DNA of 64,000 nt, from contig JBCCJK010000001.1 of the NCBI GenBank assembly GCA_039027815.1, positions 52,779 through 116,778 of the forward strand. The letters run 5' to 3'. The position numbers were made by a program, and so were the translations under genes. Each line of letters starts with the position of its first letter. Positions within the stretch are counted from its first letter, which is position 1. The notes under the pieces are model-generated. The model was not told the origin of the DNA, did not search any database, and saw only the letters and a list, made by a program, of their open reading frames with translations. This document shows positions 1 through 64,000 of this stretch, in pieces. Source of the stretch: Verrucomicrobiota bacterium. GTDB lineage: Bacteria > Verrucomicrobiota > Verrucomicrobiia > Verrucomicrobiales > JBCCJK01.

Positions 1-378
1 CCCCGCCCGGTCGAACCCTCCTTCAACGAAGTCAACCAAGCCCAGCAAACCAAGGAAACCGTCATCAACGAAGCCCGCGGCCAATACAACCGGGCCGTCC
101 CGCGCACCCGGGGCGAGGCCGACAAAACGATCGCCCAGGCCGAAGGGGAAGCCATCCGCCGGATCAACGAAGCGGAAGGGGACGCCGCCGCCTTCAACGC
201 CGTCTTCAGCGAATACTCGAAAGCCCCCGACGTCACCCGCCAGCGCCTCTACCTGGAAACCATGTCCAAGGTGCTCCCCAGCTTTCAAAAACGCATTCTC
301 ATGGATGCCGCTGGAGGCGGAATCCTGCCCTTCTTAAACCTGGATCAATCTGCCAACCCCGTGACTGGCGCCCGCTAA
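1..378 (+). CDS. hflK: HflK protease modulator, C-terminal fragment (5' end outside window)
   Basis: Frame 1 is open from base 1 to TAA at 376-378. Translation ...EPSFNEVNQAQQTKETVINEARGQYNRAVPRTRGEADKTIAQAEGEAIRRINEAEGDAAAFNAVFSEYSKAPDVTRQRLYLETM... matches the C-terminal part of band-7/HflK proteins. hflC follows directly. Confidence 0.8.
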   Translation, partial: PRPVEPSFNEVNQAQQTKETVINEARGQYNRAVPRTRGEADKTIAQAEGEAIRRINEAEGDAAAFNAVFSEYSKAPDVTRQRLYLETMSKVLPSFQKRILMDAAGGGILPFLNLDQSANPVTGAR

Positions 379-409
379 TCGGACCCATCGGAACCCACCC
401 TCTTCTGCC

Positions 410-1375
410 ATGAAACAACTCTCTCTCGCCCTCTTCCTCGGCATCGCCATCGTCCTGCTCGTCATCATCGGGTCCGCCATCTACACCGTCGACGAAACCG
501 AACAGGTCATCATCACGGAGTTTGGACGCAAGGTGGGCGACCCCGTGACCGAAGCCGGCCTCAAGTTCAAAACGCCCTTCATCCAACACGTCAACCGGAT
601 CGAAAAGCGCGTCCTCGAGTGGGATGGCAACGCCACCGAAATGCCCACCCGGGACAAACTCTTCATCATCGCGGACATGTTCGGTCGTTGGAAAATCACG
701 GACGCGAGCGTCTTCTTTGAAAAACTCCGCGATGAACGCAGCGCCATCTCGCGGCTCGATGACATCCTCGGGGGGGAAACCCGCACCGCGGTCGCCAACC
801 ATGACCTCATCGAAATCATCCGCAGCACCAAGGAACGCGAGCCCGTCCAGGGCGGCGAAATCGTGGACATCTTGGGCGAAAGCGCCCAACTCGAAGACAT
901 CGAACAAGGCCGCCCCGCCATTGAACAAATCATCTTCGACTCAGCCAAGCCCAAGCTGGCAGAATTCGGCATCGAACTCCTCGACATCCGCTTCAAGCGG
1001 ATCAATTACAACCCCACCGTGGAAAAAGACATCTTCCAACGAATGATCTCGGAGCGGAAACAAATCGCCGAACGCTTCCGCTCGGAAGGCCAAGGGGAAG
1101 CCGCCCGCATCCTGGGAAGCATGGAAAAAGACGTCAACGAAATCAAATCAGAGGCCTACAAAAAGGTCCAGAGCATCCGAGGGGAGGCGGACGCCAAGGC
1201 CACCGCCATCTACGCCAACGCCTACAACCAAAGCCCGCAAGCAGCCGAGTTTTATCGCTTCATCAAGAGTTTGGAGACCTACCAAACCTCTCTCGGCGGC
1301 GAGACGACCGTCATCCTCAACACGGACTCCCCCCTCCTGCAATATCTCCAATCCTTCGAAGGCAACGGGAACTGA
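410..1375 (+). CDS. hflC: HflC protease modulator (SPFH/band-7)
   Basis: 321-aa ORF with an N-terminal TM helix (LALFLGIAIVLLVIIGSAIY) followed by an SPFH domain (YTVDETEQVIITEFGR...; AEFGIELLDIRFKRINY). Lies 31 nt after hflK. Confidence 0.85.
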   Translation: MKQLSLALFLGIAIVLLVIIGSAIYTVDETEQVIITEFGRKVGDPVTEAGLKFKTPFIQHVNRIEKRVLEWDGNATEMPTRDKLFIIADMFGRWKITDASVFFEKLRDERSAISRLDDILGGETRTAVANHDLIEIIRSTKEREPVQGGEIVDILGESAQLEDIEQGRPAIEQIIFDSAKPKLAEFGIELLDIRFKRINYNPTVEKDIFQRMISERKQIAERFRSEGQGEAARILGSMEKDVNEIKSEAYKKVQSIRGEADAKATAIYANAYNQSPQAAEFYRFIKSLETYQTSLGGETTVILNTDSPLLQYLQSFEGNGN

Positions 1376-1409
1376 GCGGAGATCAAAAGAACGCCCTCGC
1401 GAAAGAGCC

Positions 1410-1439
1410 TTGAAAGTTGGCTCAGTTTTCCCATAACTT
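1410..1439 (+). promoter_or_regulatory. Candidate sigma70-type promoter for tRNA-Thr
   Basis: TTGAAA (1410-1415), 18-nt spacer, TAACTT (1434-1439). The -10 element ends 24 nt before the mature tRNA 5' end. Found by eye only. Confidence 0.3.
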
Positions 1440-1463
1440 CGCTGGAGAGGGCCGAACGAGAAA

Positions 1464-1538
1464 GCCGATGTAGCTCAGGGGTAGAGCAGGTCATTCGTAA
1501 TGATCAGGTCGCCGGTTCAAATCCGGCCATCGGCTCCA
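1464..1538 (+). tRNA. tRNA-Thr (anticodon CGT)
   Basis: Cloverleaf folded by hand. Acceptor GCCGATG/CATCGGC, D arm GCTC-AGGGGTA-GAGC, anticodon arm GGTCA-TTCGTAA-TGATC, T arm GCCGG-TTCAAAT-CCGGC, discriminator T, encoded CCA. Confidence 0.95.
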
Positions 1539-1648
1539 TTTGAGGAAGAGATCACCTCCTCGCTCCCGGCCCTCACTTTCTGCTCGAAAGTCTTGACGAC
1601 GGCGGGAGACTTGCTCACTGCTTCGGAACGACTTTTCCCTCCCGCCCC

Positions 1649-2467
1649 ATGGCCCAGCCCGCAAAGTCCCTCGTCAAATATGTCCAACGCCAGCTGAATG
1701 CCTCGGGCTTTCGCTCGGGTCGGGTGGACGGGATTTGTGGTTGGCGGACTCGGGGGGCGCTTCGCAAGGCCTTGGCCGATGTCAGCAACGTCGACCCGAA
1801 GTGGCCTCAGGAGCGACTGCTTTCGGCCTACATCCAATATCTCGCGACCCATCGCGGCATCGACGCCGGCCCCATCGATGGCTGGTGGGGCCCACAGACT
1901 GAATTCGGTTACGAGAACCTTCTCCACCTCGAAGAGCATGGCATTCCGGTGCCGAACTGGCGAGATCAGGAAGACGATTATGTCCCCGCCCAGAACCACT
2001 GGCCGGAGGAGCGACCAGAGAGCGAGCTGCGAAAATACTACGGGGAGCCCGGCAGCAATCTCGCGACCATTGAGCTCCCCTACGTCCACCGTATCGCTTG
2101 GTCCTCGAGCCAGACTCTCAGCAAATTCAGCTGCCACGAGAAAGTCGCCGAGAGCATGAAGCGCGTCCTCACTCGGGTCCTCGATTACTATGGTGCCCAG
2201 CAGATTCGTGACCTCCGGCTCGACTACTGGGGAGGCTGTTTCAACAAACGCACCATCCGAGGGGGCAGCCGCTGGTCGACTCACGCTTGGGGCATCGCAG
2301 TCGATTACGATCCGGATCGCAACCGTCTCCGCTGGGGTCGAGACCGGGCCCATTTCGCGAAGCCAGCCTATGAGAAATGGTGGCAGCTGTGGGAGGAGGA
2401 AGGCTGGGTCAGCCTAGGCCGGATCAAGAACTACGATTGGATGCACGTGCAAGCGGCCAAGCGCTGA
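1649..2467 (+). CDS. Peptidoglycan-binding domain + M15-family zinc peptidase (endolysin-like cell-wall hydrolase)
   Basis: 272-aa ORF. N-terminal PG-binding-like repeats (VQRQLNASGFRSGRVDGICGWRTRGALRKA; GIDAGPIDGWWGPQTEFG). C-terminal M15 metal-ligand motifs (STHAWGIAVD ... DWMHVQ). Confidence 0.75.
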   Translation: MAQPAKSLVKYVQRQLNASGFRSGRVDGICGWRTRGALRKALADVSNVDPKWPQERLLSAYIQYLATHRGIDAGPIDGWWGPQTEFGYENLLHLEEHGIPVPNWRDQEDDYVPAQNHWPEERPESELRKYYGEPGSNLATIELPYVHRIAWSSSQTLSKFSCHEKVAESMKRVLTRVLDYYGAQQIRDLRLDYWGGCFNKRTIRGGSRWSTHAWGIAVDYDPDRNRLRWGRDRAHFAKPAYEKWWQLWEEEGWVSLGRIKNYDWMHVQAAKR

Positions 2468-2475
2468 GAGCCAGC

Positions 2476-3849
2476 CTAGCCCCGGGCGCCCAAGGCTTGG
2501 AACAAGCGGACGCTCGCATCGAACTGCAATCCCCGAATCTGGGCGGCTCTCCGTTCGGCATCCAATTCCTCTCTCAGGGCATCGAGCACTTCGATGGAAT
2601 CGACCTTGCCCTCGCGGTAACGCGTTAGGGATAGCTGGGAAGCGCGGGTCGAGGCCTTCACGGCCCGCCGCTGCGCCGCATACTCGGCCGCCAGGGCCTG
2701 CCGGTCGACCAGGGCGTCTTCCACCTCCTGCAAGGCCACGAGCATCGTTTGTTCATAGTTCGAAATGGCTTCCTCGTGAGCCGCTCGGCGCTCTTGGAGA
2801 TTGGCGCGGAGTCGGCCTCCTTGGAAAAAAGGCAGGGTGACTTCCGGGCCCAGGGTGAAGGTGCGGCTACTCCATTCCAGAAATTCATCCGTGCTGATGC
2901 TGGAGAGCCCACCGGAGCCAATCAGATTGAAGCGTGGAAAGAAATCTCGCCGAGCGACTTCCACGCGAGCTTCAGCCGCCTGGATTTGCGCGAGAGCCTG
3001 CGCGACGTCAGGACGCGCGCTCAGCGTCTCGAAGGGCAGGCCGGTTTGGATCCGGGGCAGCACCCTCGGCGGGGGAGCACTTGCCAGCGAAAAGTCGCTG
3101 GGCGCTTGGCCGGAAAGAACGGCCAAGGCATTCGCGAGGCGACGGCGTCCTCCCTGCACTTGGAACTTCTCGGCTTGCCGTGTGGCGAGTTCAGCCTCGG
3201 CCCGTGCCACCTCCAAGTCCGTGGCCCGTCCTGTCGCCTGGCGATTTTGCGCGATCTCAAGGCTTTCTTGCCGGGTCTGGATGGCGTTTTTTAAAATGCG
3301 CTCCTCCTGGTCCAAGAAGCGAAGGGCAAAGTAATTTCGTGCGAGCTGGCTCTGAAGCGATAAGCGCAAGTCCGCGGTGGCCGCTTCCACCGAGAAGGCA
3401 TCGGCCTGGGCCGCTTGGCTCAGTTTGCGGACCCTTCCCCAAAGGTCGATTTCCCAGCTGAGGGCGGCGCCGCCCTGGTATTGGGTGAGCGGGTTGGGCC
3501 CGAATTGGGCGTTGGGATCGGCTTCCGAGAGTCGATTCCGACTGAGGCTTCCTTCACCCGAAAGACTGGGAAAGAGATCCGCCCTCGCCACGCCCAAAGC
3601 CGCATAGGCTTGCTCGATCCTCGCGAGGCTGGCCCGGAGGTCGAGGTTGCGGGTGCTCACTCCCTCGACCAGCTCATTTAGATGGGCATCCTGATAGAGC
3701 GTCCACCACTGATCGGGCAAATGGCGGGCCCCTTGGGCCCTCGTTTCTTTCCAGTGAACCGGGGCTTGGAAGTCGGAAGTTTCCAAGGGAGCCAGCAACT
3801 GGCAGCCACTCAAGCAGGGCAGAAGGAGAAGGGCGGCGAAAGCTTTCAT
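2476..3849 (-). CDS. RND efflux outer-membrane lipoprotein (NodT/TolC family)
   Basis: ORF 2476-3960 trimmed to the Met at 3849, which gives the lipoprotein signal MKAFAALLLLPCLSGCQ. Shows TolC-like two-repeat helical/beta architecture. Starts 4 nt after the RND pump stop. Confidence 0.85.
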   Translation of the reverse strand: MKAFAALLLLPCLSGCQLLAPLETSDFQAPVHWKETRAQGARHLPDQWWTLYQDAHLNELVEGVSTRNLDLRASLARIEQAYAALGVARADLFPSLSGEGSLSRNRLSEADPNAQFGPNPLTQYQGGAALSWEIDLWGRVRKLSQAAQADAFSVEAATADLRLSLQSQLARNYFALRFLDQEERILKNAIQTRQESLEIAQNRQATGRATDLEVARAEAELATRQAEKFQVQGGRRRLANALAVLSGQAPSDFSLASAPPPRVLPRIQTGLPFETLSARPDVAQALAQIQAAEARVEVARRDFFPRFNLIGSGGLSSISTDEFLEWSSRTFTLGPEVTLPFFQGGRLRANLQERRAAHEEAISNYEQTMLVALQEVEDALVDRQALAAEYAAQRRAVKASTRASQLSLTRYREGKVDSIEVLDALREELDAERRAAQIRGLQFDASVRLFQALGARG

Positions 3850-3853
3850 GATT

Positions 3854-6800
3854 TCAGGCAGTGCGATACTTGCGAGCGACCACCAGCCGGTAAAGCGCCG
3901 GAGTGAAGACGGCCGCCAAAAGAGTGGCCCCGCCCACTCCTCCCGCCAGCACGATGGCAAGCGGTGGCCAGAATTGGCCTCCTATCAGCAGCAAGAGCGG
4001 TAGGAAACTCCCGATGGTGGTGAGCGTGGTGCTCACGAGGTGTCGGCCGATTCCCATGATCTGCCGAGTCATGGCATCGATCTCTCCTCGCTTCGCCTGG
4101 GGGTCGGCGTAGAGGGCGGCCAGGGCCACGATGTTGTCATTGAAAGTCAGACCGACCAATCCGATGCAACCTAAAATGGTGTTGAAGCTGACCGGAAAAT
4201 CCATGACCCAAGTGGCCAGTAGCCCATAGCCCACCGCCAAAGGAGCCGTCAGCAGAAGGATGCCCGCCACGCGGACACTCCGGAAGGAAAGAATGAGAAT
4301 CGCGATCGTGAGCGTGACAATGACCGGCAGATAGAGCTGCAAATTGCCAAGGGCCTCCGCTTGGTTCTCGGATTCCCCGCCCACTTGGAGGCGATACCCG
4401 GCCGGTGGCTGGAAGCCGGATTCCTCCAGCTCTTGCAGGACCTGCTGGGTGATCTCGATCGGAAGGGCTCCCACCTGGGAATAGCCCCGCACGAAGTTGA
4501 CCCGTTCTCCATTGAAGCGCGTGATCGCTCCCGCTTCGGGGCGCAGTTCAAAGCCTCCTACCGTGCGAAGCGGGACCGGCTCGCCCTCGTCATTGATCAA
4601 ACGCAGGTCGGCCACTCCATCGATTTCCCGCCGTCGCTCGCTCGGCACCCGCACCCGAATGGGCAGTTCCTCGACCGCCTCGATCAAGCTCCCCCCTTGC
4701 AGGCCTTCCAAGTGGGTTTGCAACTGGTCGGCAATCGATTGCAGGCTGAGACCCGCTGTGAGAGCGCGCTCTTCCTGCGCATTGAACCACAGTTTGGGCT
4801 CCCCTCGTTTCAGGGTGGATTCCACGTGGAGGATATCGGGATGCTCTCCGAGACGTCGCTGGACCTCATCGCCCAGCGCTTGGAGGGTGGCGATGTCGGG
4901 GCCGAGAAGGCGAATCTCCACATCCGCAGGAGCCGGTGGCCCTTGGGCGAACTTGCTGACCCGGACGAGCGCTTCGGGGAAGGCTTCGTCGAGTCGTTTT
5001 TGCAAGCTAGGCACCAGTCGATCGACCGATTCAAAGGAATCTGCCTTGATGGCGGCCATGGCGTAGTTCGGCGAGTTGTCCCGATTCTCAATCAGATTGT
5101 AGTAGACGGGAGGGAAGGTCGCTCCGGCCAACCAATGGACATGTTCGATTCCCGCTTCCTCGCGAATGAGAGCCTCCATCTCGGCCGTGACCGCCACCGT
5201 CCGTTCGAGAGACGTGACAGTCGGAAGATCAAATTGCACCGTGAACATATCGCGGTCGGTCCGCGGGAAAAATTGGCTGCCGAGACCAGCCGCCGCCATG
5301 AAGCCCAGAATCGGGACGGAGATCCCAATCAAAAGGCCTAGCCAAGGACGCTGGATGGACTGCCGGATGAGGCCTTGCATGGCGCGCGTGAACCAGGGCG
5401 CGCTCACCCCCTCGCGCAGCCAACGCCACCTTCGTCTCCCACCGCCCGTCTTGGGGAGAGACGAGAACAGACCCGCCATGGCAGCGATTAAGGTTAGCGA
5501 AATCACGAAGGAGAGACTGATGGCTAAGATGACGCTGTTCCCGATCGAGCCCACAAAGTCGCCCGCATTGCCCGGCAACAAGAGAATGGGGAGGAAGGCC
5601 AAAACCGAAGTCAGGGTCGAGGACAGCAGGGGCACGAAAAGATGCTCGATGGCCGCGATGACCGCCTCCCGGCGGCTCTTTCCTTTCTCGAGGTATTTGC
5701 GGACCTCGTCGGTGATGACAATGGCGGTATCGATCAAGAGCCCCAGGGCGATGATCATGCCGAAAATCGACATCTGATGCAGCTTCCCTCCTTGGAGCGA
5801 AAGCGCGAAGAGCACCGCCGCGGCCGTCAGGGGGAGAGCCGTGCTCACGATGAGCGAGCGCCGCCAACCCATTGTCAAAAGAATCACCACCAGCACCACG
5901 CCTGCGCCCAAAAAGAGATTGCCCACCAAGTCGCTCAAGCGGGCCTCGGTGTAGACATTCTGCCGGTAGAGCACCTCGGCTGAGATCCGACCGCCGAGAT
6001 TGGCTTGGAAGTCGGCCAAGACTTGGTCGGCCGCCCCATCCCACTGGTCCACCCGCCCCCCGTCCTCCACCCGGGCCGCCACCAAGATGGCTCGTTGCCC
6101 GTCGGCAAAGGCCACCTGTTCGGGAGGATCCGTCCAGGAACGGGTCACTTGGGCGATGTCCGCTAGCCGGATGGTGCGCGACTGGTCCTCACTCTGGAAA
6201 ACGATGACCTCCCGCACCCGCGCCAGAGAATCCAAGCGCCCATCCACCTCCACCAAAAGGTTGGCGGCCCCTCCTCGCACCAAGCCCGCTGGGACCTTGA
6301 CATCGGCTCGACGAAGCGCCTCGGCCACGTCGCGGGAGGTCAACTGCCGTTGAGCCAACTCCTCCGGTTGGATTTCCACCGTGATCTCCTCAGAGGGCTT
6401 GCCGTAAACTCGCACCAGTTGCGTCCCGCTCACCCCGCGGAGCCGATCAGCCAAATCCTCGGCCCGCCGAGCCAAAATCCCCAACTGCTCCTCCCCTTTG
6501 GCCGCCTCGGCCCAGCGCAGTGCCACCAGGAGCGTGTAGGCCACCGTACTCCGCTTGTTGTCGAAGTCGGGCGGCAGAACTTCAGAGGGAAACTCCTGGG
6601 CGGCGGCGTCGACGGCATCGCGGATCTCCGAAGCGATCGGTTCCACCATGTCACTTTGAACCGCGTCCTTGTATTCGATCGTGATGAGCGAGATGCCCGA
6701 GCGGGAGGTCGACTGGATTTCTTTGATTTGAGAAATCTCTTCCAGTTCGGACTCGATTTTCTCGGTCACCAGGGCCTCGACCCGGTCGGCCGAGGCTCCT

Positions 6801-6973
6801 GGAAAGACCGTCAAGACCTGCGCGCTTCGATTGGTGATGACCGGGTCTTCCAAGCGAGGCAGCCCATTAATGGCTGAGAGCCCCGCCACCAAGGTCACCG
6901 CAATCCCCAGCGCCAGGAGATAGCGATTATCGAAAAAAATCGCAGTCAGCTTGTTGGAGGCGCCCGCACTCAT
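3854..6973 (-). CDS. RND efflux permease (AcrB/HAE1-like)
   Basis: 1039-aa ORF with the typical RND layout: TM1, large periplasmic loop, TM2-7, second loop, TM8-12. The start overlaps the MFP stop (ATGA). Confidence 0.9.
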   Translation of the reverse strand: MSAGASNKLTAIFFDNRYLLALGIAVTLVAGLSAINGLPRLEDPVITNRSAQVLTVFPGASADRVEALVTEKIESELEEISQIKEIQSTSRSGISLITIEYKDAVQSDMVEPIASEIRDAVDAAAQEFPSEVLPPDFDNKRSTVAYTLLVALRWAEAAKGEEQLGILARRAEDLADRLRGVSGTQLVRVYGKPSEEITVEIQPEELAQRQLTSRDVAEALRRADVKVPAGLVRGGAANLLVEVDGRLDSLARVREVIVFQSEDQSRTIRLADIAQVTRSWTDPPEQVAFADGQRAILVAARVEDGGRVDQWDGAADQVLADFQANLGGRISAEVLYRQNVYTEARLSDLVGNLFLGAGVVLVVILLTMGWRRSLIVSTALPLTAAAVLFALSLQGGKLHQMSIFGMIIALGLLIDTAIVITDEVRKYLEKGKSRREAVIAAIEHLFVPLLSSTLTSVLAFLPILLLPGNAGDFVGSIGNSVILAISLSFVISLTLIAAMAGLFSSLPKTGGGRRRWRWLREGVSAPWFTRAMQGLIRQSIQRPWLGLLIGISVPILGFMAAAGLGSQFFPRTDRDMFTVQFDLPTVTSLERTVAVTAEMEALIREEAGIEHVHWLAGATFPPVYYNLIENRDNSPNYAMAAIKADSFESVDRLVPSLQKRLDEAFPEALVRVSKFAQGPPAPADVEIRLLGPDIATLQALGDEVQRRLGEHPDILHVESTLKRGEPKLWFNAQEERALTAGLSLQSIADQLQTHLEGLQGGSLIEAVEELPIRVRVPSERRREIDGVADLRLINDEGEPVPLRTVGGFELRPEAGAITRFNGERVNFVRGYSQVGALPIEITQQVLQELEESGFQPPAGYRLQVGGESENQAEALGNLQLYLPVIVTLTIAILILSFRSVRVAGILLLTAPLAVGYGLLATWVMDFPVSFNTILGCIGLVGLTFNDNIVALAALYADPQAKRGEIDAMTRQIMGIGRHLVSTTLTTIGSFLPLLLLIGGQFWPPLAIVLAGGVGGATLLAAVFTPALYRLVVARKYRTA

Positions 6974-8109
6974 GACCCGGCCGAAGAAAGCGAACTTTCA
7001 GATTGCCTCTCCACGCGGGCGATTTTGACCCGCTGCCCCGGCGCCAACTTGTGAAGGCCTGCCGCCAAAACCTGATCGCCGGTCTGGAGCGGCCCCCGCA
7101 CGAAGACCTGGTCTGCATACTCGTAGATCAGCTCGATATCGACCGGCTCCAAGCGATGAGCGCCCTCGGCGGCCTCCGGGTCGGGAACGACCAAAAAACA
7201 GCCCCACAGTCCACGATTCCCTTCGGTCAGCGCATCCCGGGGCAGAAAGAACCCCTCGCCCGCTACCTCCTCTCGCTGCCGGACAGTCAGGATATCCCCG
7301 TCTCGCGCTCTCAGCCCCTCCTGCGCCAGCGACGCGATGACATCGATGGTCTGCGTGCGGGGATCACGTTGTGGCAAGACGCGCAGGATGGGCAAGTCCA
7401 CCTCCGTTCCATCGGGAAGCTCTGCCCGGAGCGAAGGCCCGCTTCGCCAATCCGCTTCTTGCGCCACCGGCAGGGCGATGCGCGCTTCCAATTGGCCGGT
7501 TTCCAGCAGCTCCAAAACAGCTTGATTCGGCGACAGGATGCTCCCCTCATCGGCGGCCCTCTCCACGATGACCCCGGCGTAGGGCGCCCGTAAGACACTC
7601 TTTCGGAGATCGACCTCGACGCTGGCCAACTGGGCCTCAATCCGGCGCACCGCCGCCCGCGCAGAATCCCGCTCTTCCAGCGAAGACTCCAGCTCTTGCG
7701 CTGCCACCGCGCCGCTCTTGACCAAGCGGGCGTCTCGCTCCCAGACACCCTCAGTGAAGTCTTTCCGAGCGGTCGCCTCCACCAGGGAAGCCAACAGTTC
7801 ATCGCGACTTGCTTCCAAACGCTCTTGGTCGATGGCCGCCAAAGTCTGCCCCTCTTGCACCGCCTCGCCCTCCTCGACCTCCACCGAAAGAAGGGTTCCC
7901 GAGATCTCGAAGCCGAGGGAAGTGCGCCGCCTGGCCTCGACCACCCCTACGTATTTATTCACCACCGGAAAACTCTTCGCTTGCACCAGTTCCACCACCG
8001 CCACGGGATTGAGCCGCATGGTCGGAACCTCTTCTCCCTCGTCCGCTGGCCCGGAACAACCCCCTGCCAAGAGGGCTCCCAAGAAAAAAATGGATCGGAG
8101 TGACTTCAT
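6970..8109 (-). CDS. RND efflux periplasmic adaptor (membrane fusion protein, HlyD family)
   Basis: 379 aa with lipobox MKSLRSIFFLGALLAGGCSG. Has a coiled-coil hairpin flanked by lipoyl/beta-barrel segments. First gene of the efflux operon. Confidence 0.85.
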   Translation of the reverse strand: MKSLRSIFFLGALLAGGCSGPADEGEEVPTMRLNPVAVVELVQAKSFPVVNKYVGVVEARRRTSLGFEISGTLLSVEVEEGEAVQEGQTLAAIDQERLEASRDELLASLVEATARKDFTEGVWERDARLVKSGAVAAQELESSLEERDSARAAVRRIEAQLASVEVDLRKSVLRAPYAGVIVERAADEGSILSPNQAVLELLETGQLEARIALPVAQEADWRSGPSLRAELPDGTEVDLPILRVLPQRDPRTQTIDVIASLAQEGLRARDGDILTVRQREEVAGEGFFLPRDALTEGNRGLWGCFLVVPDPEAAEGAHRLEPVDIELIYEYADQVFVRGPLQTGDQVLAAGLHKLAPGQRVKIARVERQSESSLSSAGS

Positions 8110-8117
8110 TTTACTTT

Positions 8118-8136
8118 TTGACTGTGAGTAACTTAG
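8118..8136. promoter_or_regulatory. Candidate TetR operator upstream of efflux operon
   Basis: TTGACTGTGAGTAACTTAG lies 9 nt upstream of the MFP start. It shares the TGACT-N3/4-AGT(A/T)A half-palindrome with two sites at 8879-8911. Confidence 0.2.
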
Positions 8137-8154
8137 AACAAAAAAGGAGAACCG

Positions 8155-8877
8155 TTAGGAGCGGAGCGCGATCTGAGAAAAATCGGAAAGCTCGCTCTGA
8201 ATGCGTTCCTTGGTGGCCTCGTAATCATGCTCCTCCGCGGAAGGCCCCCAGCCCACGCCATCGAGATAGCGGCAATAGTTATCGAAGAGATACCGGAGAG
8301 GCTCTCGGGCATATTTTTCGGAAAAAGACCCCTCCTCAGCGATCAGAAACGCACCTTTGGAAAGACTAATCAGGCCCCAGACAATCTGGTCCGGCTGGGG
8401 AGCATCCTTTGCTAGCTCGCCCTGAGCCGCAGCGTCTTCGGCCACCGCCACCGCCAGCTCAAAACACCGGTCAAAAGTCTGGAAGAAGTAGGCCTGCCGT
8501 TCCTCTGAACACTTCGACCAGATCGAGGGCGAGCGCACCAGCTGCACCAGCGGGAAACCGTGCGGAAAATTTTGCGCCAGCATGCGATCCGCCATGGCGA
8601 AGGCCGTAATGCGCTCTCGGGTCAGCCCTTTGAAGTCATGGGCCGCTTTGAAGGATTCCCAGCGGAGCGTGGCGTGATAGTTGACCACCCCCAAAACGAG
8701 ATCTTCCTTGCTCTTGAAGTGATGATAAAGCGTAGCTTTGGAGTATTCCACTTGCTCCGCCAACTCGTCCAAATTCAGACCGAGGTAGCCATGGGAGGCC
8801 AGCAGACCATCCGCCGCCTTGACCACCATCTCCTCGCGAGCAAGAAATTCGCGCTCTTTTCTCTCAGAAATGCCCAT
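8155..8877 (-). CDS. TetR/AcrR family transcriptional regulator
   Basis: 240 aa with an N-terminal HTH (GYLGLNLDELAEQVEYSKATLYHHFKSKEDLV). Located directly upstream of the RND operon on the same strand. Confidence 0.9.
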   Translation of the reverse strand: MGISERKEREFLAREEMVVKAADGLLASHGYLGLNLDELAEQVEYSKATLYHHFKSKEDLVLGVVNYHATLRWESFKAAHDFKGLTRERITAFAMADRMLAQNFPHGFPLVQLVRSPSIWSKCSEERQAYFFQTFDRCFELAVAVAEDAAAQGELAKDAPQPDQIVWGLISLSKGAFLIAEEGSFSEKYAREPLRYLFDNYCRYLDGVGWGPSAEEHDYEATKERIQSELSDFSQIALRS

Positions 8878-8878
8878 T

Positions 8879-8911
8879 TTGACTCGCGGTTGATTTCTGA
8901 CTACGAGTTAG
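8879..8911. promoter_or_regulatory. Candidate TetR operator pair in divergent tetR / 9032-operon promoter region
   Basis: TTGACTCGCGGTTGA and CTGACTACGAGTTAG lie in tandem immediately upstream of the tetR start. The second is a 5/6 palindrome (CTGACT-acg-AGTTAG). Confidence 0.2.
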
Positions 8912-9031
8912 ACCGGCTTTCCAGATGCCCGCCGAATGCTTTCGAAGCGATCTCCCTCCCCGCTCTCTGGAACAGGGCCTGCCCCCAGGATGAAGCTTGC
9001 GTGAAGAGGGCGGGCACGGCATGCTTTTCTC

Positions 9032-9451
9032 ATGAGAATGCTCTCCTTGTCCTTCCTGGCGCTCGCGGTGACGGCCTCCTCCCAAGAGCTGCCGACCCTC
9101 TCTTGGGAAAGTGAACAAAACGCGGGTGTCCCCCTCGCGGAAGGCCCCGAGCAGACTGTCCGGCTGCGGGTCAACCAATCGGCCATCACGATCGCCCTCG
9201 CGGCCCCGGTTTCGGTGGCCGAACTGGCCCCGGCGGAGTTTGAGGATGGCCAAGTGCCTGCCCAGGCCGTGACCGCGGCCTTTGGCTGGTGGGCCGGTCT
9301 CGGCCAAGCATACTACGCCACCTGGGAGAGCCCCATCCTGACCGTCTACCTCCAGGAAATCCAAGAGCTGGGCGAGGAACTCCCCGCCGAGCAACTTTTG
9401 CAGATCAAAGTGGATCAACGGGGCCAAGCGACCGTCCTGGACGACAAGTAG
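9032..9451 (+). CDS. Hypothetical secreted protein
   Basis: 139-aa ORF with a signal peptide (MRMLSLSFLALAVTASSQE). Codon usage is consistent with its neighbours. No domain recognised. Confidence 0.55.
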   Translation: MRMLSLSFLALAVTASSQELPTLSWESEQNAGVPLAEGPEQTVRLRVNQSAITIALAAPVSVAELAPAEFEDGQVPAQAVTAAFGWWAGLGQAYYATWESPILTVYLQEIQELGEELPAEQLLQIKVDQRGQATVLDDK

Positions 9452-9505
9452 CCGCTCTCTAAATCCTTCCTCGACCCCCTCCGCGTCTCGGGTGTAGAGA
9501 CAGAC

Positions 9506-10114
9506 ATGGCTCGTGTTCTCCCCCTGTTTTTCCTGACCTGCTCGCTCTTTCTGGCGGCTTGCGAGAAGAAGGAACCGCCCCCTGCGGCGCCGTCTCAGGA
9601 AACCAGCCTTCCCCGGCCCCCTGATCGCCCCCCTTTCCACCAGGAACTCTTCCTGGAAGCCGCCCTCAACGGCAACCTGGCCGTCATCGAAGAAGGTCTC
9701 CGACGTGGGAACCAGTTGGAAGCCGAGGGGGAAGGCCAGCGCACCGTCCTCATGCAGGCCTCCTTCAACGGCCACAGCGAAGTCGTTCGCCTGCTCCTGA
9801 AGGCGGGGGCCAACGTCGCTCACCGGGACGCCGCCCGCCGGACCTCGCTCATGTATGCCTGCACGGGCGACAACATGGACACCATTCGCCTCCTTCTTCG
9901 GCATGGGGCCGAGGTCAATGCCGTGGATGGCGAGGAGCAATTCAGTCCTCTCATGTATGCCGCAGCCGAAGGTCTCGCGAGCGTGGTCTCCCTGCTCTTG
10001 GAAAAGGGAGCGGACCCGGAGCATCGCGACCGCGATGGCGATACGGCTGCCGATTTCGCCAGACGAGCCGGGCATCTCGCAGTCGCCAAATTGATCGAAG
10101 AAGCGGCTGGTTGA
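9506..10114 (+). CDS. Ankyrin-repeat lipoprotein
   Basis: 202 aa with lipobox LFLAAC. At least four ANK repeats (e.g. GQRTVLMQASFNGHSEVVRLLLKAGANVAHRD; FSPLMYAAAEGLASVVSLLLEKGADPEHRD). Confidence 0.8.
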   Translation: MARVLPLFFLTCSLFLAACEKKEPPPAAPSQETSLPRPPDRPPFHQELFLEAALNGNLAVIEEGLRRGNQLEAEGEGQRTVLMQASFNGHSEVVRLLLKAGANVAHRDAARRTSLMYACTGDNMDTIRLLLRHGAEVNAVDGEEQFSPLMYAAAEGLASVVSLLLEKGADPEHRDRDGDTAADFARRAGHLAVAKLIEEAAG

Positions 10115-10633
10115 ATGGGCTGCCCGCCACCCCTCATGGCCTCCTTCCCGGAAATCCCCACTCCGCCCCAGCTCTTTCGTCAATTTGACGAAGGACGCAT
10201 CGCTCACGAAGAGCTTCTCGCCAAGCTGCGGGAGCACGCCCTTCTCTTGATCGAAGAAATGGAGGAGAATCACGCCCATCCCCTGCGCGCCTTCTTCGAT
10301 GCGCAACTGGCTCGGCACGCAGCCGCGGTCCTTCGGCGCAAGCACGGCGAGCCCGCCGTTCGTGAAATCCTGGCCGCCTTGGCTCAGCTGGAAGGCTTCC
10401 CCCCGGCGCACCTCCTTTGGAATGCGGAGGATCGCAGCGTCCCGCTTCCCACGCTTTTGCGCCAACGCCAAGAACCCGTCTTCCGCATCCTTCACCTGGA
10501 AGCCAAGGCCCAATTGGCGTCCATCGAAGTTGAGTGGGGTCGTTCTTCTCGCAAACACAGCACGCGGGAGCGCTTCGAGCTCCGGCGCGACTGGGAAGGC
10601 CGTCTTCGCGTGGTCCGACGGAATCCTGCTTGA
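10115..10633 (+). CDS. Hypothetical protein (translationally adjacent to ankyrin gene, TGA-ATG)
   Basis: 172-aa ORF starting at the base after the ankyrin gene's stop. No recognisable domain. Confidence 0.5.
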   Translation: MGCPPPLMASFPEIPTPPQLFRQFDEGRIAHEELLAKLREHALLLIEEMEENHAHPLRAFFDAQLARHAAAVLRRKHGEPAVREILAALAQLEGFPPAHLLWNAEDRSVPLPTLLRQRQEPVFRILHLEAKAQLASIEVEWGRSSRKHSTRERFELRRDWEGRLRVVRRNPA

Positions 10634-10712
10634 AAGCTCGCCCTCCGCAAGCCAACCTCTCGCGCCTTGGCCCTCTCGCCGCCAAGCGATCACCTGCAAG
10701 CCGAACTTTCTC

Positions 10713-11426
10713 ATGGGACGCGCCTTCGAATACCGCCGCAAATCCAAAGAAGCCCGCTGGGACAAAATGTCGAAGGTCTTCCCGAAATTGGCCAAGAGCA
10801 TCACCATCGCGGTCAAGGAAGGCGGCGGCCCCGACCCGGAGTCGAACTCCAAGCTCCGTCTCGCGATCGCCAACGCCAAGGCAGAGAACATGCCCAAAGA
10901 CAATGTTGACAAGGCCATTGCCCGGGCCACGGGCAAGGACGCCGCCGAAATCGTCGAAATCCACTATGAAGGCAAAGGCCCGCATGGGAGCATGCTCTGG
11001 GTCGAGTGCGCCGCCGACAACACCAACCGAACCGTGGCCAGCCTCAAAACCATCCTCAACAAGAACGGTGGCGAAATGGTCAACTCAGGGGCCCTCAGTT
11101 TCCTCTTCACCCGGAAAGCCGTGGTGGAATTCCAAACCACTAGCGAAATGGATTTGGAAGAAGTGGAATTGGAACTCATCGATCACGGGCTGGAAGACTT
11201 TGTCGAGCACCAAGGCCTCGTCACCGTGACCGGAGAATTCACCGCCTTCGGCGCTCTGACCGAAGCGGTGGAAAAGCTGGGAATCACGACCACCAAAACC
11301 AGCCTCAAAATGCTCCCGACCTCGCCCATCGAATTGAGCGAGGCCCAGATGGAAGAGGTGGAGAGCCTGATCGACAAGCTGGAAGACGACGAGGACGTGC
11401 AGGCCGTCTACACCAACATCGCGTAA
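10713..11426 (+). CDS. yebC: YebC/PmpR family DNA-binding regulator
   Basis: ORF 10299-11426 trimmed to the in-frame ATG at 10713. MGRAFEYRRKSKEARWDKMSKVFPKLAKSITIAVKEGGGPDPESNSKLRLAIANAKAENMPKDNVDKAI is the canonical YebC N-terminus. Confidence 0.9.
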   Translation: MGRAFEYRRKSKEARWDKMSKVFPKLAKSITIAVKEGGGPDPESNSKLRLAIANAKAENMPKDNVDKAIARATGKDAAEIVEIHYEGKGPHGSMLWVECAADNTNRTVASLKTILNKNGGEMVNSGALSFLFTRKAVVEFQTTSEMDLEEVELELIDHGLEDFVEHQGLVTVTGEFTAFGALTEAVEKLGITTTKTSLKMLPTSPIELSEAQMEEVESLIDKLEDDEDVQAVYTNIA

Positions 11427-11440
11427 GCCCACGCCTCCGC

Positions 11441-11652
11441 CTCATACCAAGCTGCAGAATTGGCTGGTAGAATGGCCGAGTGGATTTCGGGCCAGACCAA
11501 GGCGCGACGAGGGCGCGGTGCAAGCACCGTAACCGAGGAGCAACGCTGGGCTGGCTCGAAAGACACCGGCTCTCCCTTCCCCGCGCTTCAGCGCCTCTTC
11601 CCCACAACACCTTCCCTCCATTCTTCCAGTGAATTCTGGAGGTTGGTATCAG
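11441..11652 (+). repeat. 212-bp MITE-like / structured repeat, copy 1
   Basis: One of four equal-length copies with 3 differences from the consensus. TIR is ATACCAAGCTGCAGAATTGGCTGG ... CCAGTGAATTCTGGAGGTTGGTAT. Lies between convergent yebC and the nucleotidyltransferase gene, and contains the latter's stop codon (11649-11651). Confidence 0.9.
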
Positions 11653-12554
11653 AAAAGCCTCTCGGGATACTCTCCGGAATCGATGAGCTTTTGGATGCTA
11701 GCGATCACCTGTGGTCGATCCTCTTGGTAGGTCACGCCGAACCATGGGCTCTCTGTTTTCCGCACTCGAACTTCCGCCTTCCCATCCTGGATGAACTTGT
11801 CCACCTCCGCCGGGACATACCACTCGCTCGTGAGCTCCCCGCCTCTGGCCCGCAAAAACTCCACGAAAGAACGCTCCAGGAGCTGGAAGAAGCTGGGACG
11901 GAAAAGCCAGAAATTCATGGAAGCGAGCTCCTCTCCCGTGAGAGCGCACTCCTGGCCCTCCTCCTCATTGTAGACCCCTCCTTCTTTCGCCACGATCTTG
12001 GTCATCTCCTTAACCGAGGTGAGAAAGCCCCGCTCGTTGGCACGACAGATCCCACGGGCGACCGAGCCATACTCCGACAAGGTGTTTTTCAGTTGGAATC
12101 CCACCATTCCATACTGGGCCTTCTCGGACTCATCCCGCTCTTGGGACAGCTCTGCCACCGCCACTTCAAAAGCCTTCCGCCCATAAAAGTCATCCGCGTT
12201 CAGCATGGCAAAGGGTTCCTGGATCAGCTCACGTGCAGCCAAAACCGCATGCGCCGTGCCCCAAGGCTTCTCTCGACCTTCTGGCACAGCAAAGCCCGCC
12301 GGCACATCTTCCAGAGTTTGGAAAGCGAAGTCCACCGGGACCCGCCCTTCATACTTGGCTGTCACCTTCTCGCGAAAGGCCTGCTCAAAGTCCCGGCGGA
12401 TCACAAAAACCACCTTCCCGAAGCCGGCCCGCCGAGCATCGAAGACCGAGTAGTCCATCATGACCTCACCATGCGGCCCCATGGCGTCGAGCTGCTTGAG
12501 CCCGCCATAGCGGCTTCCCATGCCAGCAGCCAAAAGGAGGAGAGTAGGCTTCAC
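11649..12554 (-). CDS. Sugar-phosphate nucleotidyltransferase family protein
   Basis: 301 aa with a GTG start. The N-terminus MKPTLLLLAAGMGSRYGGLKQ is the NTP-transferase glycine-rich loop. The stop TGA lies inside repeat copy 1. Confidence 0.8.
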   Translation of the reverse strand: MKPTLLLLAAGMGSRYGGLKQLDAMGPHGEVMMDYSVFDARRAGFGKVVFVIRRDFEQAFREKVTAKYEGRVPVDFAFQTLEDVPAGFAVPEGREKPWGTAHAVLAARELIQEPFAMLNADDFYGRKAFEVAVAELSQERDESEKAQYGMVGFQLKNTLSEYGSVARGICRANERGFLTSVKEMTKIVAKEGGVYNEEEGQECALTGEELASMNFWLFRPSFFQLLERSFVEFLRARGGELTSEWYVPAEVDKFIQDGKAEVRVRKTESPWFGVTYQEDRPQVIASIQKLIDSGEYPERLF

Positions 12555-12633
12555 CGGGGCTGCCTACCCATCCTGGGGCAGGCACGCAAGATTCAAGTGA
12601 AACCAAGATCCCCTCCCCTCCGGCGCTTGGCCC

Positions 12634-12845
12634 CTGATACCAAGCTGCAGAATTGGCTGGTAGAATGGCCGAGTGGATTTCGGGCCAGACCAAGGCGCGA
12701 CGAGGGCGCGGTGCAGGCACCGTAACCGAAGAGCAACGCAGGGCTGGCTCGAAAGACACCGGCTCTTCCTTCCCTGCGCTTCAGCGCCTCTTCCCCATAA
12801 CACCTCCCCTCCATTCTTCCAGTGAATTCTGGAGGTTGGTATTAG
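12634..12845 (+). repeat. 212-bp MITE-like / structured repeat, copy 2
   Basis: 6 differences from the consensus, no indels. Contains the stop codon TAA (12842-12844) of the ArsC-family gene. Confidence 0.9.
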
Positions 12846-13192
12846 AAGACCGCTTCCCACTCGGCCGGTCGGAAGCCCGAAAGAGCCGTTTTCCCTTGAA
12901 TCACAAAAGGGCGTTTCACGAGGTTTCCGTGCGTCGAAAGCGCCTCCAAGATTTCCGCCTCGCTGGCCTGGGAAAAGGTTGCTTTCCAGCCATCGCGATA
13001 ATCCTGGCTCGAGGTATTGGTGATCTTGCGCCAATTTCCGGCAGCCGCCACCAGGCCCACTCGCAGTTCGGCCACGCTCGGGGGCGTTTCTCGAATAGGG
13101 ATTTCCTCGAAATCGACTCCCCGTGCCTCCAACCACTTCTTCGCCTTGCCGCAGGTCGAACACTTGGCGTAGCCATAGAGTTTCCAACTCAT
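12842..13192 (-). CDS. ArsC/Spx/MgsR-family (YffB-like) thioredoxin-fold protein
   Basis: ORF 12842-13357 trimmed to the Met at 13192. MSWKLYGYAKCSTCGKAKKWLEARGVDFEEIPIRE... is the typical ArsC-family N-terminus with a CxxC-like motif. Confidence 0.8.
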   Translation of the reverse strand: MSWKLYGYAKCSTCGKAKKWLEARGVDFEEIPIRETPPSVAELRVGLVAAAGNWRKITNTSSQDYRDGWKATFSQASEAEILEALSTHGNLVKRPFVIQGKTALSGFRPAEWEAVF

Positions 13193-13269
13193 CCCGCAGC
13201 CAAGCAAGGATGCACTGAGACCACAAGATTTTTCATTGTGACCAAGGAGGGCTTTCGCTAGCTGTCGAA

Positions 13270-14052
13270 GTGGCTTCCAAAATCGGCATTCTCGACTCCG
13301 GGGTCGGCGGGCTCTCGGTCCTGCGGGAAATCCGGAAGAAGCTTCCTGGAAATCCACTGGTCTACGTGGGCGATTCCGCCTGGTGCCCCTATGGCCCGAA
13401 GGCTCCCTTGACCATCCAAAAACGCGTCTTCTCGATCGTCGATTTTTTGATCGCCCAAGGATGCGACCTGCTGGTGGTCGCCTGCAACTCCGCCACCCTC
13501 TCCGCAGTGGAGGCTCTCCGGGCCTCCTACCTCCTGCCTTTCGTCGGGATGGAACCTGCCATCAAACCGGGAGTGGCCGCTACCAAAAGCGGGGTCATCG
13601 GCGTTTTGGCGACCGAAGCCTCGCTGGCCGGGGAACGGTATCATCAACTCGTCCACCAACACGGCCCAGGCGTGCGCATTCTCACGCGACCCGCGCCCGA
13701 ATTTGTCGAGCTCGTGGAAGCGGGCCTCCTGGCGGGCAGCCAAGTCGAGAGCGCCGTCCACCAACACCTGGACCCGCTCTTACATGAGGGAGCCGACACC
13801 CTCGTCTTAGGCTGCACCCACTATCCTTTTTTGCGACCTGTCATGCAAGCGATCGCGGGAAACCACCTCACCATCCTGGACACCGGCCAAGCGGTCGCCG
13901 AACAGACCGCGCGGCTCGCCAAGCCGGGTGCCGGGCAGGCCTCGGAAATCGTCTTCTACACCACCGCCGACCCCCCGGAAATGAATCGTCTTCTCCCCCT
14001 CCTCTTGCCAGAAATGCCGCCACCCCCTCCCGCACGCCTCCTCGCACTCTAA
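13270..14052 (+). CDS. murI: Glutamate racemase
   Basis: 260 aa with a GTG start. Motifs IGILDSGVGGLSV, ACNSATL and GCTHYPFL carry the two catalytic Cys. Confidence 0.9.
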   Translation: MASKIGILDSGVGGLSVLREIRKKLPGNPLVYVGDSAWCPYGPKAPLTIQKRVFSIVDFLIAQGCDLLVVACNSATLSAVEALRASYLLPFVGMEPAIKPGVAATKSGVIGVLATEASLAGERYHQLVHQHGPGVRILTRPAPEFVELVEAGLLAGSQVESAVHQHLDPLLHEGADTLVLGCTHYPFLRPVMQAIAGNHLTILDTGQAVAEQTARLAKPGAGQASEIVFYTTADPPEMNRLLPLLLPEMPPPPPARLLAL

Positions 14053-14084
14053 GGGCCACTCTAGGGGCACTTCGCATCATGGTC

Positions 14085-15245
14085 TCAGTAGTTGTGAGAC
14101 TCTTGAAGTCGCTTCACGGCATCAAAGTGCGGATCGAAAAGATCCTTCCAAGCCTCGGCCGAAAGAAGTCCCCGGTGGTGGAAGAAAATCACTTGGGCCA
14201 GGCGCCTCCCGAGTGAGGACTCCAAAAAAGAAAGCAGGGGAAAGCCCGGCCTCTCCATTTGGTCCCAGGCCCATCGGAGCAGCCCCTTGAAGCGAAAGTG
14301 CGGAACTTCTTTTTGCAGACGCTCTCCCGGAAGGGCGCCCCTTCCTTCCAAGTGATCGGCTGCCAGAATTCCAGCCCGTCGGCCGATTTCGATCGCTGGG
14401 TGGATTCCACCGCCCGTCAGGGGGGAGACCAGGCCGGCGGCGTCTCCCAGGAGGCAAACTCTCCCTGCGAAGCGACGACGCAAGGGGCCGCCGCAGGGAA
14501 TTCGTCCGCCTCGGCGACCGACCTCTTCCGCCTCCCGCAGGTCAAAAACCTCACCTACCGTCTCCCAGAATGGCTGCCATTTTGGCGGCCTGCCACTTTG
14601 GCTAGCCAGGCCCACTTGGCACACCTGCCCCACCCCTGGAACGACCCAGCCGATGTAGCCTGGCGCCAGCTTTTGGTCGACAAAGACGTGCAGGAATCGG
14701 GGATCGACGCCCCGGACGCCTTGCAGCTCGACTTCCACTCCCAAGAGATGCCGACGATTTGAACTCAACCCAAAAAACTTGGCCACACTCGACCGCTCCC
14801 CATCTGCGCCCATCAGGAGCTGGGCTCGCAGCTTGCCGTGGCGGGTTTCCAGTCGGACTCCCTTCGAGTCCTGCTGCCCTCGAATGACCGTCTCGCCGCA
14901 CCGGACCTCGGCCCCGACCGCCAAAGCGCGCGCTTCCATCCAACGGAGGACAGCCGGCGTGTCGGTCGCAAAAAAAGCATAACCCCGCCTCGCCAGCTCG
15001 ATCGACTTGCCCTGGGGCAGCCAAATCTTGACTCCTTCGATCCGTCGCAAAAGCGCAGACGGGATGTCCAATTGGTCGGCCACTTCCTTGACCAAAATGC
15101 CGGTCGTCCGCACGCCCCTCCCCACCTCTTTTTTTCTCTCCAAGACCACGGTCTCCAGGCCCCGGGCCGCGGCCGCTTGGGCACAGGCCAATCCAGAAAA
15201 ACTTCCTCCAACTATGGCGAGGTGGCACGGTTCACGAAGAATCAT
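14085..15245 (-). CDS. FAD-dependent oxidoreductase, geranylgeranyl-reductase family
   Basis: 386 aa with an N-terminal Rossmann motif (IVGGSFSGLACAQAAAARGLETVVLERK) and a downstream GDAAG motif (LLGDAAGLVSPLTGGGI). Confidence 0.8.
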   Translation of the reverse strand: MILREPCHLAIVGGSFSGLACAQAAAARGLETVVLERKKEVGRGVRTTGILVKEVADQLDIPSALLRRIEGVKIWLPQGKSIELARRGYAFFATDTPAVLRWMEARALAVGAEVRCGETVIRGQQDSKGVRLETRHGKLRAQLLMGADGERSSVAKFFGLSSNRRHLLGVEVELQGVRGVDPRFLHVFVDQKLAPGYIGWVVPGVGQVCQVGLASQSGRPPKWQPFWETVGEVFDLREAEEVGRRGGRIPCGGPLRRRFAGRVCLLGDAAGLVSPLTGGGIHPAIEIGRRAGILAADHLEGRGALPGERLQKEVPHFRFKGLLRWAWDQMERPGFPLLSFLESSLGRRLAQVIFFHHRGLLSAEAWKDLFDPHFDAVKRLQESHNY

Positions 15246-15350
15246 CTCTTCGGTGAGACCACCCCTTGGGCAAGCCGTTCAAAGAAGCTGGAATTTTTTG
15301 CCCGATTTTCCATTGCAGGGAAAGCGGCCTTCCAACGAATGTAGCACCTC

Positions 15351-16124
15351 ATGCAACTCAAATCCCTCCTCCCCCTCCTTCTCAGCGTCCCTCTTCTCGG
15401 CCAAGCGCAGGAGATCGAAACCTTGCTGGCCGGGGTTCGCATCGTCTACCAGGATATGGCGGACGACTTCAAGAATTTCCGCACCTTCAATGCTCAGAAC
15501 GGCCTGGCTTTCTCGATCGGTCTTCGCGGGACCGGGTCGACGCGCTTGATCGATTTTGAAAAGGAGACCTCGACGATCCATTTGCTGACCTCGGATCAGG
15601 CCGAGCCGATCGCTCTTCAACCCGGCTTTCCTTCCCGCTTTTCCGATGACGCGCGAGCCGCCCGGATTGAATTCAAGAGCGACGCGCTGCCGCCCGCTGA
15701 GGCCTCTTTTTATCGTCTGGAGGGGTCGATCTCTCTTCTGGTCGCCCAAGATCAAGAAACCATCTTGAGCGCAGCCACGCCCTTTGAGAAAGGATCGACG
15801 GTCTCCTTGGGCGAGGATCTGGTCTTCAAAATCGAAAAGCTGGGCAAACCGCAATGGGGCGAAATGCCGGTCCAAGTCTCCCTCCAAATTGCTCGCGACA
15901 TCCCCGAAATCGCCGCCTTCCGCTTCTTCGATGGAACGGGCAAGAAGCTCGAAATGAAAGAGGCCGGTAGCAGCCGGATGGGGATGTTCAACAAGGTCAC
16001 TGTCACGCGCACTTTCAATCTCGCCGAGAAGCCCGAAGCCCTCATCGTGGAGGTCGATGTTTGGCAAAATTTGCAAAAGCAGGAAGTCCCCGTGGCCCTG
16101 GCCGTGCCGTTTCCGACCCCATGA
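15351..16124 (+). CDS. Hypothetical secreted protein
   Basis: 257 aa with a signal peptide (MQLKSLLPLLLSVPLLGQAQE). The stop overlaps the next start (ATGA). Confidence 0.55.
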   Translation: MQLKSLLPLLLSVPLLGQAQEIETLLAGVRIVYQDMADDFKNFRTFNAQNGLAFSIGLRGTGSTRLIDFEKETSTIHLLTSDQAEPIALQPGFPSRFSDDARAARIEFKSDALPPAEASFYRLEGSISLLVAQDQETILSAATPFEKGSTVSLGEDLVFKIEKLGKPQWGEMPVQVSLQIARDIPEIAAFRFFDGTGKKLEMKEAGSSRMGMFNKVTVTRTFNLAEKPEALIVEVDVWQNLQKQEVPVALAVPFPTP

Positions 16125-17554
16125 GGCCCTTGCTCCTGCTCTTGGCAGCCCCGGTCGCCGCCTCCGCCTTCACCGGGACCGTGGTCCTGGAGCAAAGCGT
16201 GGCCGGTCAAGAAGCGGAAATGGTGCGCGAGTTTGCTCCCTCCAAGATCACCCTCCACTTCGGCCAGGACGCCTTCCGCCAGGATGAAGTGGGCGGCCTC
16301 AATGAGGGCAGTTATCTTCTGCAAAAAGGCTTTCCCAGCGCCCTCAAGCTGAAACACGCCGAGCGGACATCCGTCCTCGGGAAAGCCAGCCCTCTGGCAA
16401 GGCCCGCCAGCGCGGGAGGGGAGTCCCTGCCACCTGCCCCCACGGAGTTGGAAGCGACCGAGGAGGTCATCGAGGTGGCCGGCTACCCTGCTCGCAAATT
16501 CCGCGTTGTGAGCGCCCCGGAAATTCGCGAAGACGCGGTCGCCTACGTTTGGATCAGTCAAGAGGTGGAGTGGCCGGCCACCGCCTGGGCCTTTGAATTT
16601 GAGGTCAGTCGCGTCCTCACCCCCACCTTGCTCAACCTCTCAGTGGAGTCGGGCACCATTCTGAAACTTGAAGTGACCGAAGACCACACCACCCTGACCA
16701 CCGTGGTGACCTCGCTGGAGGAGAAGGAGCTGGCTCCTTCTCTTTTCCAGAAGCCTCTCGACTACACCGGAGCAGACTTCCCACCCCGATCAGAAAAGTC
16801 GCCCCCCCTGGACCCCTCTCAAGAGGCTTGGGGGGAACTCGATGCCGAAAGGGTCAATGGCCTGAAGATGACCATGATCCTGATGCCCGCTGGCGAATTT
16901 GTCATGGGGAGCCCGGCCGAGGAACCCCAGCGCAAAGAGAATGAGGCGCTGGTGGCCGTAGCGCTCACGCGCCCCTTTTACCTCTCGGCCACCGAGGTGA
17001 CCCAAAGCCAGTGGCGGGAGGTCATGGGCAGCGAATCACCCTCCAAAAGTGTGGGCGATTCCCTCCCAGTCGAAAGCGTGTCTTGGGAGCAAGCCGTGAA
17101 CTTCTGCCAAACGCTCTCCGCTTTGGAAGGCTGGACCTATCGTTTGCCGACGGAAGCGGAATGGGAATACGCCGCCCGGGCAGGGCAGACCTTCGACTTT
17201 GCTTCCATGGACACGGCCCAATTCAGAGACTGGCTCAAGGAACGAGCCTGGTTCTACGACAATGCCCAGTTCAAAACTCGCGAGGTCGCCCAGCTGCGAG
17301 CCAACCCCTGGGGCCTCTACGACATGCTGGGGAATGTGGCCGAATGGACCTCTTCCGGCTACCAAAAGACTTCTCCCGCGGGCCCGCTTCAGGATCCGCT
17401 CGGGGCGGATTCGGATCACAAAGTCGTCCGAGGGGGCGATTGGGTGGCGAGCTTTGACTGGATCCGACCGGCCGCTCGCAGCAGTCGCTTGCAAAGCGAG
17501 CCCAAGGCCACCATTGGATTCCGAGTGGCCAGCGATCCCCGGCCGATCGAGTGA
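16121..17554 (+). CDS. Secreted protein with C-terminal FGE-sulfatase (SUMF1/CLec-fold) domain
   Basis: ORF 16061-17554 trimmed to the ATG at 16121 (signal MRPLLLLLAAPVAASAF). The C-terminal ~250 aa carry FGE-family motifs (MILMPAGEFVMGS, YRLPTEAEWEYAARAG, NPWGLYDMLGNVAEWT, RGGDW). Confidence 0.8.
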   Translation: MRPLLLLLAAPVAASAFTGTVVLEQSVAGQEAEMVREFAPSKITLHFGQDAFRQDEVGGLNEGSYLLQKGFPSALKLKHAERTSVLGKASPLARPASAGGESLPPAPTELEATEEVIEVAGYPARKFRVVSAPEIREDAVAYVWISQEVEWPATAWAFEFEVSRVLTPTLLNLSVESGTILKLEVTEDHTTLTTVVTSLEEKELAPSLFQKPLDYTGADFPPRSEKSPPLDPSQEAWGELDAERVNGLKMTMILMPAGEFVMGSPAEEPQRKENEALVAVALTRPFYLSATEVTQSQWREVMGSESPSKSVGDSLPVESVSWEQAVNFCQTLSALEGWTYRLPTEAEWEYAARAGQTFDFASMDTAQFRDWLKERAWFYDNAQFKTREVAQLRANPWGLYDMLGNVAEWTSSGYQKTSPAGPLQDPLGADSDHKVVRGGDWVASFDWIRPAARSSRLQSEPKATIGFRVASDPRPIE

Positions 17555-17555
17555 T

Positions 17556-18551
17556 TCAAGTCCAGCCGAGCAGGTCCTGCACCGCCTCCCGCTCGCTCTC
17601 GAGTTCGGCAACCGAAGCTCGAATTTTTTCCTGGGAAAACGCGTTCAGCTCGATCCCTTCCACCACCTGCCAGACGCCATCGGCTGGGACCGCGATGGGG
17701 AGTCCCACCACCAGGCCAGGCTCGATGCCATAGCTCCCGTCCGAGACCACCGCCACGCTCGTCCAATCTCCCTCCGGCGTGCCCAAGGTGAGAGACCGGA
17801 CGGTATCGATGATGGCCGAAGCGGCGGAAGCGGCCGAGGAAGCCCCGCGGGCCTCAATGATGGCGGCCCCTCGCTTTTGCACCGTGGGCAAAAAGGTCTC
17901 CTGGAGCCAAGTCTCGTCCCCAATGACCTCGGCCGCGCTCACGCCCGCGATCCGCGCATGGTAGAAATCAGGGTATTGGGTGGCGGAATGATTGCCCCAA
18001 ATCGCCAAATGGCTGACGGCGCTCACAGGACGGCCGGCTTTGGCGGCCAACTGGGACTTGGCACGATTCTCATCCAAGCGGGTCATGGCAAACCAGCGAT
18101 CGGCCGGCAAGCGCTTGGCCTGTTTTTGGGCGATGAGACAGTTCGTGTTGCAGGGATTGCCCACTACGAGAACCCGACAATCATCGGCCGCGTTCTCGTC
18201 GATGGCCCGGCCCTGCCCGGTGAAGATGCCGCCATTGATGACCAAAAGATCTCCCCGCTCCATCCCTGCCTGACGGGGCACGCTACCAATGAGCCAGGCC
18301 CAGTTGGCGTCCGCGAATCCTTCTGCCAGCTCGCTCGTGGCGACGATTTCCTGAACCAGAGGGAAGGCCCCATCCTCCAGCTCCATCACGACACCCTGGA
18401 GGGCCTTCATCCTGGGCTCGATTTCAATCAACCGCAGGCGGACTGGCTGGTCCGGCCCGAAGACCGCCCCGGAAGCCAAGCGGAACAAAAGCGCGTAGCC
18501 GATTTGGCCGGCCGCGCCGGTGACAGAAATGGTGAGGGGTGCGGGGCTCAT
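17556..18551 (-). CDS. mdh: Malate dehydrogenase (NAD, long LDH-like MDH type)
   Basis: 331 aa with motifs [28 protein letters not shown] and [12 protein letters not shown]. Confidence 0.95.
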
Positions 18552-18616
18552 TCGCTCCTTCGATAAGAACTTTCGGGAGCCCCAGCAAGGTCATTTTTGC
18601 GCAGGCCGCAGCCTTT

Positions 18617-19192
18617 TCATGGCAGGCCGAGGATTTGCTCAATCCGCAAGCACCACAGGTGGATGACCACTTTCATGGCTTCCTGGATGCGGGCCGTTGG
18701 CTGAACGGGAATGAGAATTTCCACGTCAGCCAGGCCCGAGGCTTGGCCGCCATCGCGACCAACCACAGCCACCGTTTTCAAGCCCATTTCGCGAGCCTGG
18801 GCCAGAGCGCGAAGGACATTCAGCGAATTCCCACTGGTCGAAAACCCCACCAGAACATCCCCCGCTTTGCCCAAGCCCGCCACTTGGCGCGCAAAGACTT
18901 CCTCGAAAGCGTAATCGTTGGCCACGGCCGTCAGCATCGAGCCATCCAAAGAGAGTGGGAAGGCCGCCAAACTCCGCCGATCCTGATCAAAGCGACAGAG
19001 CAGCTCCGTCGTGAAGTGCGCGCTATCGACGGCACTCCCGCCGTTGCCACAGGCCAGGATCTTTCCACCTCGGTCCAAGCTCTCGCCCATCAGTTGGGCG
19101 GCGGCTTCGATCTGCTCTTTGAGTTCCTTGAGAGAGGCGATGGCGGCCAAAGCCTCGTCGATGGCCTGATCGAGAGTTTCCAAATGGTTCAT
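18617..19192 (-). CDS. gmhA: SIS-domain D-sedoheptulose-7-phosphate isomerase
   Basis: ORF trimmed to the Met at 19192. Motifs ILACGNGGSAVDSAHFTTEL and VGFSTSGNSLNVL. The start overlaps the malQ stop. Confidence 0.8.
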   Translation of the reverse strand: MNHLETLDQAIDEALAAIASLKELKEQIEAAAQLMGESLDRGGKILACGNGGSAVDSAHFTTELLCRFDQDRRSLAAFPLSLDGSMLTAVANDYAFEEVFARQVAGLGKAGDVLVGFSTSGNSLNVLRALAQAREMGLKTVAVVGRDGGQASGLADVEILIPVQPTARIQEAMKVVIHLWCLRIEQILGLP

Positions 19193-20910
19193 GATTTGCA
19201 CTGGGGAAGGCCGCGCCCTGTTTCTTCCACCAGCCTCCGCAAGCTGGCGCCCATGTTTGTCCAATGAGGGTTGCGCAGAAAATCCCGCACCGTCGGGCGC
19301 AGCCGCGTCGACCAGTTCTCATCGGCCGACATGCCGGGGACATTGAATCGATCCGTCGAACTCAGGAAATCCGTCATCATGATGACGGCATAGCGGGCGT
19401 TGGAGGCGAACAAGCCGCGAATCAGCTGCTGGCGGACTTCTTCATCGAAGCGCGGCACGATGTCCCCCTGCCATTCGCACCCAGCGAATCGGGCCAAGGC
19501 ATGCAGCTCCCGGGCGGAGTCCTCCGCCCCTTCCTCCTCGTCCAGGATCTGTTTGCGGTGGTTTTCCCAGATGGCCTTGAGCGGCGGGTGGTCGTGGGTC
19601 GCGTAAGTCGTGAAAGAGATTTCCGGGTAGTCCTGGCCGGGGCAGACCTGCCCCTCTTCGCCATATTCCCACTGCGGAATCTTCATTCCTGGAATTCCTA
19701 AGGTCTCCAAGCTGGGACGGACATAGGGGGGCACCATCCCGAGGTCTTCCGCCACGATCTCCGCCTGGCCTGCCGCCTCCTGGATCACCCGAAGAAAGCG
19801 CTCCCCCTGAGAACGATTGGCGGCGCAGCGCTCTTGGCTGTCGTCGGCCTGGGGCCAAAAACCAGGCACGCGACCGCCATTCTCCGTCGCGGCTTCCTCC
19901 CAAGAAAGATCCAGGAAATGTTCATTTCGCTCGGGCCGCCAAGGGAAGCGGTAAATGCGGTAGAAGCCGAGCGCGTGATCGATTCGGAAGATATCAAAGA
20001 TATCCGTCAGCTTGCCTATGCGCCGTCGCCACCAGGCAAAGCCTTGGTCCTCCATGACCTCCCATCGATAAAGCGGAATGCCCCAATTTTGTCCCCATTT
20101 TTGGGTGAAACGATCCTCTTTGAAATAAGCCTCGGGGGGCGCGCCGCCGCTCCATTCCAAGTCGAAGAGCTCGGGCTGGGCAAAGACGTCCGCACTGTAA
20201 TAGCTCACTCCAAAGGGCACATCTCCCATCAAGCGGACGCCCGCCTGCTCCGCATAACGGCGAACGGCCCGCCACTGTCGACTGGCCACCCATTGCACAT
20301 AGGCGAAGAAGTCGAGTCGCGCGCGAAGCTCCTGGCGATCCGCCACGAACTCTCTCGCTCGCGCGATGGTGCCGTACTCCTCCGGCCATTGGTCCCAGGC
20401 GGCCGACCCCTCTTCTCGCTCCATCAAGCAGCGGAAAAGACAATAGTCGGCCAGCCAGGCTTGCTCCTCTTTCTGAAAGAGGGCGAAGGATTGGCCGCGA
20501 TCGCTTTCCTGCCCGAGGTGCTTCTCCTGGAAGTGCCGAAAGGCTCGATCCAGAAGACTCAACTTGAGTCGGCGAACCCGCTCATACCGCACCGAGCCGG
20601 AGCGAAGTTCCAGCAAGTTCTCGCCCACGATCACTTCCGAAAAAGCCTCCTCCGTCAGGTCGGGGAGAGCACCCGGAGACAAATCGAGGGTCAGAGGATC
20701 GAGCGCCACCGCACTGATAGCGTTGTAGGGGCTATTGTCGGCCCCCGTCTCCGTGATCGGCAAAAACTGAAGAACGCCGATTTGCGTCTCGGCCGCCCAG
20801 TCGATGAACTGCTGGACGCCACTGGTATCACCGATCCCCAGATCGTAACGCCGGCGAATGGCAAAGACCGGGACGAGGACGCCCGCAGCTTTGGAGGGGG
20901 ATGGGGTCAT
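19189..20910 (-). CDS. malQ: 4-alpha-glucanotransferase (amylomaltase, GH77)
   Basis: ORF 19189-21249 trimmed to the Met at 20910 (MTPSPSKAAGVLVPVFAIRRRYDLGIGDTSGVQQFIDWA...). The FRIDHALGF catalytic region is present. Confidence 0.85.
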   Translation of the reverse strand: MTPSPSKAAGVLVPVFAIRRRYDLGIGDTSGVQQFIDWAAETQIGVLQFLPITETGADNSPYNAISAVALDPLTLDLSPGALPDLTEEAFSEVIVGENLLELRSGSVRYERVRRLKLSLLDRAFRHFQEKHLGQESDRGQSFALFQKEEQAWLADYCLFRCLMEREEGSAAWDQWPEEYGTIARAREFVADRQELRARLDFFAYVQWVASRQWRAVRRYAEQAGVRLMGDVPFGVSYYSADVFAQPELFDLEWSGGAPPEAYFKEDRFTQKWGQNWGIPLYRWEVMEDQGFAWWRRRIGKLTDIFDIFRIDHALGFYRIYRFPWRPERNEHFLDLSWEEAATENGGRVPGFWPQADDSQERCAANRSQGERFLRVIQEAAGQAEIVAEDLGMVPPYVRPSLETLGIPGMKIPQWEYGEEGQVCPGQDYPEISFTTYATHDHPPLKAIWENHRKQILDEEEGAEDSARELHALARFAGCEWQGDIVPRFDEEVRQQLIRGLFASNARYAVIMMTDFLSSTDRFNVPGMSADENWSTRLRPTVRDFLRNPHWTNMGASLRRLVEETGRGLPQCKS

Positions 20911-21048
20911 GTTCAGTTCAGGGAGGGAGTGGTGGCAAAGGCGCAAGCCTTTGCCGCTGCTGCATACGTCCTTGCCGGAAAAAATCCAATCTTCTCTCGC
21001 CCGCCTTCCCCCCGGCAAGCGAACTGCTTTTGCTGCGCCGCCCTCACC

Positions 21049-21522
21049 ATGTCGTTTTTCTCCTCGCCCCTGGCCCCACCGCTCGCGATCGGAAGCCCTC
21101 TCCCGGAAAAAAACGTCACCCTCCACGACGGCACGCAAGCCTCGCTCGTCAGCTTGGCCGGGGGGCCGCGGACTCTCTTCTACTTCTTCCCCAAAGCCGG
21201 CACCCCGGTTTGCACCGCCCAGGCCTGCTCCTTTCGCGATGAAGCGCAAGACTTGGCCGATTTGGAATTGACGGTTCTAGGCATCAGCGGGGACTCTCCC
21301 GCGGCCTTGGCCCGCTTCCGGGAAAAACGAAGCCTTCCCTTCTCGCTTATTTCGGACGAGGAGGGCGAGCTCGCGAGCGCTTTTGGAGTGTCCCGTCTCC
21401 TTGGCTGGCCGGCGCGAAAAAGCTTTCTCTTTCAAGGTGGCCACTTGGTATGGAAGGACACCCAACCCTCCCCCGGCAAACAAGTCGCAAAGATTCGCCA
21501 GGCCATCTTGATGAACCCGTGA
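21049..21522 (+). CDS. bcp: Thioredoxin-dependent peroxiredoxin (Bcp type)
   Basis: In-frame ATG at 21049 within ORF 19834-21522. FYFFPKAGTPVCTAQACSFRD contains the peroxidatic Cys motif. Confidence 0.85.
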   Translation: MSFFSSPLAPPLAIGSPLPEKNVTLHDGTQASLVSLAGGPRTLFYFFPKAGTPVCTAQACSFRDEAQDLADLELTVLGISGDSPAALARFREKRSLPFSLISDEEGELASAFGVSRLLGWPARKSFLFQGGHLVWKDTQPSPGKQVAKIRQAILMNP

Positions 21523-21579
21523 TCGACAAAGCCCTCGGCCCATGACACCCTTTCCAAACACAGAGCGTAGAGCAGTCAG

Positions 21580-23151
21580 ATGATCAACGACATGATGCAA
21601 CCAAAGCGAGTGAACATCATCGGAGCCGGTCCGGGGGGGCTGGCTTCGGCGATGCTCTTGGCCAAAGCCGGACTAGACGTGCACGTGTTTGAAAAACAGC
21701 CACGAGTCGGCGGACGGACCTCCGCCATCGAAAAGGATGGCTTCCGCTTCGACATGGGGCCGACCTTCTTCATGTATCCGGAGATTTTGGCGGAGATCTT
21801 TTCTTCCTGCGGCTTCTCGCTCGACAAAGAGATTGAACTCAAATCTCTCGATCCCTTTTACCGTCTGATTTTTGAAAAGGGCGGGCAGATCGAAGCCACG
21901 CCCGACGTCGAAAACATGCGACGCCAAATCGCGGCCATCTCGCCCGTCGATGCCGATCAATTCCCCAAGTTCTTGGAAGACAACCGGGAGAAGTTCAAAG
22001 CCTTCAAGCCCGTCCTGCAAAAGCCGTTTAGTCGGCTGACTGACCTCCTCGATCCCAATCTCCTCAAAAGCGTCCCCCGGCTCCGTCCCGGCACCTCGGT
22101 CGACACCGACCTGCGCCGTTTCTTTGAAGATGATCGAGTCCGGGTCGCCTTTAGTTTCCAGTCAAAATACCTCGGGATGTCGCCCTTCCGCTGTCCCAGC
22201 CTCTTCACGATTCTCTCCTTCCTGGAATATGAGTACGGCGTCCATCACCCCATCGGAGGCTGTGCCGCCATTTCCGAGGGCATGGCGCGCTGCGCCCGGC
22301 GCCTCGGCGCCACCATTCATCTGGGCGAGGAAGTGACCGGGCTGACCTTCTCGGGTCGCACCTTGACCGGAGTTCAGACTGCCGATGGGGAGCACAGCGC
22401 GGATGCCACCATCATCAACGCCGACTTCGCCCACGCCATGCGGAAGCTTGTTCCGGACGCGCTCCGGAAACGTTGGAGCAATCGCTCGATCGATCGCAAG
22501 AAATTCTCTTGCTCGACCTTCATGATGTATCTCGGGATCGAGGGCAGCTACTCTCATCTCCACCACCACAACATCTTCATCGCCGAAGACTACGCCAAAA
22601 ATCTCCGGGAGATTGAGGACGAACACACCCTCTCCGAAGACCCCTCTTTCTATGTGCAAAATCCCGGCGTGACCGACCCCACGCTCGCCCCCGAGGGCAT
22701 GAGCACCCTCTACGTGCTCGCTCCAGTCTCTCACCAGCACGGCAATATTGATTGGACGGAAGCCAAGGTTCCATTCCGCCAAAAAATCATCGAGCAAATG
22801 GAGAAAATGGGGATCAGCGGATTAGAGTCCCGCATTCGAAGCGAGACCATCTACACCCCAGACGATTGGCAAGCCCAACAGAGCATCCACATGGGCGCGA
22901 CCTTCAATCTAGCCCACAACTTCGGCCAAATGCTCAACCTGCGACCGCGCAATCGCTTCGAAGATCTCGGACAGACCTACTTGGTCGGCGGCGGCACTCA
23001 TCCCGGCAGCGGTCTTCCGGTCATCTTTGAATCCGCGCGCATCAGCTCCAGCCTCCTCCTGAAGGATCTCGGCGTGGCCAGCGATTGGATTCGCGGCGGG
23101 CGCCCGGAGGAACTCCTGGGTCTGGAGCCGAAGGTCGGCTTCGCCAGCTGA
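21580..23151 (+). CDS. crtN: CrtI-family desaturase, CrtN-like (4,4'-diapophytoene desaturase candidate)
   Basis: 523 aa. FAD motif [27 protein letters not shown], plus [12 protein letters not shown] and C-terminal [13 protein letters not shown]. The internal [26 protein letters not shown] resembles the CrtN/CrtI signature as I recall it from S. aureus CrtN. Confidence 0.7.
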
Positions 23152-23163
23152 CCACGCCTCCGC

Positions 23164-24579
23164 ATGCTTCCCTCTTCCAAACCCTCGCCCCTCCCCGCGA
23201 CCGAGGCCCCCAAGGAAAGGAAGACATCGCAGAACTTACAGCGAATCCGAAACGGACTGGCCCGGAAACGCGAGGAACTCATCGACGCCATCGCCGCAGG
23301 CCCCCTCGGCCAGGGCCGAAACCGCGGAGAAATCCTGGCCTCCGAGATCATTCCCACCCTGGAGTGCTGTCAGTTTCTCGAGAAGGAAGCGGCCAAACTG
23401 CTCCGGGCTCGCAAGATTCCGGCGCGCAAACGCCCTCTCTGGCTAGCTGGCACCAAGTTGACCATTCACCGGGAACCCTTCGGCCGGGTTCTCATCATCG
23501 GGCCCGCCAACTACCCCTTCTTTCTCCCGATTTCTCACGCCTTGCATGCCCTGGCAGCCGGTAACACCGTCCTCATCAAACCCGCACCAGGCTGCGAACA
23601 GGTGGCCGTCCTTTTTGCCGAAATCGTGGGTCATCCCGACACAGTGCGGGTTACCTCCTCGGACCTTTCCGAGGTGGCGGCTTGCTTGGAAAAAGGAATC
23701 GACCTGCTGGTCTTCACGGGGGGCACGACCGCAGGGCTGGCCGTCTCGGGGTTGGCCTCGCGCTACGGGGTTCCCGTCATCTCGGAATTGTCGGGCTGCG
23801 ATGCGTGCTTTGTTTTTGAAAAAGAGAAACTGGAGTTAGCTGCACGCTCTCTAGTATTCGGCCTGCGCTTCAATGCCAGCGCCACCTGCATCGCTCCGCG
23901 AAGAGTCTTTGTGGAGCATGCCCTGGAAGAAGAGCTCCTGAATCGCATGAAAGAGGCGCTCACTGGTCTCCAAATCCCTTTGGCGGACAAAACCAGAGAC
24001 GCTCTTCTCAAGTTCCTCCAGCGGGCCGAAGGAGCCGGAGCCGACCTCGTTTCGGGATCGATTCGCGAAGACGCACAGTGCGCCCCTTACCTCCTCCGTC
24101 TGCCAAAAGAAGGCCTCTCGGTCTGGCAAGAAGATCTCTTCGCGCCCCTCGTCACGGTCACTTCCTGCGCCGATGTAAGCGAGGCTTTGCGACTGGATGG
24201 CGAATGCCCCTACGCGCTCGGAGCCACCATTTTTGGAAGCTCCCGCGAAACCCGGCGGCTGAGCGAAGGGGTCAATGCCGGAACGATTCTTTTGAACGAC
24301 ATGATCGCGCCCACCGCCGACCCCTGGTTGCCGTTCGGGGCCAGGGGCCGGAGTGGCTCGGGCGTCACGCGCGGGGCCGAAGGTCTTCTTGCCATGACCC
24401 GTCCCAAGGCCATTGTTGAGCGTAGAGGGGGAAGTCAAATGTATTACCAACCCACCGGCCGCCAAGAGCACGGGCTGCTGGATGAACTCGTAGAAATTTT
24501 TCACACCCAAGCCACTCCCCGTTGGTCGCGCCTTGGGCTTCTCCTGAGAAAGGCCCTGGAAATTTCCCGCTCCCACTAA
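23164..24579 (+). CDS. Aldehyde dehydrogenase family protein (carotenoid-aldehyde dehydrogenase candidate)
   Basis: 471 aa. ALDH catalytic Glu region ELSGCDACFV and Cys region NASATCIAPRRVFV. Sits between two carotenoid desaturase-family genes. Confidence 0.8.
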   Translation: MLPSSKPSPLPATEAPKERKTSQNLQRIRNGLARKREELIDAIAAGPLGQGRNRGEILASEIIPTLECCQFLEKEAAKLLRARKIPARKRPLWLAGTKLTIHREPFGRVLIIGPANYPFFLPISHALHALAAGNTVLIKPAPGCEQVAVLFAEIVGHPDTVRVTSSDLSEVAACLEKGIDLLVFTGGTTAGLAVSGLASRYGVPVISELSGCDACFVFEKEKLELAARSLVFGLRFNASATCIAPRRVFVEHALEEELLNRMKEALTGLQIPLADKTRDALLKFLQRAEGAGADLVSGSIREDAQCAPYLLRLPKEGLSVWQEDLFAPLVTVTSCADVSEALRLDGECPYALGATIFGSSRETRRLSEGVNAGTILLNDMIAPTADPWLPFGARGRSGSGVTRGAEGLLAMTRPKAIVERRGGSQMYYQPTGRQEHGLLDELVEIFHTQATPRWSRLGLLLRKALEISRSH

Positions 24580-24591
24580 CCCATTGATTCC

Positions 24592-26127
24592 ATGACAGAA
24601 AAAATCGCAGTCGTCGGCTCCGGTCTCGGAGGATTGGCAGCCGCCGCCACTCTCGCCGCGCGCGGCCATCAGGTCACCGTTCTTGAAAAAAATTCCTGGC
24701 TGGGAGGGAAAGCGGCGCAACTCGAGCAGGATGGGTTTCGCTTTGATATGGGGCCTACCATTTTGACCGTGCCTTCGGTTCTCTTCCGAATTTTTGCGGA
24801 AGCCCAAAAGGACATCAAAGACTACCTCGACCTCGTCCGGCTCGACCCCCAATGGCGCTGCTTTTATGAAGATGGCTCCGTGCTCGACTTGCAGGAAGAC
24901 GTGGAAAAAATGAGCGCCGTCATTCGCGACTACTCGCCCAACCCCGAGGACGGCGAACGCTACGGGCGTTTCGTGGAACTCTCCGAGAAGCTGAACGAAA
25001 TTTCCCAAAAATACTTCTTTTGGCGCTCGGTGGGCGGGGTGGCGGACACCCTCAACGTCAAAGAAATCCTCAAGCCCTGGGTCCTCAAGGACCTCATCGA
25101 TATGCGGATGGGCAAAAGCGTTTCCGAGACCATTCGAGCCAACATGAAGGACGAGCGCGTGGCCCAAATGCTCGATCACTTCACGCAGTATGTCGGCTCG
25201 AGTCCAGAAGCGTCTCCCGCGGTCCTTTGTGGCATCGCCCACATGCAGGTCGATGAAGGGGTTTGGTATCCCATGGGGGGAACGCGCGCCGTCCCCGAAG
25301 CCTTGGTCCAACTCGGCCAAGACTTGGGCGTGGACTACCGCACGGAGGTGGAGGTGACCGACATCCGGACCCACGGCGGCCAGGTCCAGGGAGTCATCGA
25401 TAGCGCGGGCCGGTTCGAAGCCTTTGACACGGTGGTCTCGAACTCCGACGCCATCCGCACCTACCGGGAACTGGTCGGCGGACGCGCTGGGCAAGATGCC
25501 AAGCTCTCGAGCTTTGAGCCAGCCTGTTCCGGGGTCGTGCTCTACCTCGGACTCAAGGAACGCTACCCACACCTCGCCCATCACAACTTCGTCTTCTCCC
25601 GCGACCCAGAAGAGGAATTCGAAGCCATTTACGACCAAGGCCAACCCGCCCCCGACCCCACCGCCTACGTCTGCGCTCCCGCCGTGACCGAACCAGGCGT
25701 GGCGCCCGAGGGAGGGGATGCGCTCTACGTGCTCGTGCACACGCCTTACCTGCGAAAGGACCACAACTGGGAGAAGATGTTGCCGGAATATCGGAAGGTC
25801 ATTTTGGAAAAGCTCCGCCGGACGGCTGGCCTCGAGGACATCGAAGACCGCATCGTGACCGAGTCTCATCTCACCCCACAGAGTATTCACGATCGCTACC
25901 GCGTGCTCAATGGTGCCATCTATGGGGTGGCCAGCCATGGACGTTGGTTTGGGGCCTTCAAGCCAGCCAACCGCTCTCGTAAAGTAGGCGGTCTCTACTT
26001 GGCGGGCGGGGCCGCTCACCCTGGCCCTGGCATGCCCATGGTCATGATGTCAGGCTGGATCGCTGCGGACTGTGTCGACCAAGATAAAAAAGGAGGCCAG
26101 ACCCGCCCACCGGCCAAGGCCGCCTGA
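24592..26127 (+). CDS. crtP: CrtI-family oxidase, CrtP-like (4,4'-diaponeurosporene oxygenase candidate)
   Basis: 511 aa. Segments VVGSGLGGLAAAATLAARGHQVTVLEK, LDPQWRCFYEDGSVLDL, FTQYVGSSPEASPAVLCGIAHMQ, YPHLAHHNFVFS, NGAIYGV and AGGAAHPGPGMPMV parallel the S. aureus CrtP segments as I recall them. Confidence 0.7.
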   Translation: MTEKIAVVGSGLGGLAAAATLAARGHQVTVLEKNSWLGGKAAQLEQDGFRFDMGPTILTVPSVLFRIFAEAQKDIKDYLDLVRLDPQWRCFYEDGSVLDLQEDVEKMSAVIRDYSPNPEDGERYGRFVELSEKLNEISQKYFFWRSVGGVADTLNVKEILKPWVLKDLIDMRMGKSVSETIRANMKDERVAQMLDHFTQYVGSSPEASPAVLCGIAHMQVDEGVWYPMGGTRAVPEALVQLGQDLGVDYRTEVEVTDIRTHGGQVQGVIDSAGRFEAFDTVVSNSDAIRTYRELVGGRAGQDAKLSSFEPACSGVVLYLGLKERYPHLAHHNFVFSRDPEEEFEAIYDQGQPAPDPTAYVCAPAVTEPGVAPEGGDALYVLVHTPYLRKDHNWEKMLPEYRKVILEKLRRTAGLEDIEDRIVTESHLTPQSIHDRYRVLNGAIYGVASHGRWFGAFKPANRSRKVGGLYLAGGAAHPGPGMPMVMMSGWIAADCVDQDKKGGQTRPPAKAA

Positions 26128-26128
26128 G

Positions 26129-26899
26129 GTGAGCACCGCGCTCCCTGCGAGAAAGGCTTGGAAGGTCCGCTTCTTCCAGGCCTACCTTTCTTGGTATCTT
26201 GGGAGGAACTTCAATGGGATCCGCCAACTCGGCCCCCCTCCCTCTTTCGATCCCGAAAACGAAAGCCTCGTCCTCTACGCCAACCACCCTTCCTGGTGGG
26301 ACCCCCTGCTCTTCCTCTTCCTGGTGGAGCATCATTTTCCTGGGGTGCCGGTCTATGGGCCGATTGATGCCGAGGCCCTCGAGCGCTATGGCATTTTCCA
26401 AGGACTCGGGTTCTTTGGCGTCGACCAACACAGCCCCGCAAGCCTGCGTAGCTTTCTGCGAACGGGGCAGGCTATCTTGAGCCAACCGGGGCGTTTGCTG
26501 GTCCTGACCCCCGAGGGAAACTTCGCCGACCCCCGGGTCCGCCCCCTCGAATTCCAGGTCGGTCTGGAGCAACTCGCCCGTCGAGCGCCCGAACATGTCC
26601 GTCTGGCCCCTCTCGCCTTGGAACTGGTTCACTGGGAGGAGCGGCTTCCGGAAGCCTGCTACCGGATCGGTCCAGCGGAGCCTCCCCAAGCGCGATGCAA
26701 TTGGAAGCCGGCCCTCACTCAGACGCTCGATGAACTCCAGCAAGCCACCCAAAAGCGGGACCCCAGCCTTTTCCTCACCTCCCAAGAGGGCAAAAGCGGT
26801 CTGGGAGGGCTCTACGGGCTCTGGCGGAGGCTGATCCGTGGCGACCGCGATCTTCGCCACGGAAGTGTCAAAGCCACGCAGAATGACCGGCCAGCCTAA
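26129..26899 (+). CDS. PlsC-type (lysophospholipid) acyltransferase
   Basis: HX4D motif (ANHPSWWD) and an EGN motif (LTPEGNF). Start taken as the GTG at 26129, just after the crtP stop. The ORF-track ATG at 26072 would overlap crtP by 56 nt. Confidence 0.7.
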   Translation: MSTALPARKAWKVRFFQAYLSWYLGRNFNGIRQLGPPPSFDPENESLVLYANHPSWWDPLLFLFLVEHHFPGVPVYGPIDAEALERYGIFQGLGFFGVDQHSPASLRSFLRTGQAILSQPGRLLVLTPEGNFADPRVRPLEFQVGLEQLARRAPEHVRLAPLALELVHWEERLPEACYRIGPAEPPQARCNWKPALTQTLDELQQATQKRDPSLFLTSQEGKSGLGGLYGLWRRLIRGDRDLRHGSVKATQNDRPA

Positions 26900-28221
26900 A
26901 CGTAGCGATCCCCGATGTGCTGGGGAAGAAAGTAGTCGTGGAGAAGCCGGTCCACTTCGAGGAGGCCATCTCGATTGACGCGAATCTCCTTCTCATCTTG
27001 TTCGAAGTAGCCTTCGGCCACGAATCGATCTGTCACGTGACCAAACTTCTCGGCCACCGAGACCCCGAATTTCCGCTCGAAGTAGGCCCGTTCCACCTTG
27101 CCCAGCTTGAGTTGCAAGATGAATTCACGGATCAGCTGTTCTTCGCGATTGGTCTCGTAAGCCCGGAAGATGGGCAACTCGTCACCTCTCTCGATCAATT
27201 CCATGTAGGGATCGACGTTCGCCTGATTCTGGTAGTGGAGGCCCGCCAGGTGACCAAAAGAAGCCACGCCCAAGGCCAGCAAATCCGCCCCTCCCCAGAG
27301 GGCGTCCCGGTAGACGAACTGCACCTTCTTCGGATTTTTCACGACCGTGTAGCCGCTGGTCACGGTGTAGCCAGCGGCCTCAAACTGTTCGAAAGCATAC
27401 TTGACCCATTTCCGCTTGGTATCCCAGTCCGCCACGGGTGCCGTGATTTGCCCACTCTCCTTCATCTGTTTGTAGATGGTGGTGTTGTAGGGGATTTCCA
27501 TCTGGTAGATGGTCACGCACTCGGGATCGAGGTCGATGGCCTGCTGGACGGTTTTCGCCCAATTCTCGTCGGTCTCGTCGATCATACCCGCGATGAGGTC
27601 GATGTTGATCTGCGGGAAGCCGATCTTTTTGGCATACTCGTAAGCGCGGAAGATCTCGCGCGATCGGTGAGCCCGGCCGTTCAGGCCTAGAATATGGTCA
27701 TCAAAGTTCTCGATGCCCATACTGAGCCGCGTCACCCCCATATCTCGAATGGCATCCAACTTCTTCTCGCGAAGCGTGCCCGGCTCCGCCTCGAAAGCCA
27801 CCTCCCGAGCCTCGTCCCAAGGGATCGCTGCCTTCATGGCTGAGGTCAGCCGTGCCAGCTGTTTTTCAGAAAGGTAGCTGGGTGTGCCGCCACCGAAGTA
27901 GACAAAGTCGGCTTTGCGACCTTGGATGTAGGGTCGGCTGGCGTAGCGCTCAAGCTCGGCCAATCCGGCGTCCAGGTAGTCGTTGATCTCGGAGGCCTTC
28001 TTGTCGGTGTAGACGCGGAAGTAGCAAAAATGACAGCGCTTGCGGCAAAAAGGAACGTGGAAATACACCCCGAGTGGGGTGTCGCTCGGCGCGGGACGTT
28101 TCAGAATGGCTTCCGCTTTGGCCGCCTGCTCTTTCTGCCAATAGGCAAAAGGCGGGTAGTTGGAAACAAAGTAGTTCCCAACGGTCGTCTTTTTATCCTC
28201 GGTGGCGGTTTCGGTCGGCAT
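26896..28221 (-). CDS. HemN-family radical SAM protein (oxygen-independent coproporphyrinogen-III oxidase-like)
   Basis: ORF trimmed to the Met at 28221. CxxxCxxC cluster motif in YFHVPFCRKRCHFCYF, plus the GGGTPS motif. Confidence 0.85.
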   Translation of the reverse strand: MPTETATEDKKTTVGNYFVSNYPPFAYWQKEQAAKAEAILKRPAPSDTPLGVYFHVPFCRKRCHFCYFRVYTDKKASEINDYLDAGLAELERYASRPYIQGRKADFVYFGGGTPSYLSEKQLARLTSAMKAAIPWDEAREVAFEAEPGTLREKKLDAIRDMGVTRLSMGIENFDDHILGLNGRAHRSREIFRAYEYAKKIGFPQINIDLIAGMIDETDENWAKTVQQAIDLDPECVTIYQMEIPYNTTIYKQMKESGQITAPVADWDTKRKWVKYAFEQFEAAGYTVTSGYTVVKNPKKVQFVYRDALWGGADLLALGVASFGHLAGLHYQNQANVDPYMELIERGDELPIFRAYETNREEQLIREFILQLKLGKVERAYFERKFGVSVAEKFGHVTDRFVAEGYFEQDEKEIRVNRDGLLEVDRLLHDYFLPQHIGDRYV

Positions 28222-28259
28222 GGCTGAGCTTTTGACCTCTACGGTTGCTGAATGGGAAG

Positions 28260-29432
28260 CTAGTCGCCTTTTTCTCGGAAGCCGAATAAGGTCCCATCCT
28301 CGGTCCCGATGACAAGCGTTCCCCGGGAGAGCGCGGGGGAGGCCGTCACGTCCCCTCCCACCTCGTAGGACCACTGGGATTGACCCGTTGCTTGATCGAG
28401 CGCAAAGAGCTTGCCGGCGGCTGTCCCGAAGATCACCAGCTCCCCTGCCAAGAGGGCCGAGGAGTCGACCTGGCCCCCCGCGGAAAACTCCCAAACCTTC
28501 TCGCCTGTGACGGCGTCCAAGCGATACATCCGCCGGTCCCGACCCCCCACGAAGACCGATTCCTCCGTGATGGCCGGGCAGGAGAAAAAAGGGAAATTCC
28601 GCTCGCCAAAGCGCCAGCGAATCTCCCCGGTCTCCGCCTCCAAGCCCACCACTTCATTGCCATAATACCCGAAGGCCGCGAGGCCATGGGCCGCCCCCAC
28701 GGAATTGGCAATCGGGGCATCAAACTCCACCTTCCGAGTGATCGATCCACTGGAGACATCCGCGTAGTAGATGAAGCCATCACAGCCCCCGAAAAGCACC
28801 TCCGACCCCAAAATGGTAGGCGTCCCATTAACCCGGTCCCCGGTCTCCAATTCCCAAACCACCTCACCGGTCATGGCATCCAGCGCTCTGAGATAGGCAT
28901 CGTAGCAGCCCACCAAAAAGAGGGTCGATTCCTCCGCCCTCACGGCCACGTTCACTCCGCCGAAGACCTCGCCGCTGAGCGAAGTTCTCCAAATCAACTC
29001 GCCCGTCTCGGCCCGGAGAGCGATGACCTCCCCGTCCAAGTTCCCGAAGCAGACCAGGTCCCCGGCCAGGGCAGCCGTCCCTTCGATATCGGACCCGCTA
29101 TCGAACTCCCAGAGAACCTTCCCATCTTCTAGGGCCAGGCAGTAGAAAACTCCATTGGTGGCACCGACAAAGACTTTCCCGTCCGCAATGACCGCACTGG
29201 CCAAGACGGCCACCCGTCGCTCCCCGCCCAGTTGCTTCGACCAGGCTAGCTCCAAGGGCGCTGCAAGGGTTTCGGGGGAGACGCCGCTCAGATGGGCGTT
29301 TCCGCGAAACACCAACCAATCGCTCTCCACCTTTTCCTCAACCGCCTCGACCGCCTCGACTTCCCCGCGGGGCGCCTTCTCCGAAGAGCAAGCCATCAGG
29401 CTGACCACAGCAGTGAAAAAAAACCAACGCAT
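28260..29432 (-). CDS. PQQ-like beta-propeller lipoprotein (BamB-like)
   Basis: 390 aa with lipobox VVSLMACSS. Repeated G-x-V/L-x-A-L-D-x-x-T-G-x-x-x-W blades (e.g. LFALDQATGQSQWSY, MYRLDAVTGEKVWEF). Confidence 0.8.
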   Translation of the reverse strand: MRWFFFTAVVSLMACSSEKAPRGEVEAVEAVEEKVESDWLVFRGNAHLSGVSPETLAAPLELAWSKQLGGERRVAVLASAVIADGKVFVGATNGVFYCLALEDGKVLWEFDSGSDIEGTAALAGDLVCFGNLDGEVIALRAETGELIWRTSLSGEVFGGVNVAVRAEESTLFLVGCYDAYLRALDAMTGEVVWELETGDRVNGTPTILGSEVLFGGCDGFIYYADVSSGSITRKVEFDAPIANSVGAAHGLAAFGYYGNEVVGLEAETGEIRWRFGERNFPFFSCPAITEESVFVGGRDRRMYRLDAVTGEKVWEFSAGGQVDSSALLAGELVIFGTAAGKLFALDQATGQSQWSYEVGGDVTASPALSRGTLVIGTEDGTLFGFREKGD

Positions 29433-29433
29433 C

Positions 29434-30588
29434 TCAGTAGACCAGACGGTAGAGGCTCTCGAAATCTTCCGCTTTCAGGGGAAGAGGATTGAATTTTCCC
29501 GTCCATTGCTCGCTCGCTTGCTCGGCCAAACGCGGTAGATCGCTTTCGGGAACCCGCAAGTTTCGCAAGCGCCGCTCCAGCCCGGTCTGCCCCAGCCACC
29601 CATCCAATCGCTCTCCCAAGTCCCCCGAGGGAGCCAGGGTGCGGTAGACCTCGGCCGCCGTCTCCTCGGCCGCGTTGCGCCTGACCACGGCCGGGAGCAT
29701 CAGCCCGACAGCGTGGCCATGCACGATCCCGTAGTTGGCGGTCAAGGGGTTGGCCGTGGCATGGGCGGCTCCCAGCATACTGTTTTCAATCGCCACCCCC
29801 GCGAGGGCGGCCCCGAGTTGGGCTTGGGCCAAGCTGGCGAGGTCTCGGCGACCCTCCTCCAAACAGGCTACCAGGGCCTTTTCCAAAGCCCGGAAAGCCG
29901 CGTAGGAGTAGGCTCGCGAGATCTCGCTGGCCTTGGTCGAGACGGCGGACTCCACGGCATGGGAAAGAGCATCGACGAGCGTCACCAGGAAAACCGATTC
30001 CGGCTGAGACAAGGTGAGTTCAGGGTCCAAAAGCACCACTTGGGCTGCGGCCTTCGGATCACCGCAAGCCATTTTGACGTGGGTCTCCCGATCAGAAATG
30101 AGAGCGAAGCTTTGGCACTCACTGCCCGTGCCGGTGGTGGTGGGAACCGCGATGAAAGGCCGCATGGCCTTCTTCGCTTTCCCCGTGCCCCAATAGTCAT
30201 GAATGCGCCCTCCATTGGTCAGAAGAAAATTGGCTCCCTTGGCGGTGTCCAAGCTGCTCCCTCCCCCCAGGCCCACGAAAAGGTCCGTCTCCGCCCGCCG
30301 GGCCACCTCCGTCACCCGCTCGACCAGTTCATCGGTTGGGTTTTCCTCCACCTCATCGAAAAGCTCGACCTGCAATCCCGCGTCTTTCAGAATCTGGAGG
30401 GCTCGCCCGGCATGACCCGCCTCGCGGACTCCGGGATCGGTGATGAGCAGCACCCGTCTGCCATGAGCCCTTGCCTCGGACCCCAGCCGCCTCAGGACAC
30501 CCGCCCCTTGGATCACGAGCCCATTAGGCGCATGGGCGAAACGGCCCACGAAATCGGAGGGGGGAGGCGCGAGGTCAGGGTTTTCCAT
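29434..30588 (-). CDS. Iron-containing (group III) alcohol dehydrogenase
   Basis: 384 aa with GGGSSLDTAK and AVPTTTGTGSE motifs and His-rich metal-site helices (DALSHAVES). Confidence 0.85.
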   Translation of the reverse strand: MENPDLAPPPSDFVGRFAHAPNGLVIQGAGVLRRLGSEARAHGRRVLLITDPGVREAGHAGRALQILKDAGLQVELFDEVEENPTDELVERVTEVARRAETDLFVGLGGGSSLDTAKGANFLLTNGGRIHDYWGTGKAKKAMRPFIAVPTTTGTGSECQSFALISDRETHVKMACGDPKAAAQVVLLDPELTLSQPESVFLVTLVDALSHAVESAVSTKASEISRAYSYAAFRALEKALVACLEEGRRDLASLAQAQLGAALAGVAIENSMLGAAHATANPLTANYGIVHGHAVGLMLPAVVRRNAAEETAAEVYRTLAPSGDLGERLDGWLGQTGLERRLRNLRVPESDLPRLAEQASEQWTGKFNPLPLKAEDFESLYRLVY

Positions 30589-30596
30589 GTGAATGC

Positions 30597-32039
30597 CTAA
30601 GCATTCGCAAAGGCTACCGTACGCCTTTCAAAAAGAAACTCGAAGAGATTGCCTTCGTGGGGTTGGTCCCAGCTGATGTGGCAGGTGGCGTGGGGGCCGA
30701 TGTTCAAGCGACTGATGGCGGGGTAAGCCAAGAGATCGTCAATCCACTCCCGATCTTCCGTGAGAGCCGTCACCACCAGGGAGGGCCCAATTTGTTCCAG
30801 CATCTGCTCCTGCGGAAGCTCGACCACCGCGCAGTAGGGGAATAGAAACTCGGTGTTGGCCAAAGGATGATCGAGAGAATCGCAGCGAACGACCGTGGGC
30901 TGCAGATACGTCATATGATCGCGCTCGATCAAGCGAGGCGTGCTCCGCAAGGCCACACTGACATCCCGAGCCCCCGGCGCCTTCAATCCCTCATCGACCA
31001 TTCCGCTAATGGCCTCGCCAAACCTGGGATTGGCAAAGCCAGAAAGCCGCGCGCTCTCGTCGTCCAAGGCTTTTGGTTCCATCGCTAGCAGCCGCTGGGC
31101 GAGGGCTTCCGCCAGGGCATCGGCATGGCGTGGCACCACAATGGTGGAAGCATTGATGCAACTGCGGCCGCTGTTAGCCGAGACCGATTCCTCCAAAAGG
31201 CCTAAGTGCTTTTCCCAATCGTCGATCTGGTCCTGGCCGAAGAGCACTTTGCTCCGACCTGTCCCATGCACTTCGACCCGAGGGTCTCCCGCATGTTTCG
31301 CCACGGTGCGGTCATCACCAAAGAGCATCACTCGCCCCACCCGCCGGATGATGGCGTTCGACCCCTCATGATCGGTCGGGTAAAAACCAAAGGCCTCCTT
31401 CGGCACGCCCGACGCGATCATCGCCTGAATGATCCTCCAAGGGGTCCAGGGCTCTTCCCGACCCGGCTTCAAAATGACGGGGATCTGCATGGCAATGGAA
31501 GGGATCCAGAGGGCATTGACGGCTGGGGAATTGCTCGGGAGGATGACCGCGAGCGCGTCGGTCGAAGGCACAAAGCTGACCGGCAATCCATTTTGCTGCC
31601 CGTATCCTTGATCGAGAGCCCCTGGGGTGATCCCACGACTGAGACCCTGGAGAATCGTTTCCACCTCGTCGAAAACAATCTTGAGGCGACCCATGTTTCG
31701 TCGCACCAAGGCCACCGGAAGACCACTGGTGGCGGAAAGCTGTCGCACGTAGTCATCGGGCGATTGCTCGTCATGCAAGCCCAGCGGCAGGGTGTCGTGC
31801 AAAAAACGCTCCCCTGCCTCCTTCACCATCCCGAGAAGTTCTCGACAAGGAATCCGCCGAAGGGCCTTGCGAGCGGCCTTGAGGTCGAGCATGTCCCGCT
31901 TGACCAAGCCTGAGTTGGCAAAGTGGACTTTGACTGCCTCGCCCTTGTTGCCAATCGACTGGATCGACTGCACCTCCAGGCTCTCGTAGGCCTCGCCTTG
32001 GGCTCCAATCCGGAGCACGGGAATTTCTGGAACGCTCAT
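30597..32039 (-). CDS. ALDH-superfamily acyl-CoA/acyl-enzyme reductase, LuxC-like
   Basis: ORF trimmed to the Met at 32039; the start overlaps the upstream stop (TAATG). Segments VILPSNSPAVNALWIPSIAMQIPVILKPGREEP, EVHGTGRSKV and the catalytic-Cys region GRSCINASTIVV parallel LuxC as I recall it. Confidence 0.65.
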   Translation of the reverse strand: MSVPEIPVLRIGAQGEAYESLEVQSIQSIGNKGEAVKVHFANSGLVKRDMLDLKAARKALRRIPCRELLGMVKEAGERFLHDTLPLGLHDEQSPDDYVRQLSATSGLPVALVRRNMGRLKIVFDEVETILQGLSRGITPGALDQGYGQQNGLPVSFVPSTDALAVILPSNSPAVNALWIPSIAMQIPVILKPGREEPWTPWRIIQAMIASGVPKEAFGFYPTDHEGSNAIIRRVGRVMLFGDDRTVAKHAGDPRVEVHGTGRSKVLFGQDQIDDWEKHLGLLEESVSANSGRSCINASTIVVPRHADALAEALAQRLLAMEPKALDDESARLSGFANPRFGEAISGMVDEGLKAPGARDVSVALRSTPRLIERDHMTYLQPTVVRCDSLDHPLANTEFLFPYCAVVELPQEQMLEQIGPSLVVTALTEDREWIDDLLAYPAISRLNIGPHATCHISWDQPHEGNLFEFLFERRTVAFANA

Positions 32040-33130
32040 TAGTACACTCCTTCGATCACTTTTTTCTCCATCGCCCCAAAGGGCCGCACGTCCCCCACCC
32101 CATCCCAAGGATACAATTCGCAAGGCTTCCGGCGGATGGCTTCATCTCTTTCCAAGAACCGGGGCATGAAGAATTCCTTCGTGAGCGTGGTCAGCTCGAC
32201 TCGACCGTATTCGCCATAGTCGCGCGTTTCTTCGGTTGCCTCGGGATTGACAATGCGAAGGGTGGCGCGGGGTTGCGGTGCATAATAGGTGATACTGTAA
32301 CCCTCTTCTTTGGTGACGGGCTTACTGGCCGCCAAGCCCATGAGGGTGTTTCCATAAGTCGGAACAAAACGCGTTTCATTCTCGCACACCTCTTCCACCA
32401 AAAAGCGGACCATCTGGGGTGTCATGGTGGTGCCACCACAGAAGACCCCGCGGATGCCGCGCCCGGGGATCGAGACCCTCTCGGCCAAGCTTTCCAGCAA
32501 CTTGGGCGTGGTGAAGAGACAAGAGATATCGCGGTGCTTCAGCAGCTCGACAGCCTGGTCGATGACGTGTCTCTGGTAGCGCTCCACCTGATCGATGTCA
32601 CCGCGTTGGATGACTTTTTTGACCCAACGAGGATCGAGATCCACGAAGTAGCAACTCCCGCCCCGGAAGTTGGCCAAGTGCTCGATGGCCAGGCGGAGTC
32701 GACGCGGTCCGGTTGGCCCCACCATCAACCAATTGCCCCCGCGAGGGAAGGACGCTTCATCCAAGGTCCCAGAAAACTGCTCGTAATCGTGTTTGTAATC
32801 GTCCCAGCCAATCCGCTGCTTGGGAAGACCGGTCGTGCCGCCGGTTTCAAAGATATTGAAGGGTCGCTTGCCAAAACCCTTGGGCACAAATCGCTCGTTT
32901 TTCTCGTCCCTCAGCCACTCGTCTTGGAAGTGATCGAACTTCACTAAGTCGGCCACGCTTTGGATCTCTTCCCGAGGATCCCAGCCGGAAGCCTGTTTCC
33001 AATCGAGCCAAAACGGACAGCCCGTCTCCTCCGAGAAATGCCAATTCAGGATTTCCTGAAGGTGAGATTGCAATCTTTGGTCCGCTCCTTGGGCGGGGGT
33101 GGGGGCTTGGGCTTCGATCATGGTGGGCAC
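32039..33130 (-). CDS. Adenylate-forming enzyme, LuxE / PaaK-like (acyl-protein or acyl-CoA synthetase)
   Basis: 363 aa. P-loop-like FETGGTTGLPK, a second glycine motif FCGGTTMTPQ, and PTYGNTLMG. Size and motifs fit the short ANL/LuxE-type enzymes. Confidence 0.6.
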   Translation of the reverse strand: MPTMIEAQAPTPAQGADQRLQSHLQEILNWHFSEETGCPFWLDWKQASGWDPREEIQSVADLVKFDHFQDEWLRDEKNERFVPKGFGKRPFNIFETGGTTGLPKQRIGWDDYKHDYEQFSGTLDEASFPRGGNWLMVGPTGPRRLRLAIEHLANFRGGSCYFVDLDPRWVKKVIQRGDIDQVERYQRHVIDQAVELLKHRDISCLFTTPKLLESLAERVSIPGRGIRGVFCGGTTMTPQMVRFLVEEVCENETRFVPTYGNTLMGLAASKPVTKEEGYSITYYAPQPRATLRIVNPEATEETRDYGEYGRVELTTLTKEFFMPRFLERDEAIRRKPCELYPWDGVGDVRPFGAMEKKVIEGVY

Positions 33131-33245
33131 GGGAGGTTCTACGACCCTGCCGGGGGCCGAGGAACCGCTTCTTTCTCGCGGCCAAGGACAAAACGCAATG
33201 GGAGACTCCCTCCTTCCGAGTCGGGCCTCTTTTCTAGTCTTCTTC

Positions 33246-34433
33246 TCAATCGCGGAAAAGCGTGGCCTCCCGCTCCACCAAACGAACCGTCGACCAAATG
33301 GCCAAGGCCGAGAACCCCAGGAGCGAGACGAAGGTCAGGGCGACATGCCCCCCCACCAGCGAGCCCGACATCCCTTCTCGCAAAACCACGGCTGCATTGA
33401 AGACTGGAATGAGGGCCGTCAGCACGTTGAGCTCTGTTCCTGGCAGCATCGCCACCACCAAGCCCAAGGCCAAGGCCATCAGGATGGGGCTCAAATATCC
33501 TTGGGCCTCTTTGGGACTACGGGCAAAAAAGGAACAACCGAGCAGCAAACTGGCCAAGACCAGAGAAACGGGAATCAAGAGAGCAATGGCCAAGGCCACA
33601 TTGCTCACCTGGAGGAGACTGCCGAAGTATTCTGGATTGTTGGCGGCTCCCCCCAGAAAGGCCAACCCGCCTAAGCTGAGAATCGAGAGCAGCGAGGAAC
33701 AAAGCCCCGCCAACATCACCAGCCCCAGCTTTCCGACCAAAACGCTCCGCTGGTCCATCGGCGTGGAGAGAAGCGTTTCCAAGGTGCCCCGTTCCTTTTC
33801 TCCGGCCCCTTGGTCCACGGCGGTCGACATGCAGCCCGTCAGACAAAGAAAAAAGAGAAAGTAAGCCAGGACCCCGCCCAGTTGCTCGCCGGACTCCTCC
33901 CGCACCTCCGCCACGTTTTCCAGCGTGAGATCGATCGGTTCCACCGCACTGGGCAGAAGACCCAGCGCACGAAATCGATCGGCTTCCTCCGCTTCTTGAT
34001 AGCGCTTGAGCAGGTCACGAATCCGCCGCGCCTGGAGCGTGCCCTCCGCCGTTTCTTTATAGAGAAGGCTGATCTTGCCGGTCCCACCCTGGGCTTGCGC
34101 GCGCTCGAATTGCTCATCGAAGAGGAGAGCCGCAGGCACCTCCTCCGCCTGAACTTGTCTCCGCAAGTCCGCCTCTTCCTCCGCTGGGGTGAAGGAGATG
34201 CCGTCATACTCCTCGACAAAGGCATTCAGCTCGACGGCCTTCTCACCCGGAAGCACCGGGACCGCCAAGGCGCGGCCTTTCACTTCGCTCATTTGCAAGG
34301 AGGAGAAATAGCCCATCACCAAAACAATGAGCGGGTAGAAAAAGACCGGCAGGATGAAGGTCACCAAGACCGTCCGCCGATCGCGCAACGCTTCGCGCAG
34401 CTCCTTTCGGAAGACGGTCCACGCTCCCTTCAT
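33246..34433 (-). CDS. ABC-2 type exporter permease (NatB-like)
   Basis: 395 aa with an N-terminal TM, a ~150-aa extracytoplasmic loop, then 5 C-terminal TMs. The start overlaps the ATPase stop. Confidence 0.8.
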   Translation of the reverse strand: MKGAWTVFRKELREALRDRRTVLVTFILPVFFYPLIVLVMGYFSSLQMSEVKGRALAVPVLPGEKAVELNAFVEEYDGISFTPAEEEADLRRQVQAEEVPAALLFDEQFERAQAQGGTGKISLLYKETAEGTLQARRIRDLLKRYQEAEEADRFRALGLLPSAVEPIDLTLENVAEVREESGEQLGGVLAYFLFFLCLTGCMSTAVDQGAGEKERGTLETLLSTPMDQRSVLVGKLGLVMLAGLCSSLLSILSLGGLAFLGGAANNPEYFGSLLQVSNVALAIALLIPVSLVLASLLLGCSFFARSPKEAQGYLSPILMALALGLVVAMLPGTELNVLTALIPVFNAAVVLREGMSGSLVGGHVALTFVSLLGFSALAIWSTVRLVEREATLFRD

Positions 34434-35191
34434 ACTGCGTCCCCCAAAAGCCGAATGAATTCGTCCTGGAGACTGGGCGCTTGGCGACCGCTCTCCAAAT
34501 CCTCGAACTTGCCGGCGAAGACCTTTTCGCCCTCGTGAATGACCACCACGTCGTCCGCCAACTGCGCCACCTCTTCCATCAAGTGAGTCGAAAAAAGCAC
34601 CGTTTTGCCTTGTTCACGACATTCTCGCACCAGCGCGATGACATTGCGCGAGGTAAGCACGTCCAGTCCCACGGTCACTTCGTCGAAAACCATGACCTCT
34701 GGATCGTGCAGCAAAATCCGGGCGATGGAGACCTTTTGCTTCATGCCCATCGACAAGCGTGCAATCGGCCGATCTTGAAACGACCCGATCCCAAAGCGCT
34801 CTATCAGCTGGCGAGCGCGTTCCTCGCAGCGATCCGGCGCCAAGCCATAGAGACCGCCAAAGTAACGAAGTGTCTCAAGAGGGCTGAGATGACGGTAGAG
34901 CGAGGTCGTCCCGGTGAGAAAACCAATCTTGCGCCGGACCGCCACCGCCTCCTCGACCGAGTCCAAGCCCGTAATTTCCACCCGCCCCTCGCTCGGTCGC
35001 AGGAGCGTGGCCACCATCCGCAGGGCGGTCGTCTTGCCAGAGCCGTTCGGGCCCAGGAGGGCGCAGATCCGGCCGGGATGGCATTGGAAACTGAGCGCAC
35101 GGACCGCGGTCAACTCCTCCCGTGTTTTGGGCGACCACCACTTCGACCGTTCGGCGGGGAAGCGTTTGGTCACACCATCGAAGACAATCAT
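34430..35191 (-). CDS. ABC transporter ATP-binding protein (NatA-like)
   Basis: ORF trimmed to the Met at 35191. Walker A GPNGSGKTT, signature LSMGMKQK, Walker B VMVFDE. Confidence 0.85.
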   Translation of the reverse strand: MIVFDGVTKRFPAERSKWWSPKTREELTAVRALSFQCHPGRICALLGPNGSGKTTALRMVATLLRPSEGRVEITGLDSVEEAVAVRRKIGFLTGTTSLYRHLSPLETLRYFGGLYGLAPDRCEERARQLIERFGIGSFQDRPIARLSMGMKQKVSIARILLHDPEVMVFDEVTVGLDVLTSRNVIALVRECREQGKTVLFSTHLMEEVAQLADDVVVIHEGEKVFAGKFEDLESGRQAPSLQDEFIRLLGDAV

Positions 35192-35371
35192 GTCGCCCTC
35201 CTTATGGAAGAGAGCTCCTCGAAGGTCAAGGATTTGACCGGATGGCGTTTTCCTTCCTCCGCAGGGCGGTCGCCCGTCTTGAAACGGAAAACAGAGTCTG
35301 GGCGTAACCACTAGAAAGCCCCGTCCTGTAACCAACTTGAAGCCCTCTCCCTTTCGTCTTAGGCTTACCGC

Positions 35372-36142
35372 ATGTTCCTACTCTCCACCGATATCGATGG
35401 AACCGTGTATGAGCCGCGCGACAATGGCCAACTCTTCGGAGACTACTGGGCCAAATTGCAAGGGCGACTGACCCCCGCCCCGCGCTTGGTTTACAACACC
35501 GGGCGTTCTCTCGCCGACACCCGTCGACTCATCGAACACAGCCATTTGCCCGACCCCGAATGGATTATCTCCGGCGTAGGTTCCACCATCGCTCAAAGAG
35601 GTGCCTCGGGTCCCTTTGCCCCCTGGTCGGAACACCTCTCTCCCGGTTGGGAACAGGCCGCCATCCACGACTACATCGGCCAGCAAGACCTGGCCCAAGC
35701 CCAACCCGCCGAGTGCCAATCTTCTTTCAAATCGAGTTGGTTTTGGGAAAACGCCTCCCCGGAAGCGCTGGCACAGTTGGAGCAAGGGCTGCGTGCCCAG
35801 GGTTGGGAGGCCCAGCTGGTCTACTCCTCCCAACGAGACCTCGATATCCTGCCGAAGCGAGCCAACAAGGGAAACGCGCTTCGCTTTTTGGCTCAGGAGT
35901 TGGTTGTTTCACTTAGGGAAGTCATCGTGGCCGGCGATTCTGGGAATGATCTCTCTATGATCGAAATCCCCGAAGTCTTTGGGATCATTGTGAACAATGC
36001 CGAGTCCTCTCTCCGGGAAGCCTCTTTTGCTAGCCCGCGCTATTTGGCCTCGGAGGAAAGCGCCCTCGGCGTTCAGGAAGGCTTGGAGTCTTTCTTGGAA
36101 AAACCCCCGCTCCCCCGCCCCGCCGCGGCCGACCCATGCTGA
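35372..36142 (+). CDS. spp: Sucrose-6F-phosphate phosphohydrolase (HAD-IIB)
   Basis: 256 aa with HAD motif I LLSTDIDGTV and motif IV AGDSGNDLSM. Overlaps the SPS start by 7 nt. Confidence 0.75.
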   Translation: MFLLSTDIDGTVYEPRDNGQLFGDYWAKLQGRLTPAPRLVYNTGRSLADTRRLIEHSHLPDPEWIISGVGSTIAQRGASGPFAPWSEHLSPGWEQAAIHDYIGQQDLAQAQPAECQSSFKSSWFWENASPEALAQLEQGLRAQGWEAQLVYSSQRDLDILPKRANKGNALRFLAQELVVSLREVIVAGDSGNDLSMIEIPEVFGIIVNNAESSLREASFASPRYLASEESALGVQEGLESFLEKPPLPRPAAADPC

Positions 36143-38367
36143 AAGACCTTTATCTTGTCCATCTCTCGATCCACGGGCTCATTCGCGGGACCAACCTGGA
36201 GCTGGGTCGCGATGCCGACACCGGTGGCCAGTGCAAGTATGTCCTGGAACTGGTCAAGGCCTTGGCAGAACATCCTTCCACCGGGCAAGTGGATCTTTTC
36301 ACCCGCCAAATCATCGATCCCAAAGTCAGCGCCGACTACAAGAGGCCCGAGGAAAAAATCGCCAAAAACGCTTTCGTCAAGAGAGTCCCGGCCGGCCCCA
36401 AACGCTACCTTCGCAAAGAGACCCTTTGGCGGCACTTGGATGAATTTGTCGATCAATGCCTGGCCCGCTTTCGGGAAGCCGGACGTCTCCCGGACGTCAT
36501 CCATGGTCACTACGCCGATGCCGGTTATGTCGGCAGCCAGTTGGCGTCCCTCTTAGGGTGTCCCTTCATCTTCACGGGGCATTCACTAGGTCGCACGAAA
36601 AAGGCGCGCCTCCTGGTGGGGAAAGCCGATCCCCAGCGGATCGAAAAACGCTACAATCTCGGGGCCCGCTTGGAAGCCGAGGAAATGGCCCTCGACGCGG
36701 CCTCTTTTGTCTGCACGAGCACGACCCAGGAAGTCGAAGAACAGTATTCGGTCTATGAAAATTACGATCCCGCTCGCATGCGGGTCATCCCGCCCGGCGT
36801 CGATGTGGATCGTTTTGCCAAGCCCGTCCCTCCCCCGCTGCGAGAGCGAGTGGTCGCCAAACTGGGTCGTTTTCTGCGAGCGCCGGATCGACCCGCCATC
36901 CTGGCCATCGCCCGCGCCGACGAGAAGAAGAACCTCAGCTCTCTGGTGAAAGCCTACGGCCAAAACCAAGGCCTTCAAGAAAAGGCCAACCTGGTCATCG
37001 TGGCTGGCAATCGCGAGTCGCTCTCCGAACTGAACGCCGGAGCGCGCCGAGTCTGGACGGAGCTCCTCCAACTCATCGATGACTTTGATCTCCATGGCCG
37101 AGTCGCCATCCCCAAACAGCACGAACCCGATGAGATCCCGGCCTTCTATCAGTTTGCCGAGCAAACGGGTGGTCTCTTCGTCAATCCCGCCCTCACCGAA
37201 CCCTTCGGACTCACCTTGATCGAGGCCGCCTCGGCCGGGACCCCCGTCGTGGCCACCCATGATGGCGGACCGCAAGACATCCTCGCCAACTGTCAAAATG
37301 GTCTCCTCGTGGACCCCACCAACATCCCGGAAATCTCCCAAGCCCTCAGCCAAGCGCTCTCTGACCAGAAACAATGGCGCACTTGGTCGGCGTCTGGCAA
37401 GGAGGGCGTCCGCCGCCACTACTCCTGGCCCGGGCATGTCGAACGCTACCTCAAAGAAGCAGAAGGCTTTCTCAAGGAAATCACCGAGCCCAATCTCATC
37501 CTCCAAAAGCAGCGAACTGGCCTGCCTCTGACCGATCGCATTGTCTTCACCGGCCTGTCCGATGACTTCCTGGAAGGCGATGCCGAAGCCCTCGCCAGCG
37601 CGCGAGAAATCCTCGAGTCGGACGTGCCCAAATTGGGCTTCGGGATTGCCAGCGGACGCGACCTGAAGTCAGCCATTTCCCTCCTCCGGGAACTCGGCCT
37701 CCCGCAACCGGACGTCTACATAACGCAGTTAGGCGCAGACATTCACTATGGGTCCCGCAAAGTGCTGGACAAAAAATGGCACCAACATCTTTCCTATCGC
37801 TGGGACGCCGAGGGGATTCGGCAGCTCCTGGAGGGCGTGCCCGGGATCCGCTTGCAGACTGAAAAGGGTCGCCAGCATCCCTTTAAGATCTCTTACCACT
37901 ACGAAACCGAGGTCGCCGACTCCCGTCGCGCCCTCCAAAGGCTGCTTCGCGAGGCCAACCTGGCGGCCAAGGTCATCCTTTCCCAAGACAGCCTGCTCGA
38001 TATCATACCGATTCGCTCCGGCAAAGGTCTGGCCATTCGCCATGTGGCTTGGCGTTGGGGCATTCCGGCCGACAATGTGCTTTTTTATGCCCGCCGAGGC
38101 AGCGACTACGAAGCGCTTTCTGGTCAGTTCTTGGGAGTCCTCGGCTCTGACCACTCCCCGGAACTCAAACCGACCGCCCACCTCCCCCGGGTCTACGCCT
38201 CGCCCTACCCCAACTTCCGCGGCCTCCTCGACGGCATCCGCGCTTACCAGTTCGACACCCGGATCCGTGTCCCCAAAAGCGCTCAAGGCCTTGAGCCCGT
38301 CGGCGGCCAGGAACAAGAGTCCGCCTTGCAACCCGACGTCGTCGTTCATTTCGACAAAGAAGAATAA
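36136..38367 (+). CDS. sps: Sucrose-phosphate synthase (GT4 domain + C-terminal SPP-like domain)
   Basis: 743 aa. The N-terminus LVHLSIHGLIRGTNLELGRDADTGGQCKYVLELVKAL is the characteristic SPS signature. EPFGLTLIEAAS GT-B motif is present, followed by a C-terminal HAD-like domain. Confidence 0.85.
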   Translation: MLKDLYLVHLSIHGLIRGTNLELGRDADTGGQCKYVLELVKALAEHPSTGQVDLFTRQIIDPKVSADYKRPEEKIAKNAFVKRVPAGPKRYLRKETLWRHLDEFVDQCLARFREAGRLPDVIHGHYADAGYVGSQLASLLGCPFIFTGHSLGRTKKARLLVGKADPQRIEKRYNLGARLEAEEMALDAASFVCTSTTQEVEEQYSVYENYDPARMRVIPPGVDVDRFAKPVPPPLRERVVAKLGRFLRAPDRPAILAIARADEKKNLSSLVKAYGQNQGLQEKANLVIVAGNRESLSELNAGARRVWTELLQLIDDFDLHGRVAIPKQHEPDEIPAFYQFAEQTGGLFVNPALTEPFGLTLIEAASAGTPVVATHDGGPQDILANCQNGLLVDPTNIPEISQALSQALSDQKQWRTWSASGKEGVRRHYSWPGHVERYLKEAEGFLKEITEPNLILQKQRTGLPLTDRIVFTGLSDDFLEGDAEALASAREILESDVPKLGFGIASGRDLKSAISLLRELGLPQPDVYITQLGADIHYGSRKVLDKKWHQHLSYRWDAEGIRQLLEGVPGIRLQTEKGRQHPFKISYHYETEVADSRRALQRLLREANLAAKVILSQDSLLDIIPIRSGKGLAIRHVAWRWGIPADNVLFYARRGSDYEALSGQFLGVLGSDHSPELKPTAHLPRVYASPYPNFRGLLDGIRAYQFDTRIRVPKSAQGLEPVGGQEQESALQPDVVVHFDKEE

Positions 38368-38390
38368 CCCCCCGATCCCCCGCGCCTGAA

Positions 38391-39302
38391 ATGAGCCAAG
38401 AAGCCCCACCCCTCCTCGCTGGTCTCGAAGCGGGCGGCACCAAGATGGTGTGCGCCGTGGCCCAGACCCCCGAGGAAATCCTGCGGGAAACCCGCATTCC
38501 CACCACCCAGCCGGAGGAAACCCTCTCGGCGGTAGCCGCCTTCTTTCGGGAAGCCACCCAAGACTTCGGCCCCTTGGCCTCCCTTGGCATCGGCTCCTTT
38601 GGCCCCGCCAACGTGCATGCCCGCTCCCCAGGTTTTGGAGAAATTCTCACGACTCCCAAGGAAGGCTGGACGGGAGTGAATATGATCCAGCGAGTCCAAG
38701 AGCAGTTGGCTGAACCGGTCCCGATCGCCTTCGACACCGACGTGAACGCGGCCGCCATCGGGGAGGCCAGTTTCGGCGCCGGTCGCGGTCATCGCTATGT
38801 CTGCTATGTCACCGTCGGCACGGGCATCGGCGGCGGATTTCTCATGGATGGGCAGCCCTTGCACGGGCGGATGCATCCAGAAATCGGCCACATGGCCATG
38901 CCGAATCTGGATCTCGAATACGGGAAAGACACCAATGTTTGCCCCTTTCACCTCTCCTGTTTGGAAGGTCGTGCCAGCGGTACCGCGCTCAACACCCGCT
39001 GGGGCCAGCATGGGAGCGAGCTGCCCGAGGACCATCCCGCCTGGGAACTGCATGCCCGCTATCTCTCGCTGGCCGCCATGAATCTGACGGCCGCTTGGTC
39101 GCCCGACGTCATTCTCTTTGGCGGAGGAGTCTTCCAACAGGCGGGCTTGATCGACCGCATTCGCAGCACCTTTGAGAAGGATACCGGAGGCTATTGGTCG
39201 CTCCCGCCCCTCGATGTCTACCTGCAAACCCCCGAGCTCGGCCAGCAGGCCGGCATCGTGGGAGCCCTGGTCATGGCCCAGCGAGCGGTCACCCCATTCT
39301 AA
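38391..39302 (+). CDS. ROK-family fructokinase
   Basis: 303 aa with motifs LEAGGTKMVCAV and VGTGIGGG, plus a Cys/His zinc motif (HPEIGHM...CPFHLSCLE). Confidence 0.8.
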   Translation: MSQEAPPLLAGLEAGGTKMVCAVAQTPEEILRETRIPTTQPEETLSAVAAFFREATQDFGPLASLGIGSFGPANVHARSPGFGEILTTPKEGWTGVNMIQRVQEQLAEPVPIAFDTDVNAAAIGEASFGAGRGHRYVCYVTVGTGIGGGFLMDGQPLHGRMHPEIGHMAMPNLDLEYGKDTNVCPFHLSCLEGRASGTALNTRWGQHGSELPEDHPAWELHARYLSLAAMNLTAAWSPDVILFGGGVFQQAGLIDRIRSTFEKDTGGYWSLPPLDVYLQTPELGQQAGIVGALVMAQRAVTPF

Positions 39303-39309
39303 CGCGGTT

Positions 39310-41265
39310 ATGAGTTCCCCTCACCAAGCCAGCGATCGACAGATCCGGGTCACCCTGGAGCGGCTTCTGGCCAAGCTTCAGGAGCGGTTTCCCGTGGAAA
39401 GCCAGACGCCCGATTGGGAAGTCTTTGAGCTGCGTTTGCGGGATCACTTTCCAGCCCTTTTCGGACGTCTCCTGACCCTCTACGGGGGGCACTTTGATTT
39501 CTTCTACCACCTCTTGAATCTCGCCGAAACCATGGTGCGGCTGTGGGTGGAGCGGCCAGCCGAATTGCGCAGCATGGACGCCATTCGGGAGGGGGATCCC
39601 ACTTGGTATCAGTCGGGGCGACTGGTCGGGGCCATGGCCTACGTCGACCTCTTCTCGGGCGATCTCCAGGGACTCCGGGAGCAAATCCCCTATCTCCAGT
39701 CTCTCGGCATCACCTACCTCCACCTCATGCCTCTCTACCAAACGCCGGAGGGCGACGATGATGGGGGCTACGCCGTCAGCAGCTACCGTGAAGTGGACGC
39801 CCAACTCGGGACGCGAGCCGACCTGGAGGAGCTCACAAACGAACTCCGGCAGCACGGCATCAGCCTGGTCCTCGACTTTGTCTTCAATCACACCTCCGAC
39901 CAGCACCACTGGGCCCGCCGAGCCCGCGAAGGGGATGAGACCTTTCAGGACTACTACCTCATGTTCGACTCCCGGCGGGAGCCCGACGAATATGAGCAAC
40001 ACCTCCGCTCCATCTTCCCGGATGATCGGCCGGGCTGTTTCACCTATATCAATCGACTCAAAAAATGGGTCTGGACCACCTTCCACACCTACCAGTGGGA
40101 TCTCAATTACCGCAATCCCGAGGTCTTCATCGCCATGGTGGAAGAAATGCTCTTTTTGAATAACCTAGGCGTGGAAGTCTTGCGTATGGACGCAGTGCCT
40201 TTTGTTTGGAAGCAAAAAGGCACCAACTGCGAGAACCTGCCCGAAGCCCATTTGGTGATTGAGGCCTTCAATGCCATCACCCGGGTCGTCGCTCCCGGTG
40301 TCATCTTCAAATCCGAGGCCATCGTGGCCCCCGATCAAATCTCCGAATACATCGCGACCGACCAATGCCAGTTGTCCTACAATCCCCTCATGATGTCGCT
40401 CCTCTGGGAGGGACTGGCCACTCGGAGCGCCAAGCTCTTGCGGCATTCGCTGCAAAAGCGACTCGACATCGCGACTGGCTGTTCCTGGGTCAACTACGTC
40501 CGAAGCCACGACGACATCGGCTGGGGCTTTGACAATCGCGATGCCGAAGAGCAGGAGATCGACCCGCATGGGCACCGGCACTTTCTCACCCAATTCTTCG
40601 CAGGTCGTCACGAATCCACCTTCTCGGATGGAGACACCTTCCAAGAAGACCCTCGCACGGGGGACGCCCGCATCGTCGGGACGACCGCTTCCCTCTGCGG
40701 CTTGGGCCTGGCCATGGCCGCGGCCGACGAACGGGAAATCAAACTCGCCCTGGATCGCATCCTTCTCCTCTACAGCATCACCTTCACCATCGGGGGGATT
40801 CCCCTGATTTACCTGGGGGATGAGATCGGGATGCTCAACGATCCAAGCTACCGGGAAGATCTTGATAAAGAAGGCGACTCTCGTTGGCTGCATCGGCCTT
40901 ACTTTGACTGGGACAAGGCCGCCCAGCGCCATGTCGCCGGCACGCCGGAAAATCTGCTCTTCCAAGGATTCCTGAAACTGAATCAAATCCGCATGAACAA
41001 CTCCGCGCTCGCCCAAGGCGAGACCGAAGTCATTCATACCGAGAATGACCACGTCCTTGGTTGGTTCCGCACCAACTCCGAGCAATCCGTCCTCTGTCTG
41101 GGAAATTTCAGCGATCGCACTCAATCGATCGCCGCCACCCGTCTCCGGCAACTCGGTCTCCGTAAAGCCTTGGTCGATATCGTGGCCGGCAAGCACATCC
41201 TGGCATCCAAGCGGCTTGAATTGGAGCCTCTTCAGTTCATGGTCCTTTTGACCCAAGGCGGATGA
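39310..41265 (+). CDS. Amylosucrase (GH13)
   Basis: In-frame ATG at 39310 within ORF 39172-41265. DLFSGDLQGLREQIPYLQSLGITYLHLMPLYQTPEGDDDGGYAVSSYREVD...LVLDFVFNHTSDQHHWA closely parallels Neisseria amylosucrase as I recall it. Confidence 0.85.
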   Translation: MSSPHQASDRQIRVTLERLLAKLQERFPVESQTPDWEVFELRLRDHFPALFGRLLTLYGGHFDFFYHLLNLAETMVRLWVERPAELRSMDAIREGDPTWYQSGRLVGAMAYVDLFSGDLQGLREQIPYLQSLGITYLHLMPLYQTPEGDDDGGYAVSSYREVDAQLGTRADLEELTNELRQHGISLVLDFVFNHTSDQHHWARRAREGDETFQDYYLMFDSRREPDEYEQHLRSIFPDDRPGCFTYINRLKKWVWTTFHTYQWDLNYRNPEVFIAMVEEMLFLNNLGVEVLRMDAVPFVWKQKGTNCENLPEAHLVIEAFNAITRVVAPGVIFKSEAIVAPDQISEYIATDQCQLSYNPLMMSLLWEGLATRSAKLLRHSLQKRLDIATGCSWVNYVRSHDDIGWGFDNRDAEEQEIDPHGHRHFLTQFFAGRHESTFSDGDTFQEDPRTGDARIVGTTASLCGLGLAMAAADEREIKLALDRILLLYSITFTIGGIPLIYLGDEIGMLNDPSYREDLDKEGDSRWLHRPYFDWDKAAQRHVAGTPENLLFQGFLKLNQIRMNNSALAQGETEVIHTENDHVLGWFRTNSEQSVLCLGNFSDRTQSIAATRLRQLGLRKALVDIVAGKHILASKRLELEPLQFMVLLTQGG

Positions 41266-42020
41266 ACCCCTTTCCCAGTCCTCCCATGGCACGCTTTCTC
41301 TCACTGCTTTTGCCCTCCTTTCTTCTGGGAGACCTGGCGGTGGCCGATGCCATGTCCTTGCCAGCGGTTGAGGCACAAGAGGATGGAACCTTTCTCTTGG
41401 GGGAAATTCACTTCGATCCTGGCACCCGCGAGATCCGGCTCCCAGCCCGCACAGGCGAGAGTGACGCGCCCTTGGAGTATGCCTTGGTCAGCGTGCGGGG
41501 AAAAGTGCATGAAACGCTCCTGGTGACAGCGGTTCCCCCTTCTCATCTGCAAACGGCCTTGCTCCTCTGTCACTACCAACCTTCGACCGTCATTCTGGAG
41601 AGGCCTCGTCTCGACAATCGAGGGAATCCCGTGCGGCCCCTCGAAGAAGATGAGCGCCAAGGACCCCGGGCCGCCCCGCCCTTTGAATCCCAAATGAAAA
41701 TCCGTCTCGAGTGGTCGGATGAAAGCGGCCAGCTTCAAAGCTACCCGCTCTCGGAGCTCATTCAAAATCAGCTGACCGAGGCCGTCATCCCAGACAGCCC
41801 CTGGATCTTCACCGGCTCCCGTTTTTTTGAAGGCGGCTACATGGCGGACATCACTGGTTCCATCATGGCGACCTACCTTGATGCCGACGCCCTCCTCAAT
41901 CTCTCGTGGGGAGGAAATCAGGATGACGAAAATTGGTTTCCGCGTCGCGACCTCCTCCCCCCCTTGACCGTCAAAGCGACCCTCGTTCTCACCCCCTTGG
42001 CCCTTCCCGAAGAATCCTGA
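41262..42020 (+). CDS. Hypothetical secreted protein (YdjY-like?)
   Basis: 252 aa with a signal-like N-terminus (MARFLSLLLPSFLLGDLAVADA). The start overlaps the amylosucrase stop. The family assignment is from memory only. Confidence 0.5.
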   Translation: MNPFPSPPMARFLSLLLPSFLLGDLAVADAMSLPAVEAQEDGTFLLGEIHFDPGTREIRLPARTGESDAPLEYALVSVRGKVHETLLVTAVPPSHLQTALLLCHYQPSTVILERPRLDNRGNPVRPLEEDERQGPRAAPPFESQMKIRLEWSDESGQLQSYPLSELIQNQLTEAVIPDSPWIFTGSRFFEGGYMADITGSIMATYLDADALLNLSWGGNQDDENWFPRRDLLPPLTVKATLVLTPLALPEES

Positions 42021-42060
42021 ACAGAGCCACCGCAGCCAGAACGCCTCTCTTCGACACCCC

Positions 42061-43179
42061 ATGAAAGTTCTCTTCTTGCTCCCCCTGGTGGCCTGCCTGG
42101 CCCTTCCCGCCCAAGCAGATCGTTCCCTCCAGCGCGAGGTGGAAAGAGCCATAAGCCGGGGAGTCGACTACTTCCTTGAGACCCAAAATGAGGACGGCTC
42201 TTGGGGCGATCCCAAGGTCCCTGGACTGACCGCCCTCGCTCTCAGTTCCTTGCTCCTGGATCCGTCCCGAGACCCCCAAGCCCCTCTGGCTACTCCTCTC
42301 CGACGCGGTCTCGATTACTTGGTCCGCTGCCAAAACGAAGACGGCTCCATCTTCGTGGAAGGCTACGCCAACTACAACACCGCCCTCAGCATCATGGCCT
42401 TCCTCGCCAGCCGGGACCAAAACTACCAGCCCGCCATCTTGAAAGCACGGCGCTACCTGGTGAATCTGCAAGCGGACGAACGAATCCAGGGAGAAACCGA
42501 TGATGCTTGGGATGGTGGCGTGGGCTACGGCTCGAAGCCGATTCCCGACCTCTCCAATACTCACCTCGCTCTGGAGGCGCTCTACTACTCCCGCCATCTG
42601 GTGGAGGAACGACCCGACGCTCCCCGCCTCAACTGGGAAGCGGCCCTGACCTTCGTCAGTCGCTGCCAAAACCTCCCCGCCACCAACGATCAGGAATGGG
42701 CTAGCGATGATCCTGACCAAAGAGGCGGCTTCATCTATGACCCGGATCAGAGCAAAGCAGGCGACTACCCACGCCCCGGCCTCCCCGATGGCAAGCGCTC
42801 CTACGGCAGCATGACCTACGCCGGCCTCCTCAGCTTCCTCTACGCGGAAGTGGATCGGAACGACGAGAGGGTGCTGGCGGCCGTCGACTGGCTCCGAAAA
42901 AACTTCACCGTAGAAGAAAACCCCGGCATGGGACTCCAAGGCCTCTTTTACTACTACCACACCATGGCCAAAGCCCTCCACGCCGCGGGCATTGAAGGAT
43001 TCGAGACGGATGAAAACCAGCAAATCGCTTGGCGGGAGGAATTGGCTCTCCAGCTTTTCAATCTTCAAAAGAGCGATGGCAGTTGGGCCAACACCAACGG
43101 ACGCTGGTGGGAAAAAGACCCCCAACTCGTGACCAGCTACGCGCTCCTGGCCTTGGTGCAAATTCACGCTGGGCTTTGA
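42061..43179 (+). CDS. Prenyltransferase/squalene-oxidase repeat-containing secreted protein
   Basis: 372 aa with a signal peptide. Repeated QxxDGSWG-type terpenoid-cyclase repeats (ETQNEDGSWGD, RCQNEDGSIF, LQKSDGSWAN). Confidence 0.75.
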   Translation: MKVLFLLPLVACLALPAQADRSLQREVERAISRGVDYFLETQNEDGSWGDPKVPGLTALALSSLLLDPSRDPQAPLATPLRRGLDYLVRCQNEDGSIFVEGYANYNTALSIMAFLASRDQNYQPAILKARRYLVNLQADERIQGETDDAWDGGVGYGSKPIPDLSNTHLALEALYYSRHLVEERPDAPRLNWEAALTFVSRCQNLPATNDQEWASDDPDQRGGFIYDPDQSKAGDYPRPGLPDGKRSYGSMTYAGLLSFLYAEVDRNDERVLAAVDWLRKNFTVEENPGMGLQGLFYYYHTMAKALHAAGIEGFETDENQQIAWREELALQLFNLQKSDGSWANTNGRWWEKDPQLVTSYALLALVQIHAGL

Positions 43180-43239
43180 CCGGCACCCCAGTGGATGCCT
43201 CAAGCGGTCTCAGCTTGCGGCACCGAAACTCGACTCGCT

Positions 43240-43731
43240 TCAGCGATAGCGCTCCGGCACTTTCATATCGGTGATTCGCCAGCGCCCCCTCTCCCAAGTC
43301 ATCCAAGTGGTTGTCCCATCCACGATGACTTGAAAGCGAGTCGGACTCACGAAGAAGGCCTTCTCCACTTGGGGTTGGAGGACTCCCTTTTGCGATATTC
43401 GATAGAGCTTGGGAAAGCCCTCCGGCGTGATGAGGGTGGTAATGAAATGGTCTTTGGTCCGATTGGCCAGCCCTTCTAAGGCGCGACCAAACCTGCCGAG
43501 CAGTGATTCCTCTTCAGAGGGCGGCGGCAGGGCCTCCTCACTGACCAACTGAGAGCGCAGAGACGCGCGCACGGCCGGGAAATCCACCATCCGCTCGAGG
43601 GCCGCGCTGTCCTTCTTTTCGAGCGCCTGTTGGAAGGCCAGCAAGGTCAGGTAGGGATACGCCAGATAGGCCCCTGGCAGCAGCAAAAAAAGCCAGGTCC
43701 ATCTCCGGCGACGGTTTCTTCGTTTTCCCAT
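43240..43731 (-). CDS. Membrane-anchored hypothetical protein (DUF2939-like)
   Basis: 163 aa with a basic N-terminus followed by a TM helix (RRRRWTWLFLLLPGAYLAYPYL). Confidence 0.55.
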   Translation of the reverse strand: MGKRRNRRRRWTWLFLLLPGAYLAYPYLTLLAFQQALEKKDSAALERMVDFPAVRASLRSQLVSEEALPPPSEEESLLGRFGRALEGLANRTKDHFITTLITPEGFPKLYRISQKGVLQPQVEKAFFVSPTRFQVIVDGTTTWMTWERGRWRITDMKVPERYR

Positions 43732-43750
43732 GCCTCCCCAAACAGCTTCT

Positions 43751-45016
43751 TTAGAGTTTTTTCACCAGCACGTGAGCATTCCGACTGCTCTCTTGGGCCA
43801 AGCGTCGGCGCTTTTCAGGCAGAGCTTCCAGGCCTGCGAGCGCAAATCCGTGCCGCTCAAAAAAGTCCTTGGCCCCTACGCTCAGTGCCGCCAGGCGTGA
43901 GAGGCCCGCCTCCCGCGCTTCCTTTTCCGCAAATCGGAGCAAGGCCCGGCCGTAGCCTCGGTTCTCGTGACTCTTTTTGATGTAGAGGCAAGCCACCTCC
44001 CCTATCCCCTCGTCGATCGACTTATGGAGAGCGGCGCTCCCCACCACATTGCCATCGATCTCGACCACAAAGTAGTCCTCGATCCGACGCAACACATCCT
44101 CCTGTGTGCGTCGCACCAGGGTGTCATTCTCCACGGAGCGATGAATGAGAGCCAGAAGCTCGGGAACATCACTTTCTCGCAACGGGCGGATGCCTAGATA
44201 CTCATCGGCGTGAATCATCATGCCGATTCCCTCGTTGCTGAAAAGCTCGGCCAAGAGCGCCTCGTTCTGCATGCCATCCACAAAATGCACCCGAGAGACC
44301 CCACGTTCACAAGCCAAGGCCGCCAGGCGCAGCCGCGAGGTGAGCGGCTCCTTTGCCTGCTTGGCCATCTCCAAGGCCTCCTCCACCGAGAGCTGAGGCA
44401 AGCGCCCTCGCTCGTCCGCGTCCAAGACGGGCTCGCGACTCAGATAGAGAATCTTGTGGGCCTGGAGGGCCACCGCCACATCGGCTGCCACCTGGTCCGA
44501 ATTCAGTCGCAGACTTTGCCCCTGGTGGTCGGCTGCCAAAGGGGGGATCACCGGAATCATCCCCTGGTCCAGAAAAGTCCGCAAGGCGAGCGCGTCCACT
44601 TTGCCGACTTTGCCAGTGCGTTGGTAATCGATTCCTTTGACCACCCCCAGCGGATGGGCCGTCAGGACATTGGCCATCACGGCCCGCAGTTTGACGATTT
44701 GCAGCCCTTGTAAAAGGCGATTGGAAAGACGGGGGATGGCGTCGGAGGCCAATTCCATCGTCTCCAGATCGGTCGGTCCGGTCCCGTCCGCATTGGAAAG
44801 CGTCTGGCCCCGTTCTTCCGCCAACCGCGCCATTTGCCAGCCCGCGCCATGAACCAAGACCACGCGCATATTGAGCGAATGGAGAACCGCCAAATCCAAC
44901 AGCACATTGGAAAAGTTCTCCGAAGCCGCCACCCCACCATCCAAGGCCACCACAAAGGTCTGGTCCCGAAAGTAGGGGACATACTGAAGAATGCCTCGAA
45001 GATCGCCGAAGTTCAT
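43751..45016 (-). CDS. argA: Amino-acid N-acetyltransferase (N-acetylglutamate synthase; AAK + GNAT)
   Basis: 421 aa. N-terminal amino-acid-kinase fold (FVVALDGGV...VLVHGAG) and C-terminal GNAT domain (ENRGYGRALLRFAE). Confidence 0.85.
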   Translation of the reverse strand: MNFGDLRGILQYVPYFRDQTFVVALDGGVAASENFSNVLLDLAVLHSLNMRVVLVHGAGWQMARLAEERGQTLSNADGTGPTDLETMELASDAIPRLSNRLLQGLQIVKLRAVMANVLTAHPLGVVKGIDYQRTGKVGKVDALALRTFLDQGMIPVIPPLAADHQGQSLRLNSDQVAADVAVALQAHKILYLSREPVLDADERGRLPQLSVEEALEMAKQAKEPLTSRLRLAALACERGVSRVHFVDGMQNEALLAELFSNEGIGMMIHADEYLGIRPLRESDVPELLALIHRSVENDTLVRRTQEDVLRRIEDYFVVEIDGNVVGSAALHKSIDEGIGEVACLYIKKSHENRGYGRALLRFAEKEAREAGLSRLAALSVGAKDFFERHGFALAGLEALPEKRRRLAQESSRNAHVLVKKL

Positions 45017-45031
45017 GGTGTCCGCGGGAGC

Positions 45032-45730
45032 CTACACCCCGCGCTTGCTCCCATACAAGCGAACATGCAGTCGGTCAGAAAAGCGGTAGCCATGCTGGAG
45101 ACACAGCTCACTGACCCACTCGGATTTCTCGTCGAGCGCCTCCAGCATCGTGCCTTCTGGCATAAGGAAAATCCGCTCCGCCTCCAAGCCCAACTCACTG
45201 CGGAGTTTCTCCACTTCCGAAAAATCCGCTTCGCTCGCGATGACAAACTTGAAATCCGCCTTCCGGCTTTCCGCGAAGAAACGCAAAGCCCTCTCCCGTT
45301 GCCGAACCTCTTCCCGGTTGCCAGAGTTCGCCAGTTTTGGGGAGACCGCATAGTAGTCAGCCCGCCCTTCGGTGACCTCGCTCGGTCGGATGGTGCCGTT
45401 GGTCTCAAACTCCACCCGGAAATCCCCCCCCAGCAGGGGCCAAAGCTGTCCTAACTCGCTTTGTTGCACGAGAGGCTCTCCTCCGGTGAAAATCAGATTG
45501 CGACATCCGTAAGAACGAATTCGGCTCGCCAAGTCTGCCACGCTCATCTCGTAGCTCTCTTTTTCCTGATCGAACTCTTTCCAATTCCAAGTGTAAGCGG
45601 TGTCACACCAGCTGCAGTGCAAGTTGCAGCCGGAAAGGCGGACGAACACGCTCGGGCGACCGGTATGCCGCCCTTCCCCTTGGAGAGAATGGAAGATTTC
45701 TGGGCCATCGCCGCATCGCGCTAGCTTCAT
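45032..45730 (-). CDS. queE: 7-carboxy-7-deazaguanine synthase (radical SAM)
   Basis: 232 aa. IFHSLQGEGRHTGRPSVFVRLSGCNLHCSWCDT is the QueE cluster motif. The start overlaps the gyrA stop. Confidence 0.85.
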   Translation of the reverse strand: MKLARCGDGPEIFHSLQGEGRHTGRPSVFVRLSGCNLHCSWCDTAYTWNWKEFDQEKESYEMSVADLASRIRSYGCRNLIFTGGEPLVQQSELGQLWPLLGGDFRVEFETNGTIRPSEVTEGRADYYAVSPKLANSGNREEVRQRERALRFFAESRKADFKFVIASEADFSEVEKLRSELGLEAERIFLMPEGTMLEALDEKSEWVSELCLQHGYRFSDRLHVRLYGSKRGV

Positions 45731-48327
45731 TCTTCGGCAGATTCTTCGGGAGCGGCGTCCTTCATCTCGTCGATCTCATCGACGGCCTCATCGGCCACCA
45801 CGGGAGCGATGTCTTGTAGCTTCTCGCCTTCAGAAAGGGTCACCAACTTGACTCCTTGGGCATTGCGACCGGTCTCCCGAATATCCGCCACTCTGATGCG
45901 AATGCTTTGGCCGCCATTGGTCATGAGCATGAGTTCTTCCTCCTGGCCCACGGCGACGGCTCCCACCACCGGGCCCGTTTTGTCGGTGCATTTCATGGTG
46001 ATGATGCCTTTGCCGCCTCGAGATTGCGCCCGGTATTCGCTGAAATCGGTTCGCTTCCCAATGCCATTCTCCGAAGCTACCAAAAGCTTGGACTCCTCTG
46101 AAACCAAGGCCAACCCAATGACACGATCTTCCCCCACTGGTCGAATGCCTTGCACCCCCGCAGTGGCGCGTCCCATCGGTCGGGCCTGCTCCTCGTGAAA
46201 GCGAAGACTGAATCCTCCACTCGTGATCAAAACCACTTCGTTGCTCCCACTAGTCAGTTGCACCCCGATCAATTCATTCCCTTCCTCCAACTTGATGGCG
46301 ATGATCCCGTCTTTGCGGTAGTTTTTGAAGTCATACAGACTGGTCTTTTTGACCTTCCCGCTCCGCGTGGCGAACAAGACGTTCCCGCCGTCTTCGGAAA
46401 AGGTCACGTCTTCCCCTTCCTCGTTGGTGCGATATTCCAAACGTAGAACGGCCGCCACACTCTCTTCCGGCTGCAAGTTCAGGACATTGCGGATACTCCT
46501 TCCCCGCGCGGAGCGAGGCGCCTCCGGGATTTCATAGACCCGCTCCACATAGACCCGCCCCCTATTGGTGAAAAACATGAGGTAGTCATGCGCTTGGGCT
46601 GAGAAAAGACGTTCCACAAAATCCTGCTCCTCGGGATCGTCAGCCTTGCGGGTGGTCATCCCCTTGACCCCCTTGCCTCCCCTGCCCTGGACGCGGTATT
46701 CACTCCCGAGGGTCCGCTTGACGTAACCGCGGTGGCTGAGCGTCACGATGAAGCCATCGTTTGCGATGAGGTCTTCCATCGCGATTTCTCCCTCATCCGG
46801 GAGAATCGGGCAGCGGCGGGGCGTGGCATACTTCTCTTTGATCTCGAGCAACTCCGCTTTGATGATTGCCAGCACCCGGGACTCTTTCGCGAGGATGTCC
46901 AGGTAGTCTTTGATTTCCTCGAGAACCCCGTCGTAGTCCGCTTTGATCTTATCCTGCTCGAGCGCTGTCAGTTGGTAGAGCCGGAGTTCGAGGATGGCAT
47001 TGACCTGACGATCGGTGAAAAGGTAGCGCTCTCCTTGAATGCTGGGTTGGCCGCGGAGAAGCACACCTAGCTGCTCGGCGGTTTCGGAAGAAAAGGTATA
47101 GGCTTTGACCTTCTCGCGGGCTTCATCGCGGTTGCGGGACTCCCGGATGATCCGGATGAAGTCATCGAGGTGGCCCAGCGCCAACAAATAGGCCTCGAGA
47201 TTCTCGGCCCGATCTTCGGCCTTGCCCAGGAGATGGCGAGTCCGGCGGATGATGACTTCGCGGCGGTGATCGATGAAGGCGTCCACCGCATCCATGACCG
47301 AAAGCTGCTTCGGACGGCGCTCATGAATCGCCAGCATATTGACCCCGAAAGAGGTCTCCATGGCAGTCAATTTGAAAAGCTGGTTCACCACCACCTGCGG
47401 GCGGGCGTCCCGTTTGAGGGTGATCTCGATGCGGGTTTCCTCGTCCGAGAGGTCTCGCATACCGGCGATCTCCGTCAGGATCTTCTCTTTCACCAACTCG
47501 GCGATCCGCTGCTGGAGAACCGCGCGGTTCACCCCATGGGGCACTTGGCGGATGGTGATGGTGGCTGCCCCCGAGGTCGACTCCTCCACCTCCATGACAC
47601 CGCGCATTTTCACGCTCCCACGTCCGGTGCGGAAGTAGTGATCGATTCCCTTGTAACCTCGGATTTCACAGGCGGTCGGGAAATCGGGGCCCAGGATGTG
47701 GGTCTTGAGCTCTTCGACCGTGAGGCTGGGATTTTCGATGCGAGCGCACACCCCATCGATGACTTCCCCAAGATTGTGGGAGGGAATATTCGTGGCCATG
47801 CCCACGGCAATGCCCGTGCCCCCATTCACCAGAAGATTGGGGATGGACGCGGGGAGCACGACCGGCTCGACCGAGTGCTCATCGTAGGTGGTCTGCATAT
47901 CGACGGTTTCCTTATCGATATCCGTCATCATGGCCGAACCCAAAGGCGCCATTCTTGCCTCGGTATACCGCATGGCCGCAGGGGCATCCCCTTCCACCGA
48001 GCCGAAATTGCCTTGCCCGTCCACCAAGCGTTCCCGCATGGTCCAGGGTTGCGCCATATTGACCAAGGTGGTGTAGATGGCCGCATCCCCATGGGGATGG
48101 TATTTCCCCATGGTGTCCCCCACGATCCGCGCGCATTTCAGGTGCGCCTTGGACGCCGTGAGCGAGAGGTCATGATGCATCGCATACAGGATGCGACGTT
48201 GTGATGGCTTCAGCCCGTCTCGCGCATCTGGAAGAGCGCGAGAAATGATGACGGACATCGAATAGTCCAAAAAGGACTTCGACATCTCGTCGGCGACGTT
48301 GATGGATTTTACGATCTCCTGTGACAT
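45727..48327 (-). CDS. gyrA: DNA gyrase subunit A
   Basis: 866 aa. Contains the MSVIISRALPDARDGLKPSQRRILY and GKYHPHGD (QRDR) motifs and the catalytic-Tyr region AAMRYTE. Confidence 0.97.
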   Translation of the reverse strand: MSQEIVKSINVADEMSKSFLDYSMSVIISRALPDARDGLKPSQRRILYAMHHDLSLTASKAHLKCARIVGDTMGKYHPHGDAAIYTTLVNMAQPWTMRERLVDGQGNFGSVEGDAPAAMRYTEARMAPLGSAMMTDIDKETVDMQTTYDEHSVEPVVLPASIPNLLVNGGTGIAVGMATNIPSHNLGEVIDGVCARIENPSLTVEELKTHILGPDFPTACEIRGYKGIDHYFRTGRGSVKMRGVMEVEESTSGAATITIRQVPHGVNRAVLQQRIAELVKEKILTEIAGMRDLSDEETRIEITLKRDARPQVVVNQLFKLTAMETSFGVNMLAIHERRPKQLSVMDAVDAFIDHRREVIIRRTRHLLGKAEDRAENLEAYLLALGHLDDFIRIIRESRNRDEAREKVKAYTFSSETAEQLGVLLRGQPSIQGERYLFTDRQVNAILELRLYQLTALEQDKIKADYDGVLEEIKDYLDILAKESRVLAIIKAELLEIKEKYATPRRCPILPDEGEIAMEDLIANDGFIVTLSHRGYVKRTLGSEYRVQGRGGKGVKGMTTRKADDPEEQDFVERLFSAQAHDYLMFFTNRGRVYVERVYEIPEAPRSARGRSIRNVLNLQPEESVAAVLRLEYRTNEEGEDVTFSEDGGNVLFATRSGKVKKTSLYDFKNYRKDGIIAIKLEEGNELIGVQLTSGSNEVVLITSGGFSLRFHEEQARPMGRATAGVQGIRPVGEDRVIGLALVSEESKLLVASENGIGKRTDFSEYRAQSRGGKGIITMKCTDKTGPVVGAVAVGQEEELMLMTNGGQSIRIRVADIRETGRNAQGVKLVTLSEGEKLQDIAPVVADEAVDEIDEMKDAAPEESAEE

Positions 48328-48355
48328 TTCAATCTCCTCTTACTCCCCTCTTTGC

Positions 48356-50944
<2,589 letters not shown>

Positions 50945-51156
50945 TCAATCTCCAACACTCCGTTTCCGATCATTTTCGGCTCGTTTCGCGGGGGTAAAGA
51001 CTGAACGAGAGTGAACGACAGGATCGCCTCTTGGTCAACGAATTGGGGCTTGGAAATTTGGGGTTTTTCCGGTTCCGTGAGCCTTCGTTCTAGGCAAAAG
51101 GGGTAAAAGGCGCAAAAACGTTTGACAATGATGGCCGACCCCACTAAGCCGCGGCT

Positions 51157-51687
51157 GTGCTAGAGAAAATCATCGGCAACAAGCAGGACGACTCGAAAAA
51201 TCCGGACACCTTGCTCCAGACGACTCGTCCCTCCGCACCATCTCCATCCTCCACCTCCAGCTACCGCGCGCCTACCGGCAACTCTGAAACCACTCGTTCC
51301 ACTATGACTGCCACCAAAAACATCCTCTCGAGCGACGTCGAAATCAAAGGTTCGCTCAAGTTTTCCAACGATCTCGTAATCGATGGCGTGATTGAAGGAG
51401 AAATCATCTCCGATGGGAACCTGACGGTGGGCGAAAACGCTGACGTCAAAGGGGAAATCAAGGTCAAGAGCGTGAGCGTTTTCGGCAAGGTCGAAGGCAA
51501 CGTCACTGTGACCGACCGCTGTGAGCTCAAGTCGAACTCCGAATTGAATGGTGACGTCCAGGCTTCGGTCCTCTCGATCGAAGAAGGAGCTGCCTTTACG
51601 GGTCGCTCTACCGTAGGAGCGGCCGCCAAGAAGGCCGCCGCGGCGGCCTCCTCAAGCGCTCCCAAACCGGTCGGTTCCGCGAGCTAA
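51157..51687 (+). CDS. Bactofilin family cytoskeletal protein
   Basis: 176 aa. Bactofilin beta-helix repeats (IKGSLKFSNDLVIDGVIEGEIISDGNLTVGENADVKGEIKVKSVSVFGKVEGNVTV) with disordered termini. The start is uncertain: GTG at 51157 or ATG at 51304. Confidence 0.85.
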   Translation: MLEKIIGNKQDDSKNPDTLLQTTRPSAPSPSSTSSYRAPTGNSETTRSTMTATKNILSSDVEIKGSLKFSNDLVIDGVIEGEIISDGNLTVGENADVKGEIKVKSVSVFGKVEGNVTVTDRCELKSNSELNGDVQASVLSIEEGAAFTGRSTVGAAAKKAAAAASSSAPKPVGSAS

Positions 51688-51712
51688 GCCTTTCAGATCT
51701 AATCTCTTTTCG

Positions 51713-51751
51713 GAAAAGCGCTGGTGGGCTCTCCCCCAGCGCTTTTCCTTT
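51713..51751 (+). terminator. Rho-independent terminator after bactofilin gene
   Basis: GAAAAGCGCTGG-t-GGG-CTCT-CCC-CCAGCGCTTTTC forms a perfect 12-bp plus 3-bp stem, followed by a T-rich tail (TTTTCCTTT). Confidence 0.7.
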
Positions 51752-51833
51752 GTAGGGCCAAGGGTCTTGATTCGTAAAGACTTCCAGCTACCGTCTTTCC
51801 CCCGTTTCTGCCTTCCCAGCCCGCTTTGCCTAC

Positions 51834-52772
51834 ATGGTCCTGAATCAACTCGATCTTCGACAGGAAATCCTCCGTCTTAAAGACGAGCGGAAGGCGGTCT
51901 TGCTGGCTCACAACTACCAGATCGGACCCATCCAAGACTTGGCTGACTACGTGGGAGACTCTCTTGGTCTTTCCTACCGGGCCAAAGAGGCGGATGCCGA
52001 CGTCATCGTCTTCTGTGGGGTCCACTTTATGGCGGAAACCGCCAAAATCGTCAACCCAGCCAAGACGGTGGTCATTCCCGAGGTGGAGGCAGGCTGCTCG
52101 CTCGAGGAATCCTGCCCCGCCCCCGAGTTGGAGGCCTTTCTCCAGGAGCACCAGGACCAGGATTATTACGTCGTCGCCTACATCAATTGCAGCGCCGGAG
52201 TGAAGGCGCTCTCCGACGTCATCGTCACGAGCGGCAACGCGCTCAAAATTGTCCAGAAGATCCCCGAGGAGCGCAATATCCTCTTCGTGCCCGACCAAAA
52301 TCTAGGCGCCTGGGTCATGGAAAAAACCGGTCGGAAAATGACTCTCTGGGAGGGTTCTTGCTATGTGCATGTGGAATTCACCCGTGACAGCATCCAACTA
52401 ATCAAGGACCAGCACCCGGACGCCTCAGTGGTCGCTCATCCCGAATGCACCTACGCCGTCCGGCTTCTCGCAGATGAGGTTTGCAGCACGGAAAAGATGA
52501 TCGACTACTGCCGGGATTCCCCTCAAAAGAATATTATCGTGGTGACCGAGTCCGGCATGCTCCATCGCATCCGCAAGGAGGTTCCGGAGAAGAATCTTAT
52601 CGCCGGCCCCACCGACAATTGCGCCTGCGCCGACTGCCGCTTCATGAAAATGAACACCGTCGAAAAACTCCACGCCTGCCTCGAGGATCTCCGTCCTCAG
52701 GTGGAAATCCCCGAAGAGATTCGAAGGAAGGCCGAGGCCCCCATTCTCCGCATGTTGGAATGGAGCCGCTGA
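51834..52772 (+). CDS. nadA: Quinolinate synthase
   Basis: 312 aa with motifs LLAHNYQ, FCGVHFMAETAKI, YINCSA and HPEC. Confidence 0.92.
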   Translation: MVLNQLDLRQEILRLKDERKAVLLAHNYQIGPIQDLADYVGDSLGLSYRAKEADADVIVFCGVHFMAETAKIVNPAKTVVIPEVEAGCSLEESCPAPELEAFLQEHQDQDYYVVAYINCSAGVKALSDVIVTSGNALKIVQKIPEERNILFVPDQNLGAWVMEKTGRKMTLWEGSCYVHVEFTRDSIQLIKDQHPDASVVAHPECTYAVRLLADEVCSTEKMIDYCRDSPQKNIIVVTESGMLHRIRKEVPEKNLIAGPTDNCACADCRFMKMNTVEKLHACLEDLRPQVEIPEEIRRKAEAPILRMLEWSR

Positions 52773-52943
52773 TAGCAAGCTGGTAGAGAAAAGAATTCTC
52801 AGGCGGGCAAGAAGAAGAGAGGGACAGCGCGTCGATTGCCTGTGTCATCGTCTCTTCGGTAGTGTGCCAGAACCGCCCCCCGGCTGAGCACGTCGATCGA
52901 TTGAACAAACCAAAACCAGCGACTGGATTCCGGCCGATTGGTT

Positions 52944-53900
52944 TTAAGCGACGGCTGCTTCTGGCTTGCTTTCCTTCTTCGCTTCCTTGGCCTCCTCTTC
53001 GATGGCGTCGATCAGATCTTCTTCGGGCTTGAAGTCGCCCGCGTGGTAGGAACTCCGAACGAGAGGGCCAGAGGCCACATGACGGAACCCCTTGTGGAGA
53101 GCGACCTCTTTCAGCTCATCAAATTTCTCCGGCCTGACATACTCGACTACCGGGAGGTGCTTTTGGCTGGGTCGGAGATATTGGCCCATCGTCAAGACAG
53201 TGACCTGATGCGCGAGCAAATCGTCCATTACCTTGAGAATCTCGTCGTCCTTCTCGCCCAGCCCCAGCATGATTCCGCTTTTGGTGGCGACCTTGCCGCC
53301 TGCCATTTCTTTCGCTTTGCGCAGGACGGTCAAGGAACGTTGGTATTTGGCGCGACTGCGCACCAAGGGCGTCAAGCGCTCTACTGTCTCGAGGTTGTGA
53401 TTGAAAATATGGGGGCGGGCTTCCATAACTTTTTCGAGGGCCCAATCCCGGTCATTGAAGTCGGGCACCAGGACTTCAATGATGATTCCCGGATTGACGA
53501 ATCGAACCGCCTCGATGGTTTGGGCAAAGTGTTCCGCCCCTCCGTCTTTGACGTCATCTCGGGCCACAGCTGTGATGACGACGTGTCGCAGACGCATCCG
53601 GCGAGTGGCTTCAGCCACGCGGATCGGCTCGTCTTCTTCCAGAGCCATGGGGCGCGCGGTTTTGACGGCGCAGAAGCCGCAGGCCCGGGTGCAGCGGTCT
53701 CCCGCGATCATGAAGGTCGCAGTGCCTTGGCCCCAGCACTCCCAACGGTTGGGGCACTGGGCTTCTTCGCAGACTGTGTGGAGGCGAAGATCGGACACCA
53801 GTCCCTTGGTCGACCAAAAAACCGGGTTGTTCGGAAGGCGGACTTTGATCCAGTCAGGCTTTTTCTCCTGATGGAGTCCGGGATCAATTCGACAAGACAT
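52944..53900 (-). CDS. lipA: Lipoyl synthase (radical SAM)
   Basis: 318 aa. Both cluster motifs are present (CEEAQCPNRWEC and CTRACGFCAV). Has an acidic/Lys-rich C-terminal tail. Confidence 0.92.
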   Translation of the reverse strand: MSCRIDPGLHQEKKPDWIKVRLPNNPVFWSTKGLVSDLRLHTVCEEAQCPNRWECWGQGTATFMIAGDRCTRACGFCAVKTARPMALEEDEPIRVAEATRRMRLRHVVITAVARDDVKDGGAEHFAQTIEAVRFVNPGIIIEVLVPDFNDRDWALEKVMEARPHIFNHNLETVERLTPLVRSRAKYQRSLTVLRKAKEMAGGKVATKSGIMLGLGEKDDEILKVMDDLLAHQVTVLTMGQYLRPSQKHLPVVEYVRPEKFDELKEVALHKGFRHVASGPLVRSSYHAGDFKPEEDLIDAIEEEAKEAKKESKPEAAVA

Positions 53901-53937
53901 TCAGTGTAAAGGGTAGCCAGAAGTGAGGTGGGTGCAA

Positions 53938-54552
53938 TCATTCTCGCTCCAGGGACCGCCGATTGGCAAAAGCCCGCAAAAGCGTCAAGTCATCGGCCGA
54001 TTCCAAGCCTCCCCCTGCGGGCATGCCCTGCGCCAAACGTGTCACAGTGACGGGCTCCGGCGCGAGCAACTCGAAGAGGTAGTTGGCGGTCGCCTCTCCT
54101 TCTACGTCCGAGCCGGTCGCCAAAATCACCTCGCTCACTCCGCCTTCGCGAATGCGCTCGACCAAGGTTGGAATCCGCAACTCCTCTGGCCCGATGTGAT
54201 CCAGAGGCGAGAGCTTCCCACCCAGGCAATGATAGGAGCCCTTGAAAGCGCCCGTCCGCTCCATGGCAATGACATCCGAAGCCCTTTCCACCACGCAGAG
54301 AGTGCTGCTTTCTTGGGGGCGCTCCGAACAATTGAGGCATTCTTCCCGACCCTGAAAAAACCCGCACCGCGGACAAATCGCAATGACCTCGGCCGCCTCG
54401 GAAAAGGCGCGCGTCATTTCCAAAACATCCGCTCGCTGGCTATCCAAGAGCCACAAGGCCATCCGCTCGGCACTCTTGGGGCCCACCCCCGGAAGATTCC
54501 GAAAGGCCGCGATGACCTGGGACACTTCCCGTGGATACTCGATCCGGGCCAC
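53938..54552 (-). CDS. recR: Recombination protein RecR
   Basis: 204 aa with HhH (LPGVGPKSAERMA), a C4 zinc finger (CPRCGFF...CLNC) and a Toprim domain. Confidence 0.92.
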   Translation of the reverse strand: MARIEYPREVSQVIAAFRNLPGVGPKSAERMALWLLDSQRADVLEMTRAFSEAAEVIAICPRCGFFQGREECLNCSERPQESSTLCVVERASDVIAMERTGAFKGSYHCLGGKLSPLDHIGPEELRIPTLVERIREGGVSEVILATGSDVEGEATANYLFELLAPEPVTVTRLAQGMPAGGGLESADDLTLLRAFANRRSLERE

Positions 54553-54555
54553 GCC

Positions 54556-56178
54556 TCAAGGCTCCATTCTAGGAGCTTCCGCACGGTTGTAGGATTCCAC
54601 CACCCAGCGGCTAAGGGTGCCCTCAGGATCTTCAATGGCCGCGCGATCGATGACAAACTCTTCCCGCCCCGTGTTCTTTTGGATCAACTTGAGGCCGAAC
54701 TGGTAGTCCTTGAACAAGTGTTCCCCCAGCTGCATGGCGCTGAGGTTGTCAGAGAGGGCCTTTTCCGACAACACTTCGACCGCGTCGTCTTGAAAAAGAA
54801 GCTTCACTCCATATTTTTCCTCAAATTTGCGGGCATAGATTTCCATTTCTTCGCGGACTTTGCCAAGGCAGACCTCCGCCCCTTTGCGGCGATACTCCTC
54901 AATCGCTTCGTGCGGATTCTCTACAAACCAACGGTTGATCAAAATCTCGTTCACCGAAGTCCCCGGCAGCTCGAATTTGTAGTCGCGCAAAAGCCGCTCG
55001 CAAACCGTCACCAATCCACGGGCCCCCGTGTTCTCCCCCACGGCGCGCTCCGCGATCAGATGAAGCGCCTCCTCATCGAAGACCGCACTGATTCCGTAAG
55101 CGGAAAACTCTCGTTCGTATTGCCGAATCAAACTCCCTTCGGAAGTCTTCATGATTTCGAACAAATCTCGGGCCTTGAGCGGATCGCAAACCACCCTCAC
55201 TGGCAGTCGGCCGATGAATTCCGCCTCAAAGCCATAATCGATAAAATCCTGAGTGCTGGAATGGCGAAAGACCTCAGAGGCCTCCGGCCCCGTCGAAGTG
55301 CGAGCCCCAAAGCCGATCTCTCCGCTGCGCAAACGCTTGGTCACGATCTCATTGAGACCGGAAAAGGCTCCACTCACGATGAAGAGAATGTGCCGCGTGT
55401 TGATGGTGTCTTTCTTTGACTTGGCGCCGCCGCGCTGCATCTCCATCATGGCCTGCATCTGCGATTGGATGTCCATGGGATTGCGCAAAGCGACCTCGGT
55501 CTCTTCCATGAGCTTGAGCAAGGTGGTCTGCACCCCTCGCCCGCTGACATCACGGGCGCCTTGGCTGGCTTGGGAAGCCAGCTTGTCGACCTCATCAATG
55601 TAGATGATTCCATATTCGGCGAGGTCGACGTCTCCGTTGGCCTTTTTGACCAAATCCCTCACCAGGTCATCGACGTCTGCCCCCACGTAGCCGGTTTCGC
55701 TGAATTTCGTGGCATCGGCTTTCACAAAAGGAACGCCGATCAGCTCGGCGATGTGCTTCACCAAGTAGGTCTTGCCCACCCCGGTCGGCCCCAAGATGAT
55801 GACGTTCTGCTTGTGAAATTCGATCTCCCGGGCCGCTTCAGGGTCCTCCTCCTCCATCTTACGGACGATCTTCGCATGATTGTAGTGATCGCAGACAGCG
55901 ATGCTGAGCGCCTTCTTGGCGTCATCCTGGCGGATGACAAAGCGATCGAGGTGCGCTTTGACATCGCGTGGGCGGAGACTGAAATCAAAAATGTTGTAAC
56001 CCTCTTCTTCTTCGACTGGTGGAGGACTCTTGGCTTCTTTGGTCGCAGAGGATGGCGGTCCTCCAGCAAAGGAAAACACATTGCCCCCAAAGTTGCTCTT
56101 AAGAAACTCCTGCAGCTTGCGGCTCATTTCTTCGGGATCGGGGCGATCGGTTTTTTTATCGTCGTCGGACATCCTCAC
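54556..56178 (-). CDS. ClpX-like AAA+ unfoldase paralog lacking the N-terminal zinc-binding domain
   Basis: 540 aa. Walker A GPTGVGKT, pore loop GYVG, Walker B IIYIDEVDK, IGF-type loop EIGFGA, sensor ARGL. There is no Cys in the first ~95 aa, and a ~110-aa extra C-terminal region is present. Confidence 0.8.
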   Translation of the reverse strand: MRMSDDDKKTDRPDPEEMSRKLQEFLKSNFGGNVFSFAGGPPSSATKEAKSPPPVEEEEGYNIFDFSLRPRDVKAHLDRFVIRQDDAKKALSIAVCDHYNHAKIVRKMEEEDPEAAREIEFHKQNVIILGPTGVGKTYLVKHIAELIGVPFVKADATKFSETGYVGADVDDLVRDLVKKANGDVDLAEYGIIYIDEVDKLASQASQGARDVSGRGVQTTLLKLMEETEVALRNPMDIQSQMQAMMEMQRGGAKSKKDTINTRHILFIVSGAFSGLNEIVTKRLRSGEIGFGARTSTGPEASEVFRHSSTQDFIDYGFEAEFIGRLPVRVVCDPLKARDLFEIMKTSEGSLIRQYEREFSAYGISAVFDEEALHLIAERAVGENTGARGLVTVCERLLRDYKFELPGTSVNEILINRWFVENPHEAIEEYRRKGAEVCLGKVREEMEIYARKFEEKYGVKLLFQDDAVEVLSEKALSDNLSAMQLGEHLFKDYQFGLKLIQKNTGREEFVIDRAAIEDPEGTLSRWVVESYNRAEAPRMEP

Positions 56179-56187
56179 TTCCTCAGG

Positions 56188-58584
56188 TTACTTGAAAACG
56201 GGAGCCACGGTTGCCCAGCGGTCTCGAAATTCCGGGTCATCCAAGGCCAACAACTGCGCTTCCAACAAGGCACCCTGCACTCCATGAGCCAGCAGGAAGC
56301 TGACATGAGCGGCCCGAAGCTGGAGCAGCTCCTCGGAGGAGGGGATTCGCCGAATGATGTCTTGACTCATGGCGGCCCAGTGGGCAGCCGGAACTTTCTC
56401 CACCGGAAAAGAGAGGCTTCGACCGGATAGAATGAACCGTAGTTCCCCTTCCTCGATCCGGACTCCCTCCATCCCCTCCGCGGCGATGGCTGTCTCACTC
56501 TTCATGAGTCGACCGCTATACCCATAACGCTTGAGAGACCCTTCCATGCCTTCGAGATAACCACCTGCTTCTTGAAAGAAGGACTCCAAGGTCGCCAGGG
56601 CAGCCTGGGCCTCTCGGCTTTCCGCTTCTCCCGCCTGCAAGACAGCCAAGGCCTCCCCCAGCCCCCAGTTTTCGGCATACGCAGCCACCGCCGCTTCCCA
56701 GGGATCTCGCAAGCCGGCCAATTCCTCCCGAACGGCTCTCGCCATGCGAGAGGCCTCCTTCTCGTTGGCGGCCTTTTGTTGTTCTTTGAGAGCCGACTCG
56801 AACGCAGACAAGGTCTCCCCAAGCTTCCGAGGAGCCGCTCCCTTGGTCAGCAATCGATTGTAAGCCGTCTTGAGCGCCGCGAACTCTTCCAGCGCCTCTT
56901 CCGGAGAAGCGGACAACTCGGCCTCCTCCCACTCCTCCAGGGTAACCGCGTCTTTGAGGTAAGGTTCTGCCAGGGCTTGAAATTTCCCGACCCAGGAATC
57001 GCTTCCCCCAAAGTCCGCTTCCGCAAAGGCAGCCAAAAAGGCTTCTCCTCGGAGAAATTGCTCCGCCTCCCAGCAATGGAGCCCGAGAGCGAGGAAAGCA
57101 AAACGGCGCAGGGAATCTGCTGGCAAAGAAGCGACGAGGTCCGGGTCCGGCAAGCCCCCTTCCAGAAGCTGTCGCTGGGTCCAATCCAAGAGGTCATAAA
57201 GACGGGCGTCCATGGCGGCTCCCGACTGGTTCACCGAGCGCAGCAGTTCGAGGTGCTTCATGGCGCCATCGCCGTCCCCGGACAGGTAAGCCGCCAGGGC
57301 CGCGTTCAAGGCCGCCCGGGCGGGAATCGGAGCGGAAGCTTCTTCGTCCCGGGCCAATTCTAAGGCTGCCTTTTCTGCCTCCTCGAACTGGCCGGCTAGC
57401 AAAAGCTCTTGGCTTTCAAGAAACTGGGCCCCGACCGCTCCGGAACGCTCGCGATCGACTGCCAGACGGGATTCACCCGAAGGGCCAGCCTGCCCTGGGC
57501 CTTCCTCCTTCTTCCCGCCTTGCACCAGAAGGACCGTCGCGAGGGCCCCGAGCAAGGCCACGCCCGCCAAGACCGGCAGCAGAGGAAAAGGACGCGCGGG
57601 CGCCTGGGACGGGGTGGCAGTCGTCGCCTCTTGGCCGCCGCCAGTGGAAGCGGCACTCAGCTGACCGCGCCCGCTTTGCTGGATGGCGCGGCGGGCCTCT
57701 CGGTAGCTTTGGTAGCGACCGTCAGGCGACCAAGCCATCATCTTCTCAATCGCTTTGGCCAAGATCAGAGGGACCGCTCGACGTTTCTCCCGGACCCGCG
57801 CAGGCTTCTTCTTGGCCTCGCGCAGCGCGCTGATGGAGTCGCTTCCCTCCTGGTGAGGAGGCTCTCCGGTCACCGCATGAAACAGCGTCGCCCCCAGGCT
57901 AAAAAGATCCGAGCGAAAGTCCTCTGGTTCGCCCTCCAGTTTCTCGGGCGGGACATAAAAGGGAGTCGCCCACAGCTCCTCCTGCTGGTCTTCTTCGGTG
58001 GCCGCCAGGAGAGCGAAACCGAAGTCCACGATCTTGGCCGAACCATCCGCTGCCATGAGAATATTGCCTGGCTTGATGTCGCGATGAATCAGGCCCTTTT
58101 CGTGAGCCGCGTTCAAGCCATCGATGAGATCGACCGCGATTGGAACCAGCTCCTTGGCCTCCAAGTGGCCTTTCTCTTCAATCAAATCATGGAGCGTCCC
58201 GCCGTCGATCAACTCCATCGCCACATAGTGCTTCCCGTCCGCTGACCCCGCCGAATAGACCTGGACCACGTTGGGGTGGCTGATGGAGGCGGTGATCCGA
58301 GCCTCCTTCTCGAGCTGGGTGACCCAGGACTCGTTTTTCGCGAACTCCGCCGAGAGGACCTTGAGCGCCAGCGTCCGCCCCAGGGTCTCGTCCTCGGCCA
58401 AGTAGACCTTGCTCAATCCCCCTTCCCCCAAAAGCGACTTCAAACGGTAGGGTCCCAACTGGGTGCGGGCCGTGAAGGCGTAGTCGCATTGAGGGCAAAC
58501 AATGTCCTCCAAAAGATCGCAGGCACTCAAGTCCAGCTCACATTGACAAGCCGGGCAGATTTCCAGCAGGGGAGAATTCGACAT
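56188..58584 (-). CDS. Ser/Thr protein kinase with N-terminal zinc ribbon, one TM and large C-terminal extracytoplasmic helical domain
   Basis: 798 aa. Zinc ribbon CPAC-x21-CPQC (in ICPACQCELDLSACDLLEDIVCPQCD). Hanks kinase motifs (GEGGLSKVY, ALKVL, HRDIKPGNIL, DFGFA). TM helix near FPLLPVLAGVALLGALATVLLV. Confidence 0.85.
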   Translation of the reverse strand: MSNSPLLEICPACQCELDLSACDLLEDIVCPQCDYAFTARTQLGPYRLKSLLGEGGLSKVYLAEDETLGRTLALKVLSAEFAKNESWVTQLEKEARITASISHPNVVQVYSAGSADGKHYVAMELIDGGTLHDLIEEKGHLEAKELVPIAVDLIDGLNAAHEKGLIHRDIKPGNILMAADGSAKIVDFGFALLAATEEDQQEELWATPFYVPPEKLEGEPEDFRSDLFSLGATLFHAVTGEPPHQEGSDSISALREAKKKPARVREKRRAVPLILAKAIEKMMAWSPDGRYQSYREARRAIQQSGRGQLSAASTGGGQEATTATPSQAPARPFPLLPVLAGVALLGALATVLLVQGGKKEEGPGQAGPSGESRLAVDRERSGAVGAQFLESQELLLAGQFEEAEKAALELARDEEASAPIPARAALNAALAAYLSGDGDGAMKHLELLRSVNQSGAAMDARLYDLLDWTQRQLLEGGLPDPDLVASLPADSLRRFAFLALGLHCWEAEQFLRGEAFLAAFAEADFGGSDSWVGKFQALAEPYLKDAVTLEEWEEAELSASPEEALEEFAALKTAYNRLLTKGAAPRKLGETLSAFESALKEQQKAANEKEASRMARAVREELAGLRDPWEAAVAAYAENWGLGEALAVLQAGEAESREAQAALATLESFFQEAGGYLEGMEGSLKRYGYSGRLMKSETAIAAEGMEGVRIEEGELRFILSGRSLSFPVEKVPAAHWAAMSQDIIRRIPSSEELLQLRAAHVSFLLAHGVQGALLEAQLLALDDPEFRDRWATVAPVFK

Positions 58585-58671
58585 AGGACGAGGTGGCTAT
58601 AAAAGGGAGAGCGGCCTCCTGCAATGATTCTCCCTCTAAAAAAAGGCGGCTGTCCCCCACTCGAGAGGGGG

Positions 58672-58748
<77 letters not shown>

Positions 58749-58779
58749 TTTCCGGATCGCCCGAAAAGCGAGAGCGCGA

Positions 58780-58808
58780 TGTATAGCGGCGGGCAGAAAT
58801 GCTCGCAA
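58780..58808 (-). promoter_or_regulatory. Candidate sigma70-type promoter for tRNA-Asp
   Basis: The minus strand reads TTGCGA (58808-58803), a 17-nt spacer, then TATACA (58785-58780). It is preceded by an A-tract (TCAAAAAAGC). The -10 element ends 31 nt upstream of the tRNA 5' end. Confidence 0.4.
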
Positions 58809-58836
58809 CCGCTTTTTTGATAGCCGCTCGCCCCGT

Positions 58837-59048
58837 CTCATACCAAGCTGCAGAATTGGCTGGTAGAATGGCCGAGTGGATTTCGGGCCAGACCAAGGCG
58901 CGGTGAGGGCGCGGTGCAGGCACCGTAACCGAGGAGCAACGCAGGGCTGGCTCGAAAGACACCGGCTCTCCCTTCCCCGCGCTTCAGCGCCTCTTCCTCA
59001 CAACACCTCCCCTCCATTCTTCCAGTGAATTCTGGAGGTTGGTATCAG
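58837..59048 (+). repeat. 212-bp MITE-like / structured repeat, copy 3
   Basis: 3 differences from the consensus. Lies between the TonB-dependent receptor stop (59051-59053) and the tRNA-Asp promoter. Its TCA triplet (59045-59047) is in frame with the receptor CDS. Confidence 0.9.
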
Positions 59049-59050
59049 GC

Positions 59051-61129
59051 TCAGAAAGTAAAGGTCGTCCGCACACCCGCCATGGCCGGGGTGCCGATCG
59101 ATCCGACCCCTCCGGGCAAGGTCACATTGCGATTGGTGAAATACTCCTCATCGGTCAAATTCTCACCGAAAAGGACGACCTCGAAGGCCTCCTGGGCGAA
59201 GCCCACTTGCGCGCTCACCAGGGCATAAGCTGGCTCCTCAGCCAGCGGTGTTTCCAAATCATCATACCAAGTGTCCCCCACTCCCCGCAGGCCAACCCGG
59301 GCAAAAACGCCGGAGGGGTGCTGGTAGCGGATTCCGAGGTAGGCGTCGAAGGCCGGGGCATAGGGCACTCGATTGCCCGTCAGGTCCGCGCCCGTGACCG
59401 GGTCACGATAACTCTCAAACTCGGTCTGATTCACCCCGACCGACAACTCAAACCCGAGGCCATCGAGAGCATTCCCTTGGTTGAAAGGAGTGAAATCCAC
59501 TTGCAGCTCGGCCCCGAGCGAACTGACTTCTTCCGCGTTGGCAATGAAGTAATCCGTGGCGCTGAATTGGCGCTCCACCTGATAGTCCTCGACCCAGTAA
59601 TGATAAGCGGTCAGGCCGGCTCGCAGCCGACCGTCGAGCAGCGTCCCCTGCACGCCGAATTCCACAAACCAATTCCGTTCGGTATCGAATTCAGCCAAAG
59701 CCTCCGAATTCGCAAAAGCGCTGTAGCCACCCAGTTTGTGCGCCACGCCAAAATTGCTGAAGACCGTCCACTCCTCGGAAGCTTCCAGAGTGAAGCCCGC
59801 TTTGGGACTGAACTCGGCAAAATCTTGCTCGGTCGCCAGATCGGGAATGCGGAAAGGAAGGAGAGGACTCGTTTTGGAGCGGTTGAGCGCCTTGTCGGCC
59901 AAGTCCACGCGGGCACCGAAGAAAACACGCAGGGCCTCGACCGGTCGGTAACCTGCCTCGCCGTAGAAAGCGATTGTCTCCTCTTCGATCCGGAAAGTGG
60001 TCGTCTCCTCCAGGGGCACGATCCCGAAAAGTGTCGGTAGACCGATCCCGGTCACTCCCACTCCCTCAGTGGCATTGCTCGAGAGAAAGAGCCCTCCGCT
60101 CAGATCGAAGTCCTCCTCCCCGGGGCGATAGCTGACCCGCGTTTCCGAAAGCCATCCGATCTGCTCTTGCTCGATCCCGGAAGAAAAGAAAGGCAGGGGA
60201 GAGAAATCGAGGTCGGACAAATACGGGCTGAGGTCCCAACCGCGTCGAGCCAGAACGGTCGAGAAGTCCCACTCCTCGCCTTCGTAGGCCACCCGAAGCG
60301 AGACTCGATTGGCCTCCCGCTCCATCAGGCCAGGCGTCCCGGAGGCCACCAGACCGAAGTCCGCGCTCGCGAGCGACTGCAATTCGGGCGCGCCATCCTC
60401 CCAGCGATCCCACCCCGCCTGCAGTTCGGCCTCCCAGCCTGGAGCCGCCTTCCAAAGAAGCGAGCCAAAAACCCCGCCCCGCTCCCGATCGCCTTCCCGA
60501 ATGCCGAGTGCGCTATTGCGAAGAAAGCCGTCTCGCTGCTCATACTGGCCTCCGATCTGGAGGAAAAGGGTCCCCGGAATCAAGGGACCTCCCACCCAAC
60601 CGCTGGCACCCAAAAGTTGGTAGGTCCCGGCCTCAGTGGAAAGTCGGCCACCCCAAGTATCGCCAGGACGCTCGGACTCGATCTCCACCACCCCGCCGTA
60701 AGCGCCCGCCCCGAAGCGAGTGGTTTGCGGGCCGGTCCAGACCCGGGCAAAACTGGCATTGTCCAAGCCCCCCACAAAGGTGGAGGCATCGAAGTAGGGC
60801 ACCCCATCGACGTAAAAGCTGAGCGCCGGATCGCTGAAAAACGGGGTATTCGAAAGGCCCCTCACGGAATAGACATCCCCGTAACCGACCGTCCCGGCAT
60901 CACTCGCAAAGACATTGGGCGCCAAGAAGGTCAAGTCCTCCAAGTCGGAGACCCCTTCCTTGTAAAGCGTGTCGCCCGGGATGGGGGAGGTCGTCGCGGC
61001 GTAATCAAAAAGAACCGAGGAACGGGTGGCCACCGCCACCACCGGATCCGCTTCCAGGATTTCTTGGGAGAATCCAGGCACAAGCGCACACAGCCAAAAG
61101 GAGAGAGTCAAGGGGAGGAGGTTTTTCAT
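59051..61129 (-). CDS. TonB-dependent outer-membrane receptor
   Basis: ORF 59051-61387 trimmed to the Met at 61129 (signal MKNLLPLTLSFWLCALVPGFSQE). Has a plug domain (VYSVRGLSNTPFFSDPALSFYVDGVPY), beta-barrel repeats and a C-terminal aromatic ...TTFTF. Confidence 0.85.
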   Translation of the reverse strand: MKNLLPLTLSFWLCALVPGFSQEILEADPVVAVATRSSVLFDYAATTSPIPGDTLYKEGVSDLEDLTFLAPNVFASDAGTVGYGDVYSVRGLSNTPFFSDPALSFYVDGVPYFDASTFVGGLDNASFARVWTGPQTTRFGAGAYGGVVEIESERPGDTWGGRLSTEAGTYQLLGASGWVGGPLIPGTLFLQIGGQYEQRDGFLRNSALGIREGDRERGGVFGSLLWKAAPGWEAELQAGWDRWEDGAPELQSLASADFGLVASGTPGLMEREANRVSLRVAYEGEEWDFSTVLARRGWDLSPYLSDLDFSPLPFFSSGIEQEQIGWLSETRVSYRPGEEDFDLSGGLFLSSNATEGVGVTGIGLPTLFGIVPLEETTTFRIEEETIAFYGEAGYRPVEALRVFFGARVDLADKALNRSKTSPLLPFRIPDLATEQDFAEFSPKAGFTLEASEEWTVFSNFGVAHKLGGYSAFANSEALAEFDTERNWFVEFGVQGTLLDGRLRAGLTAYHYWVEDYQVERQFSATDYFIANAEEVSSLGAELQVDFTPFNQGNALDGLGFELSVGVNQTEFESYRDPVTGADLTGNRVPYAPAFDAYLGIRYQHPSGVFARVGLRGVGDTWYDDLETPLAEEPAYALVSAQVGFAQEAFEVVLFGENLTDEEYFTNRNVTLPGGVGSIGTPAMAGVRTTFTF

Positions 61130-61145
61130 GAGCCCCTCCCTCCCG

Positions 61146-61178
61146 AAAAAGAGGTCTCGGGTCAACTGAAAAGACCTC
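61146..61178 (-). terminator. Terminator-like hairpin + T5 between repeat copy 4 and the TonB-receptor start
   Basis: The minus strand reads GAGGTCT-(14 nt loop)-AGACCTC then TTTTT, followed by CGGGAGGGAGGGGCTC-ATG. The stem is 7 bp, and its 5' arm starts with the last 3 nt of the repeat. Confidence 0.4.
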
Positions 61179-61387
61179 ATACCAAGCTGCAGAATTGGCT
61201 GGTAGAATGGCCGAGTGGATTTCGGGCCAGACCAAGGCGCGACCAGGGCGCGGTGCAGGCACCGTAACCGAGGAGCAACGCAGGCCTGGCTCGAAAGACA
61301 CCGGCTCTCCCTTCCCCGCGCTTCAGCGCCTCTTCCCCACATCACCTCCCCTCCATTCTTCCAGTGAATTCTGGAGGTTGGTATCAC
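61176..61387 (+). repeat. 212-bp MITE-like / structured repeat, copy 4
   Basis: 4 differences from the consensus. Contains the stop codon TGA (61384-61386) of the FtsX-type permease gene. Lies 46 nt upstream of the TonB-receptor start. Confidence 0.9.
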
Positions 61388-64000
61388 TCATTGCGTAAGA
61401 ACGGCAGCAAGCTCCGGCGAAAGGAAAGAGCCGTGGCCCAACGCGACGCCAGATACCCCCCCACCAAAACCAGCGCCATCACCAGGAGCACCAGCAGCCA
61501 AGGAAAGGCCCCCCGCGCCCCCAAGCCGGCCGGCAAAACAGCGATCAAAGCGGCCCCCGCCCCCAGAGCGATGCCCCAGGCCACCAGCCCAAAGTGCTCA
61601 TGGTGAACCAGCGCCTGAAGACGGGAACGCCTCACCCCCACCCCCTCCAGGAGCGCCAACTGCCCCCGGAACTCCACCACATTTCTGCGAAAGAGGACGA
61701 GAAAACCGACGCAAGCGAGCAACAACCCGAAGCCACCCAAAAGGAGAAACATCTTGAGGTAGGTGTTCTGGACCTCGGCGTAGGCCAACAAGCGGTCCCG
61801 GGTCGTGCTCACCTCAGCCCCGTAAGCCTCGAGCGCGCGGGAAAGCGAAGCCACACTCGCCGAAGACGCCTCCCCCCCTCCCACCAGAAAAACCCGATGT
61901 CCAGCTTCCGCGGGGAAGAGATCCTGGAAAACTTGTTCATCCAAAAGAAGCGCGCCTTGGAGAATGGACGTCGCCAAAAGACCCACGATTTGGAAGCGCA
62001 AGGTTTCCTCTCCGGCGGGCAGCTCCACGATTTCGCCAAGCGACTTACCCAGGGCCCAGAGAGCTGAGTTTTGGTCGACCACCACGGGAACGGCTCCCCC
62101 CGTCCCCGCTTCCCGCAGAAGCGACCAGGCCGCGGCCTCTCCCTCTGCCAGACTGCTCGAAAAGGCAAAAGCCCCGCGTTCTTCCAAAGCGCGCGAAGAC
62201 ACCCCGAGCAGCTGCGGTCGCCGAGCTCGCGCCAGGTTCAGGCAGCTCGCCTCATCGCCGGGCAAGAGTCGCATCGGCAGCCACTCGCCTTCCCGCGACA
62301 GCCCCAGCGCATCCCGTTCGAAAGGATCGCGCAAATCAGGAAAAACCGGGAGCGCCGTTTCCACAAAGAACCGGTAGCCCCCCGTCGGCCCACCAGGCCT
62401 GGCCGAATCCGCCTCGCTCAAGCTGATCCAAAAAGCCAGCACCGCAGCCACCATGAAAAAACCAAAAGCCGAGATTCCCAAGACGGCCAGCGCGCGGTCG
62501 GGCCGCCCTCGCACCAGCTGAAGCGTCCCTAGAAACGGCTTCCGCGGCTGACTGCGCCACCAACTCCGGGCCCCCAAGAGCGCACTCAGCAGGAGCAACA
62601 TCCCGCCGCCGTAAAAAGCCCCCGCTGCGGCCTCCCCCGTGGAGCCTCGACCCGAGAACAAAAGGCCAGCGGCCCCCAGCGCCAAGCCGGCCGCCAGCCA
62701 CCAGGACCAGCGAGCCGCGCCTGCTTTCTGGGGCTGGCTAGTGAGCGCGCCCCCATGCAAAAGCGCCACCAGAGAGAGCTGGCGCAGAAGCCTGAAAACC
62801 GACCAAGCCACCACCAAGAGCGCGGGCAGCCCGGTGGCCAGGGCCCCCGCCAGAAAGCTCGCTTGCGAGACCACCAGCGCCACCTCCATCCCGACGGTGG
62901 CCCCACTCCAGGCCCCATTCAGGCCGCTTAAAAAAAGCTGAGCCACCGGGGCCGCCAAAATCATCCCTAAGCCAACGCCCAGAAAAGCCACCAGCAAACC
63001 CTCCGCCACCAGCAAGCGGCCAATCTGCCATCGGGTGAAGCCAACCGCCGCCAGCAAGCCCAGCTGGCTCTGCCGCTGCTCCACCCCAAAGCGAAAGGTC
63101 AAGCCCACCAGAATGAGAGCGGCCGCCACCAGGAAGACACTCATCCCGGCGAAAAGTCCCCCGAAGTCCATGGCCTCCTCCGCTGCCGCCAGCAATTCCT
63201 CGGTGTCCTGCGTGAGAAAACCGAATTCCGCGGGATCGATCTCCCGCTGGATGGCTTGCCGCAGCCGCTCTTCATCGAAGTCTGCCTCCGCCACCCGCCA
63301 CTCCGTCAGTTGCCCGTAACGATTGCCCCACAACTCCCGCGCGCGGGCATAGGGGAGGAGTGCTTTGGGCGTTTCGCCCCAGGTCGTCCAGTAGTCTTCA
63401 TCTTGATCGCGAATGGCCGCTTCCTCAAAAGGAATCCCCGGGTCCCAATCGCGACAATTCTCCGTCCCCATGACGCCTGGAATGTCCGGCACCCAACCGG
63501 CCTGGAGACCCTCATCCTCCATCGCCACGATCGCCTCCACGACCGACTCGGCGCGTTCCTCGCGCAGCTTCCCGTCCTCCTGCACTGCGAAGAAACGCAT
63601 CTCGAGTTTGTCTCCTAGGCCCAGCTCCAAATCATCGGCCAACCACTGATTGATCACGATCCCCTCGGGCGAAATTCCCTCCGGCACCGGGCCCACCCCT
63701 GGCGGAGCGCTCGCTACGAGCGAATAAGGCGCCGCCTCCTCTCCTTTGGCCAAGGCGTTTGCCAGATAAGAAAAAGAAGCCTCTCCCTCAGGGAAAGTCC
63801 CGCGCAGCACCTGCTCCAAGGAGGCATCCAGGAAAAGACGTTGGCTTTGGATCCGAAGGGTGCTCCCGCGCCAGGCCGGCTCGAGCTTCAGCCCGAAGTC
63901 TTCCGGAGTTTGCACCTCGCGGAAGGTCTCGATCAGCCGCTGGCCCTCCTCCTGGGCGGTCGCAATCACATTGACCTGGCCCTCCAACTCCGCCAAGCGC
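61384..64000 (-). CDS. FtsX/MacB-type ABC transporter permease with duplicated FtsX domains (N-terminus outside window)
   Basis: At least 870 aa, open to the window edge. Two FtsX 4-TM modules (..LLAAVGFTRWQIGRLLVAEGLLVAFLGVGLG.. and ..LLEGVGVRRSRLQALVHHEHFGLVAWGIALG..), separated by large extracytoplasmic domains. Confidence 0.8.
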   Translation of the reverse strand, partial: RLAELEGQVNVIATAQEEGQRLIETFREVQTPEDFGLKLEPAWRGSTLRIQSQRLFLDASLEQVLRGTFPEGEASFSYLANALAKGEEAAPYSLVASAPPGVGPVPEGISPEGIVINQWLADDLELGLGDKLEMRFFAVQEDGKLREERAESVVEAIVAMEDEGLQAGWVPDIPGVMGTENCRDWDPGIPFEEAAIRDQDEDYWTTWGETPKALLPYARARELWGNRYGQLTEWRVAEADFDEERLRQAIQREIDPAEFGFLTQDTEELLAAAEEAMDFGGLFAGMSVFLVAAALILVGLTFRFGVEQRQSQLGLLAAVGFTRWQIGRLLVAEGLLVAFLGVGLGMILAAPVAQLFLSGLNGAWSGATVGMEVALVVSQASFLAGALATGLPALLVVAWSVFRLLRQLSLVALLHGGALTSQPQKAGAARWSWWLAAGLALGAAGLLFSGRGSTGEAAAGAFYGGGMLLLLSALLGARSWWRSQPRKPFLGTLQLVRGRPDRALAVLGISAFGFFMVAAVLAFWISLSEADSARPGGPTGGYRFFVETALPVFPDLRDPFERDALGLSREGEWLPMRLLPGDEASCLNLARARRPQLLGVSSRALEERGAFAFSSSLAEGEAAAWSLLREAGTGGAVPVVVDQNSALWALGKSLGEIVELPAGEETLRFQIVGLLATSILQGALLLDEQVFQDLFPAEAGHRVFLVGGGEASSASVASLSRALEAYGAEVSTTRDRLLAYAEVQNTYLKMFLLLGGFGLLLACVGFLVLFRRNVVEFRGQLALLEGVGVRRSRLQALVHHEHFGLVAWGIALGAGAALIAVLPAGLGARGAFPWLLVLLVMALVLVGGYLASRWATALSFRRSLLPFLRNE

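What the first reader, a model, noticed from the sequence alone, without database searches (positions are those of the whole stretch)
11441..11652. Unrecognised 212-bp repeat family: four equal-length, same-strand copies with terminal inverted repeats and a hairpin-rich core (MITE-like or structured RNA)
Copies lie at 11441-11652, 12634-12845, 58837-59048 and 61176-61387. All are on the same strand and all are exactly 212 nt, with no indels. My by-eye alignment gives 3, 6, 3 and 4 differences from the majority consensus, roughly 97-99% identity. Positions 4-66 and the last ~40 nt before the terminal triplet are invariant; every substitution falls in the centre or in the terminal triplets. The ends form an imperfect TIR: ATACCAAGCTGCAGAATTGGCTGG versus the reverse complement of CCAGTGAATTCTGGAGGTTGGTAT is 20/24 identical, or 22/27 if the flanking CTS/SAG triplets are included. 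The interior contains many short GC hairpins: GGCCGA-N7-TCGGGCC, GCGC-N7-GCGC, GGTGC-AG-GCACC, GCGC-TTCA-GCGC and CTTCCAG-TGAATT-CTGGAGG. Several substitutions sit in predicted loops (gacgagg/ggtgagg/gaccagg; AG vs AA). There is no transposase and no ORF with a conserved stop. I cannot assign it to any IS, MITE or RNA family I know. Identical length and near-identity imply recent spread or strong constraint.
Basis: partly seen in the sequence, partly recalled or inferred. Interest (0 to 1): 0.8.

Follow-up and report, generated by a model that had tools for sequence, protein, structure and literature searches.

The report
New small transposon on stop codons
Four near-identical 212-base repeats in this uncultured Verrucomicrobiales chromosome are copies of a previously undescribed miniature transposon without its own transposase (a MITE); it inserts at C|TNA|G sites, so it usually lands on a gene's stop codon and duplicates it, which is a tidy but ordinary kind of selfish DNA.

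Summary
There are four same-strand, indel-free 212-nt copies, 97.6-98.6% identical to their consensus, with unrelated flanks. A Logan contig of the same organism carries the right end of a fifth copy 4.5 kb left of the window.

The terminal inverted repeat is 35 nt, not 24-27. The variable terminal triplets are best read as a host-derived 3-bp duplication, not part of the element: C[TCA]-TACC...GGTA-[TCA]G. The mobile core is then 204 bp.

All five copies abut the stop codon of a minus-strand gene. In four, the gene's TGA or TAA is the duplicated triplet itself, and the protein ends look native. This needs no special targeting. The region is about 94% coding, and 10 of about 22 usable CTNAG sites are stop codons.

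C|TNA|G with a 3-bp duplication is typical of IS5 (IS1031 group) and PIF/Harbinger-type transposases. The window has no transposase, integrase or Rfam match. Exact-word scans of genome, metagenome and viral collections found no other copy, and a plasmid BLAST found none either.

A long hairpin is predicted, but there is no covariation.

Verdict: a new member of a known kind (bacterial MITE), of modest interest.

The parts
11441..11652 (+). Copy 1, reading C[TCA]-core-[TCA]G. It lies between the convergent YebC gene (10713-11426 +) and the NTP-transferase gene (11649-12554 -). The NTP-transferase stop TGA is 11649-11651, which is the right-hand duplicated triplet.
12634..12845 (+). Copy 2, reading C[TGA]-core-[TTA]G. 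The two triplets do not match. It lies between the ArsC/Spx-family gene (12842-13192 -, stop TAA = 12842-12844) and the start of the NTP-transferase gene (12554), leaving a 79-nt spacer.
58837..59048 (+). Copy 3, reading C[TCA]-core-[TCA]G. It lies between tRNA-Asp (58672-58748 -) and the TonB-dependent receptor gene (59051-61129 -). The receptor keeps its own stop TGA at 59051-53, separated by one codon from the in-frame right-hand triplet at 59045-47.
61176..61387 (+). Copy 4, reading C[TCA]-core-[TCA]C. It lies between the FtsX/MacB-type permease gene (61384 to beyond 64000 -, stop TGA = 61384-86) and the TonB-receptor start (61129), leaving a 46-nt spacer.
11445..11475 (+). Left terminal inverted repeat (consensus positions 5-35, TACCAAGCTGCAGAATTGGCTGGTAGAATGG). 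It is invariant in all four copies. The same offsets apply in copies 2-4.
11618..11648 (+). Right terminal inverted repeat (consensus positions 178-208, CCATTCTTCCAGTGAATTCTGGAGGTTGGTA). It is invariant in the four copies. The fifth copy carries T185A and G202C, and both changes turn arm mismatches into pairs.
11475..11570 (+). Internal second inverted repeat (consensus 35-58 pairing with 109-130), with GC-rich apical hairpins. The loop at 67-69 is a substitution hot spot.
11571..11618 (+). C/T-rich stretch of 48 nt (consensus 131-178), predicted unpaired apart from the GCGC-TTCA-GCGC hairpin. It carries 6 of the 13 internal substitutions.

Best explanation
The repeat is a non-autonomous DNA transposon (a MITE).

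Anatomy: a 204-bp core (TACCAAGC...GGTTGGTA) is bounded by 35-bp imperfect terminal inverted repeats. It has no gene of its own.

Mechanism (inferred): a DDE transposase encoded elsewhere in the genome mobilises it in trans. By its target, that transposase is most likely of the IS5 family (IS1031-like) or the PIF/Harbinger superfamily. It inserts at 5'-C|TNA|G-3' and duplicates the central TNA.

Why stop codons: the chromosome is about 94% coding. TGA and TAA stop codons flanked by C and G are therefore nearly half of the target sites where an insertion does no harm. Duplicating the triplet regenerates the stop, so the protein is unchanged. Copies therefore accumulate exactly on stop codons.

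History: the private, unshared substitutions (1.4-2.8% per copy) indicate a fairly recent burst from one master sequence.

Shown: copies, boundaries, inverted repeats, flanking triplets, positions on stop codons, absence of coding capacity and of any described RNA family.

Inferred: the transposase type, mobilisation in trans, and any effect of the co-transcribed hairpin on neighbouring mRNAs.
For: Copies and boundaries:
- Four 212-nt copies with unrelated flanks.
- A fifth right end on Logan contig L003.
- Logan contigs of the same organism break 29-30 nt inside the element, as expected for a multi-copy repeat.

Inverted repeats and duplication:
- The arms are 35 nt.
- The flanking triplets are direct repeats (TCA/TCA) in 3 of the 4 complete copies. 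They are preceded by C in 4 of 4 and followed by G in 4 of 5.
- The triplets vary while the adjacent TIR never does (P = 0.0014). The right triplet is TCA or TTA, matching the TGA or TAA stop of the abutting gene. This is what target-derived sequence should look like.

Native gene ends:
- NTP-transferase homologues end one or two residues from ours.
- The TonB receptor ends in the canonical ...TFTF and the permease in ...LRNE.
- The ArsC domain runs to the C-terminus.

Site statistics:
- With the elements removed, 24 CTNAG sites lie outside coding sequence in 67.7 kb. Ten of about 22 usable ones are stop codons.
- The chance that at least 4 of 5 copies fall on stops is 0.10-0.14.
- Two pairs each flanking a single gene has P of about 0.17.

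Literature:
- The IS1031 group of IS5 prefers 5'-TNA-3' and makes a 3-bp repeat (PMC12016507).
- PIF/Harbinger-superfamily 'NuwaII' elements target C|TNA|G (PMC4482050).

Other:
- No substitution falls in 62 TIR positions (P = 0.008).
- No peptide homologue in six frames.
- No Rfam or tRNA match.
Against: - No autonomous element with these inverted repeats was found. The window has no transposase and I could not search the rest of the genome.
- Copy 2 has non-matching triplets (TGA left, TTA right), which needs a later mutation.
- Copy 4's target is G|TGA|G on the gene strand, not C|TGA|G.
- The ends (TACC...) do not resemble the GA/GG ends usually quoted for IS5-family elements. That comparison is from memory and was not tested.
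- No empty site was available. The closest relatives are only 64-65% identical in protein and are not syntenic.
- All five copies share one strand and all abut minus-strand genes (P = 0.06). The simple model does not predict this.
- There are only five junctions.
Confidence: 0.8

Rival explanations
1. The element is a selected or actively targeted 3'-end module. In this reading it is placed on stop codons in a fixed orientation relative to the gene, or is retained only there. It would then act in the mRNA of the upstream gene as a long hairpin: an RNase III site, a barrier to 3' exonucleases, or an attenuator between co-directional genes. It could still be a MITE in origin.
For: - Five of five copies abut a stop codon, all with the same end toward the gene and antisense to it.
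- Substitutions avoid predicted paired positions: 3 of 13 against 62% expected (P = 0.004); in the interior alone P = 0.03.
- In copy 2 the two odd terminal bases form a G.T pair where the other copies have a C.C mismatch.
- Copies 2 and 4 sit between co-directional genes and must be co-transcribed unless termination occurs first.
- ERIC, NEMIS and YPAL elements act this way, as reviewed in PMC3733652 and PMC2229807.
Against: - Target preference plus purifying selection already gives P of 0.10-0.14 for the stop-codon pattern.
- The orientation bias is only P = 0.06. It cannot be separated from replication strand, because GC skew is uniformly negative and all five host genes are on the minus strand.
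- Eight C|TRA|G stop codons are unoccupied.
- The gene-sense (minus) strand RNA folds no better than its shuffles (z = -1.2).
- No U-tract follows the stem, and no promoter or convincing terminator consensus was found.
- There is no covariation.
Confidence: 0.1
2. The element is a multi-copy structured non-coding RNA gene transcribed from the + strand. In this reading the C-rich single-stranded stretch (CCUCCCC, CUUCCCC) would base-pair with Shine-Dalgarno regions. The inverted repeats would be a closing stem rather than transposase sites.
For: - The + strand RNA folds to -100.6 kcal/mol, z = -6.35 against shuffles.
- A 48-nt C/U-rich stretch is predicted unpaired.
- Substitutions are enriched in unpaired positions.
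Against: - No Rfam family even at E up to 10.
- No promoter-like site on either strand, and no terminator-like site apart from one weak match at copy 2's right end.
- No compensatory change.
- Only 3 G.U pairs in the fold, so the strand asymmetry reflects composition rather than wobble pairs.
- Flanking direct triplets and stop-codon-exact positions are properties of insertion, not of RNA genes.
- The C-rich stretch is the most variable part of the element.
- The element is absent from the genome (species-representative), metagenome and viral collections scanned for exact words.
Confidence: 0.05
3. The copies are attC-like recombination sites of gene cassettes (integron-type). In this reading imperfect palindromes directly follow each cassette gene in one orientation, and single genes are bracketed by two sites.
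For: - Each pair (copies 1 and 2; copies 3 and 4) brackets exactly one gene.
- All copies follow gene ends in one orientation.
- One strand folds better than the other.
Against: - No integrase or other recombinase in the window.
- The bracketed genes are core-type, set among gyrB, gyrA, recR and nadA.
- 212 nt is well above the usual attC length, and the ends do not fit the RYYYAAC/GTTRRRY cores. The consensus is from memory; I checked it by eye.
- Bracketing of single genes is not improbable by chance (P of about 0.17).
Confidence: 0.02
4. The copies are remnants of larger segmental duplications, or an assembly artefact.
For: None beyond the repetition itself.
Against: - Similarity stops at the 212-nt borders in all copies.
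- Each copy has private substitutions.
- An independent Logan assembly of run SRR22824308 reproduces the junctions of copies 1, 2 and 4.
Confidence: 0.01

Closest known systems
MITEs mobilised by IS5-family insertion sequences, in particular the IS1031 group (target 5'-TNA-3', 3-bp direct repeat; PMC12016507)
   Same: The flanking duplication is 3 bp of the form TNA (TCA/TGA, TTA/TAA). The element has terminal inverted repeats, is small and has no coding capacity.
   Different: No IS1031-type or any other transposase partner was found. The ends (TACC...) are unlike the GA-type ends quoted for these IS, for example GAACCTGTC... for ISLrh in PMC12016507. The arms are 35 bp, against 17 bp in ISLrh.
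PIF/Harbinger superfamily and its Tourist-type MITEs (such as mPing); the 'NuwaII' group with target C|TNA|G (PMC4482050, PMC2836001)
   Same: The target pattern C|TNA|G with a 3-bp duplication is the same. Non-autonomous short derivatives with inverted repeats amplify to many near-identical copies.
   Different: Those are eukaryotic elements. Here the host is a bacterium, so the relation is at most at the level of the shared IS5/PIF-Harbinger transposase superfamily.
ERIC, YPAL and Correia/NEMIS elements of enterobacteria, Yersinia and Neisseria (PMC2229807, PMC3733652)
   Same: All are 100-200-bp intergenic repeats with inverted ends. They sit next to coding sequences, are co-transcribed, and fold into a long end-to-end RNA hairpin that can alter mRNA stability.
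   Different: There is no sequence similarity. Those elements mostly use TA targets or variable duplications and are A+T-richer. No effect on RNA is shown here.
Rickettsia palindromic elements (RPE) and the 107-bp Correia species
   Same: The core length is a multiple of three (204 nt) and several reading frames are open, so an in-frame insertion would not truncate a protein.
   Different: No copy here lies inside a coding sequence. The open frames are not kept in all copies, so they are probably chance or ancestral.
REP/REPIN elements mobilised by RAYT transposases
   Same: Both are palindromic intergenic repeats that often lie just after stop codons. GTAG-tagged REPs are known in Verrucomicrobia (Opitutus terrae; PMC3733652).
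   Different: REPs are 20-40 bp and REPINs about 100 bp, and they have no true terminal inverted repeats or target duplication. This element is 204 bp with 35-bp arms and a 3-bp duplication.

Membership tests
[quoted passage not shown] | Short length (about 70-300 bp) | tested here: met
   The core is 204 bp, or 212 bp with the flanking triplets and C/G. The size range is from PMC3733652.
[quoted passage not shown] | Terminal inverted repeats | tested here: met
   The arms are 35 nt at 83-86% identity. 29 pairs form. The arms are invariant among copies (P = 0.008).
[quoted passage not shown] | Target-site duplication flanking each copy | tested here: inconclusive
   TCA/TCA flanks 3 of the 4 complete copies, but copy 2 has TGA/TTA. 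The triplets vary as host sequence would (P = 0.0014). No empty site was available to prove duplication.
[quoted passage not shown] | No coding capacity | tested here: met
   A six-frame peptide query against 5.8 billion proteins gave no hit at E <= 0.001. The open frames are not conserved among copies.
[quoted passage not shown] | Multiple near-identical copies in unrelated genomic contexts | tested here: met
   There are four copies in the window plus one outside, all with unrelated flanks.
[quoted passage not shown] | A full-length IS in the same or a related genome with matching inverted repeats | not testable with these tools
   There is none in the 64-kb window or the 15 kb of adjoining Logan contigs. 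The rest of the 268-kb source contig and genome could not be read. Exact-word scans of the genome (species-representative), metagenome and viral collections found no true match.
IS5 family, IS1031 group / PIF-Harbinger superfamily (as the mobilising transposase) | 3-bp duplication of TNA, with C and G flanking the target (C|TNA|G) | tested here: met
   The left sides read C[TCA] in three copies and C[TGA] in copy 2. The right sides read [TCA]G twice, [TCA]C once and [TTA]G twice. The reference patterns are from PMC12016507 and PMC4482050.
IS5 family, IS1031 group / PIF-Harbinger superfamily (as the mobilising transposase) | DDE transposase (DDE_Tnp_1/DDE_Tnp_4 type) associated with the same ends | not testable with these tools
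   No transposase domain was found in any of about 55 ORFs in the window.
IS5 family, IS1031 group / PIF-Harbinger superfamily (as the mobilising transposase) | Similarity of the end sequence to known family members | not tested
   ISfinder is not available here. The one published IS1031-group end I read (GAACCTGTCTAGTATCT, PMC12016507) is unlike TACCAAGCTGCAG.
Described RNA family (Rfam) or tRNA/tmRNA | Match to a covariance model at or near the gathering score | tested here: not met
   Only two ordinary tRNAs match in the window. Nothing within the element matches, even at E up to 10.
Integron attC site | Associated integrase, and R''/R' core sites at the ends | tested here: not met
   The window has no tyrosine recombinase. 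The ends do not fit the core consensus, which I recalled from memory and compared by eye.

The most novel reading that the evidence does not exclude
The element may not be merely tolerated at stop codons. It may be placed there, or kept only there, in one orientation relative to the gene. That would make it a mobile 3'-end module whose hairpin changes the fate of the upstream mRNA or insulates neighbouring genes, and whose insertion is coupled to gene ends or to the replication strand. If a whole-genome census showed dozens of copies almost all on stop codons and all antisense to the gene, far beyond what C|TNA|G availability predicts, this would be an unusual case of stop-codon homing by a bacterial transposon.
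Probability: 0.1. Interest if true: 0.6.

Novelty: new member of a known kind. Interest (0 to 1): 0.3.

Why it matters
The finding adds a MITE family to a phylum (Verrucomicrobiota) where I found none described, although my literature search was limited. It also shows how target choice (C|TNA|G) and a compact genome together drive a transposon onto stop codons without damaging proteins.

In practice, the element explains why short-read assemblies of this organism break at gene ends: the Logan contigs end 29-30 nt inside it. It is also a ready marker for strain typing, and a handle for finding the active transposase. None of this changes how transposons are thought to work.

Tried and rejected
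Searches that found nothing:
- Rfam at gathering threshold over the whole window, and at E up to 10 over 11300-13000: nothing in the element. ARAGORN found only tRNA-Thr and tRNA-Asp.
- An exact-word scan of 185,579 species-representative genomes with the left-arm 21-mer gave one hit, inside a coding sequence of a Rhodobacteraceae MAG with no other similarity. I treat it as chance.
- Two metagenome scans (a degenerate 24-mer matching both arms, and an internal 22-mer) and one viral scan gave zero hits. A plasmid blastn gave only weak chance hits.
- A six-frame peptide query, meant to catch spurious ORFs called across other copies, gave no hits.
- Low-stringency blastn and nhmmer of the window and all fetched loci found no partial, solo-arm or diverged copies.

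Comparisons that could not be made:
- Empty-site comparison in relatives failed. The best NTP-transferase homologues are 64-65% identical and have different neighbours.

Ideas tested and rejected:
- Covariation: the four copies have no power and show no compensatory change.
- 'Stop-codon homing' as a necessity: rejected after counting the available CTNAG sites.
- 'Cassette-like pairs around single genes' as significant: rejected by simulation.
- A TA duplication (IS630/mariner type) or a 4-5-bp duplication: rejected, because the conserved CTCA/TCAG would then have to be host sequence at every site, and the candidate 4-5-mers are not direct repeats.
- Strand asymmetry of folding as evidence for an RNA: weak, because only 3 G.U pairs are involved.
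- A resemblance of positions 26-45 (GGTAGAATGGCCGAGTGG) to the 5' part of class II tRNAs. This is from memory, and neither ARAGORN nor Rfam supports it.

Full report
1. THE OBSERVATION

The four copies are real and lie exactly at the stated coordinates. MAFFT aligns them over 212 columns without a gap, with mean column identity 98% and 3, 6, 3 and 4 private differences from the consensus. Blastn gives 97.6-98.6% identity. Each terminal 24-mer occurs four times against zero in 100 shuffles. Similarity stops at the borders: the repeat finder extends the family by only 4 loosely similar C-rich bases, and the 60-nt flanks are unrelated. Low-stringency blastn and nhmmer find no further full, partial or solo-end copies in the window.

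Positions 1-35 align with the reverse complement of 178-212 at 83-86% identity.

2. SETTING

The best homologues of the gene between copies 1 and 2 come from Verrucomicrobiales / Verrucomicrobiaceae / Prosthecobacter MAGs, but at only 64-65% identity. The organism is therefore a poorly sampled lineage. Its own contig is 268 kb.

The window is ordinary chromosome. It carries gyrB, gyrA, recR, nadA, a lipoyl-synthase-like gene, malate dehydrogenase, an AcrB-type efflux operon and a sucrose-phosphate synthase/phosphatase cluster. None of about 55 ORFs has a transposase or integrase domain. GC content is 60%, and GC skew of the + strand is negative throughout.

3. WHERE THE COPIES SIT

Every copy abuts the stop codon of a minus-strand gene, with the element's right end toward the gene.

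- Copy 1: the NTP-transferase stop TGA is 11649-11651, which is element positions 209-211.
- Copy 2: the ArsC/Spx-family stop TAA is 12842-12844.
- Copy 3: the TonB-dependent receptor keeps its own TGA at 59051-53. After one further codon, the element's in-frame TGA follows.
- Copy 4: the FtsX/MacB-type permease stop TGA is 61384-86.

A fifth junction came from a Logan assembly of run SRR22824308, which contains the same organism. Contig L003 overlaps the window from its position 4573. It begins with 29 nt of the element's right end, TACCAGTGAATTCTGGAGCTTGGTATTAG. These are followed by a minus-strand NAD-kinase gene whose stop TAA is again positions 209-211.

Logan contigs L002 and L004 end 29-30 nt and 28 nt inside copies 1, 2 and 4. 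This is the behaviour expected of a multi-copy repeat in a k-mer assembly, and it confirms the junctions independently.

The protein ends look native:
- NTP-transferase homologues end ...YPxxLW(G/A), and ours ends ...YPERLF.
- The receptor ends in the usual terminal Phe (...TFTF).
- The permease ends ...LRNE.
- The ArsC domain reaches the C-terminus.

4. BOUNDARIES AND TARGET

On the + strand the complete copies read C[TCA]-TACC...GGTA-[TCA]G (copies 1 and 3), C[TCA]...[TCA]C (copy 4) and C[TGA]...[TTA]G (copy 2). The fifth copy reads ...[TTA]G.

Three points argue that the triplets are a host-derived 3-bp duplication and not part of the element.
- They are direct repeats in 3 of the 4 complete copies. 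Seen as an inverted repeat, they give the central mismatch that a duplicated T-N-A must give.
- They differ from the consensus in 3 of 32 cells, while the adjacent 62 arm positions differ in 0 of 248 (Fisher P = 0.0014).
- The right triplet is TCA or TTA according to whether the abutting gene ends in TGA or TAA.

Copy 2 does not fit cleanly. Its mismatched triplets need one later substitution in the copy that no longer serves as a stop. The two odd bases also happen to form a G.T pair.

The mobile core is therefore 204 bp. The inferred target is 5'-C|TNA|G-3'. This is the pattern reported for the IS1031 group of the IS5 family (5'-TNA-3' with a 3-bp repeat; PMC12016507). It is also the pattern, including the flanking C and G, of the 'NuwaII' group of the PIF/Harbinger superfamily (PMC4482050).

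5. IS THE STOP-CODON ASSOCIATION SPECIAL?

I called genes with a codon-usage log-odds model. The result agrees with the Logan gene calls where they overlap. I then removed the elements in silico.

- Only about 4 kb of 67.7 kb is non-coding.
- Of 118 CTNAG sites, 24 have the TNA outside coding sequence.
- Two of those are inside tRNA genes. Ten of the remaining 22 are stop codons.
- If insertions survive only at such sites, the chance that at least 4 of 5 fall on stop codons is 0.10-0.14.
- Eight C|TRA|G stop codons are unoccupied.
- A simulation on the same site list gives P of about 0.17 for two pairs lying within 2.5 kb, as seen for copies 1/2 and 3/4, each of which brackets a single gene.

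Neither the stop-codon position nor the 'cassette-like' pairs need a special mechanism. Target preference plus purifying selection in a compact genome is enough. Duplicating the triplet regenerates the stop, so the host protein is untouched.

What remains unexplained is that all five copies share one strand and all five host genes are on the minus strand (P = 0.06). This cannot be separated from replication strand or chance with five copies.

6. STRUCTURE

The + strand folds as RNA to -100.6 kcal/mol (z = -6.35). The - strand folds to -85.1 (z = -1.2).

The fold has these parts:
- an outer stem formed by the arms (1-34/179-212);
- a second long stem (35-58/109-130);
- small GC hairpins at the apex;
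- a 48-nt C/T-rich unpaired stretch (131-178) with one 4-bp hairpin.

Only 3 of 66 pairs are G.U, so the strand asymmetry is mostly compositional. Counting pairs across the four copies shows no change on both sides of any pair, so covariation has no power here.

Substitutions avoid paired positions. Three of 13 fall in pairs against 62% expected (P = 0.004); for the interior alone P = 0.03. They also avoid the arms (P = 0.008). This fits constraint on transposase-binding ends. It weakly suggests some constraint on the hairpin, but it does not establish an RNA function.

No sigma-70-like promoter consensus was found on either strand. The only terminator-like match in the element is a weak one at copy 2's right end.

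7. SEARCHES ELSEWHERE

- Nothing in Rfam matches the element.
- No true match to the arms or to an internal 22-mer was found in 185,579 species-representative genomes. The single hit was a chance 21-mer inside a coding sequence.
- JGI metagenomes gave no hits in two scans. IMG/VR gave none. Plasmids gave none.
- A six-frame peptide query against 5.8 billion proteins found nothing.
- Loci from the closest relatives carry no trace of the element and are not syntenic, so no orthologous empty site could be examined.

Among the collections available here, the family was seen only in this organism. These scans need exact words of 21-24 bases, so diverged relatives would be missed.

8. EXPLANATION AND RIVALS

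Best explanation (confidence about 0.8): a MITE mobilised in trans by an unidentified DDE transposase with C|TNA|G target preference, amplified fairly recently from one master sequence. All 16 variable positions are private to single copies, at 1.4-2.8% per copy.

The assignment of the transposase to the IS5/PIF-Harbinger superfamily rests on the target pattern alone. I would put it near 0.5.

Rivals:
- A selected or gene-end-coupled 3' module (0.1).
- A + strand structured RNA gene (0.05).
- attC-like cassette sites (0.02).
- Duplication remnants or an artefact (0.01).

Their evidence is set out in the corresponding fields.

9. COMPARISON AND NOVELTY

By anatomy this is a typical bacterial MITE, as defined in PMC3733652 and PMC2229807: 70-300 bp, inverted ends, no coding capacity, next to genes, folding into a robust hairpin. 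It has no sequence relation to any family I could search, and no partner IS is yet known.

It is a new member of a known kind. The accumulation on stop codons is neat, but it follows from known target rules.

10. LIMITS

- There are only five junctions.
- No empty site and no transposase were available.
- My gene map is home-made.
- ISfinder was not available.
- The remainder of the genome could not be read.

Noticed in passing
L003:1-29 (about 4.5 kb left of window position 1): The fifth copy's right arm differs from the four window copies at consensus positions 185 (T>A) and 202 (G>C). Both changes turn arm mismatches into Watson-Crick pairs with the left arm. Because the Logan contig still breaks 29 nt inside, at least one more copy must share this variant. 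That suggests a second subfamily, or the end of the autonomous element.
   Followed up: partly
window 11445-11648 and the same span in copies 2-4: The core is exactly 204 nt (68 codons), and 3 of 6 frames are open in the consensus (P of about 0.02 in shuffles). On the gene strand, the frame set by the host stop codon runs open to the duplicated TGA, which is 69 codons. Individual copies have since gained stops, so this is probably chance or ancestral. It resembles the Rickettsia RPE and the 107-bp Correia elements.
   Followed up: partly
window 11507-11509, 58903-58905, 61242-61244 (consensus 67-69): Three substitutions cluster in one apical loop (GACGAGG / GGTGAGG / GACCAGG), out of only 13 internal differences. 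I have no explanation for this.
   Followed up: no
window 11466-11485 (consensus 26-45): GGTAGAATGGCCGAGTGGAT resembles the acceptor and D-arm start of class II tRNAs (Ser/Leu). This is from memory. ARAGORN and Rfam give no tRNA-like call here.
   Followed up: partly
window 11571-11618 (consensus 131-178), minus strand: On the gene-sense strand this stretch is G-rich, with four runs of three or four G's, one spacer of which holds the GCGC hairpin. A G-quadruplex, or an i-motif on the + strand, is conceivable. I did not test this.
   Followed up: no
window 1-64000: GC skew of the + strand is negative in every 4-kb bin. gyrB-gyrA (45727-50923) and most long genes are on the minus strand. The minus strand is probably the leading strand, so the one-strand bias of the element is confounded with replication direction.
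   Followed up: partly
window 9506-10114 (+) and 9038-9451, 10136-10633 (+): An ankyrin-repeat protein is flanked by two ORFs with no Pfam match. A long antisense ORF (8864-10936) overlapping them is probably a shadow.
   Followed up: no
window 35372-41265: This is a cluster for sucrose metabolism: sucrose-phosphate phosphatase, a fused sucrose-phosphate synthase/phosphatase, a ROK kinase and an alpha-amylase-family enzyme. That is unusual enough for a verrucomicrobium to deserve a look.
   Followed up: no
L004 (record positions 1-246, not retrievable): The far end of the 13.5-kb Logan contig to the right of the window lies about 60 nt past the stop of a Peptidase_S8 gene. That gene is on the + strand in window orientation. 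This could be another copy of the element, but I could not read it.
   Followed up: no

Follow-up and report, generated by a model that had tools for sequence, protein, structure and literature searches.

In the 64,000-nt stretch of a Verrucomicrobiota genome analysed here (the window), the same end of a dispersed repeat meets an in-frame stop codon at each of its four copies. The question is whether the repeat seeks out stop codons, supplies them, or serves the ends of genes. A sequence-only reading had reported the terminal triplets as TCA, TTA, TCA and TCA on the plus strand, and these are confirmed at all four places (Table 1). ORF tables and translations bear out that three of the triplets are the actual minus-strand stops of the nucleotidyltransferase (NTase), ArsC-family and FtsX-family permease genes. 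At copy 3, as had also been noted, the TonB-dependent receptor ends two codons earlier (...TFTF*, stop at 59051-59053), and GCC TGA follows in frame. We consider it probable that the repeat is a MITE, whose choice and duplication of target would explain the overlap with stops that existed beforehand and would call for no new mechanism.

The repeat and its flanking triplets

A repeat search of the window returned a single family, with four direct copies all in one orientation. The repeat blocks of 216 nt (11437-11652, 12630-12845, 58833-59048 and 61172-61387) are 95-97% identical to the reference copy, and no further copies were detected in the window with up to three mismatches permitted in either element end. 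Alignment of the copies together with their flanks shows similarity running from TACCAAGC to GGTTGGTA, a core of 204 nt, and the four cores share 96.6-97% mutual identity. The core is bounded by 31-bp terminal inverted repeats, which are imperfect: one end agrees with the other, read as its reverse complement, at 26 of the 31 positions. Divergence is star-like, each copy having 3-4 private substitutions relative to the consensus and none shared with another copy, a pattern typical of what a recent burst would leave. The window copies form two pairs about 46 kb apart and no array, and each pair brackets a single gene, that of the NTase or that of the TonB-dependent receptor (clustering p = 0.014). 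This paired placement around single genes is unexplained. The right terminus of a fifth copy was found at the end of Logan contig L081, which spans the left edge of the window; it lies 4.5 kb outside that edge, so that the five copies of this genome lie within 69 kb. The terminus carries one variant base, GGAGCTTGGTA, which means that scans for exact words can miss copies. The triplet next to this terminus is TTA, where a NAD kinase gene on the minus strand has its TAA stop. Elsewhere in the source sample, Logan contigs stop inside the element.

Table 1. Positions in the window of the four element copies, their parts, their flanking triplets and the upstream genes
Feature	Position	Strand	Remark
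MITE copy 1, 204-bp core	11445..11648	+	3 private substitutions relative to consensus
MITE copy 2, 204-bp core	12638..12841	+	from alignment
MITE copy 3, 204-bp core	58841..59044	+	from alignment
MITE copy 4, 204-bp core	61180..61383	+	from alignment
Left terminal inverted repeat	11445..11475	+	copy 1; equivalent positions in all copies
Right terminal inverted repeat	11618..11648	+	copy 1
Internal hairpin domain, element positions 31-126	11475..11570	+	compensatory changes relative to L082
Pyrimidine-rich tract, mostly unpaired	11571..11618	+	gene-sense strand purine-rich, with GGAGG motifs
Copy 1 left target-site duplication, TCA	11442..11444	.	from alignment
Copy 1 right target-site duplication, TCA	11649..11651	.	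minus-strand TGA stop of nucleotidyltransferase
Copy 2 left flanking triplet, TGA	12635..12637	.	differs from right triplet
Copy 2 right flanking triplet, TTA	12842..12844	.	minus-strand TAA stop of ArsC-family gene
Copy 3 left target-site duplication, TCA	58838..58840	.	from alignment
Copy 3 right target-site duplication, TCA	59045..59047	.	not a stop; one GCC codon (3 nt) past the TonB-dependent receptor stop
Copy 4 left target-site duplication, TCA	61177..61179	.	from alignment
Copy 4 right target-site duplication, TCA	61384..61386	.	minus-strand TGA stop of FtsX-family permease
Nucleotidyltransferase gene (Pfam NTP_transferase)	11649..12554	-	bracketed by copies 1 and 2
ArsC-family gene (Pfam ArsC)	12842..13192	-	upstream of copy 2
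TonB-dependent receptor gene (Pfam Plug)	59051..61129	-	bracketed by copies 3 and 4; MKNLL... start, GGGAGGGAGG before it
FtsX-family permease gene (Pfam FtsX)	61384..63996	-	upstream of copy 4; 5' part probably runs off the window

The stop-bearing triplet had been counted as element positions 209-211. The position is right, whereas the membership is not: the triplet lies outside the 204-nt core and is repeated at the other end of it. T and A are invariant at all eight flanks in the window while the middle base varies, and the two sides are equal in three of the four copies. Since the triplet recurs at both ends of the core and varies there in concert, the alignment identifies it as host DNA external to the 204-bp element, that is, as a 3-nt TNA target-site duplication. 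The flanks of copy 2 are unequal (TGA and TTA), and there the duplication reading needs a later point mutation. A C precedes the left triplet in all four window copies and a G follows the right triplet in four of the five copies; from five to seven sites we infer a preference for C and G at these flanks.

Beside the five copies in this genome, two copies from elsewhere were examined. Concatenated translations of the element frames gave a single match in the protein collection, P0001 (MEM6912315.1, annotated 'VOC family protein', from a Verrucomicrobiota MAG), which is a glyoxalase-fold protein interrupted by the minus-strand frame of the element. Eleven uninterrupted VOC homologues, 67-76% identical, carry an invariant EPPH-L-AMC motif, whereas P0001 reads PPH-L-[YQPPEF...SQFCSLV]-L-AMC, with an insert of exactly 69 residues (68 element codons and the second Leu). 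Compared in this way at the protein level, the interrupted protein and its homologues represent a filled site and its empty counterparts, which shows that the element is mobile. The insert implies that 207 nt were inserted and one triplet duplicated, and so rules out a TA duplication, which would have given an insert of 202 or 206 nt and a frameshift in P0001; a TA duplication would also need a conserved 10-bp palindromic target. The insertion is flanked by His (CAY) and Ala (GCN) codons, and its target is predicted to have been TTA, although three relatives use CTC for this Leu.

A second protein search, with the minus-strand (-0) frame of the element against a representative library of 1.8 billion proteins, yielded one real relative, P0243, located on the JGI metagenome contig L082. 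Two other hits, P0241 and P0242, were discarded as low-complexity false matches. The relative, at positions 4974-5177 of its contig, is 62% identical to the window copies, aligns without gaps and is again exactly 204 nt long. It shares the TACCA...TGGTA termini with the window copies and is flanked by a perfect TGA/TGA duplication. Its site lies between two divergent genes, Transgly_assoc on the minus strand and ATP_bind_3 on the plus strand; no supported gene stops at the element, and an antisense ORF happens to end there.

Other collections returned nothing that belongs to the family. The exact 22-mer of the right end has no match in 185,579 species genomes, the central 24-mer has none in viral contigs, and a blastn search of plasmids and phages was likewise empty; the one 20-mer match in JGI metagenomes falls in an unrelated low-GC coding region and was set aside as a chance match. 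An autonomous partner with the same ends was not found in the genome, metagenome, viral, plasmid and phage collections searched. No transposase or integrase was seen among 40 Pfam-scanned genes of the window, with the two largest genes (45727-50923) unscanned, or among 10 Logan-called genes of L001.

The mechanism that we propose is that of a non-autonomous DNA transposon that itself codes for nothing and has a 204-bp core with imperfect inverted repeats of about 31 bp. A transposase provided from elsewhere would make staggered cuts at TNA, preferably within C-TNA-G, and a duplicate of the triplet would thereby be left on each side. The stop codons TGA and TAA both fit TNA, and when the element lands on such a stop the gene-proximal duplicate would restore it and leave the protein unchanged. 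Stops would often be used, as the short spacers of a genome of 60% G+C hold very few other TNA triplets, and selection would remove insertions within genes or in the promoter-proximal part of the spacer. Both the cut-and-paste (DDE-type) chemistry and the role of selection are steps that we infer.

Target sites and stop codons

The available target sites were counted across 49 genes, predicted by a self-trained codon model, after removal of the elements. The window holds TNA sites at 43 stops, at 125 intergenic places and at 6 gene edges, a stop share of 0.25; for CTNAG the corresponding numbers are 10, 11 and 0, a stop share of 0.48. If the target is TNA, at least three of four copies would fall on a stop with a probability of 0.05, and if it is CTNAG, with one of 0.28. 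Once the fifth copy is counted, the probability of at least four of five is 0.015 for TNA, 0.05 for the half-site and 0.16 for CTNAG. The four spacers actually occupied contain just 2, 3, 3 and 3 TNA triplets including the stop, and conditioning on these gives a probability of 0.15 for at least three of four. The coincidence with stops is only modestly significant or not significant at all, with p between 0.015 and 0.28 across the null models. The last codon ends in C in 24 of the 49 genes and the stop is followed by G in 18 of the 49, which makes stops naturally good CTNAG sites. The other TNA triplets in the spacers fall within the 45-90 nt that immediately precede the next gene, a region in which an insertion would more probably do harm.

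Copy 3 offers a direct choice between two sites. The site used (59045) and the real stop (59051) are both CTCAG and lie 6 nt apart, and the one that is not a stop was taken. Because of this choice, and because of the insertions in a Leu codon and between divergent genes, a target defined by the sequence (C)TNA(G), and not by stop codons as such, is favoured. The sequence-only reading had offered insertion into a stop-containing motif with a hidden target duplication as its first option; the duplication is retained here in its TNA form, while its TA form and the stop as target are both given up. It had also stressed that the triplet is in the same frame in all four cases. This is so, and it carries little weight, the frame at copy 3 being a 1-in-3 event.

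Orientation, reading frames and folding

The orientation of the element relative to the host gene is identical in six of six cases, which comprise the five genomic copies and the intragenic insertion in P0001 (p = 0.03-0.06). From a palindromic target no single orientation would be expected, and the uniformity is unexplained. As the GC skew keeps one sign throughout the 69 kb that contain all five genomic copies, orientation relative to genes and orientation relative to replication are inseparable. In four cases it is the same end of the element that looks toward a downstream, co-oriented gene at a distance of 49-92 nt; the neighbour of copy 1 is a convergent YebC/TACO1 gene (Pfam).

The insert of 204+3 nt amounts to 69 codons, and its length is constant, with no indels across 38% divergence. 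The two frames phased by the duplication, one per strand (+0 and -0), are free of stops in the consensus, as in 1.2% of shuffles. They are also free of stops in copies 1 and 2, and each gained one stop in copy 3 or 4. The phased frames of the L082 relative are still stop-free after 78 substitutions, an outcome reached in 2-3% of neutral-divergence simulations. The conserved 3n length and the stop-free phased frames are unexplained. The internal ORFs of 59 and 50 aa were rejected as genes, the substitutions relative to L082 being spread evenly over the codon positions (27/27/24); exact sequences of the 59-aa product are also absent from the protein collection.

The plus strand of the element folds at -102 kcal/mol (z = -5.8 against shuffles) and the gene-sense strand at z = -0.8, so that the significant fold belongs to the strand antisense to the upstream genes. 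In the L082 relative, neither strand folds better than its shuffles. Between the window copies and this relative, nine pairs have changed on both sides and still pair, against 1-3 in slid controls, and five of the nine belong to an internal helix formed by element positions 31-54/104-126. A conserved hairpin is suggested, as modelled from the same alignment and one diverged sequence. Hairpins in native spacers are no better than shuffles. The element has no match in Rfam, in gathering and E-value modes, or with ARAGORN, and a tRNA-like origin of GGTAGAATGGCCGAGTGG was dropped on the same two empty results. No sigma-70-like promoter was detected in or beside the element, and its lone terminator-like pattern (copy 2, 12816-12835) is within shuffle expectation.

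Alternative readings and known systems

The same end of the repeat could lie on stops if the element had cut off the 3' ends of genes and supplied a stop from its own terminus, as the second option of the earlier reading proposed. The same triplet position does end three ORFs, and T-N-A is constant there. The triplet nevertheless covaries on both sides of the insert (TCA/TCA, Leu/Leu, TGA/TGA), as target DNA does, and the upstream proteins end where their families end. The NTase terminates in ...GEYPERLF*, and its 17 homologues end in GEYPxxLF or GEYPxxLW plus 0-2 residues, except L018, which is 10 residues longer. The alignment of the ArsC-family protein with 3gkx_A leaves no more than 2 terminal residues uncovered, that of the NAD kinase at the fifth copy with 7mh7_A no more than a few, and the last FtsX domain of the permease is complete with 19 residues to spare. 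A terminal aromatic residue is standard in outer-membrane barrels, and the TonB-dependent receptor has a C-terminal Phe and its own stop before the element. From these comparisons all five upstream proteins appear to reach the native C-terminus of their family, with nothing truncated or donated, and donation of stops is very improbable. Native C-termini imply that the stops pre-existed and that the duplication restores them. Of the orthologous loci once proposed for alignment, no empty one was recovered at the DNA level: among NTase homologues the next-closest reaches only 64-65% identity, the closest genome locus gives a partial match of 72% identity, and neither ArsC nor YebC is nearby at any of 73 NTase loci. 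It is hardly credible, and even less so than donated stops, that the repeats serve gene cassettes as recombination sites in the manner of integron attC/VCR sites, which likewise follow the stop of each cassette gene directly and in a fixed orientation. The repeats are imperfect palindromes placed directly after stops in one orientation, and the clustered pairs bracket single genes, as cassette sites might; against this stand the 3-nt duplication and the exact insertion in a conserved VOC codon, termini (TACCAAG / GTTGGTA) that misfit RYYYAAC / GTTRRRY, the lack of an integrase among the scanned genes, and the spacing of the copies without an array. The genes that the copies bracket or adjoin are housekeeping genes and a tRNA, which also speaks against cassettes.

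A different alternative is that insertion or retention is directed at the 3' ends of genes, either through machinery that senses the context of stop codons or 3' ends or, close to the third option of the earlier reading, through an RNA hairpin that aids the stability, processing or termination of the upstream transcript or serves the downstream gene. Four of the five genomic copies do lie on true stops and the other on an in-frame TGA two codons later, which under the plain TNA null is an infrequent outcome (0.015), and the uniform orientation (p = 0.03), the fold of the plus strand, the compensatory changes that keep the internal hairpin across 38% divergence and the constant end facing the downstream gene all point the same way. 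Such direction is nonetheless unlikely. One insertion lies in an intragenic Leu codon and one between divergent genes, copy 3 bypassed a real stop for an identical CTCAG 6 nt away, and the CTNAG null gives p = 0.16-0.28. The element is without a terminator or a sigma-70 consensus, the folding strand is the antisense one, the L082 relative does no better than its shuffles, and the GC skew of the 69-kb stretch confounds the two meanings of orientation. Rather doubtful, too, is a 'codon-phased' MITE adapted to colonise stops and sense TNA codons in one orientation so as to be invisible to translation, possibly with a role for the hairpin RNA. We favour the simpler MITE with a sequence-defined target.

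As a MITE, the repeat would represent a new and previously undescribed family of a known kind, in a poorly sampled lineage of Verrucomicrobiota (Opitutae-like). Short-read assemblies of its organism break at every copy, and the element gives rise to spurious ORFs and to proteins falsely extended at the N-terminus, as when the TonB-dependent receptor gene is read as 778 aa. The repeat also invites confusion with a regulatory motif associated with stop codons, and it illustrates why transposons that duplicate TNA would land on TGA and TAA stops in compact GC-rich genomes. Should the conserved length in multiples of three, the stop-free phased frames and the single orientation hold genome-wide, this would be a mobile element selected for translational neutrality.

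The characters on which the assignment rests are the small non-coding size, the inverted repeats, the target duplication, the dispersed and nearly identical copies and the empty site at the protein level. Our literature search found no paper on this element, nor on any MITE in Verrucomicrobia. Elements of the IS200/IS605 type and REPs have no terminal inverted repeats or duplication and lie adjacent to a fixed tetra- or pentanucleotide, and REPs are 20-40 bp long; IS200/IS605-type elements and REP/BIME sequences are excluded here by the 31-bp inverted repeats, the variable duplicated triplet and the size of 204 bp. Tourist-like MITEs are small, possess inverted repeats and are mobilised by PIF/Harbinger transposases, which are eukaryotic relatives of IS5. 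The PIF/Harbinger-Tourist system duplicates 3 bp, TTA/TAA (TWA), inside a more extended palindrome that serves as the target and has a CTTAG core for maize PIF. The element described here differs in its bacterial host and in the free middle base of its triplet, for which C, G/T, A and G were seen.

Among bacterial elements, the IS1031 group of the IS5 family prefers 5'-TNA-3' and generates exclusively a 3-bp direct repeat (PMC12016507; PMC1676026). Elements of this group and MITEs derived from them resemble the present repeat in the TNA target, the 3-bp repeat and the length of the inverted repeats, a few tens of bp. The ends of the repeat (TACCAAGCTGCAG...; TACCAAGCTGCAGAATT) are unlike the inverted repeat of ISLrh, GAACCTGTCTAGTATCT (PMC12016507), in a comparison made by eye with this single repeat, and the element is non-coding, 204 bp long and without a transposase partner among the collections searched. 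The likeness is one of target feature, and the element is not filed in the group.

The Correia or NEMIS elements of Neisseria are about 100-150 bp long, with inverted repeats of about 25 bp, TA termini and a target duplication; they lie close to genes, are co-transcribed with them and form long RNA hairpins (PMC2229807). They duplicate TA, in contrast to the triplet found here, and both processing by RNase III and effects as promoters are documented in their case. Together with Rickettsia palindromic elements (RPE), ERIC and YPAL, the 107-bp Correia elements are known as small palindromes with stable stem-loop transcripts and stop-free frames, inserted between genes or in frame within them (PMC2229807; PMC10969869). 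The present element differs from RPE-type repeats in its TNA duplication, where those duplicate TA or nothing, in having a single intragenic case and in its Verrucomicrobiota host. It is like them in its insert of 69 codons, in its phased frames without stops on both strands and in its one in-frame insertion, in a VOC protein.

Copy pairs, flanks and target sites

The four copies of the 204-bp element in the window form two direct pairs (11445-12841 and 58841-61383), each bracketing a single gene, the nucleotidyltransferase gene in one pair and the TonB-dependent receptor gene in the other (p = 0.014 for two adjacent pairs among approximately 50 spacers). The flanking triplets provide no evidence for movement of the copy pairs as composite units. 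The triplets flanking copy 2 differ, TGA at 12635-12637 versus TTA at 12842-12844, and this inequality could stem from a point mutation after insertion or from recombination between two copies. Behind the TonB-dependent receptor gene lies a tandem in-frame TGA GCC TGA, which corresponds to two CTCAG sites located 6 nt apart at 59045-59053; the distal site is occupied by the element, and the true stop codon was not used.

A fifth copy lies 4.5 kb to the left of the window, its right end occupying positions 1-28 of L081, a Logan contig of the source sample (SRR22824308) whose position 4573 corresponds to window position 1. The inverted repeat of this copy carries one variant base (GGAGCTTGGTA). 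The TTA directly following it constitutes the TAA stop codon of a minus-strand NAD kinase gene, the C-terminus of which is native.

Effects on gene prediction and assembly

All copies of the element contain spurious ORFs of 50 and 59 aa. For the TonB-dependent receptor gene, the longest ORF (59051-61387, minus strand; 778 aa) begins with a GTG at the element end and reads through copy 4; the copies thus carry a risk of mis-annotation. An ATG also arises at the copy 4 junction, GGTA|TGA. The real start of the receptor is MKNLL... at 61129, preceded by GGGAGGGAGG. The start of the FtsX-family gene probably lies beyond the window end, since its ORF meets no upstream stop before that point (region 63700-64000) and the N-terminal membrane helix that would be expected is absent from the first 280 residues.

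The short-read Logan contigs L001, L076 and L081 of the source sample break off 25-28 nt into the element at every copy, and the repeat therefore fragments assemblies of the source organism. For the same reason, the element is probably under-represented in collections of metagenome-assembled genomes (MAGs).

Genome setting

GC skew is negative across the whole window (1-64000) and the minus strand carries 28 of the 49 predicted genes, which places the window within one replichore. The nearest homologues of the nucleotidyltransferase, found in Opitutae/Verrucomicrobiota MAGs, are only 64-72% identical, and hence the collections searched contain no close sequenced relative of the organism. The window also holds a gene cluster unrelated to the element, which resembles a locus for the metabolism of compatible solutes or sucrose.

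Genes of the element-unrelated cluster
Product	Position	Strand
Sucrose-phosphate phosphatase	within 35372-41265	+
Sucrose-phosphate-synthase-like glycosyltransferase fused to second phosphatase domain	within 35372-41265	+
ROK kinase	within 35372-41265	+
Alpha-amylase-family enzyme	within 35372-41265	+

Relatives of the element and its pyrimidine-rich tract

In the VOC family protein MEM6912315.1, encoded by a Verrucomicrobiota MAG, residues 97-165 represent an in-frame insertion of the element together with one duplicated Leu codon, located in the invariant PPH-L-AMC motif of this glyoxalase-fold protein. A diverged relative, annotated as a 59-aa hypothetical protein, is found at positions 4971-5180 of contig Ga0310926_0001172 (JGI metagenome 3300037574), where it sits between divergently transcribed genes and is flanked by a TGA/TGA duplication. 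The element itself harbors a 48-nt pyrimidine-rich tract (11571-11618, with an equivalent stretch in the other copies), which is unpaired in the predicted fold and contains several CCTCC motifs, reading GGAGG on the gene-sense strand. The diverged relative matches the element in length (204 nt) and aligns to it without indels at 62% identity, this tract being the least conserved part.
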